Below, piece by piece: positions 1-64,000 of a stretch of 64,000 bases of DNA (within the stretch, counting starts at the first letter, position 1; every line of letters starts with the position of its first letter). Position numbers and translations under genes: made by a program. The stretch covers positions 2,728,001 through 2,792,000 of the forward strand of contig CATNEN010000005.1 in assembly GCA_950097015.1 (NCBI GenBank). The letters are read 5' to 3'. The notes below the pieces were generated by a model. The model did not search any database. It saw nothing but the letters and a program-made list of their open reading frames with translations, and was not told where the DNA came from. Source of the DNA: Macrostomum hystrix (taxonomy: Eukaryota; Animalia; Platyhelminthes).

Positions 1-3000
1 CGTTTTTAACAACATGTTTTGGGATTCCTTTTGATTTTTTAATGGTAGACTTACAACTTTTTACAAAATAGGACTTTGCCCTCAAACCGATAAACTCTGT
101 AATGAGGGTGCCAGCCGTTTCATCCTTCATTTTTCCTACAACTTTTTGATTTCCAGTGTCGCGTACTTGATCACCTTTCAAAGTCTTGAAGGACTCTGGA
201 TATTCGGATAGGTCATACAGATGTTTTTGATTCAACATGTCCTGATAGACATCCTCAGTCTGTATGTTTAGAATTAGGGAGTCTGTGTCAGTATATAGAA
301 GTTTCAGTTGTTCACCATATTGCCGCTTCATGTCATAGAAGAATTTATACATCAGACGCTTCGACTCATCGAGTACAGTCACACCTGTGAATATCGGCTT
401 GCATAGGGTAACTTTAGTCTTATAGAACAGTATGGCACCCAAGTAATCATTAAAGATATGAAGCTCTTTGAAAGTGGGCTTTGATAAACTTGTCTGAATA
501 GTACCAGGCTCATAACAGGTAACGAGCTTCAGGTTCGTGCGGTTGCGTTCGTTTTCTAGGGTCTTGCCATAGACAGAGTTGTTTGCAAGCTTGAACAGGT
601 CCTTGTCAAAGCTGTTTGTTGCTTTAGTTCTAAACTGGGTGTTTTTTTCTATGTATGGCTTCATCCACGCTTCTTCTGTGAATGCGAGAGCCCTGTGAAC
701 TTTCGTGACCCTACAGCCTAGGGAGATAAAATACCGCAACAGTTTGTAGTGGATTTTATAGCGTGTCTTGTTCATGAGATTTTGTGTTAACTTTTTCACA
801 CGCTCTTTTTCTTTTTCAGATAGCTGCCAGCTTCCATCATTGTACTGGATTATCTTTGGACAGTTAATGTTCTCAGGGAAGGGGGCAAAGTCAGAAAAAT
901 TGTCGTGAAGTTCCCTTGGGATTTCAACATCAACTTCATAGATCGCAGGTATTGAAAAGTCGAGTTTATAAGTATCTAGCCACCTAAAATCTCTAACAGG
1001 TAAATCTTGGCTCATAGCCCAACCATAGAGGTTGTTGGCATCCAGATAAATGATGTAGTTTGAAGGCTTTTCTTTATCATAGTCTTCTAGATACGGATTG
1101 TTCGCCTTTGCATACCTATGGACACAAATAGAGATGCCACCTCTCTTAGATGAATCTATAAAGTTGTACATGTCTATGTCTGTAAGCAGCTCGATGTACC
1201 AGTTGGGATTTTGATCCCATTTCATTTTAAGCAATGATTCCCAACTGGTAGCAGGCAAAGACACATAATGAGCAGGGTCAAGACCATAAGCAGAGTACCA
1301 GGTCTTTCTAAAGGTTTCAAATACATCAGCTAGAAGAAAGACATCAGTCCAAAGGTAAAGCATGTGATAATCAAGAAAGTTTCGACAGTTAAAATGTTTG
1401 TAAACAGTCTGAGCATGCTCATAATCTTCATCAGAAATCCCAGAGTTTGTTAGCTTTGAAAAGAACTTGTCCTTGGGTGGTAGTGGTTCTGCAAAGACGT
1501 GATTACATTCATAAGGGTAGACACCTTTCTTTCTAAGAAACTTAAATGAATCTGGGGTTCTAGGATTGAGGGAATCTGCCAGCATCTTGGTATAAGTACA
1601 TTGGTCATCGGTGAGATTTTTACTCAAAGCATCGAGACTGGCGGCCAGAAACTGGAATGAATCTTTGATCTTAATCTTGCCTGAATCTCGCTTAATATCA
1701 ATGCACTTGAACTTTTCTTTGTTCTCTGCGATGCAATCTAGTTTAATGCCTGGTATCATACCCAGCTTCTCAACCAATAAGTGATAATCATATCCCCTTC
1801 CGTTATGGAAGAAAACGGTAAGGTCGCGGATGTTTTTCTGAAGTTTCAGATTACAGGTGTTATGAGCTGCCCCTCTAAATTTTCCTGTGAAGTGATCGTG
1901 GTCTCTGACTGTGTGGTTTTTGACGTCGCAGGGTGTTAATAGCTTTCGGCAAATGTGACAATGAGTTGCAGATCCGAAGTCGATTTCATCTTGATCGGAC
2001 ATAATTATTTGAACAGGCTGAATGGCAGCAACATTTTTCTGTAATTCCATCATCGAGTAAATGAATTGTTCAACACACTGGTCACCTAAGAAATAGTTTG
2101 AGCAAATAAAAGAGTCTCTTCCAATAAAGAGATACGCAACAGAATTTGGGACATGCTTATTGGTTTCAGGGTTTATAGTGCATTCAAAGTCAGCGTATAC
2201 TATAAACGGGAGCTTCTCCATCTTGTGATAACTCTTAAATCTGAGATGCTTATCCGTTGGAAGTGTGCAGTTGGTTGGATGATCTTCACAGGTCAGTTCA
2301 TGCTCTTTAAGTTTTTCATCACGATCGGGTCCACTATAATGCTTCAGACAAAGACGACAGATTGCTACCGATTCATGATGATTGTTCATTTGCTTGTGGA
2401 GGAGCCTGGAAAGATCTTTAATCCAAACGTAGTGGGCATTTTCTCGCAAATCACCTATGATTAGAAGATCGACATCTATGCGACGCCTACCTTCAGGATC
2501 TAGCGTGTTTTTACTGGCTCTGACTAATTGTACTTTTTCGCTCTTCTCATTCCATTCAAAGACTGTGATTCTGATTTTATTGTTAAATACTTCCTCTAGC
2601 TTTGGGATTTGATCGATTGCCAAGCCGCCTCTATTGAAGGAAATTCCTTTAGCACGGCATTCTAAAAGTTTTGCGTCAAAATACATTTTATAATGAGAAG
2701 TTCTCTCTGGGTGGGCTTGATCTTTCTCATACAATATTGCAGACAGAACGGCCCATAGTGCGCAGCATTGGTCATCATTTTGCACATTGATGCAAGCTTT
2801 TTTACTCGCTAGCTTTTTCGGGAGCTCAATATATGATGAAGCTTTGAGAGGGTCATATTTCATGATCATTACTGTAGCTTTTTGAATGCCATTGACAACC
2901 CAACCTGATCCTCTGGAAGTAAAGGCGTCAATCTTTTTACTGATCTCTTGAAGAAAGGGATCCTGTGTGTCAGTGGGAGTAAAGGGTAGAGCTTTAGTAG

Positions 3001-3601
3001 TCATGTAGTATTCAAGACGCTCAGTGGGTTTTGCAGGCATGTAAAATTCTATCTTGAATGATAACTGAAGCTTGAAGGTCTTACGTGACTTCAGTGTGTG
3101 ATCAATTACTGATTGAATTCTGTCTTTGAAGTCGTAAATGTCGGATTGGGAATTTGTGGTGTCTTCCTGTATTGTGTACTCAATATAATACTCTGTGAAT
3201 TTTCTCTGTGCAAATTTAAGGTCTTCAGTTTGTAGCTCTACTTGTAGCTCTGCTTCAACCTGGTGGATTGTACGTTCTAGATCTTCTTGCTCTTGCTTAT
3301 TCTGTGGGTATTTCAACACATTTTGACCTGTGAGTGTCTCATACTTATTGACTAAGCTGCGGCTCTTTTGTTGATGCTCAGCTGCAGGGTTCATCACGGG
3401 TGTGTACTGCTCTGAATGCAGAAGCTGATTAATAATTTCTTGCATCTTTGCATAGCTCCCGAGGTAGCCTGGATCTGTATTGAATTTCTGCCTGCAAAGC
3501 TCTTGCAAAACTTTACTTTTCTGCTGAAAAGAAGAGGCTTGAGGACAATAATTTTGAAAGAAAGATTCGACAAATTTTTTTTCTGGAATTGCTTTAGGCA
3601 T
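1..3601 (-). CDS. Protein-primed family B DNA polymerase (pPolB), 3' end beyond window start, >1200 aa
   Basis: ATG at 3601. Hand translation gave these motifs, all in one frame: GSGW...SSYIELP...CINVQNDD, ExoI VYADFE (~2200), ExoII FFHNGRGYD (~1810), motif A YLDANNLYGWAM (~1045), motif B KLANNSVYGKT (~590), motif C YTDTDS (~295). No stop seen in the segments translated. Absent from the ORF track, probably because the stop is outside the window. Confidence 0.95.
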   Translation of the reverse strand, partial: MPKAIPEKKFVESFFQNYCPQASSFQQKSKVLQELCRQKFNTDPGYLGSYAKMQEIINQLLHSEQYTPVMNPAAEHQQKSRSLVNKYETLTGQNVLKYPQNKQEQEDLERTIHQVEAELQVELQTEDLKFAQRKFTEYYIEYTIQEDTTNSQSDIYDFKDRIQSVIDHTLKSRKTFKLQLSFKIEFYMPAKPTERLEYYMTTKALPFTPTDTQDPFLQEISKKIDAFTSRGSGWVVNGIQKATVMIMKYDPLKASSYIELPKKLASKKACINVQNDDQCCALWAVLSAILYEKDQAHPERTSHYKMYFDAKLLECRAKGISFNRGGLAIDQIPKLEEVFNNKIRITVFEWNEKSEKVQLVRASKNTLDPEGRRRIDVDLLIIGDLRENAHYVWIKDLSRLLHKQMNNHHESVAICRLCLKHYSGPDRDEKLKEHELTCEDHPTNCTLPTDKHLRFKSYHKMEKLPFIVYADFECTINPETNKHVPNSVAYLFIGRDSFICSNYFLGDQCVEQFIYSMMELQKNVAAIQPVQIIMSDQDEIDFGSATHCHICRKLLTPCDVKNHTVRDHDHFTGKFRGAAHNTCNLKLQKNIRDLTVFFHNGRGYDYHLLVEKLGMIPGIKLDCIAENKEKFKCIDIKRDSGKIKIKDSFQFLAASLDALSKNLTDDQCTYTKMLADSLNPRTPDSFKFLRKKGVYPYECNHVFAEPLPPKDKFFSKLTNSGISDEDYEHAQTVYKHFNCRNFLDYHMLYLWTDVFLLADVFETFRKTWYSAYGLDPAHYVSLPATSWESLLKMKWDQNPNWYIELLTDIDMYNFIDSSKRGGISICVHRYAKANNPYLEDYDKEKPSNYIIYLDANNLYGWAMSQDLPVRDFRWLDTYKLDFSIPAIYEVDVEIPRELHDNFSDFAPFPENINCPKIIQYNDGSWQLSEKEKERVKKLTQNLMNKTRYKIHYKLLRYFISLGCRVTKVHRALAFTEEAWMKPYIEKNTQFRTKATNSFDKDLFKLANNSVYGKTLENERNRTNLKLVTCYEPGTIQTSLSKPTFKELHIFNDYLGAILFYKTKVTLCKPIFTGVTVLDESKRLMYKFFYDMKRQYGEQLKLLYTDTDSLILNIQTEDVYQDMLNQKHLYDLSEYPESFKTLKGDQVRDTGNQKVVGKMKDETAGTLITEFIGLRAKSYFVKSCKSTIKKSKGIPKHVVKN

Positions 3602-3725
3602 TTTTAATAAAAATTTTATAAAAAAAATTTAGGGTGGTCACCCTCAAGTGAAGTGCAAAGTATGGCAAACTACTACCAACAGTGCTAAATATAGTTATGA
3701 GAGCAGATTCTGTTCTGTTCTGTTT

Positions 3726-4142
3726 TCACATCCGGAGTATTGTAAATCCTGCTTTATGCAGTGTCATGATGGCTTTAACGATTTCTGATTTGCTGACTTC
3801 ATCATCAGATTCACAACTACCCCCGATTCTGACTCCTTTTTCTCTAGCGATTTTCTCCATCTCTTGTTGATGTGCTCTGTCATTGCCAGCCTTCACAGCT
3901 GATGCAACTCCGCCGGCTACACCTCCTGCAGCACCAAGAGCACCTGCGATGATGGGGATAAGAGTTAGCAAAGGAAGAATCCCACCTGTCTTCTCATCAG
4001 TGATATTGTGCGTTTGATTGTTACAATGGATCATTTGCTGGATTGGATCTACTTTGACTTTGACACCTTTAATTGATACAACTCCTGGCTTCTTAGAGTC
4101 GATAATTCGGCTGATTTTATTCACGGTTCTGGTTTCAATCAT
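3726..4142 (-). CDS. Adenovirus pX-like (core/membrane-active) virion protein, 138 aa
   Basis: GGILPLLTLIPIIAGALGAAGGVA closely resembles the adenovirus pX C-terminus (GGILPLLIPLIAAAIGAVPGIA). AT-rich ...ATAAAATG start context like the neighbouring genes. Confidence 0.7.
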   Translation of the reverse strand: MIETRTVNKISRIIDSKKPGVVSIKGVKVKVDPIQQMIHCNNQTHNITDEKTGGILPLLTLIPIIAGALGAAGGVAGGVASAVKAGNDRAHQQEMEKIAREKGVRIGGSCESDDEVSKSEIVKAIMTLHKAGFTILRM

Positions 4143-4159
4143 TTTATTTTTAAAAAAAT

Positions 4160-5149
4160 TTAATTTATTTCTGTGTCATGTGGAATCACTAGAAGCTCAG
4201 CCCTTGTGAATGATCGTGTGGGGGCTTTTGAATTAAAGTCTTGGGATGGAAAATAGTAATCACCGGATGCTGATGTGAAATGCCTGTTTATCTTATGTAC
4301 ATCAAGACTAAAGTATGGGTCTGTTGCTCTTCTCTTTGTGTCCTTCTCCAGCTCTCCTGGTAAGTAAAGGAAGCGAACGAATTCAGAGTTAGTAAGAATT
4401 TCCGGAGAATAAACGCCAGGGAGCTTTGGATAGTTGAAATTGGCGATCGGATGTTTTGATTTAACTGTGTCTTGTTTGATGGCAGTATTTGGTTTCAGGT
4501 TTGTCATTCGAGATACTTCATTGTTCAGTTGACTTATTACTGCGGGGAGTCTTTCTGTCCACTTGGTATAGTATTGGCCACTTTTTAGTTTCAGCTCTTC
4601 AGCTGTCTGCTTTGTGAAAAGTCTCTTTGCTAGAGTTAGATTGAATCTTTCAACAAAAGCCTGGTCTCTATGGAGCTCAGTTCTTCCGTAGCGCATTTTC
4701 GTATTGTTCTTTTCCATAAGGGATTTGACTGCCCCCATGAATTCTTTGCCAGGATCAGTCATAAAGGTTTGGGGGTATGTGAGCGGTGAGTTTTTGTAAA
4801 TGTCTTGGAGGGCAGCTGCTACTGCTTCTGACTTCTTAGTCTTAAGCGGTCTCGCTTCCTTATATCTGGAGGCAATGTCTATAACTGTGAGAGCATACTT
4901 GTAGCCTGAGTCATTGGGGAGAAACAGAAGATCTGCTTGGTGCGCTTCATTAGGTTTATAGATGTTAAAGTGAGGTCTTGCAAATTTAACAGGTGGGAAA
5001 TAGACTTGGTAAACTGCTTGCTTAGAGAGCCATCTTTCAACTGTTTGTTTTGATTCATTACTTAGTTCCGCGAGTTTGGTGACTGCATTTTTTCCTACAA
5101 AGAATCCTTTGTCGCTGTAGTAGAGCTTTTGAAGTTTCTGATCTGTCAT
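4160..5149 (-). CDS. Retroviral-like (rve, DDE) integrase of the Polinton, 329 aa
   Basis: Catalytic triad in QADLLFLP, FMTDPGKEF and VERFNLTL; YALTVIDIASRY segment; intact ORF. No obvious C-terminal chromodomain. Confidence 0.95.
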   Translation of the reverse strand: MTDQKLQKLYYSDKGFFVGKNAVTKLAELSNESKQTVERWLSKQAVYQVYFPPVKFARPHFNIYKPNEAHQADLLFLPNDSGYKYALTVIDIASRYKEARPLKTKKSEAVAAALQDIYKNSPLTYPQTFMTDPGKEFMGAVKSLMEKNNTKMRYGRTELHRDQAFVERFNLTLAKRLFTKQTAEELKLKSGQYYTKWTERLPAVISQLNNEVSRMTNLKPNTAIKQDTVKSKHPIANFNYPKLPGVYSPEILTNSEFVRFLYLPGELEKDTKRRATDPYFSLDVHKINRHFTSASGDYYFPSQDFNSKAPTRSFTRAELLVIPHDTEIN

Positions 5150-5175
5150 TATTTTTTATTTAATTTTTTATAAAA

Positions 5176-5619
5176 ATGATGCAACGCTTTGGTGGAAACT
5201 TAGACTCACATGGACTGGTAGAAAAGCTTCCTCATCCAAACAAAGGCTGGACAATTCCCGGCTACAAATATTGCGGGCCTTTGAATCCACTTGAAATACA
5301 GCTAGATAAAAACAATAATCCAAATCCTGGGCATGAGCCCGTGAACGAGCTAGACTCTGTCTGTATGTGGCATGATATTAAGTATAGGGATTTTCCAGAG
5401 GAGAAGACTCGCTGGGACAAAGAAATGCTCAGAATGCTAGACAATATGGGGGCTTCAAGCGGGTGGAGGGAATCGATCGCTCGGAAACTAGTTAAAGCTG
5501 TTATTTTTGGTAAGGCAAAGTTGGGGTTGGGGATTGGTGGGGTGGGCTTTGTATTGCATGCTCCAAGTAAAGAACTTGGAGCTCTGCTGAAAGAGCTGGG
5601 GGTTGAGAGAGCAGAATGA
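5176..5619 (+). CDS. Parvovirus VP1u-type phospholipase A2 domain protein (PLA2X-like), 147 aa
   Basis: PGYKYCGPLN Ca-binding loop and DSVCMWHDIKY catalytic HD motif, followed by RWDKEML. C-terminal KLGLGIGG motif. Confidence 0.85.
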   Translation: MMQRFGGNLDSHGLVEKLPHPNKGWTIPGYKYCGPLNPLEIQLDKNNNPNPGHEPVNELDSVCMWHDIKYRDFPEEKTRWDKEMLRMLDNMGASSGWRESIARKLVKAVIFGKAKLGLGIGGVGFVLHAPSKELGALLKELGVERAE

Positions 5620-5896
5620 TTCAAGCAAGCAAGATAAGCGACATGGCTAATCCTATACAGCGACCTCAAAATTCTGGGTAACAACACAGCCTTGCAGCAG
5701 AAGACCTTTCGTATGTGTTTTTAACTAATCCTATGCAACAATACAAAACAGCCGCAACAGAAACAGCTGGTTTCCGGGTAAGCGGCCCGCTTTTTCTCCC
5801 CCAAATTTGCTTTTTCACTCACCACGCAGAACAACTCCTAGCCACTCCGTTTTATTCTACGCTCTACCGAGCTCATTTTCTATTTTAGTCAAACTA

Positions 5897-6155
5897 CCAC
5901 CTCTGAAAATGAAACCGTTGGTTTCAAATTTTGAGGTGGGTGAATTGAATCCTGCACTGTTCCAACAACCACCTCAGAAAATGAAACCGTTGGTTTCAAA
6001 TTTTGAGGTGGGTAAATTGAATCCTGTACTGTTCCAACAACCACCTCAGAAAATGAAACCGTTGGTTTCAAATTTTGAGGTGGGCAATCAAAATGGCATA
6101 CATGTGAAACAACCACCCTAGAAAATGAAACCAGTGGTTTCGAAATTTGAGGTGG
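5897..6155. repeat. Array of four 43-bp imperfect palindromes separated by 29-bp spacers (72-bp period)
   Basis: CCACCTCAGAAAATGAAACC-GTT-GGTTTCAAATTTTGAGGTGG at 5897, 5969, 6041 and 6113; 17 of 20 arm positions pair. Spacers 1 and 2 differ at 2 positions; spacer 3 is largely different. Confidence 0.95.
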
Positions 6156-6158
6156 GTG

Positions 6159-6809
6159 TCAATTATGTTGTAAGTCAATTAAGTCAATTAAGTCTTCGTC
6201 TTCGTCCACTTCCTGTTGCAGCTTCACCAGGGCCTCTGGCAGGTATGCTATCATCGACTTCAGCTTGTGTAGGGACATTGCAGATCTTAGTAGCACCGGA
6301 TATTTCTCAGCCTGGTCAGCCAATTTCATCAGAAAGTTGGTCCACTGGCTGGTGAACGGCGCACGTCTTTTCAACTCGTTGAACTGTTCCTTAGAGAGAA
6401 CCCGCTCCATTCGCAGAAAGATCCTGCCGAGCTGTAGGCCGTTTGCAAAGCCTTGCTTACCACGCCGTTCAACTAGTTTATTAAGGTTGGCGATCTGTGT
6501 AAGCACCGCTTCGATCTGGAATGTGCCCTGCGCAAATTCTTGTGGAGAATGCTCAGGCACATGCTCACCGTTGACCTTGTAGGCCTTGCGCAACTCGTCC
6601 AGAGTCTTGTTGATTTGCGATTGCTTGTCGGCAGTTTTAGCTAGCCGATTGATTATAGTTGGTTTCGCGATGGGTGTCCGAGCAATTGCATTATATTTAT
6701 CGACCCAAACATTCCAATTGTCAAGATCTTTACTAGAAAAAACTGCCTTGATGAATTTCTCCAGATTTTCGATGTAAACGATGTCGCCTGCTGGCATTTC
6801 AACATCCAT
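6159..6809 (-). CDS. Polinton orphan protein, 216 aa, mostly helical; possible DUF3102-like HTH in the C-terminal half
   Basis: Intact ORF with TATAAAAA about 75-85 bp upstream (~6886-6893). LQLGRIFLRMERVLSKEQFNELKRRAPFTSQWTNFLMKLA loosely recalls the G-x2-L...F...S...M-x-LA pattern of DUF3102 as remembered; unverified. Confidence 0.6.
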   Translation of the reverse strand: MDVEMPAGDIVYIENLEKFIKAVFSSKDLDNWNVWVDKYNAIARTPIAKPTIINRLAKTADKQSQINKTLDELRKAYKVNGEHVPEHSPQEFAQGTFQIEAVLTQIANLNKLVERRGKQGFANGLQLGRIFLRMERVLSKEQFNELKRRAPFTSQWTNFLMKLADQAEKYPVLLRSAMSLHKLKSMIAYLPEALVKLQQEVDEDEDLIDLIDLQHN

Positions 6810-7063
6810 TGCAAGTTCCAGAGATTAGGCAGTTAAAAAAATAAGAAGTTCCTGCGTGCTCTGGGTGAATCACGTAACATGCTCTTTTTTATAAGGCCGA
6901 CCATAAAACTCCAACAAGGAACTTCTTTTTCTTTGGGTTGAGAACGGAGAGGAGAGAAATGTGTCTCGTTCACTCTAAATTCCTTTCCCGAGAGCACCAA
7001 CCAAAACTCAAACTAGGAGTTGTGAGTACTCCACAGAGAATCGATCGTTAGTCGAAAAAAAAC

Positions 7064-7300
7064 TTACAATTGCTTAATGATTTCTGCAAAGTTATAGTAG
7101 CTGTCGTAGTCCTTTATAATTGCTCCATACTTATGAAACCAGTGACTCTTGACTGATAGATTAATATTAGGGACATTGATATCGACGTTGGGACAATATT
7201 TCTTCATGTACTCGCTGCATTCTTTTTTGCATTGGTACTTACTCTTGTAATTAGGCTCATGACTTTTGTAATAAGATCCTGGAGAGACGATTGGGAGCAT
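7064..7300 (-). CDS. Small Polinton ORF (78 aa from ATG 7300), unknown function
   Basis: Start context TTATTAAAAATG is identical to that of PolB; Tyr/Lys/Cys-rich. Confidence 0.5.
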   Translation of the reverse strand: MLPIVSPGSYYKSHEPNYKSKYQCKKECSEYMKKYCPNVDINVPNINLSVKSHWFHKYGAIIKDYDSYYNFAEIIKQL

Positions 7301-7339
7301 TTTTAATAAGAATTTAATTTTTTTTCGGAGGATGAGCAC

Positions 7340-7755
7340 CCAAGGTTTGGGGTCTTGATTGGGATTTTAGTGCTAATTTGATTGTCTTGGCACGCTTTTT
7401 GCAGCTTCGCTATTTTGTGCATGATCTCTTAGGGAGTGGCTGCGATAATTTTTTTTGTCCAAGATGTGCAACTCACAAACTGGAAAGTATTTTTTTTTGG
7501 CGGGGGAACCTTGTTCCTTCAGGAAAGGTAATGGTTTGTGCATTAAGGAGGCTGCGATAATTTTTGTCCTAGATATTCAACTTACAAACTGATGTGGGAT
7601 ATTAAAAGTAGAGAATTTAGAATACGGAGACGGAGTTTTTAGAGGGGCGGGGACCCTTTTTTTCCTGATCTCTTCGGGAATAATAAAAGTAATGGTTTGT
7701 GGATAATGGAGGCTGCGATTATTTTTGTCCTAGAAGCCCCCTCTTGCATACTACT
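7340..7755. repeat. Probable terminal inverted repeat region of the Polinton, with internal sub-repeats
   Basis: Three copies of GGCTGCGAT(A/T)ATTTTT(T)GTCC(A/T)AGA at 7438, 7550 and 7711, two preceded by GTAATGGTTTGTG. Ends in TACTACT. The partner TIR is not in the window. Confidence 0.6.
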
Positions 7756-8305
7756 CACCTCAGACCTGACAATCGACGAAATTTGCCAGCCCGGCAACAT
7801 CCCATGGCTCGTTCCGTTCCTCTTGGCGACAAGACAAGCCACGTTTTTCCCGACCGAAGACAACGCTGCAGGACTGACCGGCGGACCTCCCTGGATGAGC
7901 ACCCTTGGCTCCACCATCATCACTGACGATCGCCTGTCTGAGGGACTACAGAGGTTAGGGGTAATGGGCGACTCTCGCCTCCCCGCTGTCAACCTACAGC
8001 TAAGTCAAGTAACTCAAAGTGCCTCTGCCGACGCCAATTCAAGAAAGTTATCTCAGACTCCGGAAGCGTGACAGTTAAATGGCATTTTGCTAGCGATAGA
8101 CAGGTGGTGTCCCCCTGGTTTGGTCTGCTATGTACGTGTGTGTGGGCCTGGGGTGAGTGAGAGGCACTCCGGCTGCCGCCCCCTTCTCCGCTTGGCTTGC
8201 TGCTGTGTGTGAGGTGCCTGAGTTCAGGTGTCCAGATGGCGACTCCCGCCTAGTTCCTGGGCTTGGGCGTCAAGTGCCCCAGGCCCCCTGCAAATAAGTA
8301 AGTTA
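7756..8305 (+). mobile_element. Possible 3' fragment of a non-LTR retrotransposon into which the Polinton inserted
   Basis: GC-rich. Open frame LTIDEICQPGNIPWLVPFLLATRQ resembles LINE ORF2 C-termini, and the segment ends in AAATAAGTAAGT like a (TAAG)n tail. Weak support. Confidence 0.25.
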
Positions 8306-8966
8306 TGCCAGTACTATCAGTGGGCACTCATGCGATCACTCTAAGACATGGCGAGTGGTCTTCTCTCTCGACGGCAGGAACGTAAACCCACATCGTGACG
8401 CGGCGCATTAAGACTATCATCCAACCGACAAAGGACATTGTCGAAGACTACGCCCATGAATGTGCTGCCGTAAATTGCCTGCCGAACGACCACTTGCAGG
8501 ATGATGCACGCCGCGAAAAGTATCGCCAACCCAAAAGCAGAGGTTCCCGCGAGATAGGCCTAAATTGTGCCCCAACTGCCGATCCTGAAGAATTAAAACG
8601 AAACGGCCGACGAGATAGGCGCCATACCAGCCAATTAGCCTTCACTTCGACCGTGGCCAAGTGATAGCCGGCGACTATATTTTAGGGCCAGCGAGACTTA
8701 TTGAAGGTTCAAATCGAGGTTTTTCCTAAATGAGCTTTTCTCCCAGGAATTTTTCTCGCAGGTTTACCTGTCCCATTTTTTAAGAAATTTTACAGCGACT
8801 GAACTGAAGCATTAGGTCGTAATCAAATGTCTTTTATGCTCCAAGGATATAAAACTGTATTATTAACTTCATTTTGGGTTCAGATTCACTCGAATGAATT
8901 CTCCCGGTCAGAAGCCGAGCTAACAAGAACCGAAGCTAATATCGCACACGTAAGTCAAGAGAAGTA

Positions 8967-9918
8967 CGAGGTGCATTCAAAAAGTTATTTTCGGTGCTCA
9001 GCAAAAATTAACAAAAATTGTATGGAACAATGAAAACATGGTTAGGTCATTCAATGTCATTCGGTCACTCAACATATTCACCGCCAATGTCCTTGCACTT
9101 CTGCCAGCGATGCACCAGACCTCTGATTCCAGTACCCACGCCTATCGCGTCCGTTTCACGCACCGCACCTTGGCAAGCAGCTTTGATGTGCTCGACGCTG
9201 TCGAATCGAATGCCCCGAAGGTGCTTCTTCACAGATGGGAATAGGAAGAAGTCACATGCAGGGTGACAAATCGGGCGAGTAGGGCGGACGAAAGAAAATT
9301 CTCTCCTTCTCGCTGGAAACGGCGCAGGTGGTTGGTGGCGGCCAGAGCACGTTGCATCTTCTGCTCACCTGTCAGCAGGTGTGGCACCCACTTGCTGAAT
9401 TTCTTCTGCAGGTTGAGACGCTCTGTCAGAATGGTGTGTACACTGCCAACTGACACTCCGACATCTTCTGACAGCTCTTCGCAAGTCAGTCGCCGATCAT
9501 CATCCAGGAGCTCCTGCACTTTCTTCACCACGGTCTCGTTGGTGGCAGTCATCGATCTTCCAGAGCGGTCGTTGTCCTCGACGCTCTTTCTGCCTTCAGC
9601 GAACAACAGGAACCACTTTCGAACAGTCTGTTCAGTTGGTGCACTGTCACCAAACACTTGCTGAAGCTCTCTAAACATCTCCGGAGGTTTCTTTCCTTGC
9701 AGGAATTGGAACTTCATCAAGCTCCGAACGTCTTGCTTTGAAAAAGATTCTGCCATGGCCAAGAAATAGAAGGGTAGCTTAAAAAATTGCTTGTAGCTCA
9801 GACAGTCACCAGCTAAGGCTTAAAAACTCAGGAAGGTTTAGGCCACAAATTTTGTTCTGTGTGTCATTTACAAAACAATGCCAAAGGACCGAAAAGAACT
9901 TTTTGAATGCACCGATCG
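8967..9918 (-). mobile_element. Internally deleted mariner (Tc1/mariner) DNA transposon
   Basis: TA-flanked TIRs CGAGGTGCATTCAAAAAGTT / AACTTTTTGAATGCACCGATCG (2-bp insertion in the right TIR). Transposase N-terminus with HTH, RSGR and WVPHLL (9762-9290) is fused out of frame to PPYSPDLSP..DFFLFP..RWQKC..GEYVE*. The region with the first two catalytic Asp is deleted. Confidence 0.93.
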
Positions 9919-12609
9919 TAGATGTGAATTAGGGCAACTGAAAACAATGTTTCATATCCCCTGCGTAGTTAGGAAATTATTTGACTAAAAGGATAAGCTT
10001 CCCGTGCGTAGAAAGAATATGGGGCATGCATGCAGTTTGACCTACTGGGATCGGGTGCACAGCGGACATTCGTTCGGAGCCAGGACAGGACAAGAGAGGC
10101 CACAGCAACCCCTTTCACCATCGTTATATTGACTGTATCCCCAGCACCCGAATGTACTCGCGTTCGCTTATTGCGTTTTGCTGCGAATGGACGAACGCGT
10201 GGATTCGTATAATCACGTGTGCACTTTTTATTTTCGTTTGCTGCGGAGAGGAATCTAATATGAAGCCTCTAGCTGGCGATCCATTGGAAAGGGAGGCGGA
10301 ATACCAAGTTTGGGAAAAAATCTCGCGTACCTTCATTAAGCAGAGTGCAATGAGGACGAGCCGCTGCAGTGCAGCATTTCGAGATCGCTTCATCAGCATG
10401 GCATCAGCGGATGCCGTGTGTAGCCGTCGTCGGCGCAGTCAGTCTTGGTGCGGTGCTCGATGCTGTCTTGGACCATTGGAGCAGGGCCTCTGCTGCGACT
10501 CCCGGCGCCAGCTGTACCAACTGAACCGGCTGGCCAGACGTCGCATTATTCAGTTCCAGAGCAAGCGTCAGATTTCTCTCAACAGAGCCGAAGCGAGTCA
10601 TCCGGAGTCGCAGCCTAATTGGTTAGCATGACATGTTGCTAAGCAACGAATAGGAAAACGCCAGGGAGGCTGCTGCCAGTGGGTCGACATGGAGAATACT
10701 TTGGGGACCTGATCTAACATAACATCGGAACATGAGAAATTCAGTAAAGTATTCCGCTGAAATGAACTATGTATAAATAAGGGAAATTGCAGATCGAACT
10801 TCCCGCCTGTAAATATTGTCATAAAAAGCAAAAGATACCTTTCGATACAAAGGTAACTTTCGCTCTCTTTACATTTAGTCCAAGCTTTATAAATTGATTT
10901 GATAAATAAATAAAAGGAACGATTCGATTTAATGCTGATTGAATGATTTTCTCTCTTTTGTTCTTGATAGCCGCGCAATTTATCTGCGACAGATAAGTTT
11001 GAAATGCAACTGTGTAATTAGTGTTCTGGATTATCTTTGTTTGAAATAAAATGTTTGCCCTCTGGCGGCAAGGCCTGATACTTATTACCAGCTCGAACAC
11101 AACAGTCAGTGTGAGCTATACGTGCGAACAAAGTCAAAATGGTCAGTAGAACTCCCGATTAAAGGGGCCGGCCGGTGGCTTCGGCCCAAGATTGTTTATT
11201 CCAATGCTCCCGCGGCGATCGTCCTAGCTTGGACCCCAGGGTGCGCGATCTCGAAGGGTTGGCCTATACAGAAATCTCGCCGGGTCGCGCTCTAGCTGTG
11301 ATTGGCCGGTACGTGCCCTCTCAGGTTCAGGCCAAATCAGGTCAAATCACTAAAGTACGCTACGCAACAATGACTAAAGCAGTTGACCTAGAATTCAAAC
11401 GAGCAAAAAGTAGCTCACACTACAACGCTATTTAATAAGTATCTGCTATGTGTGACAGTTTAAGAAATCGATATATGGTCCCTGTATATTGGGAATTATA
11501 TTGCACAAACAAAATGCATTACGGGAGTGTTTTATTGATATAGAGATTTCTGAACCACTTCTGGGACACTTTATTCCTGATTGCATCGCTTCAGACGTAG
11601 TACCAACAGTTATAAGTTGCAGATCTTTAAAATCTTTAAAATCTTGCAAATCTCTGCAATTGCAGATTTGTTTAGTTGCAGCTGGGTAGAATTTCTGGCG
11701 GTTGCATGTAGCGCGTACGTTAGTCCGTGGACTCAACATCGATCTGTATGCGCCAATTACATTCACCATGCAGTAGCTAAATCTGTGATATGTTCTGATG
11801 CTGTATATTTTACAAGATTTCCGGATCGTGCAGCCACACTGTGTATTTTTTTCCATCCGTGTATTTTACAGATGGATTTTTCCATCCGCAATTTTTTGAT
11901 AAACACGGAAAAATCAAAGCCAAAGCACCAAGTGTCCAAAAAATAATTTTTCGACTTCAATAATTAGCAGTTCTGTTTTAGATAATGCAATAAGGTATCA
12001 ACAAGCTGCTTAACAACCACTTAGGTAAAGTGCTGTTTGTTTATTTAAAGCTTCCCTTACCTCAAACAAAAAACAATTTTAAATTCCTAAATTATCCGTG
12101 TGCTATAATAGCGAGCGATAATATAATAATATAAATACCGAGCTACGGAGCTTGCTTCCTCAAGCAGAATTTCTGGTAGAATTACTTCGCGCCGTAAAGG
12201 TATCGGACCCTAGGGTAGGAAAGCCTTTTTCCCTTGACACCATTCTATTGCCATTAAAATCAAGTGATTAAAAATTTTATTTTAACTTCATATCATATTT
12301 AAGTAGAATGTTGAAAATTGGGTTGAGCTATGATAGAATACAATCTATATAAAAATTGACAAGGCTTTTTGGTCTTGATTCTATTGTTGTTTAGTTTTAA
12401 AAAGCCATGAACCGCTAGTAATTCTATATTGACTGACCAGTTGGGAATGTTAGTAGGCCTAAGATTGTCAGAGGGTTTAGTCCAGATACAAATGACCTGA
12501 AAGTGACATTTTTTTAATAGGGGCATGTCCAATTTAGATTTACTATGTAACTTGTAATTTGTGACATTCATTGAGGTCTGTATGCTATATTTTTTAATTA
12601 TATTAAATC

Positions 12610-13899
12610 CAGTGTTGGGCAAGTTACTTTAAAAAAGTAACTTCCGGTCAAGTAACTTCCGGTTCTAAAGAAAGTAACTTCCGGTAGTAGTTCCGGTACC
12701 GGCACTTGAAAAAAAAGTAACTTCCGGTTCTTCGGCACCGGTACTTTCTACTTTTGAAAAATCGCGTGTTAAAGAAGGGCTTAAATATGTTTTTATTATT
12801 AAAAAACTAATAATAACATGCCTTTGCAACTGCCAACTTGTCTAGAGTAAAACCAAGTGAAAATGATTAAATGAAATTATAGAAAACGAAAAATGAATTT
12901 CTGAAAACCTATATTTTTATGGTTTTTGCTTCTTTTTCCAGCACTAAGGTTCAATCCTGCTGTGGCAGTACTTTACCAATTACCACTCAAAAGTTTGGCC
13001 TGCGCAACTAAAAAAGCTGAAAAAATTTAGATTTGCATGTATTTTACACCATAACATTACATTAAGTTTAAGATTTGAATATAGCGTGCGCAAATAGACT
13101 AAACGTGATCAGTAAAAAATGAAAATTCGAAAATTGAAAAATCGCGCCTCTGTTTGACGATAATTCGCGCCTGCCCTCAGAAATCTCATATTCGCGCCTC
13201 AATCACACCACTGAATAACTAACAACACAAGAGTCTTACAAACTAATGACATAAAGTGACAGCTCTAAAAAAGTGGAAAGAGTAGCTCTAGTGGCGCTGC
13301 TGCCCTGCTGATAATTAACTTTATTAATTCAATAACCTTTTAAGCCCTGAAAAAACTACTTTGACATTTAGACAATTTAGCCTAGGTTAACAGCTGAGAA
13401 AAAAAGTTTGCATGCTTCTTAAAAGGAACCCCCGTAATTTAAACTTGAAAGCTTTAGCACTAGTGTAAAAGCTAGATATAGACAGTCATGTTGTCACAAT
13501 TCACATCAAATGCCTGTTGCCGCGAAGTAGTACAAGGCGGTTTAGTGTCGCGTCGGCAAGAGGTGCTCGCTTTGCTCGAATTAAAAATTTAATTTTTTAA
13601 AGGACCAAAAAGTTGTTAAAATTCACCAACTAAATAAAATTCAAAATTTCTCGGCATTTCTTACGACATTATGAACTGATTATATGAAAATTCTTTCAAT
13701 TTGTATGTTTTCTTTACTTTCTTTCTCTTTTTTTCTCTGCATTTAAAAAAGTGCCGGAAGTACCGGACTTAACAAAAAGTAACTTCCGATACCCTAGTCC
13801 GGCACTACAAAAAAAAGAACCGGAAAAAAGTGCCGCTTTAAAAAACAGTAACTTCCGGCACAAAAAGTGCCGGAAGTGCCGGAAGGTTGCCCAACACTG
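12610..13899. mobile_element. Non-autonomous hAT element (1290 bp)
   Basis: TIR CAGTGTTGGGCAA / TTGCCCAACACTG; exact 8-bp TSD ATTAAATC (12602-12609, 13900-13907); many subterminal AAGTAACTTCCGG/GTGCCGGAAGT motifs at both ends; no ORF. Confidence 0.92.
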
Positions 13900-15140
13900 A
13901 TTAAATCTAGATATTATAAATTCAATTGTAAATTAAATAGACCCTTAAGTATGTTATATGTAAGTCTATTTGATTGTATGTGTTCGTTTGTCCTTGTCCA
14001 AATATACCATGTCTGACATACATGCACAACACCCGGCCGACCTGGCCGAATCGGCCAGGTGAAACGAGGGACAAGCAAGGTAAGTCGCAAAAACCAATTG
14101 ACCAAGCGCAAAAAAATCAAAAGCATGACCAAGGGACAAAAAAGGAAGGCGTGAAGAAAAGGAAAAAGGGAGAGAAAAAGAGAACAAATGAGAGCAAACT
14201 AAGTCATAAATAGAGCAATGAAACGAACTAAGTTGCAAATGAGAGCAAACTAATTCGTAAATAGAGCAAAAACTAAGTCCCATGGCCGGCTAAGATTTGG
14301 GAGGTTGCACATGTATGATGTCTAACATCTAGTGTGTAATTTTTTGTTATAAAATTTAAAGAAATCAAAAAACAGATAAATATACAGTGAAACAAGGTCA
14401 GATTTTCTTCTCAATAACCATATTTACTTTTTACTATTAGAAATAAGTGCTACATATACATTTGGCCTATACCTACCCTGAGCACTAAGTTGACATACCA
14501 AGAATCCCATGTGAGGCAAGTGTATGCCTGTTCTATACACATAAATTTTTTTTGTATTTATTGTACCCAAAATGTATTAGACTTATTTGACAAACTATTA
14601 ATGCTAAATTAAGGGAAGCTGTATTTATATATGATTTTGGCAATTGAAATCCAACATATTTTATCTAGGCAAACTATACCTGATGCTTATTTTAACTTGT
14701 TTTATTTTCCTTATCTGTCTAAATTTTAATAAATTTGTTTCAAAAGTCAAAATCAATATAAGAATTTCATAACACTGCTAGTATTGTCACTAGCAGTCTA
14801 TATATTAAAATTTATGATCATTTTTTAGTTTAGGACTTTCAGTCAAAAGTTTGTTGTATAAGGCAAAAGTGAAGACAAAGTATAATCAAGTGTCCCTTTG
14901 ATTACCTTGGCCTTTGGCCCACATATCTCATTTATTGTATACCTCATTCATTAGTATTCATCACTTTTTTGATAAATTATTAAAACCATCAACTAAGAGT
15001 CTACTAAGTAACCTTACACTTTTATGTCATAACTGATTCTTTAATTAGCTACACCCTGAATTTTTCAGGTTTCTTTAAAAGAAATCTTTAGGAACAACAA
15101 TTTTAACTGAGCATCACACTTGAAGCAAGCTTAAAATAAA

Positions 15141-18100
15141 ATGGAATACGGTGACTCACTAACAGCCAATGATCAGGTGCAGATTGACTTTCATGGCATC
15201 GAACTAAATGGCCTCAATGGAGCTGGCATTGGTCATGGCTCCAGTGAATTTGCTGCTGAACAATTTCCTGGACTAGAAGAGCGGGAAATAATGACCGAAT
15301 TAGGTGTTCCACTAAGGGTCTATGTTCACAAGGGCAGCAAGTGCTGTGGATCTATCATTACCTATCACGACTTGGGTACGAATCGTAAGTAATTTAATTT
15401 TCATGCCATCAATCAGATTGGTGGTAGTTACTATGGATCTAGTATGGTTGCAATCACAAAATGAGGATCTGGGGTGGTTGCAATCCCAAACTGAGGATCT
15501 GAGATTGTTGCAATCCCAATCTGAGGATCTGAGATTGTTGCAATCCCAATCTGAGGATCTGAGATTGTTGCAATCCCAATCTGAGGATCTGAGATAGTTG
15601 CAATCCCTATCTGAGGATCTGAGATAGTTGCAATCCCTATCTGAGGATCTGAGATTGTTGCAATCCCTATCTGAGGATCTGAGATTGTTGCAATCCCAAT
15701 CTGAGGATCTGAGATTGTTGCAATCCCAATCTGAGGATCTGAGATTGTTGCAATCCCTATCTGAGGATCTGAGATTGTTGCAATCCCTATCTGAGGATCT
15801 GAGATTGTTGCAATCCCAATCTAAGGATCTGAGATTGTTGCAATCCCAATCTGAGGATCTGAGATTGTTGCAATGCCAATCTGAGGATCTGAGATGGTTG
15901 CAATCCCAAACTAATGATCTGGGATGGTTGCAATCCCAATCTGAGGATCTGAGATTGTTGCAATGCCAATTTGAGGATCTGGGATGGTTGCAATCCCAAT
16001 CTGAGGATCTGAGATTGTTGCAATGCCAATCTGAGGATCTGAGATTGTTGCAATCCCAATCTGAGGATCTGAGATTGTTGCAATGCCAATCTGAGGATCT
16101 GAGATTGTTGCAATCCCAATCTGAGGATCTGAGATTGTTGCAATGCCAATCTGAGGATCTGAGATTGTTGCATTCCCTATCTAAGCATCTGAGATAGTTG
16201 CAATCCCAATCTGAGGATCTGAGATTGTTGCAATCCCAATCTGAGGATCTGAGATTGTTGCAATGCCAATCTGAGGATCTGAGATTGTTGCAATCCCAAT
16301 CTAAGGATCTGAGATTGTTGCAATCCCAATCTGAGGATCTGAGATTGTTGCAATGCCAATCTGAGGATCTGAGATGGTTGCAATCCCAAACTAATGATCT
16401 GGGATGGTTGCAATCCCAATCTGAGGATCTGAGATTGTTGCAATGCCAATTTGAGGATCTGGGATGGTTGCAATCCCAATCTGAGGATCTGAGATTGTTG
16501 CAATGCCAATCTGAGGATCTGAGATTGTTGCAATCCCAATCTGAGGATCTGAGATTGTTGCAATGCCAATCTGAGGATCTGAGATTGTTGCAATCCCAAT
16601 CTGAGGATCTGAGATTGTTGCAATCCCAATCGGAGGATTAAAGAAGGTTATCAGAATCCAAGTTGATCATATTAACAGTTCGGTCTCTGAACTGATTTCA
16701 AACTAAAAAGGTTTCTACAAAGCGCCTTACCTGATATTAATTTAGATCGCTCATTTCTAAGATTCTTCAATCAACCTGACATGCGTGTCATCATGGACTA
16801 TTTCACTGTCTATCACGTGTGCGCCCCAGGACATCACGACACTGCCGGGCCAGTGGCTTCTGAGTGAGTCTGTTTGATTTATAAAAAACTATCAAGATGA
16901 TAGTTTTTGTTAGGTAGCTGGCAGAGAACAGTTTAGCAACAGAAGTTAATTAATGATCATATTATCGTTTCCATTAAATTCAACATAGGGTTATTGTCTC
17001 CGATGACCCAGAAGGGTAAGTAGCACAATAGATTATATTTTTAGTTTGATAGCATTGCCTAATATGTCTAACATTTAGCGGTGAGATTGTGTGCTCAAAT
17101 CAAATTGTGTCACTTAATCGCTTGCAGTTTTTTTACTTTTGTAACGGAAAATTTTAAAAGGCTATTAGACACGCCAATATGTTGTTTCTAATCTAAGCAA
17201 TGTGCATAATTATTATTTATTAGCCTGCTTTTATTTATCAACGGTCATAGACTCCACAGTTGGATCAGTTATTGTATCCATGATCAGTCATTGTATCCAT
17301 GATCAGTCATTGTATCCATGATCAGTTATTGTATCCATGATCAGTCATTGTATCCATGATCAGTTATTGTATCCATGATCAGTCATTGTATCCATGATCA
17401 GTCATTGTATCCATGATCAGTCATTGTATCCATGATCAGTCATTGTATCCATGATCAGTCATTGTATCCATGATCAGTCATTGTATCCATGATCAGTCAT
17501 TGTATCCATGATCAGTCATTGTATCCATGATCAGTTATTGTATCCATGATCAGTCATTGTATCCATGATCAGTCATTGTATCCATGATCAGTCATTGTAT
17601 CCATGATCAGTCATTGTATCCATGATCAGTCATTGTATCCATGATCAGTTATTGTATCCATGATCAGTCATTGTATCCATGATCAGTCATTGTATCCATG
17701 ATCAGTCATTGTATCCATGATCAGTTATTGTATCCATGATCAGTCATTGTATCCATGATCAGTTATTGTATCCATGATCAGTCATTGTATCCATGATCAG
17801 TCATTGTATCCATGATCAGTCATTGTATCCATGATCAGTCATTGTATCCATGATCAGTCATTGTATCCATGATCAGTCATTGTATCCATGATCAGTCATT
17901 GTATCCATGATCAGTCATTGTATCCATGATCAGTCATTGTATCCATGATCAGTCATTGTATCCATGATCAGTCATTGTATCCATGATCAGTCATTGTATC
18001 CATGATCAGTCATTGTATCCATGATCAGTCATTGTATCCATGATCAGTTATTGTATCCATGATCAGTCATTGTATCCATGATCAGTCATTGTATCCATGA

Positions 18101-21100
18101 TCAGTCATTGTATCCATGATCAGTCATTGTATCCATGATCAGTCATTGTATCCATGATCAGTCATTGTATCCATGATCAGTTATTGTATCCATGATCAGT
18201 TATTGTATCCATGATCAGTTATTGTATCCATGATCAGTCATTGTATCCATGATCAGTTATTGTATCCATGATCAGTCATTGTATCCATGATCAGTCATTG
18301 TATCCATGATCAGTCATTGTATCCATGATCAGTTATTGTATCCATGATCAGTCATTGTATCCATGATCAGTTATTGTATCCATGATCAGTCATTGTATCC
18401 ATGATCAGTCATTGTATCCATGATCAGTCATTGTATCCATGATCAGTCATTGTATCCATGATCAGTCATTGTATCCATGATCAGTCATTGTATCCATGAT
18501 CAGTCATTGTATCCATGATCAGTCATTGTATCCATGATCAGTTATTGTATCCATGATCAGTCATTGTATCCATGATCAGTCATTGTATCCATGATCAGTT
18601 ATTGTATCCATGATCAGTTATTGTATCCATGATCAGTTATTGTATCCATGATCAGTTATTGTATCCATGATTAGTCATTGTATCCATGATCAGTCATTGT
18701 ATCGATGATCAGTTATTGTATCCATGATCAGTCATTGTATCCATGATCAGTCATTGTATCCATGATCAGTTATTGTATCCATGATCAGTTATTGTATCCA
18801 TGATCAGTTATTGTATCCATGATCAGTTATTGTATCCATGATCAGTTATTGTATCCATGATCAGTTATTGTATCCATGATTAGTCATTGTATCCATGATC
18901 AGTCATTGTATCCATGATCAGTTATTGTATCCATGATTAGTCATTGTATCCATGATCAGTCATTGTATCGATGATCAGTCATTGTATCCATGATCAGTCA
19001 TTGTATCCATGATCAGTCATTGTATCCATGATCAGTCATTGTATCCATGATCAGTCATTGTATCCATGATCAGTCATTGTATCCATGATCAGTCATTGTA
19101 TCCATGATCAGTTATTGTATCCATGATCAGTCATTGTATCCATGATCAGTCATTGTATCGATGATCAGTCATTGTATCCATGATCAGTCATTGTATCCAT
19201 GATCAGTTATTGTATATATGATCAGTCATTGTATATATGATCAGTCATTGTATCCATGATCAGTCATTGTATCCATGATCAGTCATTGTATCCATGATCA
19301 GTTATTGTATCCATGATCAGTTATTGTATCCATGATTAGTCATTGTATCCATGATCAGTCATTGTATCGATGATCAGTCATTGTATCCATGATCAGTCAT
19401 TGCATCCATGATCATTCATTGTATCCATGATCAGTCATTGTATCCATGATCAGTCATTGTGTTCACTATCAGTCTTCGTATCCATGAACGATCACTGTAT
19501 CCTTTATCAGTCATTGTATCCATGATCAGTCACCGTATCCATGAGCAGTTACTGGGTCCATGATAGGTCATTGTATCTATGATCAGTCATTGTATCTATG
19601 ATCAGTCATTGTATCCATTACCAGTCATCGTATCCATGATCGGTCATTGTGTCCATGACCAGTCATTGTATCCATGATCAGTCATTGTATCCATGATCAG
19701 TTATTGTATCCATGATCAGTTATTGTATCGATGATCAGTTATTGTATCCATGATCAGTCATTGTATCTATGATCATTCATTGTATTCATTATCAGTCATT
19801 GTATCCATGATCAGTCATTGTATCCATGATCAGTCATTGTATCCATGATCAGTTATTGTATCCATGATCAGTCATTGTATCCATGATCAGTCATTGTATC
19901 CATGATCAGTCATTGTATCCATGATCAGTTATTGTATCCATGATCAGTCATTGTATCCATGATCAGTTATTGTATCCATGATCAGTCATTGTATCCATGA
20001 TCAGTTATTGTATCGATGATCAGTCATTGTATCCATGATCAGTCATTGTATCCATGATCAGTCATTGTATCCATGATCAGTCATTGTATCCATGATCAGT
20101 CATTGTATCGATGATCAGTCATTGTGTCCATGACCAGTCATTGTATCCATGATCAGTCATTGTATCCATGATCAGTTATTGTATCCATGATCAGTTATTG
20201 TATCGATGATCAGTTATTGTATCCATGATCAGTCATTGTATCTATGATCATTCATTGTATTCATTATCAGTCATTGTATCCATGATCAGTCATTGTATCC
20301 ATGATCAGTCATTGTATCCATGATCAGTTATTGTATCCATGAGCAGTCATTGTATCCATGATCAGTCATTGTATCCATGATCAGTCATTGTATCCATGAT
20401 CAGTTATTGTATCCATGATCAGTCATTGTATTCATGATCAGTTATTGTATCCATGATCAGTCATTGTATCCATGATCAGTTATTGTATCGATGATCAGTC
20501 ATTGTATCCATGATCAGTCATTGTATCCATGATCAGTCATTGTATCCATGATCAGTCATTGTATCCATGATCAGTTATTGTATCGATGATCAGTTATTGT
20601 ATCGATGATCAGTACAGCAAAGTTAGCACAATTTTGCTTGTTTAGTTAAAATTAAACGTGTATTGTGTATTATGATTTTATTTGAGACTTTATAATTTCA
20701 GGCATTATTTTAGTTTTTAATCGATAAAAAATCAAATGTCGACAATGGTGACGTAATACAATTTACAGTGGTGGAGTTCGTGAAGGTCTTCTTGGCTCCG
20801 GCGCAGCCGGTGCTGACGCTAGACGCGGCTCCTCGTCTACTAGCTACTCAATGTACGGACAGGGTCGAGGCAGTGTGTGAGTTTCCTAGTTTCTGACCTT
20901 GTGGTTTGATTGTCGGATTTAAAACTTAATGGTCGGGGGTTCGATTCCCGACTCCACTTGAATCGTTTTGTGTCCAAGACACTAATTTCCGTATTACTTT
21001 AGTTTATCCATGTCTAAAATGTTTGGCAGCATAAATTGGGCTTTCCGTGGACTGTACAGCGGCACAGCCGTAGGCAGCTTTTCATCCTAAACTTCCTGGA

Positions 21101-23687
21101 GTGTCTCTTCCAGGTTTATAATATATTATAGCTAGTTTGCTGCATTCCTCCAAATAATATTTGGTGACAGTTGACCCGCAGCCAGCGAGGAGGCAATTCT
21201 GCCCATTCCGCTGACTCCTGAGCACACACGCACACAGGTGTGTACACCTATCCCCACTTTCCCATCGTCAGGCTGTGCACACTTTCCCGAAATGAATGTT
21301 ACCTCGCCGCGGAATCTTGAGTTTCGTGTGCTTGCTTTGCTCCGTTCGGGTGCAGCACAAAAAATTGTCAAGGGGGGAATTCCCCTCTTGGTACTTCTAC
21401 TGTTAAAAAGGGATTTCCCATACGTTTCTAAAAATAGCAAAATCTCTACCGTTGTTAACTAACGCAGGCCATCCTATCCTAGCCTAGACGAGCTAGCTGA
21501 GATGCTCCAGTCTGTAGTGCTCACATTCAACATCTCCTGCTTTGTTGGCGTCGGAGTTGGCGCCGGTGCCAACATTCTGGCGCGCTTCTCGTTGCGCCAC
21601 TCCGAGCGCGTGCTCAGCCTGTTCCTAGTTAACGCCAACGCTCACACCGACAATACTTATTATAATTGGCTATTCTCTAATTACAATGCCGAATGGGAGA
21701 GGCTTAAACACGGCGTACTGACTGCCAAAGCTCAAGAGGGGCTGGAATGGCACTGGTTCGGTCATTCGGATTCGGAAAGCGACGACCTGATTGAGCGATA
21801 TAGGAGACACCTTCTGAGCCTGTGCCTACCTAATGTGGCCGGTTATATTCAGGCCTATATGCTGCGTACTGATTTAGCCATTCAGCGTGGCGGCAGGACG
21901 CTGCCTGTGCAGGTGAGACGCACGCTTAGACTGTGAAAGTGTAGATTTGGTTCTTGGGGTAGTTGTTTCATTTAAATATGTTTTAGTTGTTCCAGTAGGT
22001 TTTGAGTTGTTCCAGTAGGTTTTGAGTTATTCCAGTCGGTTTTAAGTTGTTCCAGTCGGTTTTAAGCTGTTGAAATAGGTTTTAAGTTGCTTTAGTAGGT
22101 TTTGAGTTGTTCGAGTAGGTTTTAAGCTGTTGAAATAGGTTTTAAGTTGCTTGAGTAGGTTTTGAGTTGCTTGAGTAGGTTTAGAGTTGTTCGAGTAGGT
22201 TTTAAGCTGCTTGAGTATGTTTAGAGTTGTTCGAGTAGGTTTTAAGCTGTTGAAATAGGTTTTGAGTTGCTTGAGTAGGTTTAGAGTTGTTCGAGTAGGT
22301 TTTAAGCTGTTGAAATAGGTTTTAAGTTGCTTTAGTAGGTTTTGAGTTGTTCGAGTAGGTTTTAAGCTGTTGAAATAGGTTTTAAGTTGCGTGAGTAGGT
22401 TTAGAGTTGTTCGAGTAGGTTTTAAGCTGTTGAAATAGGTTTTAAGTTGCTTTAGTAGGTTTTGAGTTGTTCGAGTAGGTTTGAAGCTGTTGAAATAGGT
22501 TTTAAGTTGCTTGAGTAGGTTTTGAGTTGTTCGAGTAGGTTTTAAGCTGTTGAAATAGGTTTTGAGTTGCTTGAGTAGGTTTTGAGTTGTTCGAGTAGGT
22601 TTTAAGCTGTTGAAATAGGTTTTGAGTTGCTTGAGTAGGTTTTGAGTTTTTCCAGTAGGTTTTAAGCTGTTGAAATAGGTTTTAAGCTGTTGAAATGGGT
22701 TTTAAGCTGCTTGAGTAGGTTTTGAGTTGTTCGAGTAGGTTTTAAACTGTTGAAATAGGTTGTAAGCTGCTTGAGTAGGTTTTGAGTTGTTCGAGTAGGT
22801 TTTAAACTGTTGAAATAGGTTTTAAGTCGCTTGAGTAGGTTTTGAGTTTTTCCAGTAGGTTTTAAGCTGTTGAAATAGGTTTTAAGCTGTTGAAATGGGT
22901 TTTAAGCTGCTTGAGTAGGTTTTGAGTTGTTCGAGTAGGTTTTAAACTGTTGAAATAGGTTGTAAGCTGCTTGAGTAGGTTTTGAGTTGTTCGAGTAGGT
23001 TTTAAACTGTTGAAATAGGTTTTAAGTCGCTTGAGTAGGTTTTGAGTTTTTCCAGTAGGTTTTAAGCTGTTGAAATAGGTTTTAAGCTGTTGAAATGGGT
23101 TTTAAGCTGCTTGAGTAGGTTTTGAGTTGTTCGAGTAGGTTTTAAACTGTTGAAATAGGTTGTAAGCTGCTTGAGTAGGTTTTGAGTTGTTCGAGTAGGT
23201 TTTAAACTGTTGAAATAGGTTGTAAGCTGCTTGAGTAGGTTTTGAGTTGTTCGAGTAGGCTTTGAGTTTTTCGAATCGGAATATATTTTGAGTTGTTTCA
23301 GTAAGTTTTTAGGTTCCAGCAATAGATTTCGATTGATAGAATTCGATCGATTCGAGAGATAGATTATAATTAGTGTCGCCTCTCTTATATCTCCAGACTT
23401 TCATGCTGACTGGCTCGCTAGGCAAGGACCAAGCCAAAAGCCTGGTAGCCATGAATGCCAGGTGTGATCCGTCGAAAACCGAATACCTGATTGTTGACGA
23501 CGCTGATGGCATGCTGCTGGAAGAACACCCGGATAAGGCGGCCGGCTACCTGCTCGGCCTGTTGCGCCAGACTGGCCTCGTGGTGTTCCTGACGCCTGCC
23601 AGGGTGCGCGAGCAGGCCATCCGGCTTAGCACTGACGAACTGATGCGCAGAAACGGCGACGAGCGACCCAGGGTTGATGTCTGCTAA
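15141..23687 (+). CDS. NDRG: NDRG-family alpha/beta-hydrolase-fold protein, 6 coding exons
   Basis: Exons 15141-15384, 16746-16863, 16989-17015, 20769-20876, 21468-21912 and 23397-23687, all GT-AG with consistent phases. Motifs ITYHDLGTNH, YHVCAPG, YPSLDELAEML, GVGVGAGANILARF, GMLLEEHPDK. C-terminal VDVC is similar to NDRG MEVSC. Confidence 0.92.
15440..16637. repeat. 30-bp minisatellite (~40 copies) in NDRG intron 1
   Basis: Unit CAATCCCAATCTGAGGATCTGAGATTGTTG; variant pattern recurs with a 480-bp offset. Confidence 0.97.
17263..20613. repeat. 19-bp satellite (~175 copies) in NDRG intron 3
   Basis: Unit GATCAGT(C/T)ATTGTATCCAT; degenerate patch ~19440-19660; variant block recurs with a ~475-bp offset. 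Confidence 0.98.
20895..21090 (+). mobile_element. Diverged copy of the tRNA-derived SINE
   Basis: GGTCGGGGGTTCGATTCCCGACTCCAC is identical to the copy at 27.9 kb; degraded core and 3' part follow. Confidence 0.7.
21985..23275. repeat. 20-bp-unit minisatellite with ~60-bp higher-order structure in NDRG intron 5
   Basis: Alternating variants GTTGTTCGAGTAGGTTTTAA / GCTGTTGAAATAGGTTTTAA / GTTGCTTGAGTAGGTTTTGA. Confidence 0.95.
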
Positions 23688-23774
23688 ATATCTGGCGCCC
23701 TCCGTTTGCTGTTTAATTGGTGACTGATTATCGATTGGTTTAACCTGTATTGATTTTCTTCTATTTGAGACCCG

Positions 23775-24390
23775 AACTGGACCTCTTCAAAAACCACAAA
23801 CTGGACCTCTTCAAAAACTACAAATTTGACCTTTTCAATAATGCATAAACTGGACCTCTTCAAAATGCCATAAACTGGACCTCTTCAAAATACAATAAAC
23901 TGGACCTCTTCAAAAAACCTCTAACTGGACCTCTTCAAAAAACACCAAACTGGACCTCTTCAAAATACCATAAACTGGACCTCTTCAAATTATCATAAAC
24001 TGGACCTCTTCAAAATACCATAAACTGGACCTCTTCAAAATGCCATAAACTGGACCTCTTCAAAATACCATAAACTGGACCTCTTCAAAAAACACCAAAC
24101 TGGACCTCCTCAAAACCCCAAACTGGACCTCTTCAAAAAACCTCAAACTGGACCTCTTCAAAAAACCTCAAACTGGACCTCTTCAAAATACTCCAAACTG
24201 GACCTCTTCAAATACTCCAAACTGGACCTCTTTAAATACTCCAAACTGGACCTCTTCAAATACTCCAAACTGGACCTCTTCAAATACTCTAAACTGGACC
24301 TCTTCAGAAAGCCCCAAACTGAACCACTAAGAAATACCACAAAAGTGTACCTCATCAAAATACACAGAATTGGACCTTTTAAATGTTCTC
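23775..24390. repeat. ~24-25-bp minisatellite downstream of the NDRG stop
   Basis: Core AAACTGGACCTCTTCAAA repeated >20 times with variable linkers. Confidence 0.93.
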
Positions 24391-26268
24391 AAACTCAACC
24401 TGCTCAATTAAGCTACAGGTTTTTTAAACAATAAACTAACCACGCGAATCGCTCATTCCAAGTCTTCCCTATTTTAATGCCCCACTAATAAAACTGGGCC
24501 ATTAATAAATTATTTTAATTATTAAGAAAAATAATTTAACGTTCTTTTGTAAAAGTTCTCATCTGTCATCTCAAACGTCAGCTAAATATCTTTTTGATTC
24601 GCCTCACTTGCTGGACAAGATTAGATTTCATAATGTTTAGCGTCCCCAGTTCTTATAAATATTGTACTTTTTAGTGATTGTTTGACGCTTAAATCATTGT
24701 AAAAGTCACAATTGTTGAAATGGTTTTGTTCAAACTAAAAGTTCCGGTTTTAGTTGCATCAGAAGCACTCGTCTTATTTGCTTAAATCGTTACTTTTGTA
24801 GAACTACGAGTAAAGTGCATTAACAGCGTGTTACATCCGCCATATTTGTTATTAACGCCACGTGTAGATTTTAATAGCTACTTTCATACGCTTTTATGTC
24901 AGATTTTTAAGAAATCTAAGTAGGTTGACGAATGCACAGTTCTATAATTTACTTTTTTCTGGCATCTTTAAAATCTGATTGTTTTATTATCGTATCTCTT
25001 TGACGAATTATGGTTCTTTTTAAATATCAAGCACTGTTTTATTTACAGACAAATGAATTCACTCCCGTCTTTTTCGTCGTAAACTCGTTATCTTTTGAAT
25101 TTTGGACGTACGTTCATGTTTTTTTTTATAAAAACTTGTGCGCTATTGAGGTTAAGTTTTTTTAGTGAAATAGTTTAAGAATAAATACACTGCGAATATT
25201 TGGTCGAATCGGACATTTCGTTCGGCATTTTTCTTCTAGAAAACCTTTCAAGATGTTACCTTTAGCATTTTTTCATTTCTTGCTGTCTACAACGAGTGTC
25301 ACTTAATTAGTCGACAAGTTGTCTTCAAAGCACAACATGTAGCATGTGAATTAGAATTAAGTGACTGGTTTAAGCAATTCCGTTTCCTGTCACTTACATA
25401 CATTTAGAAAAGTAGACAACCTTGCTTTTAGGTAGGACCGGTATTGTGTTTGTTGGCACATGTTTTATAGATTAGTTCACTCGACAATTCGCATTTTTTC
25501 AGACGATGAGATTCTTTGGAAGACCTAAACCTGCTTCCTTATATGTACATGTACTGATGTACACATGCAACCTAACTCAAATGAAATGTAAAATAACTAC
25601 TTTTATAAAAATCTAGTCAACGAAATTATTCTTTATGAGAATAATTTCTAGCATCGGCGAAATAAAATCAAGAAAGGTAAACAGCAAACATATATAAACA
25701 CGCAAATACTTATCGCAAGCTTAATTTGCTGGATTATAATTTAAAAATTATATCTGAAGCAAATGCCACTGCAAACGTTCCAAGTCTAGTTGTCCTTATC
25801 TTAAAAGCGTCAGAATATATATTTGAAATTAATCAAATTGCTCTATCGATGGTTATAACTGCAACGATTAAAATTCTTAATTTTAATTTTTATATTATCG
25901 TCTTCGCTTTTGTTGGAACAGACCATTCCAGCTCAAATCTCTAGTTCTTAACAATTTACATCTGCCTGTAATTTTTAATGTTGAAATTTTTTATTACATA
26001 AATGAAAGTTCCGAAACTAGTAACTTTTAACAAAATTTTTATATCGTTTCCGCAAAGTTTAATAGTGGCAACTACTTATAGAATTTATAATTAATAAGTA
26101 CTATTTTAAAAGCATTAATAATATACAGTAACGGTTTTATGCGCCTATATCTTGTTTGTCGACTGATGTTTAATATAATGACATTTTACATTTATTGTAA
26201 TCTTTACCATTGTTACAGTTGCTTATGATTTTACTCGTATTCACCGACTCATTCATTCGACAGCAAAT

Positions 26269-26658
26269 ATGCCACTTTTTGGAAGCAAGTATGTAGTTCC
26301 AAACTTTTCTCGAAAGAAATCTAGCTCCTTGTCCAGCATCAATCTAGCGGACGAGAGAAACAGGCAACTTGTCGATCTCCCAAATAAGAAACTTCAAGTA
26401 AATCTTGATGGCAACAAATTAACATTCGAAAATGGTCTGTGGATCAACGAGTCACATGGCAGTCTCCAAAACCAGCGTGACTACCTGGATATTCATCGGC
26501 GTAATGAACAGCTTGAAGAAGAAAACAATCTACTGAAACTTAAGGTTGACCTCCTACTCGATATGCTGACTGAAACGACCGCAGAAATTCACTTGCAAGA
26601 AACGGAAATTAAGCAACTACGGGACATGCAACGAAAAAGCAAATCAAAGAACCAGTAA
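26269..26658 (+). CDS. CBY1: Chibby (beta-catenin antagonist / basal-body protein), single coding exon, 129 aa
   Basis: MPLFG..RKKSSSLS..L.FENGLWI..RRNEQLEEENNLLKLKVDLLLDMLTETTAE matches the Chibby family signature. Confidence 0.95.
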   Translation: MPLFGSKYVVPNFSRKKSSSLSSINLADERNRQLVDLPNKKLQVNLDGNKLTFENGLWINESHGSLQNQRDYLDIHRRNEQLEEENNLLKLKVDLLLDMLTETTAEIHLQETEIKQLRDMQRKSKSKNQ

Positions 26659-27878
26659 ATTTATTTCGATTACTTCATCTGTAATCGTTTTTAAGATCTA
26701 TCGTTTCACAGACCTTGACTCTTGTAATAAATTTTAGTGTATTATACATTTTGTGGGTATCTATTAAGATATTGTTGACTATACAATTATTAAAAATAGT
26801 ATGCATACTGTTAAATGTGGACTTCGATTTGAAATTCGATACTGTTAAATGGTTTTTGCTTGCTGGTCAAGCTGTGACTAAAAGTATATAAAGCCACTGA
26901 ATTTTTTTTTAATTTGTAATTGTCATTTCAGTGGAATGTGCTGTATTTCTAAATCTAAAAATAATTTTAAAAGTAATCTCTCCTTTGAACATTGTTACCT
27001 TTTAATTACTATACTGGAAAACAATACAGATTAGAACTTAAATTAAACAAGTTAAGCAAGTTGATGTATGTTTTTCCTTTCTCTAATCTGGAAATGTATG
27101 GGATGTTCATATTATTTACAACTTTAATTCACCTACATTTCATATTTAAATGACCAAACTTACTATTTGTATCACCCATAATGAGAAACTACAAACAATT
27201 ATTGCAGCTTGTAATTTCTAATATTTATTGCCTATTCCTGGCAGGACCAATGCTTCAAATAAAATAGTAACTACGAAAGGACTAGACTTTCCATAAACCT
27301 ACAAAATAGCAGTATGTACTGAAAGTCTGAAAGATTAATTTCATATTTTTTGTTTTTCCCTCATCTGTAAAAATGAAACATTTTTTTAAAGATCTAGCTA
27401 GATCAAAATAAATATTTAAGTCTCATACACTTTTGAAAAATAAATTTATTTTTTTATTTAGGAAAGTCTAATTTTGGATGCCAGATGCTTGTTATTTAAT
27501 TTCTGGCTAAAATAGTTCTTGAAATCAGTTTTTTCATCTAGATAGGTCGAGTAGTGTGTCAATGTTAAATTTATTTAACTGTGCCCTGCCAAATGAAACA
27601 TAAAAAACACTATGGGATGTTTCTGACAACAACTCCCTAGTTTTTTTAAACCAAAACTTGCATACTACTAGTCACTACTGGCTGCTGAGTAGCTGAAATA
27701 AGTGCATAAAAATTTATTCCCATTGAATCTCGGCTCCTACAAAAGCTTACTCGTATTTGTCCAGGCTTTGAGTAATATATGCTCGTTTTTATCTGTTGCC
27801 GATAGTCAATACAACTAGCGATACGAGGTCTCATAGTAGTATCGTACTGTTACTTAGGTTACTTAATAACAATTAAGA

Positions 27879-28195
27879 GGTTGTAGCCTAGTGGTTAGAG
27901 CGTCGGACTCACGATTTGAAGGTCGGGGGTTCGATTCCCGACTCCACTGAAACAATTTGTGTCCTTTAGCAAGACACTTAACTCTGCATTGCTTCAGTTC
28001 ACCCAGCTGTTAAATGGGTGCCAGCATTAGCTGGGATAATTGAGGGTGGGTGTGGCGTCCCCCCAGTCCATGGACTGAACAGCCGTATGCAGCCTTCAGA
28101 TGCGCCGCGCATTAGCTGCGGCTGTGCTGTCGGCTGCACATCTGACCCAATTAGGGCAGGTGTAATCAATTATCAATTATTATTAATAATAATAA
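27879..28195 (+). mobile_element. tRNA-derived SINE with CORE(MIR)-like central domain
   Basis: A box TAGCCTAGTGG (27884) and B box GGTTCGATTCC (27928). GTGTCCTTTAGCAAGACACTTAACTCTGCATTGCTTCAGTTCACCCAGCTGTTAAATGGG aligns by eye with the MIR core. AT-rich (TAA)n tail; near-identical copy at 63.2 kb. Confidence 0.85.
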
Positions 28196-28427
28196 AATAC
28201 AACGAAAGTCGAACCGCTTACATTTACTACTTTCAGCATCACCATCAGCTTCAGAATGCGCTAATTCGATGCCGCATGTAAAGTTTAAAATGTACTTTAC
28301 TATGTATTTAGCTAATATTGACAGCTTAAGTACATTAATTTAAGAGATAAACAAGCTAAAATGTTCACAAGCTTGTTGAGCACGCAAAGTTAGCTCCAAA
28401 TAGTTTTAATAAATCGAAATGAATCAA

Positions 28428-31400
28428 TCAGGTAGCTGATGAAGCAGTCTCATCAGTAGGTAAGCGTTCCGTGTCCTCTACTGCTTGCCGTGCTTCAGGC
28501 TGTTTTATCTGCAAAAAGTAGGTAGTAAAGTCAAAGTTAAAAGCAAGCGAAATTCAATAGAATCGTATATTGAAACAAACAATATAATGAAAGCGGAGCT
28601 TCTTTTTATCGATTTTCCTGACTCATCACGGCTTCACTTCACATTACAGGGAGGACATTTTTAGCATTAAATCTAAAAAACAGAAATAGAGATGACATTG
28701 GTAAAACAAATCGCTGATTAATTTAAATCAGATTAAAAAACGGCATTATGCAGATTTCGATTCCCGAGCTCATCGTTCGTTGTTAAAAACGAACCATTGT
28801 TGGAATTTCCTAAAATCGCAAATTAAGTAAAAAACTTGCTTTTATGATACTAAGAGTAGTAGGGTTTAAAAAGTCGAAAAAAATTAATTAGTCAGAGAAG
28901 TATACCATGTCAACACAGTCTTGCTTAGCCAGTTCGTCAGTAGTACACTCGGTTTCAGCAGCCAATCTAGGTCGCTTAGGCGAAGGCTGTTCAGTTGAGT
29001 TCGGCTTCGCAGCGACCAGGTGCTCGTAATGCTCTGTCAAAGCGGCGTGCTCGCGTTCCAAAGCGATCAACTTTCGCTCGCTGCAGCGCAACAATTCTTC
29101 GCAATCCTGGCGCTTCTCCAGTTTGGCTTTGATGGCAAACAGTTCGCTGCGCTTGGCTTCATTGTCTGTGCGCAATTCTTTCACCTGTTGGCTGAGCTTG
29201 TCAACTAGCTTCTCGCGAGCCTCCAATTCCTTCTTGGCGTCCTGTGGAGGGTAAGGTCGGAGTGGGGGCACTGATTAGAAAGAAACAGTTTAGATGGAGT
29301 TCTTAGGACCAAAGGATCAAGGTGAGGTGGATTAGGAAGCATGGGATCAAAGGGAAATATGGGATAAAGGGGAAGTGGTTTGGCAGACTGGGATCAAAAG
29401 GAGGTGGAATCGGCAGAATGGGATCAAGGGAAAGTGGATTATGAAGGATGGGATCAAGGGAAAGTGGATTATGAAGGGTGGGATCAAGGGAAAGTGGATT
29501 AAGAAGGATGGGACCAAGGGAAAGTGGATTAGGAAGGATGGGGTCAAGGGAAAGTGGATTAGGAAGGATGGGGTCAAGGGAAAGTGGATTATGAAGGATG
29601 GGGTCAAGGGAAAGTGGATTAAGAAGGATGGGGTCAAGGGAAAGTGGATTAGGAAGGATGGGGTCAAGGGAAAGTGGATTAGGAAGGATGGGACCAAGGG
29701 AAAGTGGATTAGGAAGGATGGGGTCAAGGGAAAGTGGATTATGAAGGATGGGGTCAAGGGAAAGCGGATTATGAAGGATGAGATCAAGGGAAAGCGGATT
29801 ATGAAGGATGGGATCAAGGGAAAGTGGATTATGAAGGATGGGATCAAGGGAAAGTGGATTATGAAGGATGGGGTCAAGGGAAAGCGGATTATGAAGGATG
29901 AGATCAAGGGAAAGCGGATTATGAAGGATGGGATCAAGGGAAAGTGGATTAAGAAGGATGGGACCAAGGGAAAGTGGATTATGAAGGATGGGGTCAAGGG
30001 AAAGCGGATTATGAAGGATGAGATCAAGGGAAAGCGGATTATGAAGGATGGGATCAAGGGAAAGTGGATTAAGAAGGATGGGACCAAGGGAAAGTGGATT
30101 ATGAAGGATGGGGTCAAGGGAAAGCGGATTAAGAAGGATGGGACCAAGGTTAGTGGATTAGGAAGGATGTGATCAAGGGAAAGCGGATTATGAAGGATGG
30201 GATCAAGGGAAAGTGGATTAGGAAGTATGAGATCAAGAAAAGGTGGATTAGGAGGGATAGGATCAAGGTTAAGTGGATTAGGAAGGATGGGATCAAGGTA
30301 AAGTATATAAGTGAGAATGGGATCAAGGGAAGGTCGATTAGACAGAGGAAGTGGATTTAGCAGATGAAAGGAATCAATATCTTTTGGAAAAATGAAAATA
30401 AGTAGAAAGAAACTGAGATCTGAAGGCAACTTACCTGAAACACACTGGCGAATCGTTTCATTTTCAGTTCATAAGCGGCATTGGCCTCTTTAATACTGGC
30501 CAGTTCAGTTTCGGCCGCAGTTTTGGCGGCCTCGGCTGCAGCTAGAGCGGATTCCATTTCGGCGTATGCGGCCAATCTACGTAGGTGGAAATAAAAATTG
30601 CGGGAATTATGCGAGAATTGTATCAAAATGACAAGGATTAAGTAACGGATTAACCTTGCGTTGATATAGACTCACTTAACGCTCTGAACAGAAAAATTCA
30701 ATTTAATACAATAATGTGGCGTCTAATTCCGGCACTTTTCAGTTCTGAAAGTCAAGCAATTATTCAGAGTAAATGTAGATTTATACCAAAAGGCTCATGT
30801 TAAATGGAATTTCTTTATTAGAAACATATATTTGACAGCAGATAAAATTTGGAGCAGAGACAAGAGCGGATGGGAGCAGAGACAAGAGCGGATGGGAGCG
30901 GAAAAAAGAGCGGATGGGAGCGGAGGAAAGAGCGGATGGGAGCAGAGATAAGAGCGGTTCTTTCTCCGCTCTTATGGGAGCGGAGGAAAGAGCGGATCGG
31001 AGCGGAGAAAAGAGCGGATGGAAGTGGAGATAAGAGCGGATGGGAGCGGACGAAAGAGCGGATGGTAGTGGAGATAAGAGCGGATGGGAGCGGAGATAAG
31101 AGCGGTTCTTTCTCCGCTCTTATGGGAGCGGATGGGAGCGGATGGGAGCGGACAAAAGAGCGGATCGGAGCGGAGAAAAGAGCGGATGGAAGTGGAGATA
31201 AGAGCGGATAGGGGCGGAGATAAGAGCGGATGGGGCGGAAAAAAGAGCGGATGGGGGCGGAGAAAAGAGCGGATGACAGCGGACAAAAGAGCGGATGGGA
31301 GTGGAGAAAAGAGCGGATGGGGGCGGAGAAAAGAGCGGATGGGAGTGGAGATAAGAGCGGATGGGGGCGGACAAAAGAGCGGATGGGAGTGGAGAAAAGA

Positions 31401-33933
31401 GCGGATGGGGGCGGAGAAAAGAGCGGATGAGAGCGGACAAAAGAGCGGATGGGAGTGGAGAAAAGAGCGGATGGGGCGGACAAAAGAGCGGATGGGAGTG
31501 GAGATAAGAGCGGATGGGGGCGGAGAAAAGAGCGGATGGGGGCGGAGAAAAGAACATAAAAAGAGAATGAGAAAGTCGATAGTTATTAGTGCGAAATCAA
31601 CTGAAGTGTCAAAGCACAAGAAAATGACTCACGTCTCCTCCATCTCATGCAGTTTAGCTTCTAAACCAGCAATTTGAGTCTTAGCCTCTCCTAGCGCAGT
31701 GGCCTTAGCCGCTGCATCAGTTTTGGCATCCGCGAGCTTTTTCTCAGCCTCGACAGTTTCGGCTTTGGCCTGTTCAACTAGGCGCTCCCGATAGTTCAAC
31801 AGTGAATTTAGATCGCGTATTTTCACTTCGCCGGCTTCTAAACGCGATTTGAGTTCAGTGTTGGCCGACCTAATGTTATCTAGTTCGTGCGACAATTCAG
31901 TAACTTTAGCAGCGTCCATTGCCGCCGCTGCAGCTGTGGAGCGATGCAGTTGAGCGTCATTCTGAGCCTCTGTCAATTCCTCTTTTAAATTATCTTGTTC
32001 AATTCGGCACCGATTTAATTCTGATTGAGAGGCCAACAATTCCTGACGTAATTGTTCCAACTCTTGACGACAAAAACGAGTTCGCTGATCAATATTAGTC
32101 CCTACTGCCTGTTGGTCGTCGCTTTCGTCGGGAAATAGTACAGCTTCCAATTGTTGAGACTTTTCAGCTAGGCTGGCCCGAACAGATGCTAGTTCCGCTT
32201 CCAGTGCTGTTGTTTGCTGGCGATTCTATAGGTTGGTGAGTGATAGAGAATAGCATATTTGCTGTGTATACTACTCATACCTTATGAGATCAGTAGTATA
32301 CTGCGTTTTCTTACCTCTTTTTGAGCTTAAAACAAATGGTTACTGATTTTTTTAGGTATATTCGTATTTTTATCCTGCACTTTTAGTCTTCAAGTGAAAC
32401 CTCCATTTCAATCCCACCAGTTCTCGGGCTAAATCCCCATTCTGTATTGTCTACCTTTGGCTGATAATCGAACTCAAAAGTGCAAAGCACACGGGGGTTT
32501 TATCTAAGTGTTTCGAGCGTCGGACTAACGACTTGAAGGTCATTTGTTCGAATCCGGACTCTACGGGAATAATTTGTATTTTTGGCGAGACATTTAACTC
32601 TGCATTGCTTCAGTTCACCAAGCTGTTAAATGGGTACAGATTAGTAGATTACACTAATTGGGACATGTGTAATCAATTTTTATGAAACCAAGGAGATGAA
32701 AATAAGTAGAAGGCAAAATAGAGTAGATAGAAATCTTACCTGTTCCTGGGATTCCGCCAGACGTTTCTCTAAATCTTTAACAAAAGCCTGCTGTTTCTCG
32801 ATGATGCTGTCTTTAATTTCTAAAATAGCGGCAATACCGTCAGTTTGATCATTATCACCATGGTCGTCATCATCAGCATTAGAGAATGGTTTGGGTCGGC
32901 AACGGCAGCCAGCTAGTCGAGCCCGGACTTGGTCGAGATCGGCGGCGGTCTCAGATAGGCTAGCCTGCAACTGCTCACATTTGGCAGCCGATTGACTCAA
33001 CTCCTGCAAATATTGGTTTTCAAGTCGTTCATTTTTTTAACTGAATCTCACATAATAAACAAATATTTCTCGATAAATTTACCTGCAATTGCAAAGTCTT
33101 CTCTAGATTTCTCTGCTGTTCATCTTTGAGACGATCTTCGAGACTGGCCGAAGCGGACTGGGCTGATGTTAATTCTTCTGTCAGGCGCTGCACCTCGGCT
33201 GTCAGATCGCTGAAAAAAGCAGAAATTTGTTGCGGTTTGAGGTAAATTTTTAATTGATTCTTAATTGTGAGGCTTTAATGCATTACGTCTCACCTTATTA
33301 TTGACTTTACGTACCAATAGTACTAATGTAGAAGCATTTTTGTTAAAATCACGGAGTAAGTGATTTTAAAATCATTGTCAAAATGATTGCCGATATGTAT
33401 TGAAAAATAGTAATCAAGATATAAAATGAATGCAAAGATACCGGAGAAGATAAGTTAGTCAATAGGGCGGTTGAGTAGGTCAGGTCAGTAGGTTAGGTCA
33501 GTGGGTCAGTCAGTGGGCCAGTTGTGAGTCAGTCAGTGGGTCAGACGTGAGTCAGTCAGTGGGTCAGTTGTTGAGTCAGCCAGTGGGTCAGTCAGTAGGT
33601 CAGGTCAGTGGGTCAGTCAGTGAGTCAGCCAGTAGGTCAAGTTTCAATTTACCTAACCCATCGTCTGTTTGCCTCCATCTCGGCTGCTCCGGCCGACGAA
33701 ACCGGCGGCTGACGAAGCGTCGGAGGCGGTCTCAGCGGTTGCAGATGATGCGCTGTAGCCGTGGACGCCGCCGCCAGATGCGCATAGCCAGGTGGCGGCA
33801 TCGGTGGCGGGGGCACCAAAGAAGTGGACGCAGCAGCGACGGAGGCTGCAGCGGAGGCGGCTGACGACCAACGCTGCTGAAACTCAGACGGGCTGACACC
33901 CGGCGGTAGAGGATTCGAATAGGCCGAGGAATG
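28428..33933 (-). CDS. Coiled-coil protein B (unknown family), at least 7 exons; start exon uncertain (candidate 34593-34616)
   Basis: Exons 33933-33653, 33209-33083, 33003-32740, 32225-31633, 30576-30435, 29241-28906 and 28508-28428, all GT-AG with matching phases. Heptad-rich Ala/Glu/Leu/Lys sequence; Pro/Ala-rich N-terminus. Confidence 0.8.
29345..30355. repeat. 30-bp purine-rich intronic minisatellite (~33 copies)
   Basis: Unit ATGAAGGATGGGATCAAGGGAAAGTGGATT; fills most of the 29242-30434 intron. Confidence 0.96.
30850..31550. repeat. ~20-21-bp purine-rich intronic minisatellite
   Basis: Core AAGAGCGGATGGG(A/G)GCGGAG; two blocks contain an inverted CTCCGCTCTT unit (~30960, ~31110). Confidence 0.93.
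32505..32640 (+). mobile_element. Partial diverged copy of the CORE-like SINE (antisense in an intron of gene B)
   Basis: GAGCGTCGGACT..GACTTGAAGGTC..TTAACTCTGCATTGCTTCAGTTCACC..GCTGTTAAATGGGT. Confidence 0.75.
33470..33640. repeat. Degenerate GTCAGTCAGTGG-type low-complexity repeat
   Basis: Repeated GGTCAG/GTCAGT motifs next to the donor site at 33652. Confidence 0.8.
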
Positions 33934-33989
33934 CTGCAATAGAGCAGATTAAACCTCAATTCAGAATTGCTCACTGCTCCTATTCAGCC

Positions 33990-34075
33990 AGATCGGCAAC
34001 AGCCACAGCTAATGCGGCGGCGTACAGCTGTTCAGTCCGCGGACTGGGGAGACCGCTACACCCTAGTTGATCCTG
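33990..34075 (-). mobile_element. 3' fragment of the CORE-like SINE
   Basis: Reverse complement reads CCCCAGTCCGCGGACTGAACAGCTGTACGCCGCCGCATTAGCTGTGGCTGT, matching the SINE 3' half. Confidence 0.7.
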
Positions 34076-34699
34076 AACTAAAGCGCTAGAGAATCATAAG
34101 AGTCAGAGTGGGTGGGTCCTGAATTTTTTTTCTAACGTGCATTAAAAACAATAGGCGAAATATTTCATTCTAAACATACTAGCAAAAACTAAATCATAGT
34201 TAGCACACTGTAATGTAAAGAAAGGTTTCAAACATGTAAGAAAAATCTTGCCACTTTTTTAACACAAAGAATGAAACGTATAAAGTGCAGATTGCGAAAA
34301 AAAAGACTGACACGCTACTTTCAATAGTGTGCAGCTCACAAAAAACTGTTTTGTTAGAGAGGTATTTATTTTATTACGATTAAACAAATATTATAATTGA
34401 TCGCAACAGAGTGCTTTAAATGCGGAATATTTTGTAAAACGAAAAAATATAGTATTTTATAGCGAGCTTTTTTACTACTATAATATATAATCTAGGGAAG
34501 AGATGGATGACTATCTTAATTAGGTACAGGCCTTTCAAAAAGTCGATTTTGGTACAGATCGTGAATCGAAAGCTAGATTCCTGAATACAAACCGTTCTTG
34601 AGTTCAAATAATACATTCCTAAAAGACCTGAACGAATCAGAATGCACTCTTAGAAAGTAGTGCACCCGTGATGCGTTTAGCATACTAACAACACAAGGT

Positions 34700-37600
34700 T
34701 CAATTAAAAAACTCATGCCCAGATAGTTCCACAGCTACAACAGCGCGAGCAATTGTATCGCTAGACAGATTGGCAACAAAGCCGCACTCGAACAGTCTGG
34801 CGATGCGTGCCCCGAGGCCGCCGCCTTTCTTTCGACTCAATCCGTACTGCCGCCAATCCACGCCGTTGACCTTAGCCAGGGCTAGGCGCAGCGGATTAGA
34901 CCAACTGCCAAGGTCTTCGATTTCAATCCACGAAGCTCTGGGCCTAATTGATCCATCTTCGATGCAGGTCTTTCTAGACCGAAGCGAATAGGCGGAAGCG
35001 CAAGCAAATTTGCAGCCTAGTTGACGCAGTCTTTCAACAACCTTTTCTAGGCTGGCAATGCGAAGTTTGACTGAAGATGGACAATCGACTAGCTCATTGC
35101 TAGAATCTAGTTCCGCAAGTCTAGGAGGTTGATGAAGTTCAGTTAGACAAATGCACCGTCGCTGCGGTCGCGGCTTTTCAACTGGCGCTAAAGGATTATC
35201 TGACGACTCAGTTGAGCAGACTTGTGTAACAATGGACTGGATAATATTAGCAACAATAGAATTAACTGCGTTGGAATTCTCAATTAATTCTCCATCAGCT
35301 CTTACTGGGGAACACACAGCTGGTGAAGCTGACGAATACTCGACGGAAACGAGCAAATTATCTACGACTATTGGCGAACAATCAATTGGCTGGTCTGTTT
35401 CATCAGGTGTGCACTGCGGGGACACATGTGCGTTCTCGGCATTAAACGGCAAGTCGAAGTAACCAGATGATACTAGAGAATGCTCCATCGCACAAGAGTT
35501 AGGATAATTTGTAGCAAGAGAAAAACTATATGCCATATCTAACTGATCGGTAACTGAAAACATATTTTCAATCATTGCAGCAGGTGGTCGTTGAGGTGAT
35601 GTAGGTGAATGCGATTTCTGTGCAGCTTTGGGTAATAAATAGCACGTATCAATCGAGTGATCAGCCGGCAAGGGTATATCAACCGATGTCAGATTCTCAT
35701 CAAAATTTGGCTTCAGATTAGCTGTCGAAAAATAACTACTTTCCGCGGAGAAAATATTGCAATCTTTAGGCGACTGTACATTATTCACTGACGAAAGTTG
35801 AGATACGCTGGACTCAGATTGAACATTCTTCGAATAAGAATGATTAGTTAGAGCAGGCAGGGTTTTCAGTGTAAAGCTTGAATCATCAGCCCGAATAGAT
35901 CCGGCTCTGTTGTCTAGGTTTATCGGCGCCGGAAAATTTTCGGGCGAAACATGCCTTTCTTCAGCCAAAGTTGGTACAACTTTAACCAATACACGAGAAT
36001 ATTTCGTCTTAACTGCTGCATCTTCAAACGATACCTGAGAATATTTCATCGTAACTGCTGCATCTTCAAGCGATACCTGAGAATCTTTCGTCGTAACTGC
36101 AGCATCTTCAAGTGATACCTGAGAATCTTTCGTCTTAACTGCTGCATCTTCAAGCGATACCTGAGGATCTTTCGTCTTAACTGCTGCATCTTCAAACGAT
36201 ACCTGAGAATATTTCATCGTAACTGCTGCATCTTCAAGCGATACCTGAGAATCTTTCGTCTTAACTGCTGCATCTTCAAACGATACACGAGAATCTTTCG
36301 TCTTAACTGCTGCATCTTCAAGCGATACCTGAGAATCTTTCGTCTTAACTGCTGCATCTTCAAGCGATACCTGAGAATCTTTCGTCTTAACTGCTGCATC
36401 TTCAAGCGATACCTGAGAATCTTTCGTCTTAACTGCTGCATCTTCAAACGATACCTGAGAATCTTTCGTCGTAACTGCAGCATCTTCAAGCGATACACAA
36501 GAATCTTTCGTCGTAACTGCTGCACCTTTAACTGACGCATGAGAGTATTTTGATAAACCTTCAGTCGATGCACAAAAATTTTTTGTTGACTCAGTAAAAT
36601 GTCTAGTCCTGACAGATTTAGGTGTGCGAGAAGAATCTTCACTGACAAAAGGCGAGTCTTCTTGGGCGTTACCAGTCTCACTGGAACCATGTCTGAATTT
36701 TATTAATTCGGCGCGCAACTTCTTCACCTGCTGGCTAAGTCGGTCAATTAGTGATTCGCGTTTCTCCAACTCATGCTTTGCCTCCTGCAAACATACGATT
36801 GGAAATCAGTTATTGCTATAAAATAGAAGTTTAAGTATCAAATAGTTAAGTTTTTAAAACAGACTAACACAGACCTGAAGTACACTTGAAAAACGCTTCC
36901 TTTGCGCCATTTCGGCAGCTAGTCGAGCTGCTTCGGTCTCGGAGCTAGAGGCGAGTCTAAAAATGTCAAATCAGGTTCAATTCAGTTTTTTAAATCGAGT
37001 ATACCAGGGGTCGGCAAACTCCGGCCCGCAGGCCAGATGCGGCCCTCGAAGCTCCCAAATCCGGCCCGTTGCACCTTCTGACATCTACAGTATCCTGTTT
37101 CATCTCACTCGTGTCTAATCTCTCCCGTGTCTCATCTCTCCCGTGTCTCATCTCTCCCGTGTCTCATCTCTCCCGTGTCTCATCTCCCCAGTGTCTCATC
37201 TCTCCCGTGTCTCATCTCTCCCGTGTCTCATCTCTCCCGTGTCTAATCTCTCCTGTTTCTCATCTCTCCCGTGTCTAATCTCTCCTGTTTCTCATCTCTC
37301 CCGTGTCTAATCTCTCCTGTTTCTCATCTCTCCCGTGTCTAATCTCTCCTGTTTTTCATCTCTCCCGTGTCTAATCTCTCCCCTGTCTTATCTCTCCCGT
37401 GTCTCATCTCTCTCGTGTATCATCTTTCTGTGTCTCATCTCTCCCGTGTTTAATCTCTCCCGTGTCTCATCTCTCCCGTGTCTCATCTCTCCCCTATCTC
37501 ATATTTATACAGTCAATGCGGCCCGCTGTCGTCTTTTAGGTTCTCTCTTTGGCCCGCCAGCAAATAAGTTTGCCTACCCCTGGAGTATACAGTTACGAAT

Positions 37601-38037
37601 TTTTAAACTTTGAGAATCAAGACAATTACCAACCTCTCTTCTAGCATTTTCAGGCGAGACTTCATAGCTTCGGCTTCAGTAGCGCCAGTTTTAATTTCGG
37701 CCTGAGCATCAGCCAGTTTCTCCTGCGCCGTGACAGCCTCGGCGTAGGCGGCCTGAGCCAGCAGCTCATGTCTAGCCAGTTTAGAACGCAAACGTTCAAT
37801 CTCGCCCAGGTAATAGCTGGTTCTGCGCGGATTATTACCATCGTTATTGCTTTCAACAAAAATTGCGGCCTCTTTAGCAGCCGGTGGTTTAATTGTGCTT
37901 CTCGATACGGCTGAAGAGGCCGACGATCCAGCTGGTTGATGCTGATGCTGCAGGGCGGCCAAATGGCGCCTAGCTTTCCTATGCGTCTGTTGATGACTCT
38001 GAAAAAACGATATTTGTGCGCAATATGCGCTACTCAT
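34700..38037 (-). CDS. Coiled-coil protein A (paralog of B) with a long low-complexity terminal exon; start uncertain
   Basis: Exons ~38037-37634, 36956-36875 and 36784-34700, GT-AG with matching phases. The junction peptide KRFSSVLQ|EAKHELEKRESLIDRLSQQVKKLR matches gene B. Confidence 0.75.
35990..36530 (-). repeat. Coding 42-bp tandem repeat (14 aa DAAVKTKDSQVSLE, ~12-13 copies)
   Basis: In-frame within the 34700-36784 exon. Confidence 0.93.
37005..37582. mobile_element. hAT MITE (578 bp) carrying an internal 16-bp minisatellite
   Basis: TIR CAGGGGTCGGCAAACT / AGTTTGCCTACCCCTG; subterminal GGCCCG motifs; exact 8-bp TSD GAGTATAC; internal (TCCCGTGTCTCATCTC)n at ~37085-37500. Confidence 0.93.
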
Positions 38038-38635
38038 TGGCCGAGCTACAGTAGTACAATCATACGTTATACTTAAATTTATATTTAATGCAGGCACCTA
38101 TTGTAGAGCTAATCTGAAATGTCTTTAACTTGCTTAGGCTTATAATTTCGCTATTTCAGCAAGAGAAATAACGAACTTGTTCAAGCTACACCCAAACATT
38201 TGAACAGTTAAGGAAAAATAAACAGCAGCGCCGCGTAAACAGTGTGTATATTATAAAAAGAACTTAAAACTGTTAACCGACTTTAATTAAATTAGCATGC
38301 GAATTCAAATTGAGCAAAAAACTGATTTTGTCATTCTAATTATTTTAAACAGTAACAAAATTGCATAAAAAAGCACGGAACAATAAAGATACTGAATTAA
38401 GAAAGCTGAAAGTATGGCAGCAAAAACTGTTTGGCATTCAAAACAGCCAATTAAACTGTGGATAGGGGAAAAAAGAGAGGTCTAAACAATATTTAAATGC
38501 TTAATTTTAAACCGCATTGACCGATGTGATGGATTGATAATTTAAAACAAGCATTGGATAGAAGAGCAAGCAAATATCCAAATGATTTTCTACATTTTTA
38601 TCTAAATATTGATGTATTTGATTAAGGTATCTTAA

Positions 38636-39220
38636 CAGTAGAACTACCAAGGGGGATTTTTTGCTGCACCCGAACGGAACAATGCAAGCAAACGAAACTC
38701 AAGAACACGGGCCAACTTTTTGTTGCGCATCTTCTGAAACAAGAAACAAGTCGCCAGCTCTTCAGACCGTCGAGATATTCAATGTTTCTGGCCGAAGGTC
38801 CGATTTTTCCCATAAGAGCTAGTGTATTTCATACACCCCTATACACGAATTTGCACTGCGCCTCAGTGCGGCCTTTCCAGACCTTCAAACTTTATCAGCA
38901 TGTCACCCGAATGTGCTTGCATCATCTCCGACTTCGGCAGTCACCGACCTTTATCTAGATCTATCTCTCTTATCTATCTAGACCTTCAAGAGCTACAACA
39001 GGTGGAACTAGGACACTATGGACACCCTGACGCGAATTTCTCCAATTTCACCGTTCAAGCCTAACTATTAGGCGCAGCTCAACCACAGGACACCCTCGAC
39101 TAGTCTGCCAACCAATCAGTCACCCCCAAAGCATTCAGGCGCTGGCAAAAACATTTTCAGGGGGGGGGAATCCCCCCTTGGTATAAAAACGGGCGGAAAA
39201 ATGGCTTGGTAGTCCTACTG
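38636..39220. mobile_element. TTAA-flanked non-autonomous DNA transposon (piggyBac-like target), 585 bp
   Basis: TTAA|CAGTAGAACTACCAAG ... CTTGGTAGTCCTACTG|TTAA; subterminal CCAAGGGGGATT / AATCCCCCCTTGG; second copy at 47.06-47.57 kb. Confidence 0.82.
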
Positions 39221-39813
39221 TTAAGAAACGCATTCTTAAATGGAATTCTTAGCTGGCACACTCAAGACCATAGACTATGAAGAACCCCTTGAAGAAAATG
39301 AAGTTCAGATTATATTTAGATTTTATTTTGAAAGATACTACTAAAAGCATTTAGCTTGCTCTAATCTGATTGACGTTAGATTAAAGAAAATGATCCAATA
39401 AACAATAGCAAGAAAATAACACTGAATACTATTTTATTGCCCATTAAATAGTAAATAATAATTTAATACAATATTACGTTTCGAGATTGTAGTAAAACAC
39501 TGAAAACAAAGATATACTTGACACATGAATTTGGCTATTATATTACTTATTTTAAATTTTAAAAAGCCTAAGAAAACGTTAAAGAGTTTAGCATTCGAGC
39601 ATTAAAAAAAACTTGGATAAAAAGCGAGTTACCAAATTAAGTAAAAAAGCAGTGTTTCGTTGAGAACAAAAAAGAAAGCCATGAAAATATTTATAGCAAC
39701 AAATGCATGCTACAAGCATTATAATGAATACATACGCTTTTAACGCAACAACAAATTGTTACGTTGCCATAGCAACAGATCGAGCACCTTTATTACACGA
39801 CGCTATTAGCTGT

Positions 39814-42800
39814 TCAGCTGTTAAACGCTTTGCCAACAATAGTGCCAAGCGAATCAATTCCAATAGCAAGACTAGTATCCTTAGCCGGGTAATCCTTAGC
39901 CTGTAATACTCGTCCAAGTAATACGCAGTCGATAATCCACACAGGCGACACTGATAAGGCATTAGACCTACTGCAGCCGATACAGATAGGCGCCGATCGA
40001 TAACTATCGGAAATTCTACCGCCAGCCGATTCGATCAAATTTATTAATTGTTGTTGAGCCTTCTTAGAGTCCGAATTGGCGATACCAGATGAGAAACACT
40101 GCGGAGCTACGTACATTTCGGCTAGTTGAATAAACAGCTCAGATCGCAAATCAATGCCTGCCTTCTCATTGTCGTCAATGTAGTCCTTGTTAGCTAGGCG
40201 CGATACCAGATCTCGAGTCTGTTTAGCTAAACTGTACGGCTTCATTGGTAACCAAGAGCGCCGACTAAGACTGTCAGTTAGCCAATCGATGCTAATTATT
40301 GGCACTCCCAAAGCCATGCCAGTTAGTAGGGCCAGGGTGCGTCGAGGAGGATTCGGCGTAACTAATACGGCAGTTTGAGCACTCACAGTCTCAGCCTGTT
40401 ATAAGAACAAAGGTTTAGAAATTAATTGAGTACTACTTGAAATATAGAGATTAAAATCTTGATAGAGATGAGAGTCAGAACTAGAGATCTAGATAAAGAT
40501 GAGAGTCAGAACTAGAGTTCTAGATAAGAGATGAGAGTCAGAACTAGAGTTCTAGATAAGAGATAAGAGTCAGAACTAGAGATCTAGATAGAGATGAGAG
40601 TCAGAACTGGAGATCTAGATAATAGATGAGAGTCAGAACTAGAGATCTAGATAGAGATGAGAGTCAGAACTAGAGTTCTAGATAGAGATGAGAGTCAGAA
40701 CTAGAGATCTAGATAGAGATGAGAGTTACAAATAGAGAGTGGCAAAATGAAATTATAATAAGTGAATTCAAAGCACATTCCACTTAGCAACCAACCGTTA
40801 ACAATCGATAGGTCTCAGGCATTCGACTCAGCGTTTTTTTAACATCGCGCTTCTGTTCGCCGCTGAGACCGGTAATTGACATTAGCGGCAGTTGAAAATC
40901 GTCTAAAGAGCGACGAGACGACGAAGCAGTGGAACTGCCACCTTGGCTGTTAGGAGCAGTCTTACTGTTAATCTTTTCCTGGCTTACAATCTTCTTATTA
41001 CCGAGTTTATTATTTTTAGTGGGCTGGATGTTATTAGACACTGGTGAGTCGGCATGAGAAGCGTTGCGCTGAGAACGCCGCCGCTTTAGAGGTCGTCTAA
41101 TGTTAGACGCAGCATCTACTGAAGCCTCGGTGGTAGAAGCTTTGTTACTACTAACTTCTTTAGTAGTAGCAGAGAAAGCGGTGCGGCTAAATTCAGTCGA
41201 ACTGCTAGCCGAGTTAGAGGCGACACTAGTCGAAGGAAACAATGGACTATCGACTACTGACGGCCCGGAGGCGATCCTTAGTGCCGATTGGCGTCTAGGA
41301 CGACTGTTGGAACCGTTGAAACCATTAGCTGATGATGCTGCTGTTTCGGCTACTGAATTCTCGGACTCTTTCTGCTTTGAAGCAACATTGGTCTTACTTT
41401 TACTATGGCGTGGGTTATTTTTACTCGCACTGGACGCTTTCTTGCTGTCTTCAGTTTCGCAAGCGTCCAATATACCCAAGCCTGAACTTGAGCTGTTAGT
41501 GGAAGTCTGCGACGATGCAGCGGAAGACTCTTCGGCAATGTCCAATAGTGTGGCAGGCTCCGATATCTTGGAGCTTCTTCTACTACTGCTCCTAGAAGCA
41601 ACTGGAGCAGCAGCAGATGCTTTAGTATCGCTTGTAGCTTCAATGGCGTTGTCAAGCAATGCTTGAGTCTCATTGTCCAGATTTGACTGTCGGCGAATGT
41701 CCCAAAGGGCGACGCGGGGCGAAGATCCCTGACGATTATAATCCTGCGGTGACGACGGGCTCAAAGAAGAAGCTGCGGATGACGAACACGACGGCGGAGC
41801 AACGGGCGTAGAAGTTGGAGCCGGCGCTATCACAGTCGGACTTGCTGGCACCGGGGCTGCAAGAGAAGCATTAGTGGCAGAGATTGCTTCAACTAGAGGA
41901 CACTTCAAAGGAGCCGACGATCGATTAGCAATAGACTCCAAGCTGGCAATATCGACATTAGACGCAAAGGTAATGCGCCTACTATGCTGTTTGGCCTTGT
42001 TACTAGCCAATTGCAATATGGACTTGCGAGTAGACGAAGCGGTAGACAGTTGTGAACTAGAAGGTGTGGGTGTCACTAGCTGTGAACAGACCTGCTCCTC
42101 TGTTGGCAGTTGCTCCAGCTGTTTCTGCTGCTGCGGCTTTGCACATGGTGTTTCAAAGCGACCATTGGCTTTTAAAATGGCTACTAAACCAGTTTGAAGA
42201 TCGCTTATTGCTGGCCCCTTTAAGCAGGGCAGTTGGCGAGCGATCGCAGTGCTAGATCGCGGCTGACCAAAACGAGCTCGTACGGTAATGTTGGAAGTTG
42301 GTTTGGCTTTGATTCGATCTTCTGTTGCACCGCGCCCGTCGCCGCCGCGACCAGGCAAGCTGGCAATAATCTGGCCAGGTGAAGGAGCCACACAATGCTT
42401 AGCGGCTTGATTATCGGAGTCTTGAGCTAGCATCTGTAGTACAGGCTTGGGAAATGACCGATAACAAGCGATCAGATCCGCAGGCGCCGGAGAATTGGAC
42501 TGTTCTATTAGCTCATCATCGTCGTCATCATCGCCCGGATTGTACAATCGTCTAAACTTTCTAGCTTTGCCATCTTTATTTTTATTACTATTGTTGCCCT
42601 TGCCATTAGGCAGATTCTCTAATAATAATGAATCGACAGACGATGTTGGGGTTTCCGACAGATCGACACCTTCAAATGGACGACGCAAAGGCTGCGACAG
42701 AGGCAACGGCGGCGGCGGAAGAGGCGGATTGAATTTTGATGAAACAGCGCTTACAGCGACAGCAGACTGGTCTAATTGATTATTTTGATGTTGAAGCATC

Positions 42801-44173
42801 ATCAGGCTGCGCTGCCGCCTATTGTAGCGTCGCTCTTCAGCAGAATTACAAATACCAATAGCAGTAGGCGGGCCTTCAAAAGACGATCGAGTCGATGAGC
42901 GCCGTTTGGGTCTGCCTGGCAGAGTTGGCGTCTCTGCGCTTGTCAATAATAAACGGCTTTTAATAGCGCAACCACTGCCGCGTCGACTAACTGTTGGAGT
43001 GGCGTCAATGGACGCCTGAGAGCTAGACAACGAATCGGAGAATGAAGCGCACATGTCATCTGTTTCGGCGTTGTATAGGCGACGCTTTCCTGGCACAGAT
43101 TTGCGCGTCACTGGGCCAGCGGGCGCTAGAGCTGATACCGGAACTGGTGCCGGAACAGGTGCTGGTGTAGGCGTTAAAGCACACACAGGAGAGAGCTCCA
43201 CAAGTGTTTTCTGAAGTTCTGGCGCATTCGCAGACTGTTGCTGCTGCTGCTGGGCTGCAGCAGAGCTGGTTTCGCTAGTGTCAATGACAGTAGCAACAGC
43301 TGGCGTGTCGGAAGCTAATACTAGCGTCTTTTTAGGCGCCGATTCATTGTCACTGTCAACTGTGGAAGAATCACTAAGGCTGCCATTAAATCGAATGCCA
43401 GCCCTACGCTGCTGCTCTAAGCGTTCTTGAAATTCTTTCATTGACGGTGGCGTTGTTGGCACGCGTATTTTCACAGACAGGTAGTAATTGTCGTTGAAAT
43501 TTTGATACTCTTCAGCCGATTTCTGGCAAGCCGCTGTTAAAGAATCGACTAAGGCGGTTTTCATTCGCTTGCGCCGCAACCTGTCGGCACTAGATTTCAA
43601 CTGCTTCTCGTGATCTAAGCCAGGCTGCATAAACCTGCGCCTCTGAGCCTTCCGTAACTGGTTCAACAATGGCGAGGAAGTGCCTCCAGCGGCGTTGCCA
43701 TCGTCGGCGGACCAGGCGCCGGCTGGTAGCTGGTAGGGCTCGTGACTAATTAAACGCTTAGCCTTAATGCAAGCCAATGGCCAACTAACTGTTACCATGG
43801 GAACGCCGTGTTTAACCGCCCAGTCGTGCGTTTTCTTACGGCCGGCCCGGTAAAGAATATGGGTAACGCTTAGATTAACGCGATCGCTAATGCTGGCGCC
43901 AAGGCGGGCCATTTCTGCGGCGATGCCTTCGCTGCGGTCTTCAATGCCCTGACGAATTTCTACATAGAAGCGAACGCCAACTAGCAGCTTGCTGAGATCG
44001 AAGGGCTGCGCCGCCTCTTTCGTTTTGGCTTCGGCTGCTTCAGTCGCAGCTTCGTCAGTTGAGATTGAAGAACTCTCGGATGAGTCCGAATCAATTTCGA
44101 CTGGCTCACTGGCAGTGGCGCCAATGTTTGCCGTGCCATTGGCGATGGCTCGAGAGGTGGTCGCAATGTCTGC
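39814..44173 (-). CDS. MCPH1: Microcephalin (MCPH1)-like three-BRCT protein, ~1300 aa; first exon not located
   Basis: Exons 44173-40796 and 40395-39814. N-terminal BRCT (FYVEIR...LGASIS...VTHILY...VTVSWPLAC), tandem C-terminal BRCTs (RRTLALLTGMALGVPIISIDWL; LIESAGG...SPVWIIDCV) and a long Ser-rich linker. Confidence 0.85.
40460..40735. repeat. 31-bp intronic minisatellite (~9 copies)
   Basis: Unit GATAGAGATGAGAGTCAGAACTAGAGATCTA in the MCPH1 last intron. Confidence 0.93.
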
Positions 44174-44200
44174 CTGAAAATAAAATGTCGAAATGTTGCC

Positions 44201-45556
44201 ATGATCTCCTTAACAGTCTACCCAATGATCTCCTTAACAGTCTACCCAATGATCTCCTTAACAGTCTACCCAATGATCTGCTTAACAGTCTACCCAATGA
44301 TCTCCTTAACAGTCTACCCAATGATCTGCTTAACAGTCTACCCAATGATCTCCTTAACAGTCTACCCAATGATCTCCTTAACAGTCTACCCAATGATCTG
44401 CTTAACAGTCTACCCAATGATCTGCTTAACAGTCTACCCAATGATCTGCTTAACAGTCTACCCAATGATCTGCTTAACAGTCTACCCAATGATCTCCTTA
44501 AAAGTCTACCCAATGATCTCCTTAACAGTCTACCCAATGATCTGCTTAACAGTCTACCCAATGATCTGCTTAACAGTCTACCCAATGATCTGCTTAACAG
44601 TCTACCCAATGATCTCCTTAAAAGTCTACCCAATGATCTCCTTAACAGTCTACCCAATGATCTGCTTAACAGTCTACCCAATGATCTCCTTAACAGTCTA
44701 CCCAATGATCTGCTTAACAGTCTATCCAATGATCTCCTTAACAGTCTACCCAATGATCTCCTTAAAAGTCTACCCAATGATCTCCTTAACAGTCTACCCA
44801 ATGATCTGCTTAACAGTCTACCCAATGATCTTCTTTACAGTCTACCCAATGATCTGCTTAACAGTCTATCCAATGATCTGCTTAACAGTCTATCCAATGA
44901 TCTGTTTAACAGTCTACCCAATGATCTGCTTAACAGTCTACCCAATGATCTCCTTAACAGTCTATCCAATGATCTGCTTAACAGTCTACCCAATGATCTG
45001 CTTAACAGTCTACCCAATGATCTCCTTAACAGTCTACCCAATGATCTCCTTAACAGTCTACCCAATGATCTGCTTAACAGTCTACCCAATGATCTCCTTA
45101 ACAGTCTACCCAATGATCTGCTTAACAGTCTACCCAATGATCTGCTTAACAGTCTACCCAATGATCTGCTTAACAGTCTACCCAATGATCTGCTTAACAG
45201 TCTACCCAATGATCTCCTTAAAAGTCTACCCAATGATCTCCTTAAAAGTCTACCCAATGATCTCCTTAACAGTCTACCCAATGATCTCCTTAACAGTCTA
45301 CCCAATGATCTCCTTAACAGTCTACCCAATGATCTCCTTAACAGTCTACCCAATGATCTCCTTAACAGTCTACCCAATGATCTCCTTAACAGTCTACCCA
45401 ATGATCTGCTTAACAGTCTACCCAATGATCTCCTTAACAGTCTACCCAATGATCTCCTTAACAGTCTACCCACTGATCTGCTTAACAGTCTACCCAATGA
45501 TCTCCTTAACAGTCTACCCAATGATCTCCTTAACAGTCTACCCAAGAATCTCCATA
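44201..45556. repeat. 24-bp minisatellite (~56 copies) just upstream of the MCPH1 acceptor at 44174
   Basis: Unit ATGATCT(CC/GC)TTAACAGTCTACCCA. Confidence 0.98.
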
Positions 45557-46625
45557 ACTACAAATATCAACGGATGTTTAAACTGCAAAAATATTTCTAC
45601 CTAAAATTTTTACAAATCTACTTAAAATTAGAAGCAATAAACAGAAACGTTTTTCGTAATTTTTTGCGATCAAAGCCTAAATTTAGCTGATTAGAAGCGA
45701 CAAGATTTTTTGTCAAAAGCCCCTAAGAAAACAAAAAATAAAGAATAAGAATAACAATGAAGACCAGGACACAGATGGGAGGTTAGGGAGGAAAAGGATT
45801 AGATAAGATAGTATTCAACGTTAATATTAGAAATATAATATAAGTTAGCTTCACGGGTGAAATACGCATAGATTACCGGTCCGTTTACATAGTGCATCAG
45901 TGTGTATCATATTTATAAGTGTGCCAATAGAATGTTAACAACAATCGGGTCTATTATTTAATACGGACTTTTCCATTTTACACACAAGCATTACAAAGTC
46001 CAAATAATACACGCGCAAAAAAACTGAATAGCTTTTGTTGACATTTGTTTACGATGCAATTTTTTTCCTATTTAAATTTCAGTAGGTAGGGTCCTTAGTA
46101 ACAATAGCAGCAAACAGCAGTAGCGGCCTGTCTAAAGTAGGAAGAAAACTTTTAAATGTAAGCATTCACTTGTTTATTTCTAGAGATTTATTACTATTAA
46201 AGATATTTTTCTGCACATATTACATGGTATAAATAACCGGACTATTCACTACAGCATGTATGATCTATAAAGCATGCTCAAGTTTTAACAAGGCGATGTG
46301 CCTAATTGAACTCGCTAGTTAAACTGACGCGAAAAAAACTACTTAACTCTTTTTTATTCAGTAGTAAAGCTCTTTTCTAAAAGTTATTTAACAATTATGA
46401 AAAAACGGTACAATTCTCCCACTACGTTAGTTGCTGTAGCAACACGAAACCAAACAATGGAGTACTACTATAAACAAAAAAAATTATCATGTCACTTAGG
46501 ACAGACTTCTGAATAAATTTCAGCGTAACAATATTAGTAAGGTTTTTTCAAGATAATAATAGATCATTAGTTTAGTCATTAATAATTAATAATTCAGACG
46601 CTAGCAGAATTCTGTATTCAAGTAT

Positions 46626-49600
46626 TTAACTTTCCTCTTCGAAGCATTCGTTCAGCAAGAAATTAGCGGCCGCGTCTTCGTTTTTGTCGCAAGCGAAATA
46701 CGCTTCGATAACCATGTGCTCGGGAAAGCCGAGATCTTTTAGCCGGTCGATTGCCGCCCGCTCTTCGGGTGTCACCCGGAGCAGGTGCTGCCTGGGCGCC
46801 TGGCCGCCTCCGCCCGGCTGCTGCTGCTGCTGCTGCTGCTGACCGCCAGCCGATTCACCTTCGTCGGGCGATTCGTTTAGAAAACGAAGAAAATCCTCCT
46901 GATTGGCTTGGATCTCTTGCAGCAGTTGCGGATTGCTCTGCCCAATCTGTTGCAGCAGGCTTGGCAGCAGCGATTGATCCTGTCATGGGTGACGGGTTTG
47001 AGTAGGAGGATTCGCCTGTTGAGAATAGTAATTTTACTATTTATCTGAGCAACGCAAGCACACGAAACTCAAGAACACGGGCCAACTTTTTGTTGCGCAT
47101 CTTCTGAAACAAGAAACAAGTCGCCAGCTCTACAGACCATCGAGATATTCAATAGTTCTGGCCGAATGTCGGATTTTTTCCATAAGCGCTAGTGTATTTC
47201 ATACACTTCTATACACGAATTAGGCAAGGCCTTCAAATTTCATCATTATCGCCATGTCACCCGAATGTGCTTGCATCATCTCCGTCTTAGTCGGTCACCT
47301 ACCTTTATCTAGACGGACTGCTGGACCTTCAAGGGCTACAACAGGTGGAACTAGGCCACTATGGATACCCTGACGCGAATTTCTCCAATTTCTATGATCA
47401 AGCCTAAATATTAGGCGCAGCGCAACCACAGGACACCCTCGCCTTGTCTGTCAACCAATCAGCCACCATCAAGCGGCTGCTAGTATTCAGGCACTTTCCA
47501 AAATATTTTCAGGGCGGGGATCCCTCTTGGTATAAAAACGGGCGGCAAAATGGCTTGGTAGTCCTAATGTTAATGGATACAATTACAAATGAGTATATTA
47601 TCCACATCCACTAAATAAATGAGAATGCATACCCATGCCATACATAATATTTACTAATAAGGGTATTATCCTCCCCTGTCCATAAGCTGGAAATATCAAT
47701 TCTTCATTCGCCAACCCATCTTGAATAATGGCTCACCTGGGCAACAACCCGTCTTAGCATCTGAAACTGCGGCCATTGTCGCAGCTGATCAATAAAGCTG
47801 CCGCCGCCGCCGCCACCAACGCTGCCAACCTCACTTTCTCCTTCGTCGTCTTCATCTTCGCCGCCGCTACCGCCGCCACCGCCCGGAGCAACCGCGGGAA
47901 TGCTGCCAGACAGTAGATACTCGGCAGCCCGATCCGGATTATTAAAACTGGCAGCCATGGCGGCTACAACTCGATCGCGCGGGAAGCCCATGTTAACTAG
48001 GCCTGTGACAGCCTGTTCGTATTCCTCGCCGTGCAACAGGGTGTTCTCACGCTCTGGTGGTCTCGTGACGGACTAAGAAAGTAAGAATGCGATATAAGCA
48101 GATTTCTATTTTTATTACTTGAATATGTACTTTAGTGGCTTCAGTTTATTTGCTAAACTAGTAAGCTTTTCAGTCGGGGGTGAATGGCCGAGCGGTCTAA
48201 CGCGTTTGCCTCTCGCGTCAAGGTACCTGAGCTCGATTCCGTGGAGGCGATGTCACATTCAATTGAGGCGCAGACGCGGAGAGAAGGCTTGGGGGCTTGT
48301 CGTGCAATTTACGACCTTGGATAGCCAACCTACAAGGCACAGTGAGAGTGTACGCTGCCTGGCGATGAGAAAGTCAGGCCAGATGTACACAACTGTGAGC
48401 GTGTGCCTGCGTACAGTATTTGTGCGTGAGTGCTAAGAAATCAGCGGAATGGACAGAACCTAACCTCCACTCTGGCTGTAATTCTAGCCCTCCTGTCAAT
48501 ATTATCACTATTAAGCTGTTCATTACATGAAGCTCCAACCACCACCCCATTGCCCCTTGAGATGACGCATTAACAAGCATATATGTGCGTAGTCATTTTA
48601 CAGAATAATATTCATTACCAATCATCAAATTGAACAGTTTAAAGCAAAGCCAGTTCTCACAGTATTTGCAGCTGTGATTGGCGCAGCCGCAGTAGCTGTT
48701 GCAGTCGCTGCCGGTTTAGCCTGATCACCAACAGGCTCAGCCGGGGTGGCAGCAGCAGCTGGTGCAGCGGGGGTAGGGGCGGGCGCCGCCTTTGGCTTAG
48801 TTGCCATGACAACAATGAAGCCACTTTCTGTGACGCCGTATTTTTCTAGAGCATCCTCGTCGGACATGACTTTGCCAGAGTAGATAAGGCGCTGATGCTC
48901 GGCAGGAAATGCTTCACCTTGCGACTGGGCAATCGATTCCTTTAGAGTTTTCACCTGTTTTTGTATGTATTGTATTGTTGTATTGAATAATTGTATGATG
49001 TATGAACAGAAGTGATTTTACTATTAAAAAGCTTTATGATAATATATATAATATTTATTTTACTTTTTTCCTTCATAATTAGTATATTTCATGATCATTA
49101 TACTTGTAACTAGTACACTAGGGTCAGGGATCGCCAGACATTCAGGAGCACCTTCTGACATGTGACATATGCTGTAACAGCAGCCCTATTGATTGATATG
49201 CACACTTTCAATATTTAGAGGCTATGCACATCAAAGATTATAATCCTAGCCTCAACTGCCAACTAGCTATAGGGGGTGCCAGCGACCAACTAAGTGTGTT
49301 TTAGCTCTGTGTTCTATTTTCTTTACTGCCTAGACAATGAAAGTTAATTTCTTCATTTCCATCTTTATAATAATTAATTTTATCTATGCTGCAACCTTTA
49401 GGAATTAAGAATGATCTAATTATGCAATGATGATTGAATATTTGAATTTTTTAATACTTAATCATTCAACAACATTTGCATATTTTCTTATCACATGTTT
49501 AATAGCTAGGTTTTGTGTGCAATTCCTGTGTTTTGTGCACATAAAATTTTAAAATTGCACAATAAAAACTGACATAATATGCAATTTGACACATCTCAGT

Positions 49601-52600
49601 TTTAGTCAATTGATTGTCATGAAAAACAGCATTATTACACCCTTATGTTGCAGTCACTTTCCAAATTTACGAAGCACATTTTTCTGCTTAGTTAGAACCT
49701 TTTGTGCTCCTAAAGTTTTTTAAATTCAAGTTTATAATTCAACTTAAGTTTAAACATAAATTTTCTTGTTTTATGTAATTGAAAATTTTAAAAGGAATGT
49801 GTAGTTTAATAAAGCAGCAACCAGTAAGGTATATTTAGAATTTTATTAATTTAATTAATTAATTAATTAATTAATTAAATTATTATTAATCTGCAATTTT
49901 TTTGGTTTTTGATAGCCAATGCTTAATTTACCCTAACATATATGCCTAGAAATTTAGGACTGAATGGCTTAAGCAATTTTGCAGGCAGAATAGACATCCA
50001 TGTGTTTCCCCAAGAATAATTTTCTAGACATATGTTATCAAAGAGTTTTCTTAATATATTTTACTGATGTGTTTCTTGACATTTTTGTCAGAATGTTAAC
50101 TAGATGTTATTTTTCCTAATGTTACACAAAGTAAAATAAAATGTCAGAGCGACAAACTAGAACACAGAACAAAATGTACCATTCAGATAGTACTCCCTTA
50201 AAAAACATATGGGCAAGGTTCTAAATTTGTTGAGGAGAGAACATAATAAAATAATTTGTGATAAATAATATAGTGAAATGAAATATTATGTCTCAAAATT
50301 AATATTTATAATATCATCAAAAATCAATATAAGGTGGAGATTGTATGAATGTCATTAGTCAGTGCTTAGGACTTTACTGACTTTGTAAATAGTAACTATT
50401 TTTAGCTATTGTATAGTAGGACATGGAAAAGTTTACACCCATCCCTAATCTGTAAACTTGTTACTGATAGCTACTTTTTTTGCATATATGTATTTAATAT
50501 CAGAGAAACATATCAAGCAAAACTGATTTATAAAAGTTATAAAGTTACAAAAGTTGATTTATAAAAATTTTGACATAAGTATTTGCTGCATGATCGAAAT
50601 TTAGAAAATTCTACTTTACATACAACTTAAAAATTTTACTGAAACTAAATTGATACTAAAATAAACAAATTAAAAATTAAGAAAGAGGATATAAAAATCA
50701 ATATTAACAATTATTTTTTAGTATAAGACAGTTTTTTACTTTGCAAATTTTTTGTTTGAAATTTTCTTTTTCTTTTTTTCAATCATTGTTTATAGTATTT
50801 TACATAGAATTTTATGTAGAATATGATATACTCAAACCTTTTTATTTTCCTTTAGCGGAATCTCCCAGAAACATGTTTCTCTAATGTACCCCCTTTATGC
50901 ATTTCAGATGGCTTTTGCAATTGACTGTAAACAGTAAATTGATGTCTATGCAATGTCTATTTGTTAAGCTATGGAATAGGTATGCCTTTGCCACTTCTTT
51001 TAAGTCAAAAGAGTTTTATATTGTAAACAAATAAACACATCTTGTCAGCAAAGTAATCCTATTCAATGAAAAATCCTAATTCAATACTTTAATACAGAGT
51101 GTTAATAGAAGATATATAAAGTCCATAGTGTAGATAACGAACAAATGAACGATATGCTTTTGGAATTTTTAAATAGTTAAAAAAATGTTATTGCAATTTT
51201 TTTGTTTTCCAAGTCATCTATCCGGTCATCTGGATCATAGCCCCTTATGGGGAAAATACATTACAAAAACAACTAAAAAGTTGATAAAAATTTGTCATAA
51301 CTTTTTTATTACTTGACCAATTTTGATGAGTGAGGTGTCTTTTAACTCAGACAAGCAAGATCTGTAACACAAGAAAACTAAAAAATATGAAATTTTTATT
51401 TTTAATATCTCACTGGAGCTCCTAGATAACAGATGAGATTACAGATTAGATTATCAATTAAAATGGAGTGTCTTAATATATGATTAGTTAATCGAAATTA
51501 TTTATACTCATTACTTTTTTGCTATGTTGCAGTTAATTCGATGTTTATATAGCCAATTACAGTAAAAGAGAAAGTCAAAATGGCATAATAGTATGGCAGT
51601 GCTTATCCCCATGGTACCGCAGAAATAATTTTTGTCTTATTCCTACGGTATAGTGGGAATAATTTCCTGCTTATCCGCACGGCACACTGACGAGATAGCT
51701 GCCCTATCATCTATCTTTTTATCATAACTGCAATTTTCCTTTTTTCTTCCGGTTTTTTAAAGCAAGTATACAAATTAAAGTTTTCAGCTTTTTTCGCAAG
51801 TAGTTAGGGTAATGTATCATCAACCAAACAAGAAAGTGTATTTTTTTAACTTCAAACCTAAGCTACAGATTTTCTATTTAAGATATGATGATAAATCAAA
51901 AGCCAAGTTATAGAAAACAGTTACATCTTTCTAAAATCTGCTTTTGCTATTTTGTCAAATAGAAAAAAAGTTATACCTGCTTTTTATCTAAAAGCGAACA
52001 ATGATTTTCATGTATCTTCAAACCAAACAGAGAATTTGATGTTTGGTTGTACAATTTGAGTGAGTGGTTTAATCTTATTTTAAGGAGTGAACTATCATGA
52101 ATTATGTCATTTGAAAGCATTTTTCATGCTCTATAAATAACTACATTTATGGTCATTTAATTGGCAAGCAACCACATACAATCTTCGTCTAAAGTACATA
52201 CTGAAAAAATGTTGTTAAAAAGTATGCTTTTGCAATAAAAATTTCTACTGAAACATCAATATCTTTCTTTTCTCTTAATGCTTCATTGCACATCATGCCT
52301 CAGCTTGTAGATAATTTCTTCAACTTTCAAATTAGTTGTTCTGTGAAACATAATAGCTTGTTTCTATCTTGCACAAGACCAAGGAAGGAGTCAAAATTCT
52401 TGTTCGGTTTTGAAGATACATTGTTCGGTTGATGATACATTACCCTACCCAATACGTGCCTTTTTGAGTATATAAAATATATACATAAATATATATATAT
52501 CTTGTCAATCGTCAATGTGCTGTGCGGATAAGCAGGAAATTATTCCCACGGAATATGTTGAAGATAGGACAGCTATCTCGTCAGTGTGCCGTGTGGATAA

Positions 52601-52964
52601 GCAGGAAATTATTCCCACAGAATATGTTGAAGATAGGACAGCTATCTCGTCAGTGTGCCGTGCAGATAAGCAGGAAATTATTCCCACGGAATATGTTGAA
52701 GATAGGACAGCTATCTCGTCAGTGTGCCATGCAGATAAGCAGGAAATTATTCCCACGGTACCGTAGGAATAAGACAAAAATTATTTCTACGGTACCGTGG
52801 GGATAAGCACTGCCTAATAGTATATACTCATATGTGGTGTTAGGCCTATTCACTAGGGCCTATTGCATATTAAATAAAAGCAAATAGCATAGACTTACAG
52901 TGTCGCTACCAGTAGCTTCAACAGTAAACTTCTGTCCAGCTAAAGTTCTGCATGTAATCAACAT
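46626..52964 (-). CDS. RAD23: UV excision repair protein RAD23 (UbL-UBA-XPCB-UBA), 4 coding exons
   Basis: Exons 52964-52899 ([22 protein letters not shown]), 48954-48661 ([10 protein letters not shown]), 48072-47737 (MGFPRD...[11 protein letters not shown]) and 46979-46626 (NPQLLQEI...[26 protein letters not shown]); all phase 0, GT-AG. Confidence 0.97.
47050..47569. mobile_element. Second, left-truncated copy of the TTAA-flanked element (RAD23 intron 3)
   Basis: Collinear with 38690-39220; right end CTTGGTAGTCCTAATG|TTAA; left TIR not found. Confidence 0.8.
48176..48430 (+). mobile_element. Possible second tRNA-derived SINE family (RAD23 intron 2)
   Basis: A-box-like TGGCCGAGCGG (48185) and B-box-like GCTCGATTCC (~48231). 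GGCACAGTGAGAGTGT also occurs at ~63585. Confidence 0.4.
51595..52814. mobile_element. Mutator-like (MULE) MITE, 1220 bp, RAD23 intron 1
   Basis: Long (~115 bp) TIRs starting GGCAGTGCTTATCCCC / GGGGATAAGCACTGCC; exact 9-bp TSD TAATAGTAT; the inner part of the right TIR is tandemly repeated as a 75-bp unit (52515-52760). Confidence 0.92.
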
Positions 52965-53399
52965 TTTCGGCTTTTATAAACTTTTAAGCAGCTATATTAG
53001 TGCCTAGTGTGCACTGTGCGGGTAATAGGTACGCAAACGAGTTATTTAACTAATCAGTAAAATAACAGTGAATATTTTTGTCAAGTTTTATCTTTAAAGT
53101 CGTCGCACTGAAATTTATATCGATAGAGCAGAACAGTGGTAATAGCTGCAACACTTGAATTAAATGTATTGAAAAAATTCTGTTGAATCACACACTTAAT
53201 TTCAATTTTCTGTAATAGAAAGTGTTTGAAAAAACGCTACTTTTCGTCCTGTTTTAACAACTTGTTTTATATGCTCGTTACTTAAACGGATTTATTATTA
53301 TCAGATTTTTCACAACCGAATAATTAGTTTTTCTATCTTTTGATATTACCATTTGCAAAGCGATTTGGTTTTTACTTATAGTTAAAATGAAATTGTACA

Positions 53400-53500
53400 C
53401 ACGTTTCGAGATCGAAGTTTTCCGCGAAACATGTCATCCCGCTACTTGTGTTGCGCCATCGAAATGAACCTCGGCCAATTGGATTCGTACATTTAGAATT
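53400..53500. promoter_or_regulatory. Candidate CpG-richer promoter between divergent RAD23 and LC3, with E2F-like and CCAAT elements
   Basis: TTTTCCGCGAAA (53418-53429) and CCAATTGG (53475-53482) in a small CG-rich patch within AT-rich DNA. Confidence 0.3.
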
Positions 53501-55469
53501 TCTTTTGCTATTTTCGTACTAACTATAATATGACTATGATATACGAGTTATTGCAGTTATTAGGACATTTTACAATTTTTTCCTTATATGTATTTTATTT
53601 TCATTCGATGTTTATATCCAATCCACGCAGGATTTTATTTGTCTGTAGTTTAAAGGAAACTAGGCTTCTATCCTATATGGTCTGGATCATGCTTGGTCCA
53701 CGCCAACGCAACAAAATCAGATGGCAAGATTGGCTCAAGTTTTTTGCATGCTTTGAAAATTAAAAAGAATATAAGTGTATTGCATGTCTGATTAATATCT
53801 AGCTGTGTTTGTATACACCACTAAAGACAGCATAGGCACATTGATATATTATCTTTGGAATTATCATTATTATTAACATTTTATCATTGGACTATTAGCT
53901 ACTTTAAGAAATCCTTTCTAAATCGAAAGGGACTATAAAGTAGTATTAGTAATTATAAAATTCATGTTAATTTTTATAAATATTATAAACAATTTAAAAG
54001 AAACAAGGCTCCTACCCATAGGGTCTAGATCATGCTAGGTCCATGCAAATGCTAAAAAATAATAATAACAGTTTTTAATTGTTTTTTAATCAAACAATAA
54101 GCCACTTATATGCTTAGTATTATAGTTCAATATTTGTAATATTTTTATTGCAAATAGACAGGATTTTGACTTGCTCTTCTTTAATATAAATTCTTTAAAT
54201 TATACAATTTGAATGTTCAGAATGTAAGTTTTAAAGAAATAATTAAACTCAAATCATACAATCTAGGAAGTAAGTACAGTAAATTGGGTGAGCTAATTTT
54301 TTGGCTTTGTACAAAAAGAAATATGCAATCCAGATGCACTAGAGAGCATAATGTTGGTTCATAAGGAGTGTTAAGTTTTTATTTGTCATATTGTCTTATC
54401 ATTAGCAACCTTTATTTATCTGCAGTCTAAAATAAATCTCTAAGATCTGTCTGTTTGACTGGAACTTCAGTCTACAGCCTGTTGGAACTTGGCATGAAGC
54501 ATTTTTTCATATTTTCATTTTTAATGCATCATTTTACTCAATTTAAAAATAGTGTGGGATGTATTTGCTTTAAAAAATTCTAATGAGAAGATTATTTTTA
54601 AAAAAGTTTTTTTTGGTAATTTTTAAACATCAACTCTTTTATCTCTAGAAGAGAGCTCAATACTCTTATTTTTATTTGATTATATCAGTGATTATCTCAC
54701 TCACCAATGTGTTAACTAGTTAGTAAGGGGCAACAGAGTTTTTTCTTTCACATACTTTCCTTACATAGTCCAGCTGGCTGTGGGATTTGACTTGATTAGT
54801 TAATTAAAACATACTTGGCTTTGTTTAAAAGTGATAAAAGAGTGAAAAGAAATTACATATGTCAATGCAACTTAAATTTTTACTCTCTAGTAGATAAATA
54901 GTAATTTCAAAATTGTGTTGTGCGAACTCAGTTTTGTCAACTCTCTTTTTGATTGATAGATTAGCTAAAGTTATGTTATGTACTAAAGTGTGACCCAATA
55001 ATGTTTTGGTTAATGAAACCACTTTTCTCACAACTTTTACTACACAAAAACTATAAAATGTGGTTTCTAAACATTGACAATAGGGTTAGATAATTGCCAA
55101 AAGCCTTCTCAAGTGCTATAACAACAATTTGTGAGTTATATTTAGTCAAGTATAGAACAAACCTTATAAGTTATTTTAGAATAATATATTTAACATTTAT
55201 TTCATACTTTGAACTAATTTATTTGCAATATCTGTACTTTTGATACTATTTTATTGGTGTTAATTGTATCATACACAACATTGTTTCAGTTACTTAACAA
55301 ATGCAGCATTAATCTCCTTGGTAATTAAAGCCTACATAGTACAAGACTATCATCAGGTGAATCTAAAGAAGAGGCTAAATCAAAGTGAAGATTTCAAAAG
55401 AAAATTAACAATAAATCAGTAGCAGTAGTTAAAGGAAATTAAAACATTTTTTCTGACTACTAATCCCAA

Positions 55470-56919
<1,450 letters not shown>

Positions 56920-57070
56920 TGACGCGCGTGTTTTTTGACTAGATCGTTTTATGAGAAGTCTAGTATTTTAAATTTGCCTGTTTTACGCGTTTATATTGAT
57001 GCCTGTAACTAGATTGTCTTATTTTTTGTTTTTTGCATGTCTTTTTGTGTGGTTCGAGTCTGTTCTGTTC

Positions 57071-57585
57071 AGAAATCCTACATGTTAGACAACAATCCTA
57101 CCTGTTAGACAGCAATCCTACCTGTTAGGCAGCAATCCTACCTGTTAGACAGCAATCCTACCTGTTAGACAGCAATCCTACCTGTTAGGCAGCAATCCTA
57201 CCTGTTAGACAGCAATCCTACCTGTTAGACAGCAATCCTACCTGTTAGACAGCAATCCTACCTGTTAGACAGCAATTCTACCTGTTAGACAGCAATCCTA
57301 CCTGTTAGGCAGCAATCCTACGTGTTAGACAGCAATCCTACCTGTTAGACAGAAATCCTACCTGTTAGACAGCAATCCTACCTGTTAGACAGCAATCCTA
57401 CCTGTTAGACAGCAATCCTACCTGTTAGACAGCAATCCTACCTGTTAGACAGCAATCCTACCTGTTAGACAGCAATCCTACCTGTTAGACAGAAATCCTA
57501 CCTGTTAGACAGAAATCCTACCTGTTAGACAGCAATCCTACCTGTTAGACAGAAATCCTACCTGTTAGACAGCAATCCTACATAT
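57071..57585. repeat. 20-bp minisatellite (~25 copies)
   Basis: Unit AGCAATCCTACCTGTTAGAC. Confidence 0.97.
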
Positions 57586-58239
57586 TACGCTATGAAATCC
57601 TATCTTTTGAGGCTAGGATATACTAAAAGCAGATTTGGAAATTCATAGTTAAAGTGCATGTAATAGTCAGGTTTTTAGCCAGGTTATAAAGGCTTGTGTT
57701 CCATTTTAAGAGAAACAATATATGTGTGTCCATGTGTTTTTTGTGCAGTATCGTTCTTTGTGTAAATAAATTCAGTATGGTCTTGGAAAAAAATGGTTTA
57801 CATGGTAATTTAGTGTACTATGTAGTATTAAACTTTTTGAGTTACACACGGTCCATATCAGAAAGGTAAAATACTAATCCCAATTGGTGTATATATATTT
57901 AATTTCACATTCCAATCAATATTATTTGACAAGTGAACTTATCCCACGCAACTGCACCTGCCCACAAACTGATTTACAATTCTTGTCTTCAGAATTTTAT
58001 TTAATAAGTTGTCTTCCACTTTTATATTTTATTTTAGAAAGAAGATAGCGATATTTCTTTGACTGATAATGTTTGCGCAAAGAAATAATGCTTCCTAAAT
58101 TTTCGACTGCTTTGCTACTCCGGTTCATATTTTTTGTCATTTGTTTATGTGTGTGTTTGTGTGCGTGTGTTATCATTTGTGCAGGTGCAATCGTGCAATG
58201 ATTTTCCTACCAAATATATTTATTATTCTTTCTTAAAGA

Positions 58240-58450
58240 CTTTAGGAAACGCATCGTTTCTGATTAAAATTTCCGATAAATTCAAAGAATCTTTCCAACA
58301 CTTTCCAAGAAACCTATGGTTTCTTTGAAAAGTTACGAGAAATTCTAAGAATCTTTCCAACACTTTCCGAGAAACCTAAGGTTTCTTTGAAAATTTACGA
58401 GAAATTCTAAGAATCTTTCCAGCAGATTCCAAGAAACCCATCGTTTCTAA
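58240..58450. repeat. 62-bp tandem repeat (~3.5 units) with four GAAAC(C/G)-N3-(G/C)GTTTC palindromes
   Basis: Palindromes at 58246, 58309, 58371 and 58433; GAATCTTTCC recurs at 58287, 58349 and 58411. Confidence 0.85.
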
Positions 58451-59046
58451 GAAACTTATTCAATTCTTTAAATAATTTTAGCGTCTAGTCTAAGAATAGT
58501 GGCGTTGTTTCTAAGAATGTTAATCATCGATTTATCGTTACTCAAAAGTGTACTCATCTAGCTAGATTGCGATTTGCATGTGTAGTCAAATTTTAATGTT
58601 TGTATTGTGGTAAAAATTGTTCTTTAACTTCCCGAGGAACTTTGCATCACATGTTGGACAGTTTCATGTGTCTTATTTCTCTTTTCTTTAGATTTTTTGT
58701 TGTGCATTGCATGTCAGCGATTTTCGCAGTCGAGTTTTTAATTTATAACATCTCTTTTTTATTTATCATTATGATAATCTCAAGCTTTTGGTTGTCGGGG
58801 CGCGAATAGACACTTATATCGCAACTATTTTCTGCTGCGTTTCTAACTTTTAATTGTCAGTGTCAAGTGTTAATTGTTCCGTCAGTGATATTAGTTTCAT
58901 AATTAGTTAAACAGCTGTGATTCTGTAAGCTTGTGCTATTTTTGTAGCTTATCATTTTTTTGCTAAATTACCGACGAACGAACTTTGTTTTTTAATAAAG
59001 TGCCACAATATTATGGCACTTTTAAAGTAGGTAAAGTACGACCTTG

Positions 59047-59380
59047 GATAGGGTGTGCTAATGTAGGATAGGGTGTGCTAATGTAGGATAGGGTGTGCTA
59101 ATGTAGGATAGGGTGTGCTAATGTAGGATAGGGTGTGCTAATGTAGGATAGGGTGTGCTAATGTAGGATAGGGTGTGCTAATGTAGGATAGGGTGTGCTA
59201 ATGTAGGATAGGGTGTGCTAATGTAGGATAGGGTGTGCTAATGTAGGATAGGGTGTGGTAATGTAGGATAGGGTGTGGTAGTGTAGGATAGGGTGTGGTA
59301 ATGTAGGATAGGGTGTGGTAATGTAGGATAGGGTGTGGTAATGTAGGATAGGGTGTGCTAATGTAGGATAGGGTGTGCTA
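59047..59380. repeat. 20-bp minisatellite (~16 copies)
   Basis: Unit GATAGGGTGTG(C/G)TAATGTAG. Confidence 0.97.
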
Positions 59381-59614
59381 AAAATATTAATTTGCTTTAT
59401 ATTCAGTGAGAATTTTATTATCCCTGTTGTACTGGTGTACGAGTTCTGATACTTGATTAATTAAATATAAGAGGCATGAAATCAACCACTGTGCCCTTTC
59501 GTGTAAAGTGACTCTGTTGCTAAGGGCGCTAATGACCACTGATTTCGAAATCTTGTTTTTTTACCAGCTTTTTTAATTTAGTGCTTTTGCTTACTCAGAA
59601 TCAGACTTACGGGC

Positions 59615-60400
59615 TCCTCTCTCCCTTGTCTCCTCTCTCCTCTCCCTTGTCTCTTCTCTCCTCTCCCTTGTCTCTTCTCCCCTCTCCCTTGTCTCTTCTC
59701 TCCTCTCCCTTGTCTCTTCTCCCCTCTCCCTTGTCTCTTCTCTCCTCTCCCTTGTCTCTTCTCTCCTCTCCCTTGTCTCTTCTCTCCTCTCGCTTGTCTC
59801 TTCTCTCCTCTCCCTTGTCTCTTCTCTCCTCTCCCTTGTCTCTTCTCTCCCCTCTCCCTTGTCTCTTCTCTCCCCTCTCCCTTGTCTCTTCTCTCCCCTC
59901 TCCCTTGTCTCTTCTCTCCCCTCTCCCTTGTCTCTTCTCTCCTCTCCCTTGTCTCTTCTCTCCCCTCTCCCTTGTCTCTTCTCTCCCCTCTCCCTTGTCT
60001 CTTCTCTCCCCTCTCCCTTGTCTCTTCTCTCCCCTCTCCCTTGTCTCTTCTCTCCCCTCTCCCTTGTCTCTTCTCTCCCCTCTCCCTTGTCTCTTCTCTC
60101 CCCTCTCCCTTGTCTCTTCTCTCCCCTCTCCCTTGTCTCTTCTCTCCCCTCTCCCTTGTCTCTTCTCTCCCCTCTCCCTTGTCTCTTCTCTCCCCTCTCC
60201 CTTGTCTCTTCTCTCCTCTCCCTTGTCTCTTCTCTCCCCTCTCCCTTGTCTCTTCTCTCCTCTCCCTTGTCTCTTCTCTCCCCTCTCCCTTGTCTCTTCT
60301 CTCCTCTCCCTTGTCTCTTCTCTCCCCTCTCCCTTGTCTCTTCTCTCCTCTCCCTTGTCTCTTCTCTCCCCTCTCCCTTGTCTCTTCTCTCCCCTCCCTT
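59615..60400. repeat. Pyrimidine-rich (CT) 21-22-bp minisatellite
   Basis: Unit CTCTCCCTTGTCTCTTCTCTC(C); almost purine-free strand. Confidence 0.97.
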
Positions 60401-61022
60401 CTCTCGCTTCAAAGTATATGAAACGCATTCTAATTGCTATTGGTTTGATAGCTATTATAGGCAATCTATCAGCATGTCTGTCTGGTATTTATAATGGAGG
60501 GCTGCATTCCTAGCATTTTGATTTGGTGTGTGTGTGTGTGTGGGTGGCAGTGCCATATCGATAGTATTGCATATTTCTTTCCTATTTTGTTTCCAGAAAT
60601 TTCCTATGGCTATATGCGTGGTTAAAAGTTGTGCTAGCCTCTCATATCTCTGTATACGTGTTTGCTCTATTAGGCTTTCCTATATGCGTGCAACAGTATA
60701 AAACCGCCGTGTACTCTATTATTTTCGGTGCATTTTTGTGTTTTATAAAAATCGATTTTTTATAAGAACTCTTTCCCCCCTCTCTCTCTCTCTCTTATCC
60801 CATTTTTATGTTCGCGAGAGTTAGTGAGTGTACTAGCATTTATGAATGATTTCAACCCATACTTCCTTCCCTAAGGAGTTATTATAGACTTGCGTGTCTC
60901 GAGTTTTTTAAGCTTATTATTGTCATAGTTTACTTTGCATTATGTAAAGTTTTCGCTAAAATGTGTCATCTATTTTATATCTATTAGGCAGATTAGATTT
61001 GATTTAATTCAACGTCTTACAA

Positions 61023-62636
61023 AGTGAGAGCTGAGTAAGACTCAATCCCTACTCAATCCTTAGTGAGAGCTGAGTAAGACTCAATCCCTACTCAATCACT
61101 AGTTAGAGCTGAGTAAGACTCAATCCCTACTCAATCCCTAGTGAGAGCTGAATAAGACTCAATCCCTACTCAATCCCTAGTGAGAGCTGAATAAGACTCA
61201 ATCCCTACTCAATCCCTAGTGAGAGCTGAATAAGACTCAATCCCTACTAAGTGAGAACTGAGTAAGACTCGATCCCTACCTAGTGAGAGCTGAGTAAGAC
61301 TCGATCCCTACTAAATGAGAACTGCGTCGGACTCAATCCCTACCAAGTGAGAACAGAGTAAGACTCGATCCCTACCTAGTGAGAGCTGAGTAAGACTCAA
61401 TCCCTACTCAATCCCTAGTGAGAGCTGAGTAAGACTCAATCCCTACTCAATCCTTAGTGAGAGCTGAGTAAGACTCAATCCCTACTCAATCACTAGTTAG
61501 AGCTGAGTAAGACTCGATCCCTGCCTAGTGAGAGCTGAGTAAGACTCAATCCCTACTCAATCCCTAGTGAGAGCTGAGTAAGACTCGATCCCTACCTGGT
61601 CAGAACTGAGTAAGACTCAATCCCTACTCAATCCCTAGTGAGAGCTGAATAAGACTCAATCCCTACTCAATCCCTAGTGAGAGCTGAGTAAGGCTCAATC
61701 CCTACTCAATCCCTAGTGAGAGCTGAGTAAGACTCAATCCCTACTCAATCCCTAGTGAGAGCTGAGTAAGACTCGATCCCTACCTGGTCAGAACTGAGTA
61801 AGACTCAATCCCTACTCAATCCCTAGTGAGAGCTGAGTAAGACTCAATCCCTACTCAATCCCTAGTGAGAGCTGAGTAAGACTCGATCCCTACCTGGTCA
61901 GAACTGAGTAAGACTCAATCCCTACTCAATCCCTAGTGAGAGCTGAATAAGACTCAATCCCTACTCAATCCCTAGTGAGAGCTGAGTAAGGCTCGATCCC
62001 TACTTAGTTAGAACTGATTAAGAATCAATCCCTACTAAGTGAGAACTGCGTCGGACTCAATCCCTACCAAGTGAGAACAGAGTAAGACTCGATCCCTACC
62101 TAGTGAGAGCTGAGTAAGACTCCATCCCTACTCAATCCCTAGAGTGAGCTGAATAAGACTCAATCCCTACTCAATCCCTAGTTAGAGCTGAGTAAGACTC
62201 GATCCCTACCTAGTCAGAACTGAGTAAGACTCAATCCCTACTCAATCCCTAGTGAGAGCTGAATAAGACTCAATCCCTACTCAATCCCTAGTTAGAGCTG
62301 AGTAAGACTCGATCCCTACTTAGTTAGAACTGATTAAGACTCAATCCCTACTAAGTGAGAACTGCGTCGGACTCAATCCCTACCAAGTGAGAACTGCGTC
62401 GGACTCAATCCCTACCAAGTGAGAACTGAGTAAGACTCGATCCCTACCTAGTGAGAGCTGAGTAAGACTCAATCCTTACTCAATCCCTAGAGAGAGGTGA
62501 ATAAGACTCAATCCCTACTCAATCCCTAGTTAGAGCTAAGTAAGACTCGATCCCTACCTAGTGAGAGCTGAGTAAGACTCAATCCCTACCTAGTGAGAAC
62601 TGATTAAGACTCGATCCCTACCAAGTGAGAATTAAG
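61023..62636. repeat. ~41-bp (with shorter variants) minisatellite with higher-order blocks
   Basis: Unit AGTGAGAGCTGAGTAAGACTCAATCCCTACTCAATCCCT with recurring variant blocks (e.g. ACTGCGTCGGACTC at ~61321, 62046, 62361). Confidence 0.96.
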
Positions 62637-63199
62637 TAGGCCTCTTTTAGATTAAGACAATACGAGCGTACACACTGTGAATTGTACTTAAAATGGATGA
62701 CGTGAATTTTAAAATTGACTCCCTGATTGAGCAATAGAAAGCTTGACAATAATTTCGCTAGTTTTTATCTTATGCAGCAAAACACATTAACATTCAGTTC
62801 ACTTTCGCATTGCTCGCAACCATATAAATGGTACTAAGTCAAAAAGCCGGAAGTCCACTTACTTTGAGCGCTATTGAATTTACTAAACCACAGTGTACAT
62901 AATCCCAGCACTGTTTGCTAATCCCTTCGTCCCTTATACTTGACTTTGTTTGACTCGGCAGATTGTTGACACTGCTGATTTAGTGTACTCTTGTAGCACA
63001 CTTGATGATTAGGCACTTCGCTTCGTGTGTCAACAACTGAATACATACTATAGATACACTACATGTTACTTTCCCTGTAGAAACATTTTTTAGAATGAAT
63101 CTTTTGTAACACTGATTCTCTATTCGCTGTCCTTTCTTGTCATGCTGTCATATTTCGCACATTCTGCTTTGTCTTAACTCTCCTCGATCTCCTCTCCTT

Positions 63200-63505
63200 G
63201 GGTTTGTAGCCTACTGTTTAGAGCGTCGGACTCACGACTTGAAGGTCGGGGGTTCGATTCCCGACTTCACTGAAACAATTTGTGTCCTTTAGCAAGACAC
63301 TAACTCTGCATTGCTTCAGTTCACCCAGCTGTTAAATGGGTAACAGCATTAGCTGGGATAATTGAAGGTGGGTGTGGCGTCCCCCCCAGTCCATGGACTG
63401 AACAGCTGTACGCAGCCTTCAGATGCGCCGCGCAATAGCTGCGGCTGTGCTGTCGGCTGCACACCTTGGGACCCGATTGGGACAGCTATAATAATGTTAT
63501 TTCTT
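63200..63505 (+). mobile_element. Full-length copy of the tRNA-derived CORE-like SINE
   Basis: Nearly identical to 27879-28170 over about 270 bp. Confidence 0.88.
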
Positions 63506-64000
63506 ATTAATAGTCTTTCGCACCAAGGTCACGAGCTCAAATCCGCGGCGAGGCCACATTTATAAATCTGGGGTTCGGCCGCTGGCACAGTGAGAGTGTG
63601 CACTGATTTACATTGAAAAGTTACGGTAAGGTATCTGTGTGCGTGTGCATCTTAAGAATCAACGGATTCAGAATCCAGAATCCAGATTGCAGGGTGAAAG
63701 CTGTTTAATATATGTCGCCAATTTTCTTTCAAGTTAAATTATTGATTTTTTTTGTCATTCATTTAGCTCAACCATTGCTTACTCCCACGCAAGGTTAGGA
63801 AGTATTTCTGCATGCTTTGGCATTAGCTGCCCGTATGCGTAAATTTGCTAGTCATTTGTGCAGTCAACAGGTTCTAGTTTATTCAGTTTGAATGCATTTT
63901 TCTCGTGATAATAAAGTACTTTTAACTTCGGTTAACTTGTAATCCTGTTAAAGAATGAAACTAATATGGACTCTGCCTGAATAATATGAATTATCAATTG

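Follow-up and report, generated by a model that had tools for sequence, protein, structure and literature searches.

A palindromic unit at the 3′ end of an orphan gene in a flatworm Polinton is conserved above coding DNA and may be a protein-binding site

Introduction

What could a regular array of palindromes be doing inside a Polinton? The question is raised by a stretch of 64,000 nt from the flatworm Macrostomum hystrix (assembly GCA_950097015.1, contig CATNEN010000005.1, positions 2,728,001 to 2,792,000 of the forward strand), here called the window and used for all coordinates unless a relative is named, in which four palindromes follow one another between two convergent genes of a virus-like element. 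Polintons and adintoviruses have so far been known almost only through their protein genes. Internal palindromes, tandem repeats and other cis-elements go unmentioned in the surveys of adintoviruses (PMC8502044), vertebrate Mavericks (PMC8097293) and nematode Polintons (PMC10748475). An earlier, sequence-only reading of the window had likened the array both to CRISPR and to baculovirus hr elements, had taken its fixed spacing as a sign of selection on geometry, and had named a neutral minisatellite as the alternative.

Results

The host element and its genes

On its gene content, the element is assignable to the Polintons proper, of adintovirus type, which bears out the earlier placement of the array inside such an element. 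The part of it that lies inside the window amounts to 7.4 kb and carries the following genes:

1..3601, minus strand, protein-primed DNA polymerase B (pPolB); tblastn with the pPolB of the Polinton L009, E 1.6e-153, two pieces in one frame
3726..4142, minus strand, adenovirus protein-X-like (PX-like) gene, 138 aa; PF05829, E 1.2e-5
4160..5149, minus strand, rve integrase, 329 aa, intact; PF00665
5176..5619, plus strand, PLA2-like gene, 147 aa; PF08398, E 1.4e-14
6159..6809, minus strand, ORF216, orphan gene, 216 aa, intact; no Pfam family, AF2 pLDDT 71.6
7064..7339, minus strand, 91-aa open reading frame upstream of ORF216 on the same strand; no family, membership in the element uncertain

The pPolB frame stays open for at least 1200 aa, from an ATG at 3601 to the left end of the window, and is truncated by the window border, not disrupted; the pPolB gene of another relative, L003, carries PF03175. 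The PX-like protein is 47% identical to the product of the post-integrase gene in L001, and the integrase has 1264 relatives, the closest of them 60–73% identical. All of the pPolB (as far as visible), PX-like, integrase, PLA2-like and ORF216 frames are intact. PLA2-like and protein-X-like genes have been described as hallmarks of Alpha (Mayetiola-class) adintoviruses (PMC8502044); in contrast to that module, the two are separate genes here and not one fusion. Neither homologues of the L003 and L009 ATPase and other genes (capsid, protease) nor a pair of terminal inverted repeats were found in the window. As the element is cut by the left end of the window, capsid, ATPase and protease genes and the termini may lie to the left of it. 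The window is animal-like nuclear DNA, with Ndr, BRCT and ATG8 exons and a mariner-type HTH.

The PLA2-like gene is divergent from the integrase and convergent with ORF216, and its stop codon is followed by 277 nt of non-coding DNA before the array begins. The array thus lies between convergent genes, as first read.

Geometry and sequence of the array

The features of the array and of its surroundings, to which no strand is assigned, are as follows:

5889..6158, tandem array of four 72-nt units (TRF, repeat search, DNA fold)
5897..5939, palindrome unit 1; 16 Watson-Crick and 1 G.T among 20 pairs; DNA hairpin of -13.1 kcal/mol, z = -5.95
5940..5968, spacer 1 (S1), 29 nt; 27/29 identical to spacer 2
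5969..6011, palindrome unit 2; 17 Watson-Crick and 1 G.T among 20 pairs; same sequence as unit 3
6012..6040, spacer 2 (S2), 29 nt; near-duplicate of spacer 1
6041..6083, palindrome unit 3; 17 Watson-Crick and 1 G.T among 20 pairs; same sequence as unit 2, yet followed by an unrelated spacer
6084..6112, spacer 3 (S3), 29 nt; 13–15/29 identical to spacers 1 and 2
6113..6155, palindrome unit 4, the edge copy; 36–37/43 identical to the other units; 13 Watson-Crick and 3 G.T among 20 pairs
5760..5774, solo degenerate copy of the core, with 1 mismatch, between the PLA2-like gene and the array; hairpin no better than chance (z = -1.16)
5650..5673, stretch 79% complementary to the right arm and flank of units 1 and 2 (repeat search; weak)

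By TRF, 5892–6158 forms one tandem array with a period of 72, 3.7 copies and 86% matches, and the repeat search resolves it into four 72-nt copies with start-to-start spacings of 72, 72 and 72. Each palindrome measures 43 nt and consists of two 20-nt arms around a 3-nt loop. All four units have the core GAAACC-N3-GGTTTC without a mismatch. The positions, spacing and core reported for four 43-nt palindromes at an exact 72-bp period stand; the arms, by contrast, are imperfect in every unit (13–17 of 20 pairs are Watson-Crick), and two A.A mismatches are retained throughout. Allowing at most one mismatch, 8 copies of the core were counted in the window where 0.24 would be expected, and the 7 matches to the 20-nt arm pattern (0.00 expected) all fall within the array. 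The DNA fold of 5880–6170 has z = -7.0. TRF lists 27 tandem arrays in the window, and only 2 of these have a palindromic unit. The stretch at 5650..5673, which lies ~40 nt past the stop codon of the PLA2-like gene, may be what remains of a half unit that has decayed.

Taken with their spacers, units 1 and 2 are identical at 69 of 72 positions, and to judge by this they form a recent 72-nt duplicate; before it, there would have been three palindromes, separated by two spacers alike in length but unrelated in sequence. S3 has in common with S1 and S2 only the first base and the last five bases, whereas the palindromes of units 1–3 share 42–43 of 43 positions (Fisher p ~2e-7). The 29-nt spacers do keep their length despite a difference in sequence, as the sequence-only reading had pointed out. 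However, because units 1 and 2 are a recent duplicate, this amounts to one independent comparison (S3 against the S1 type), which is too narrow a base for the selection on geometry that had been drawn from it. The four-copy array is a local tandem expansion.

Two reading frames through the array are nearly open, one of them extending the ORF216 frame past its stop codon. This openness was taken as chance and a coding array rejected, because both differences between S1 and S2 are non-synonymous and the proteins of relatives end at the same place.

ORF216 and its product

ORF216 has no exact database record, and the word search gave no relative. A full HMMER search found five, with identities of 47%, 35%, 40%, 26% and 36%, and none was found in viral and metagenome contigs. 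In the family alignment it is the C-terminal half that is conserved. The AlphaFold model is all-helical (pLDDT 71.6), and fold and sequence searches against PDB and BFVD gave nothing below E 0.08. Residues 99–190 are conserved and basic (net +9), and the last 26 residues (191–216) form an acidic tail (net -8), which is also present in three of four relatives. Two signals, both on the minus strand, flank the gene and the array:

5851..5856, minus strand (that of ORF216), AATAAA, the only canonical one in 5550–6300; 40 nt past the far end of the array
6885..6893, minus strand, TATA-like box, 76 nt upstream of the ORF216 ATG; predicted from sequence

Given this position of the AATAAA, the whole array would fall in the 3′ UTR of ORF216.

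Relatives of the Polinton backbone lack the array

The closest relatives of the integrase (60–73% identity) and of the PLA2-like protein (54–70%) are on contigs of less than 2.4 kb, and the backbone relatives retain the order PLA2 / integrase / protein-X. Past the PLA2-like gene, L005 has a 280-aa open reading frame on the same strand after 16 nt, and L007 and L008 have 227 nt of unrelated non-coding DNA; no match to the array or to ORF216 was found in any of the three. The more distant, complete-looking Polintons L003 and L009 likewise showed no similar array and no homologue of the PLA2-like gene or of ORF216. No array stands beside the relatives of the integrase and PLA2-like genes; it is with ORF216, and not with the backbone, that the motif goes. 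In the comparison of related elements that had been proposed, the array was absent from these loci and one copy of the motif was present beside an ORF216 relative.

Relatives of ORF216 carry a palindrome or repeat at the stop codon

That relative is on L010, a contig of the Macrostomum lignano assembly GCA_002269645.1, which holds a decayed member of the ORF216 family in pieces that lie in more than one frame and are 38–40% identical. At its stop codon, and overlapping it, is a single copy of the motif, with no array. (A second, weak ORF216-like match in L010 was discarded as a reverse-transcriptase fragment.) Positions 3311–3353 of L010 and 6124–6166 of the window are identical at 34 of 43 positions; the copy can be aligned to the other units as well, with unit 4, whose end is separated from the ORF216 stop codon by a gap of 3 nt, giving the best match. 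The right arm matches at 17 of 20 positions, against 0.01 expected. The adjacent coding DNA of L010 (118 aligned codons) is 51% identical overall and 35% identical at third positions, so that the non-coding motif, at 79%, is the better preserved of the two (binomial p 4e-9). A run of 14 contiguous bases is identical between the window and L010 despite a protein divergence of ~60%.

Both arms are conserved in blocks, whereas no constraint is seen in the spacers or in the loop, for which three different triplets occur. In L010 the inner 7-bp stem and the 3-nt length of the loop are preserved. In two of the seven inner-stem pairs both partners have been replaced (CG to GC, CG to UA), and all seven still pair, a result that bears on the earlier question of whether arm changes are compensatory. 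The outer left arm, which is coding DNA in L010, is out of register; the copy nevertheless folds (z = -2.6). Downstream of it come ~520 nt of AT-rich DNA and then a primase-helicase gene (Prim-Pol, PriCT-2, D5_N) split over several open reading frames, by its domains identifiable as a replication module different from the pPolB of the window.

Taken at the level of DNA comparison, and with one informative relative, itself a decayed copy, these results establish the 43-nt unit as a selected cis-element coupled to the 3′ end of ORF216-family genes in virus-like elements of animals. By the same evidence, both the sequence of the unit and its dyad symmetry have been under selection.

A more distant relative of ORF216, 27% identical, is on L011. 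Here an imperfect palindrome with 16-nt arms starts 7 nt past the stop codon, and two 45-nt copies, 98% identical and 57 nt apart, start 14 nt past it, the contig ending with the second copy. These repeats are unrelated in sequence to the array of the window, which suggests that the sequence of the site changes as the protein diverges. All three family members whose DNA was examined (the window, L010 and L011) therefore have a repeat or palindrome within 0–14 nt of the stop codon. For the two closest relatives of ORF216, P0136 and P0137, all three contigs end 45–51 nt past the stop codon, as assemblies do at repeats, a hint that repeats are present there too. The palindrome pattern (26 specified bases) had 0 exact matches in viral and 0 in metagenome contigs.

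Discussion

Comparison with known systems

The hrs of one baculovirus are described as sets of three to eight units of 64 bp, with an imperfect palindrome of 24 bp in each, that serve as origin and enhancer (PMC4535591). The array is alike in its tandem units of ~64–72 nt with an imperfect palindrome, in the small number of copies per array and in its setting in an invertebrate dsDNA virus-like genome. Unlike hrs, which are dispersed at several places, it is the one array in the visible 7.4 kb, and its palindrome is longer (43 nt) and bipartite. None of the genes scanned gave an IE1-like match, and ORF216 has no detectable relation to named proteins. The likeness to hrs would thus be one of architecture only, pointing to a possible way of working and not to membership.

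Herpesvirus oriP-type repeats, plasmid iterons and parS next to parB are repeat elements with a binding protein of their own. The present locus is similar in that repeated dyad-symmetric sites adjoin the gene of a small protein, site and gene are co-inherited, and the site changes as the protein diverges. It differs in that ORF216 lacks a recognisable DNA-binding fold, and in that the element has a protein-primed polymerase, a kind of enzyme with which replication starts at the termini in known systems.

The Mimiviridae 'hairpin rule' concerns a hairpin-forming palindrome just past the stop codon that can be common to convergent genes (PMC4402537), and to that extent the array, with its predicted hairpins just past a stop codon between convergent genes, resembles it. 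However, the rule applies genome-wide and involves viral enzymes of a cytoplasmic virus, whereas the hairpin scan of 1–7600 found one such locus here, with four copies and with arms conserved in sequence.

An ordinary eukaryotic minisatellite, finally, would share the head-to-tail local duplications, the decaying edge copy and the company of many other arrays in the window. What sets the array apart is a unit conserved across animal genomes above the level of coding DNA, and a palindrome that stays identical where the spacer is unrelated.

A candidate protein-binding site and its alternatives

Our preferred reading, held tentatively and at somewhat less than an even chance, is that the units may be bound, as dyad-symmetric sites, by a dimeric protein, which the neighbouring gene itself perhaps encodes. 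Each unit would then be a double-stranded DNA site with two-fold symmetry, read by a dimeric sequence-specific protein, each half-site combining GAAACC/GGTTTC on the inside with CCACC/GGTGG on the outside. The likeliest partner would be the ORF216 product, with its basic helical domain and acidic tail, and the link to the adjacent 216-aa protein that had been proposed gains support from the co-inheritance of palindrome and gene. Side by side, the units would offer a multi-site platform for transcription control of the flanking genes or for genome maintenance, which might work in the manner of baculovirus hr/IE1 or iteron/initiator pairs without belonging to those families. The 14-base identical run, the block conservation on both arms, the co-inheritance with ORF216 and the different repeat in L011 all speak for a DNA site, and half-sites that change symmetrically are what a dimer site co-evolving with its protein would be expected to show. 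The same both-sided changes, however, fit a hairpin equally well. Other points weigh against a DNA site: no DNA-binding domain or fold was recognised in ORF216 with Pfam, PDB and BFVD, the outer left half-site of L010 is out of register, and 72 nt correspond to 6.9 turns at 10.5 bp per turn, which is not a whole number. Moreover, since the element abuts the stop codon (0–14 nt) in three lineages, a role in RNA or at the 3′ end fits at least as well.

In such a role, the main alternative, which we consider possible but somewhat unlikely, the array would lie in the 3′ UTR of the ORF216 mRNA and its units would be hairpins read by an RNA-binding protein or a processing enzyme, possibly in 3′-end formation, stability, translation control or small-RNA processing; being palindromic, the unit could do the same for transcripts that read through from the convergent PLA2-like gene. 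The position of the element is in keeping with this (3 nt past the stop codon in the window, over it in L010, and with the first repeat 14 nt past it in L011), as are the lone AATAAA of the region on the ORF216 strand just past the array and the TATA-like box upstream of the gene. Folded as RNA, the units give stable hairpins from either strand (-17.5 to -25.5 kcal/mol), the 7-bp inner stem with its free 3-nt loop has come through two both-sided changes, the L010 copy folds at the z-score given above, and palindromic 3′-end signals have a precedent in Mimiviridae (PMC4402537). Yet on the ORF216 sense strand, where G.T becomes C.A, the hairpins are weaker than those of the antisense strand, and 14 contiguous identical bases at ~60% protein divergence exceed what structure alone would need. 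In the scan of 1–7600 the other genes of the element had no such hairpin past their stop codons, a point against a general 3′-end signal, and one hairpin would suffice, leaving four unexplained. For canonical miRNA precursors the stems are not long enough; Rfam 15 gave no match at gathering score, and its sub-threshold matches, to plant miRNA precursors only and of a generic hairpin kind, reached 19–30 bits where 94–245 are called for.

It may also be that a single palindrome is functional, as DNA or as RNA, and that the four copies, the 72-nt period and the equal spacers are a neutral by-product of replication slippage or unequal exchange in a genome prone to forming minisatellites. The 27 tandem arrays of the window, the recent duplication of units 1 and 2 with their spacers, the single unit without an array in L010, the edge unit 4 that is decaying without compensation, and the one independent comparison behind equal spacer length are all as this would predict. 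We nevertheless think it rather unlikely, as plain duplication would not yield units 2 and 3, with identical palindromes and unrelated spacers of the same length (p ~2e-7); at least two tandem units stand at the same place in L011, and the three contigs of the two closest relatives that stop 45–51 nt past the stop codon give a hint in the same direction. That the entire array is a neutral minisatellite, its palindrome due to chance and without function, accords with the abundance of tandem repeats in the window and with the lack of an array in the integrase and PLA2 relatives, but is very hard to sustain against a unit that is conserved at the orthologous flatworm position above the coding level, with both-sided stem changes, and against the rarity of palindromic units (2 of 27 arrays). 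In our judgement the comparison with L010 refutes the neutral-minisatellite reading as regards the unit, and the doubt that the sequence-only reading had raised on that score is to this extent removed: the unit persists at the same position beside a distant ORF216 relative.

The likeness to CRISPR rests on the repeat-spacer appearance and the fixed 29-nt spacers. An array of spacers acquired from foreign DNA is practically out of the question, however, in a eukaryotic element without Cas-like genes among those scanned, where two of three spacers are duplicates of each other. No cas-like domain was found among the genes scanned in the window, and the search for an origin of the spacers came back empty, S1–S3 having no matches in the window or in the loci of relatives beyond random 8–12-mers.

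Beyond the binding-site reading, which we continue to prefer, lies a broader proposal that we regard as unlikely on the sequence data at hand: ORF216 and the palindromic repeats could together be a cis/trans module complete in itself, in which a small DNA-binding protein with regulatory or maintenance duties is paired with its own sites, and that moves between unrelated virus-like elements of animals (a pPolB Polinton here, beside a primase-helicase in the other flatworm).

Implications

For annotation, the contig ends counsel caution, as repeats past the stop codon of ORF216-family genes may be missing from short contigs; such elements are easily lost there because the assemblies of relatives tend to break at this very spot. 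For the orphan ORF216 family, the palindrome provides a candidate partner that can be tested, and a non-coding element that outdoes its neighbour gene in conservation, across animal genomes and two replication modules, gives a handle on the regulation or maintenance of the elements that carry it. Should the module reading prove true, this would be the first internal repeat element of a regulatory or replication type described for Polintons or adintoviruses, and an independently arisen functional analogue of the hr/IE1 pair.

A second palindromic array with the same core

Minisatellites are very abundant in the window: positions 1-64000 contain 27 arrays, with periods between 3 and 200 nt and as many as 176 copies, and some of the arrays lie within long ORF-like stretches. 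A palindromic unit is present in only two of these 27 tandem arrays: the main array (5889-6158) of the adintovirus-type Polinton, and a second array at 58245-58448.

Tandem array and other features of the window
58245-58448, second tandem array with a palindromic unit, period 62, three units
17263-20613, example of a minisatellite, period 19
21502-21936, host gene piece, Ndr-family exon
39814-43912, host gene piece, BRCT-rich long ORF
55470-56919, host gene piece, ATG8/GABARAP-like exons with an interrupting minisatellite
27877-27946 (+), weak tRNA match (Rfam, 32.3 bits; gathering score 29)
9229-9762 (-), mariner/Mos1-type transposase HTH (PF17906, E 2e-11)
7420-7740, three loose repeat copies of about 125-170 nt each, with a 23-nt stretch in common

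The second array has 13-nt arms and shares the GAAACC-N3-GGTTTC core with the main array, to which it is otherwise unrelated. In a single copy flanking the second array, the apex pair is altered on both sides (GAAACG...CGTTTC). A search near this array found no ORF216-like remnant, that is, nothing resembling the 216-aa orphan gene whose stop codon lies 3 nt from the main array. It is possible that one binding factor is common to the two arrays.

Open frames across the main array

On the minus strand, the frame of ORF216 stays open beyond its stop codon through the entire main array (5890-6158), and a plus-strand frame (5807-6121) is likewise open, spanning three of the units. The possibility that the array is coding was considered and rejected: the proteins of the relatives end at the same place as ORF216, and the differences between spacer 1 and spacer 2, which are near-duplicates, are non-synonymous. 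The open frames are therefore attributed to chance.

Surroundings of the Polinton

A GC-rich block (~8300-10700) on the right-hand side of the Polinton genes contains the mariner/Mos1-type HTH, and the transposase to which this HTH belongs looks incomplete. The loose repeats at 7420-7740 are placed between this mariner-like block and the 91-aa ORF upstream of ORF216, and could be either the end region of the Polinton or host DNA. Further along the window, ARAGORN made no tRNA call at the weak plus-strand Rfam match, which may be a tRNA-derived repeat.

ORF216 relatives and a more distant Polinton

The genes for P0136 and P0137, the two closest relatives of ORF216, are found on three short contigs, each of which ends 45-51 nt past the stop codon; this suggests assembly breaks at a repeat. 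At another locus of the family (L011, 29-783), gene calling gave two neighboring ORFs, of 104 and 144 aa, for the N-terminal-like and C-terminal halves, an arrangement that may reflect one break or a real split. In L003, a more distant, complete-looking Polinton, the integrase gene (10001-11371) encodes 456 aa, a length explained by a tandem duplication within it (period 357; 99% identity between the two copies).

A further relative lies in Macrostomum lignano (L010; contig NIVC01002974.1, 64641-70955), where a decayed ORF216-like gene has a reverse-transcriptase fragment on one side and, on the other, a primase-helicase gene (Prim-Pol, PriCT-2, D5_N) broken into several ORFs. Given this primase-helicase neighbor, the ORF216 family occurs with two different replication modules.
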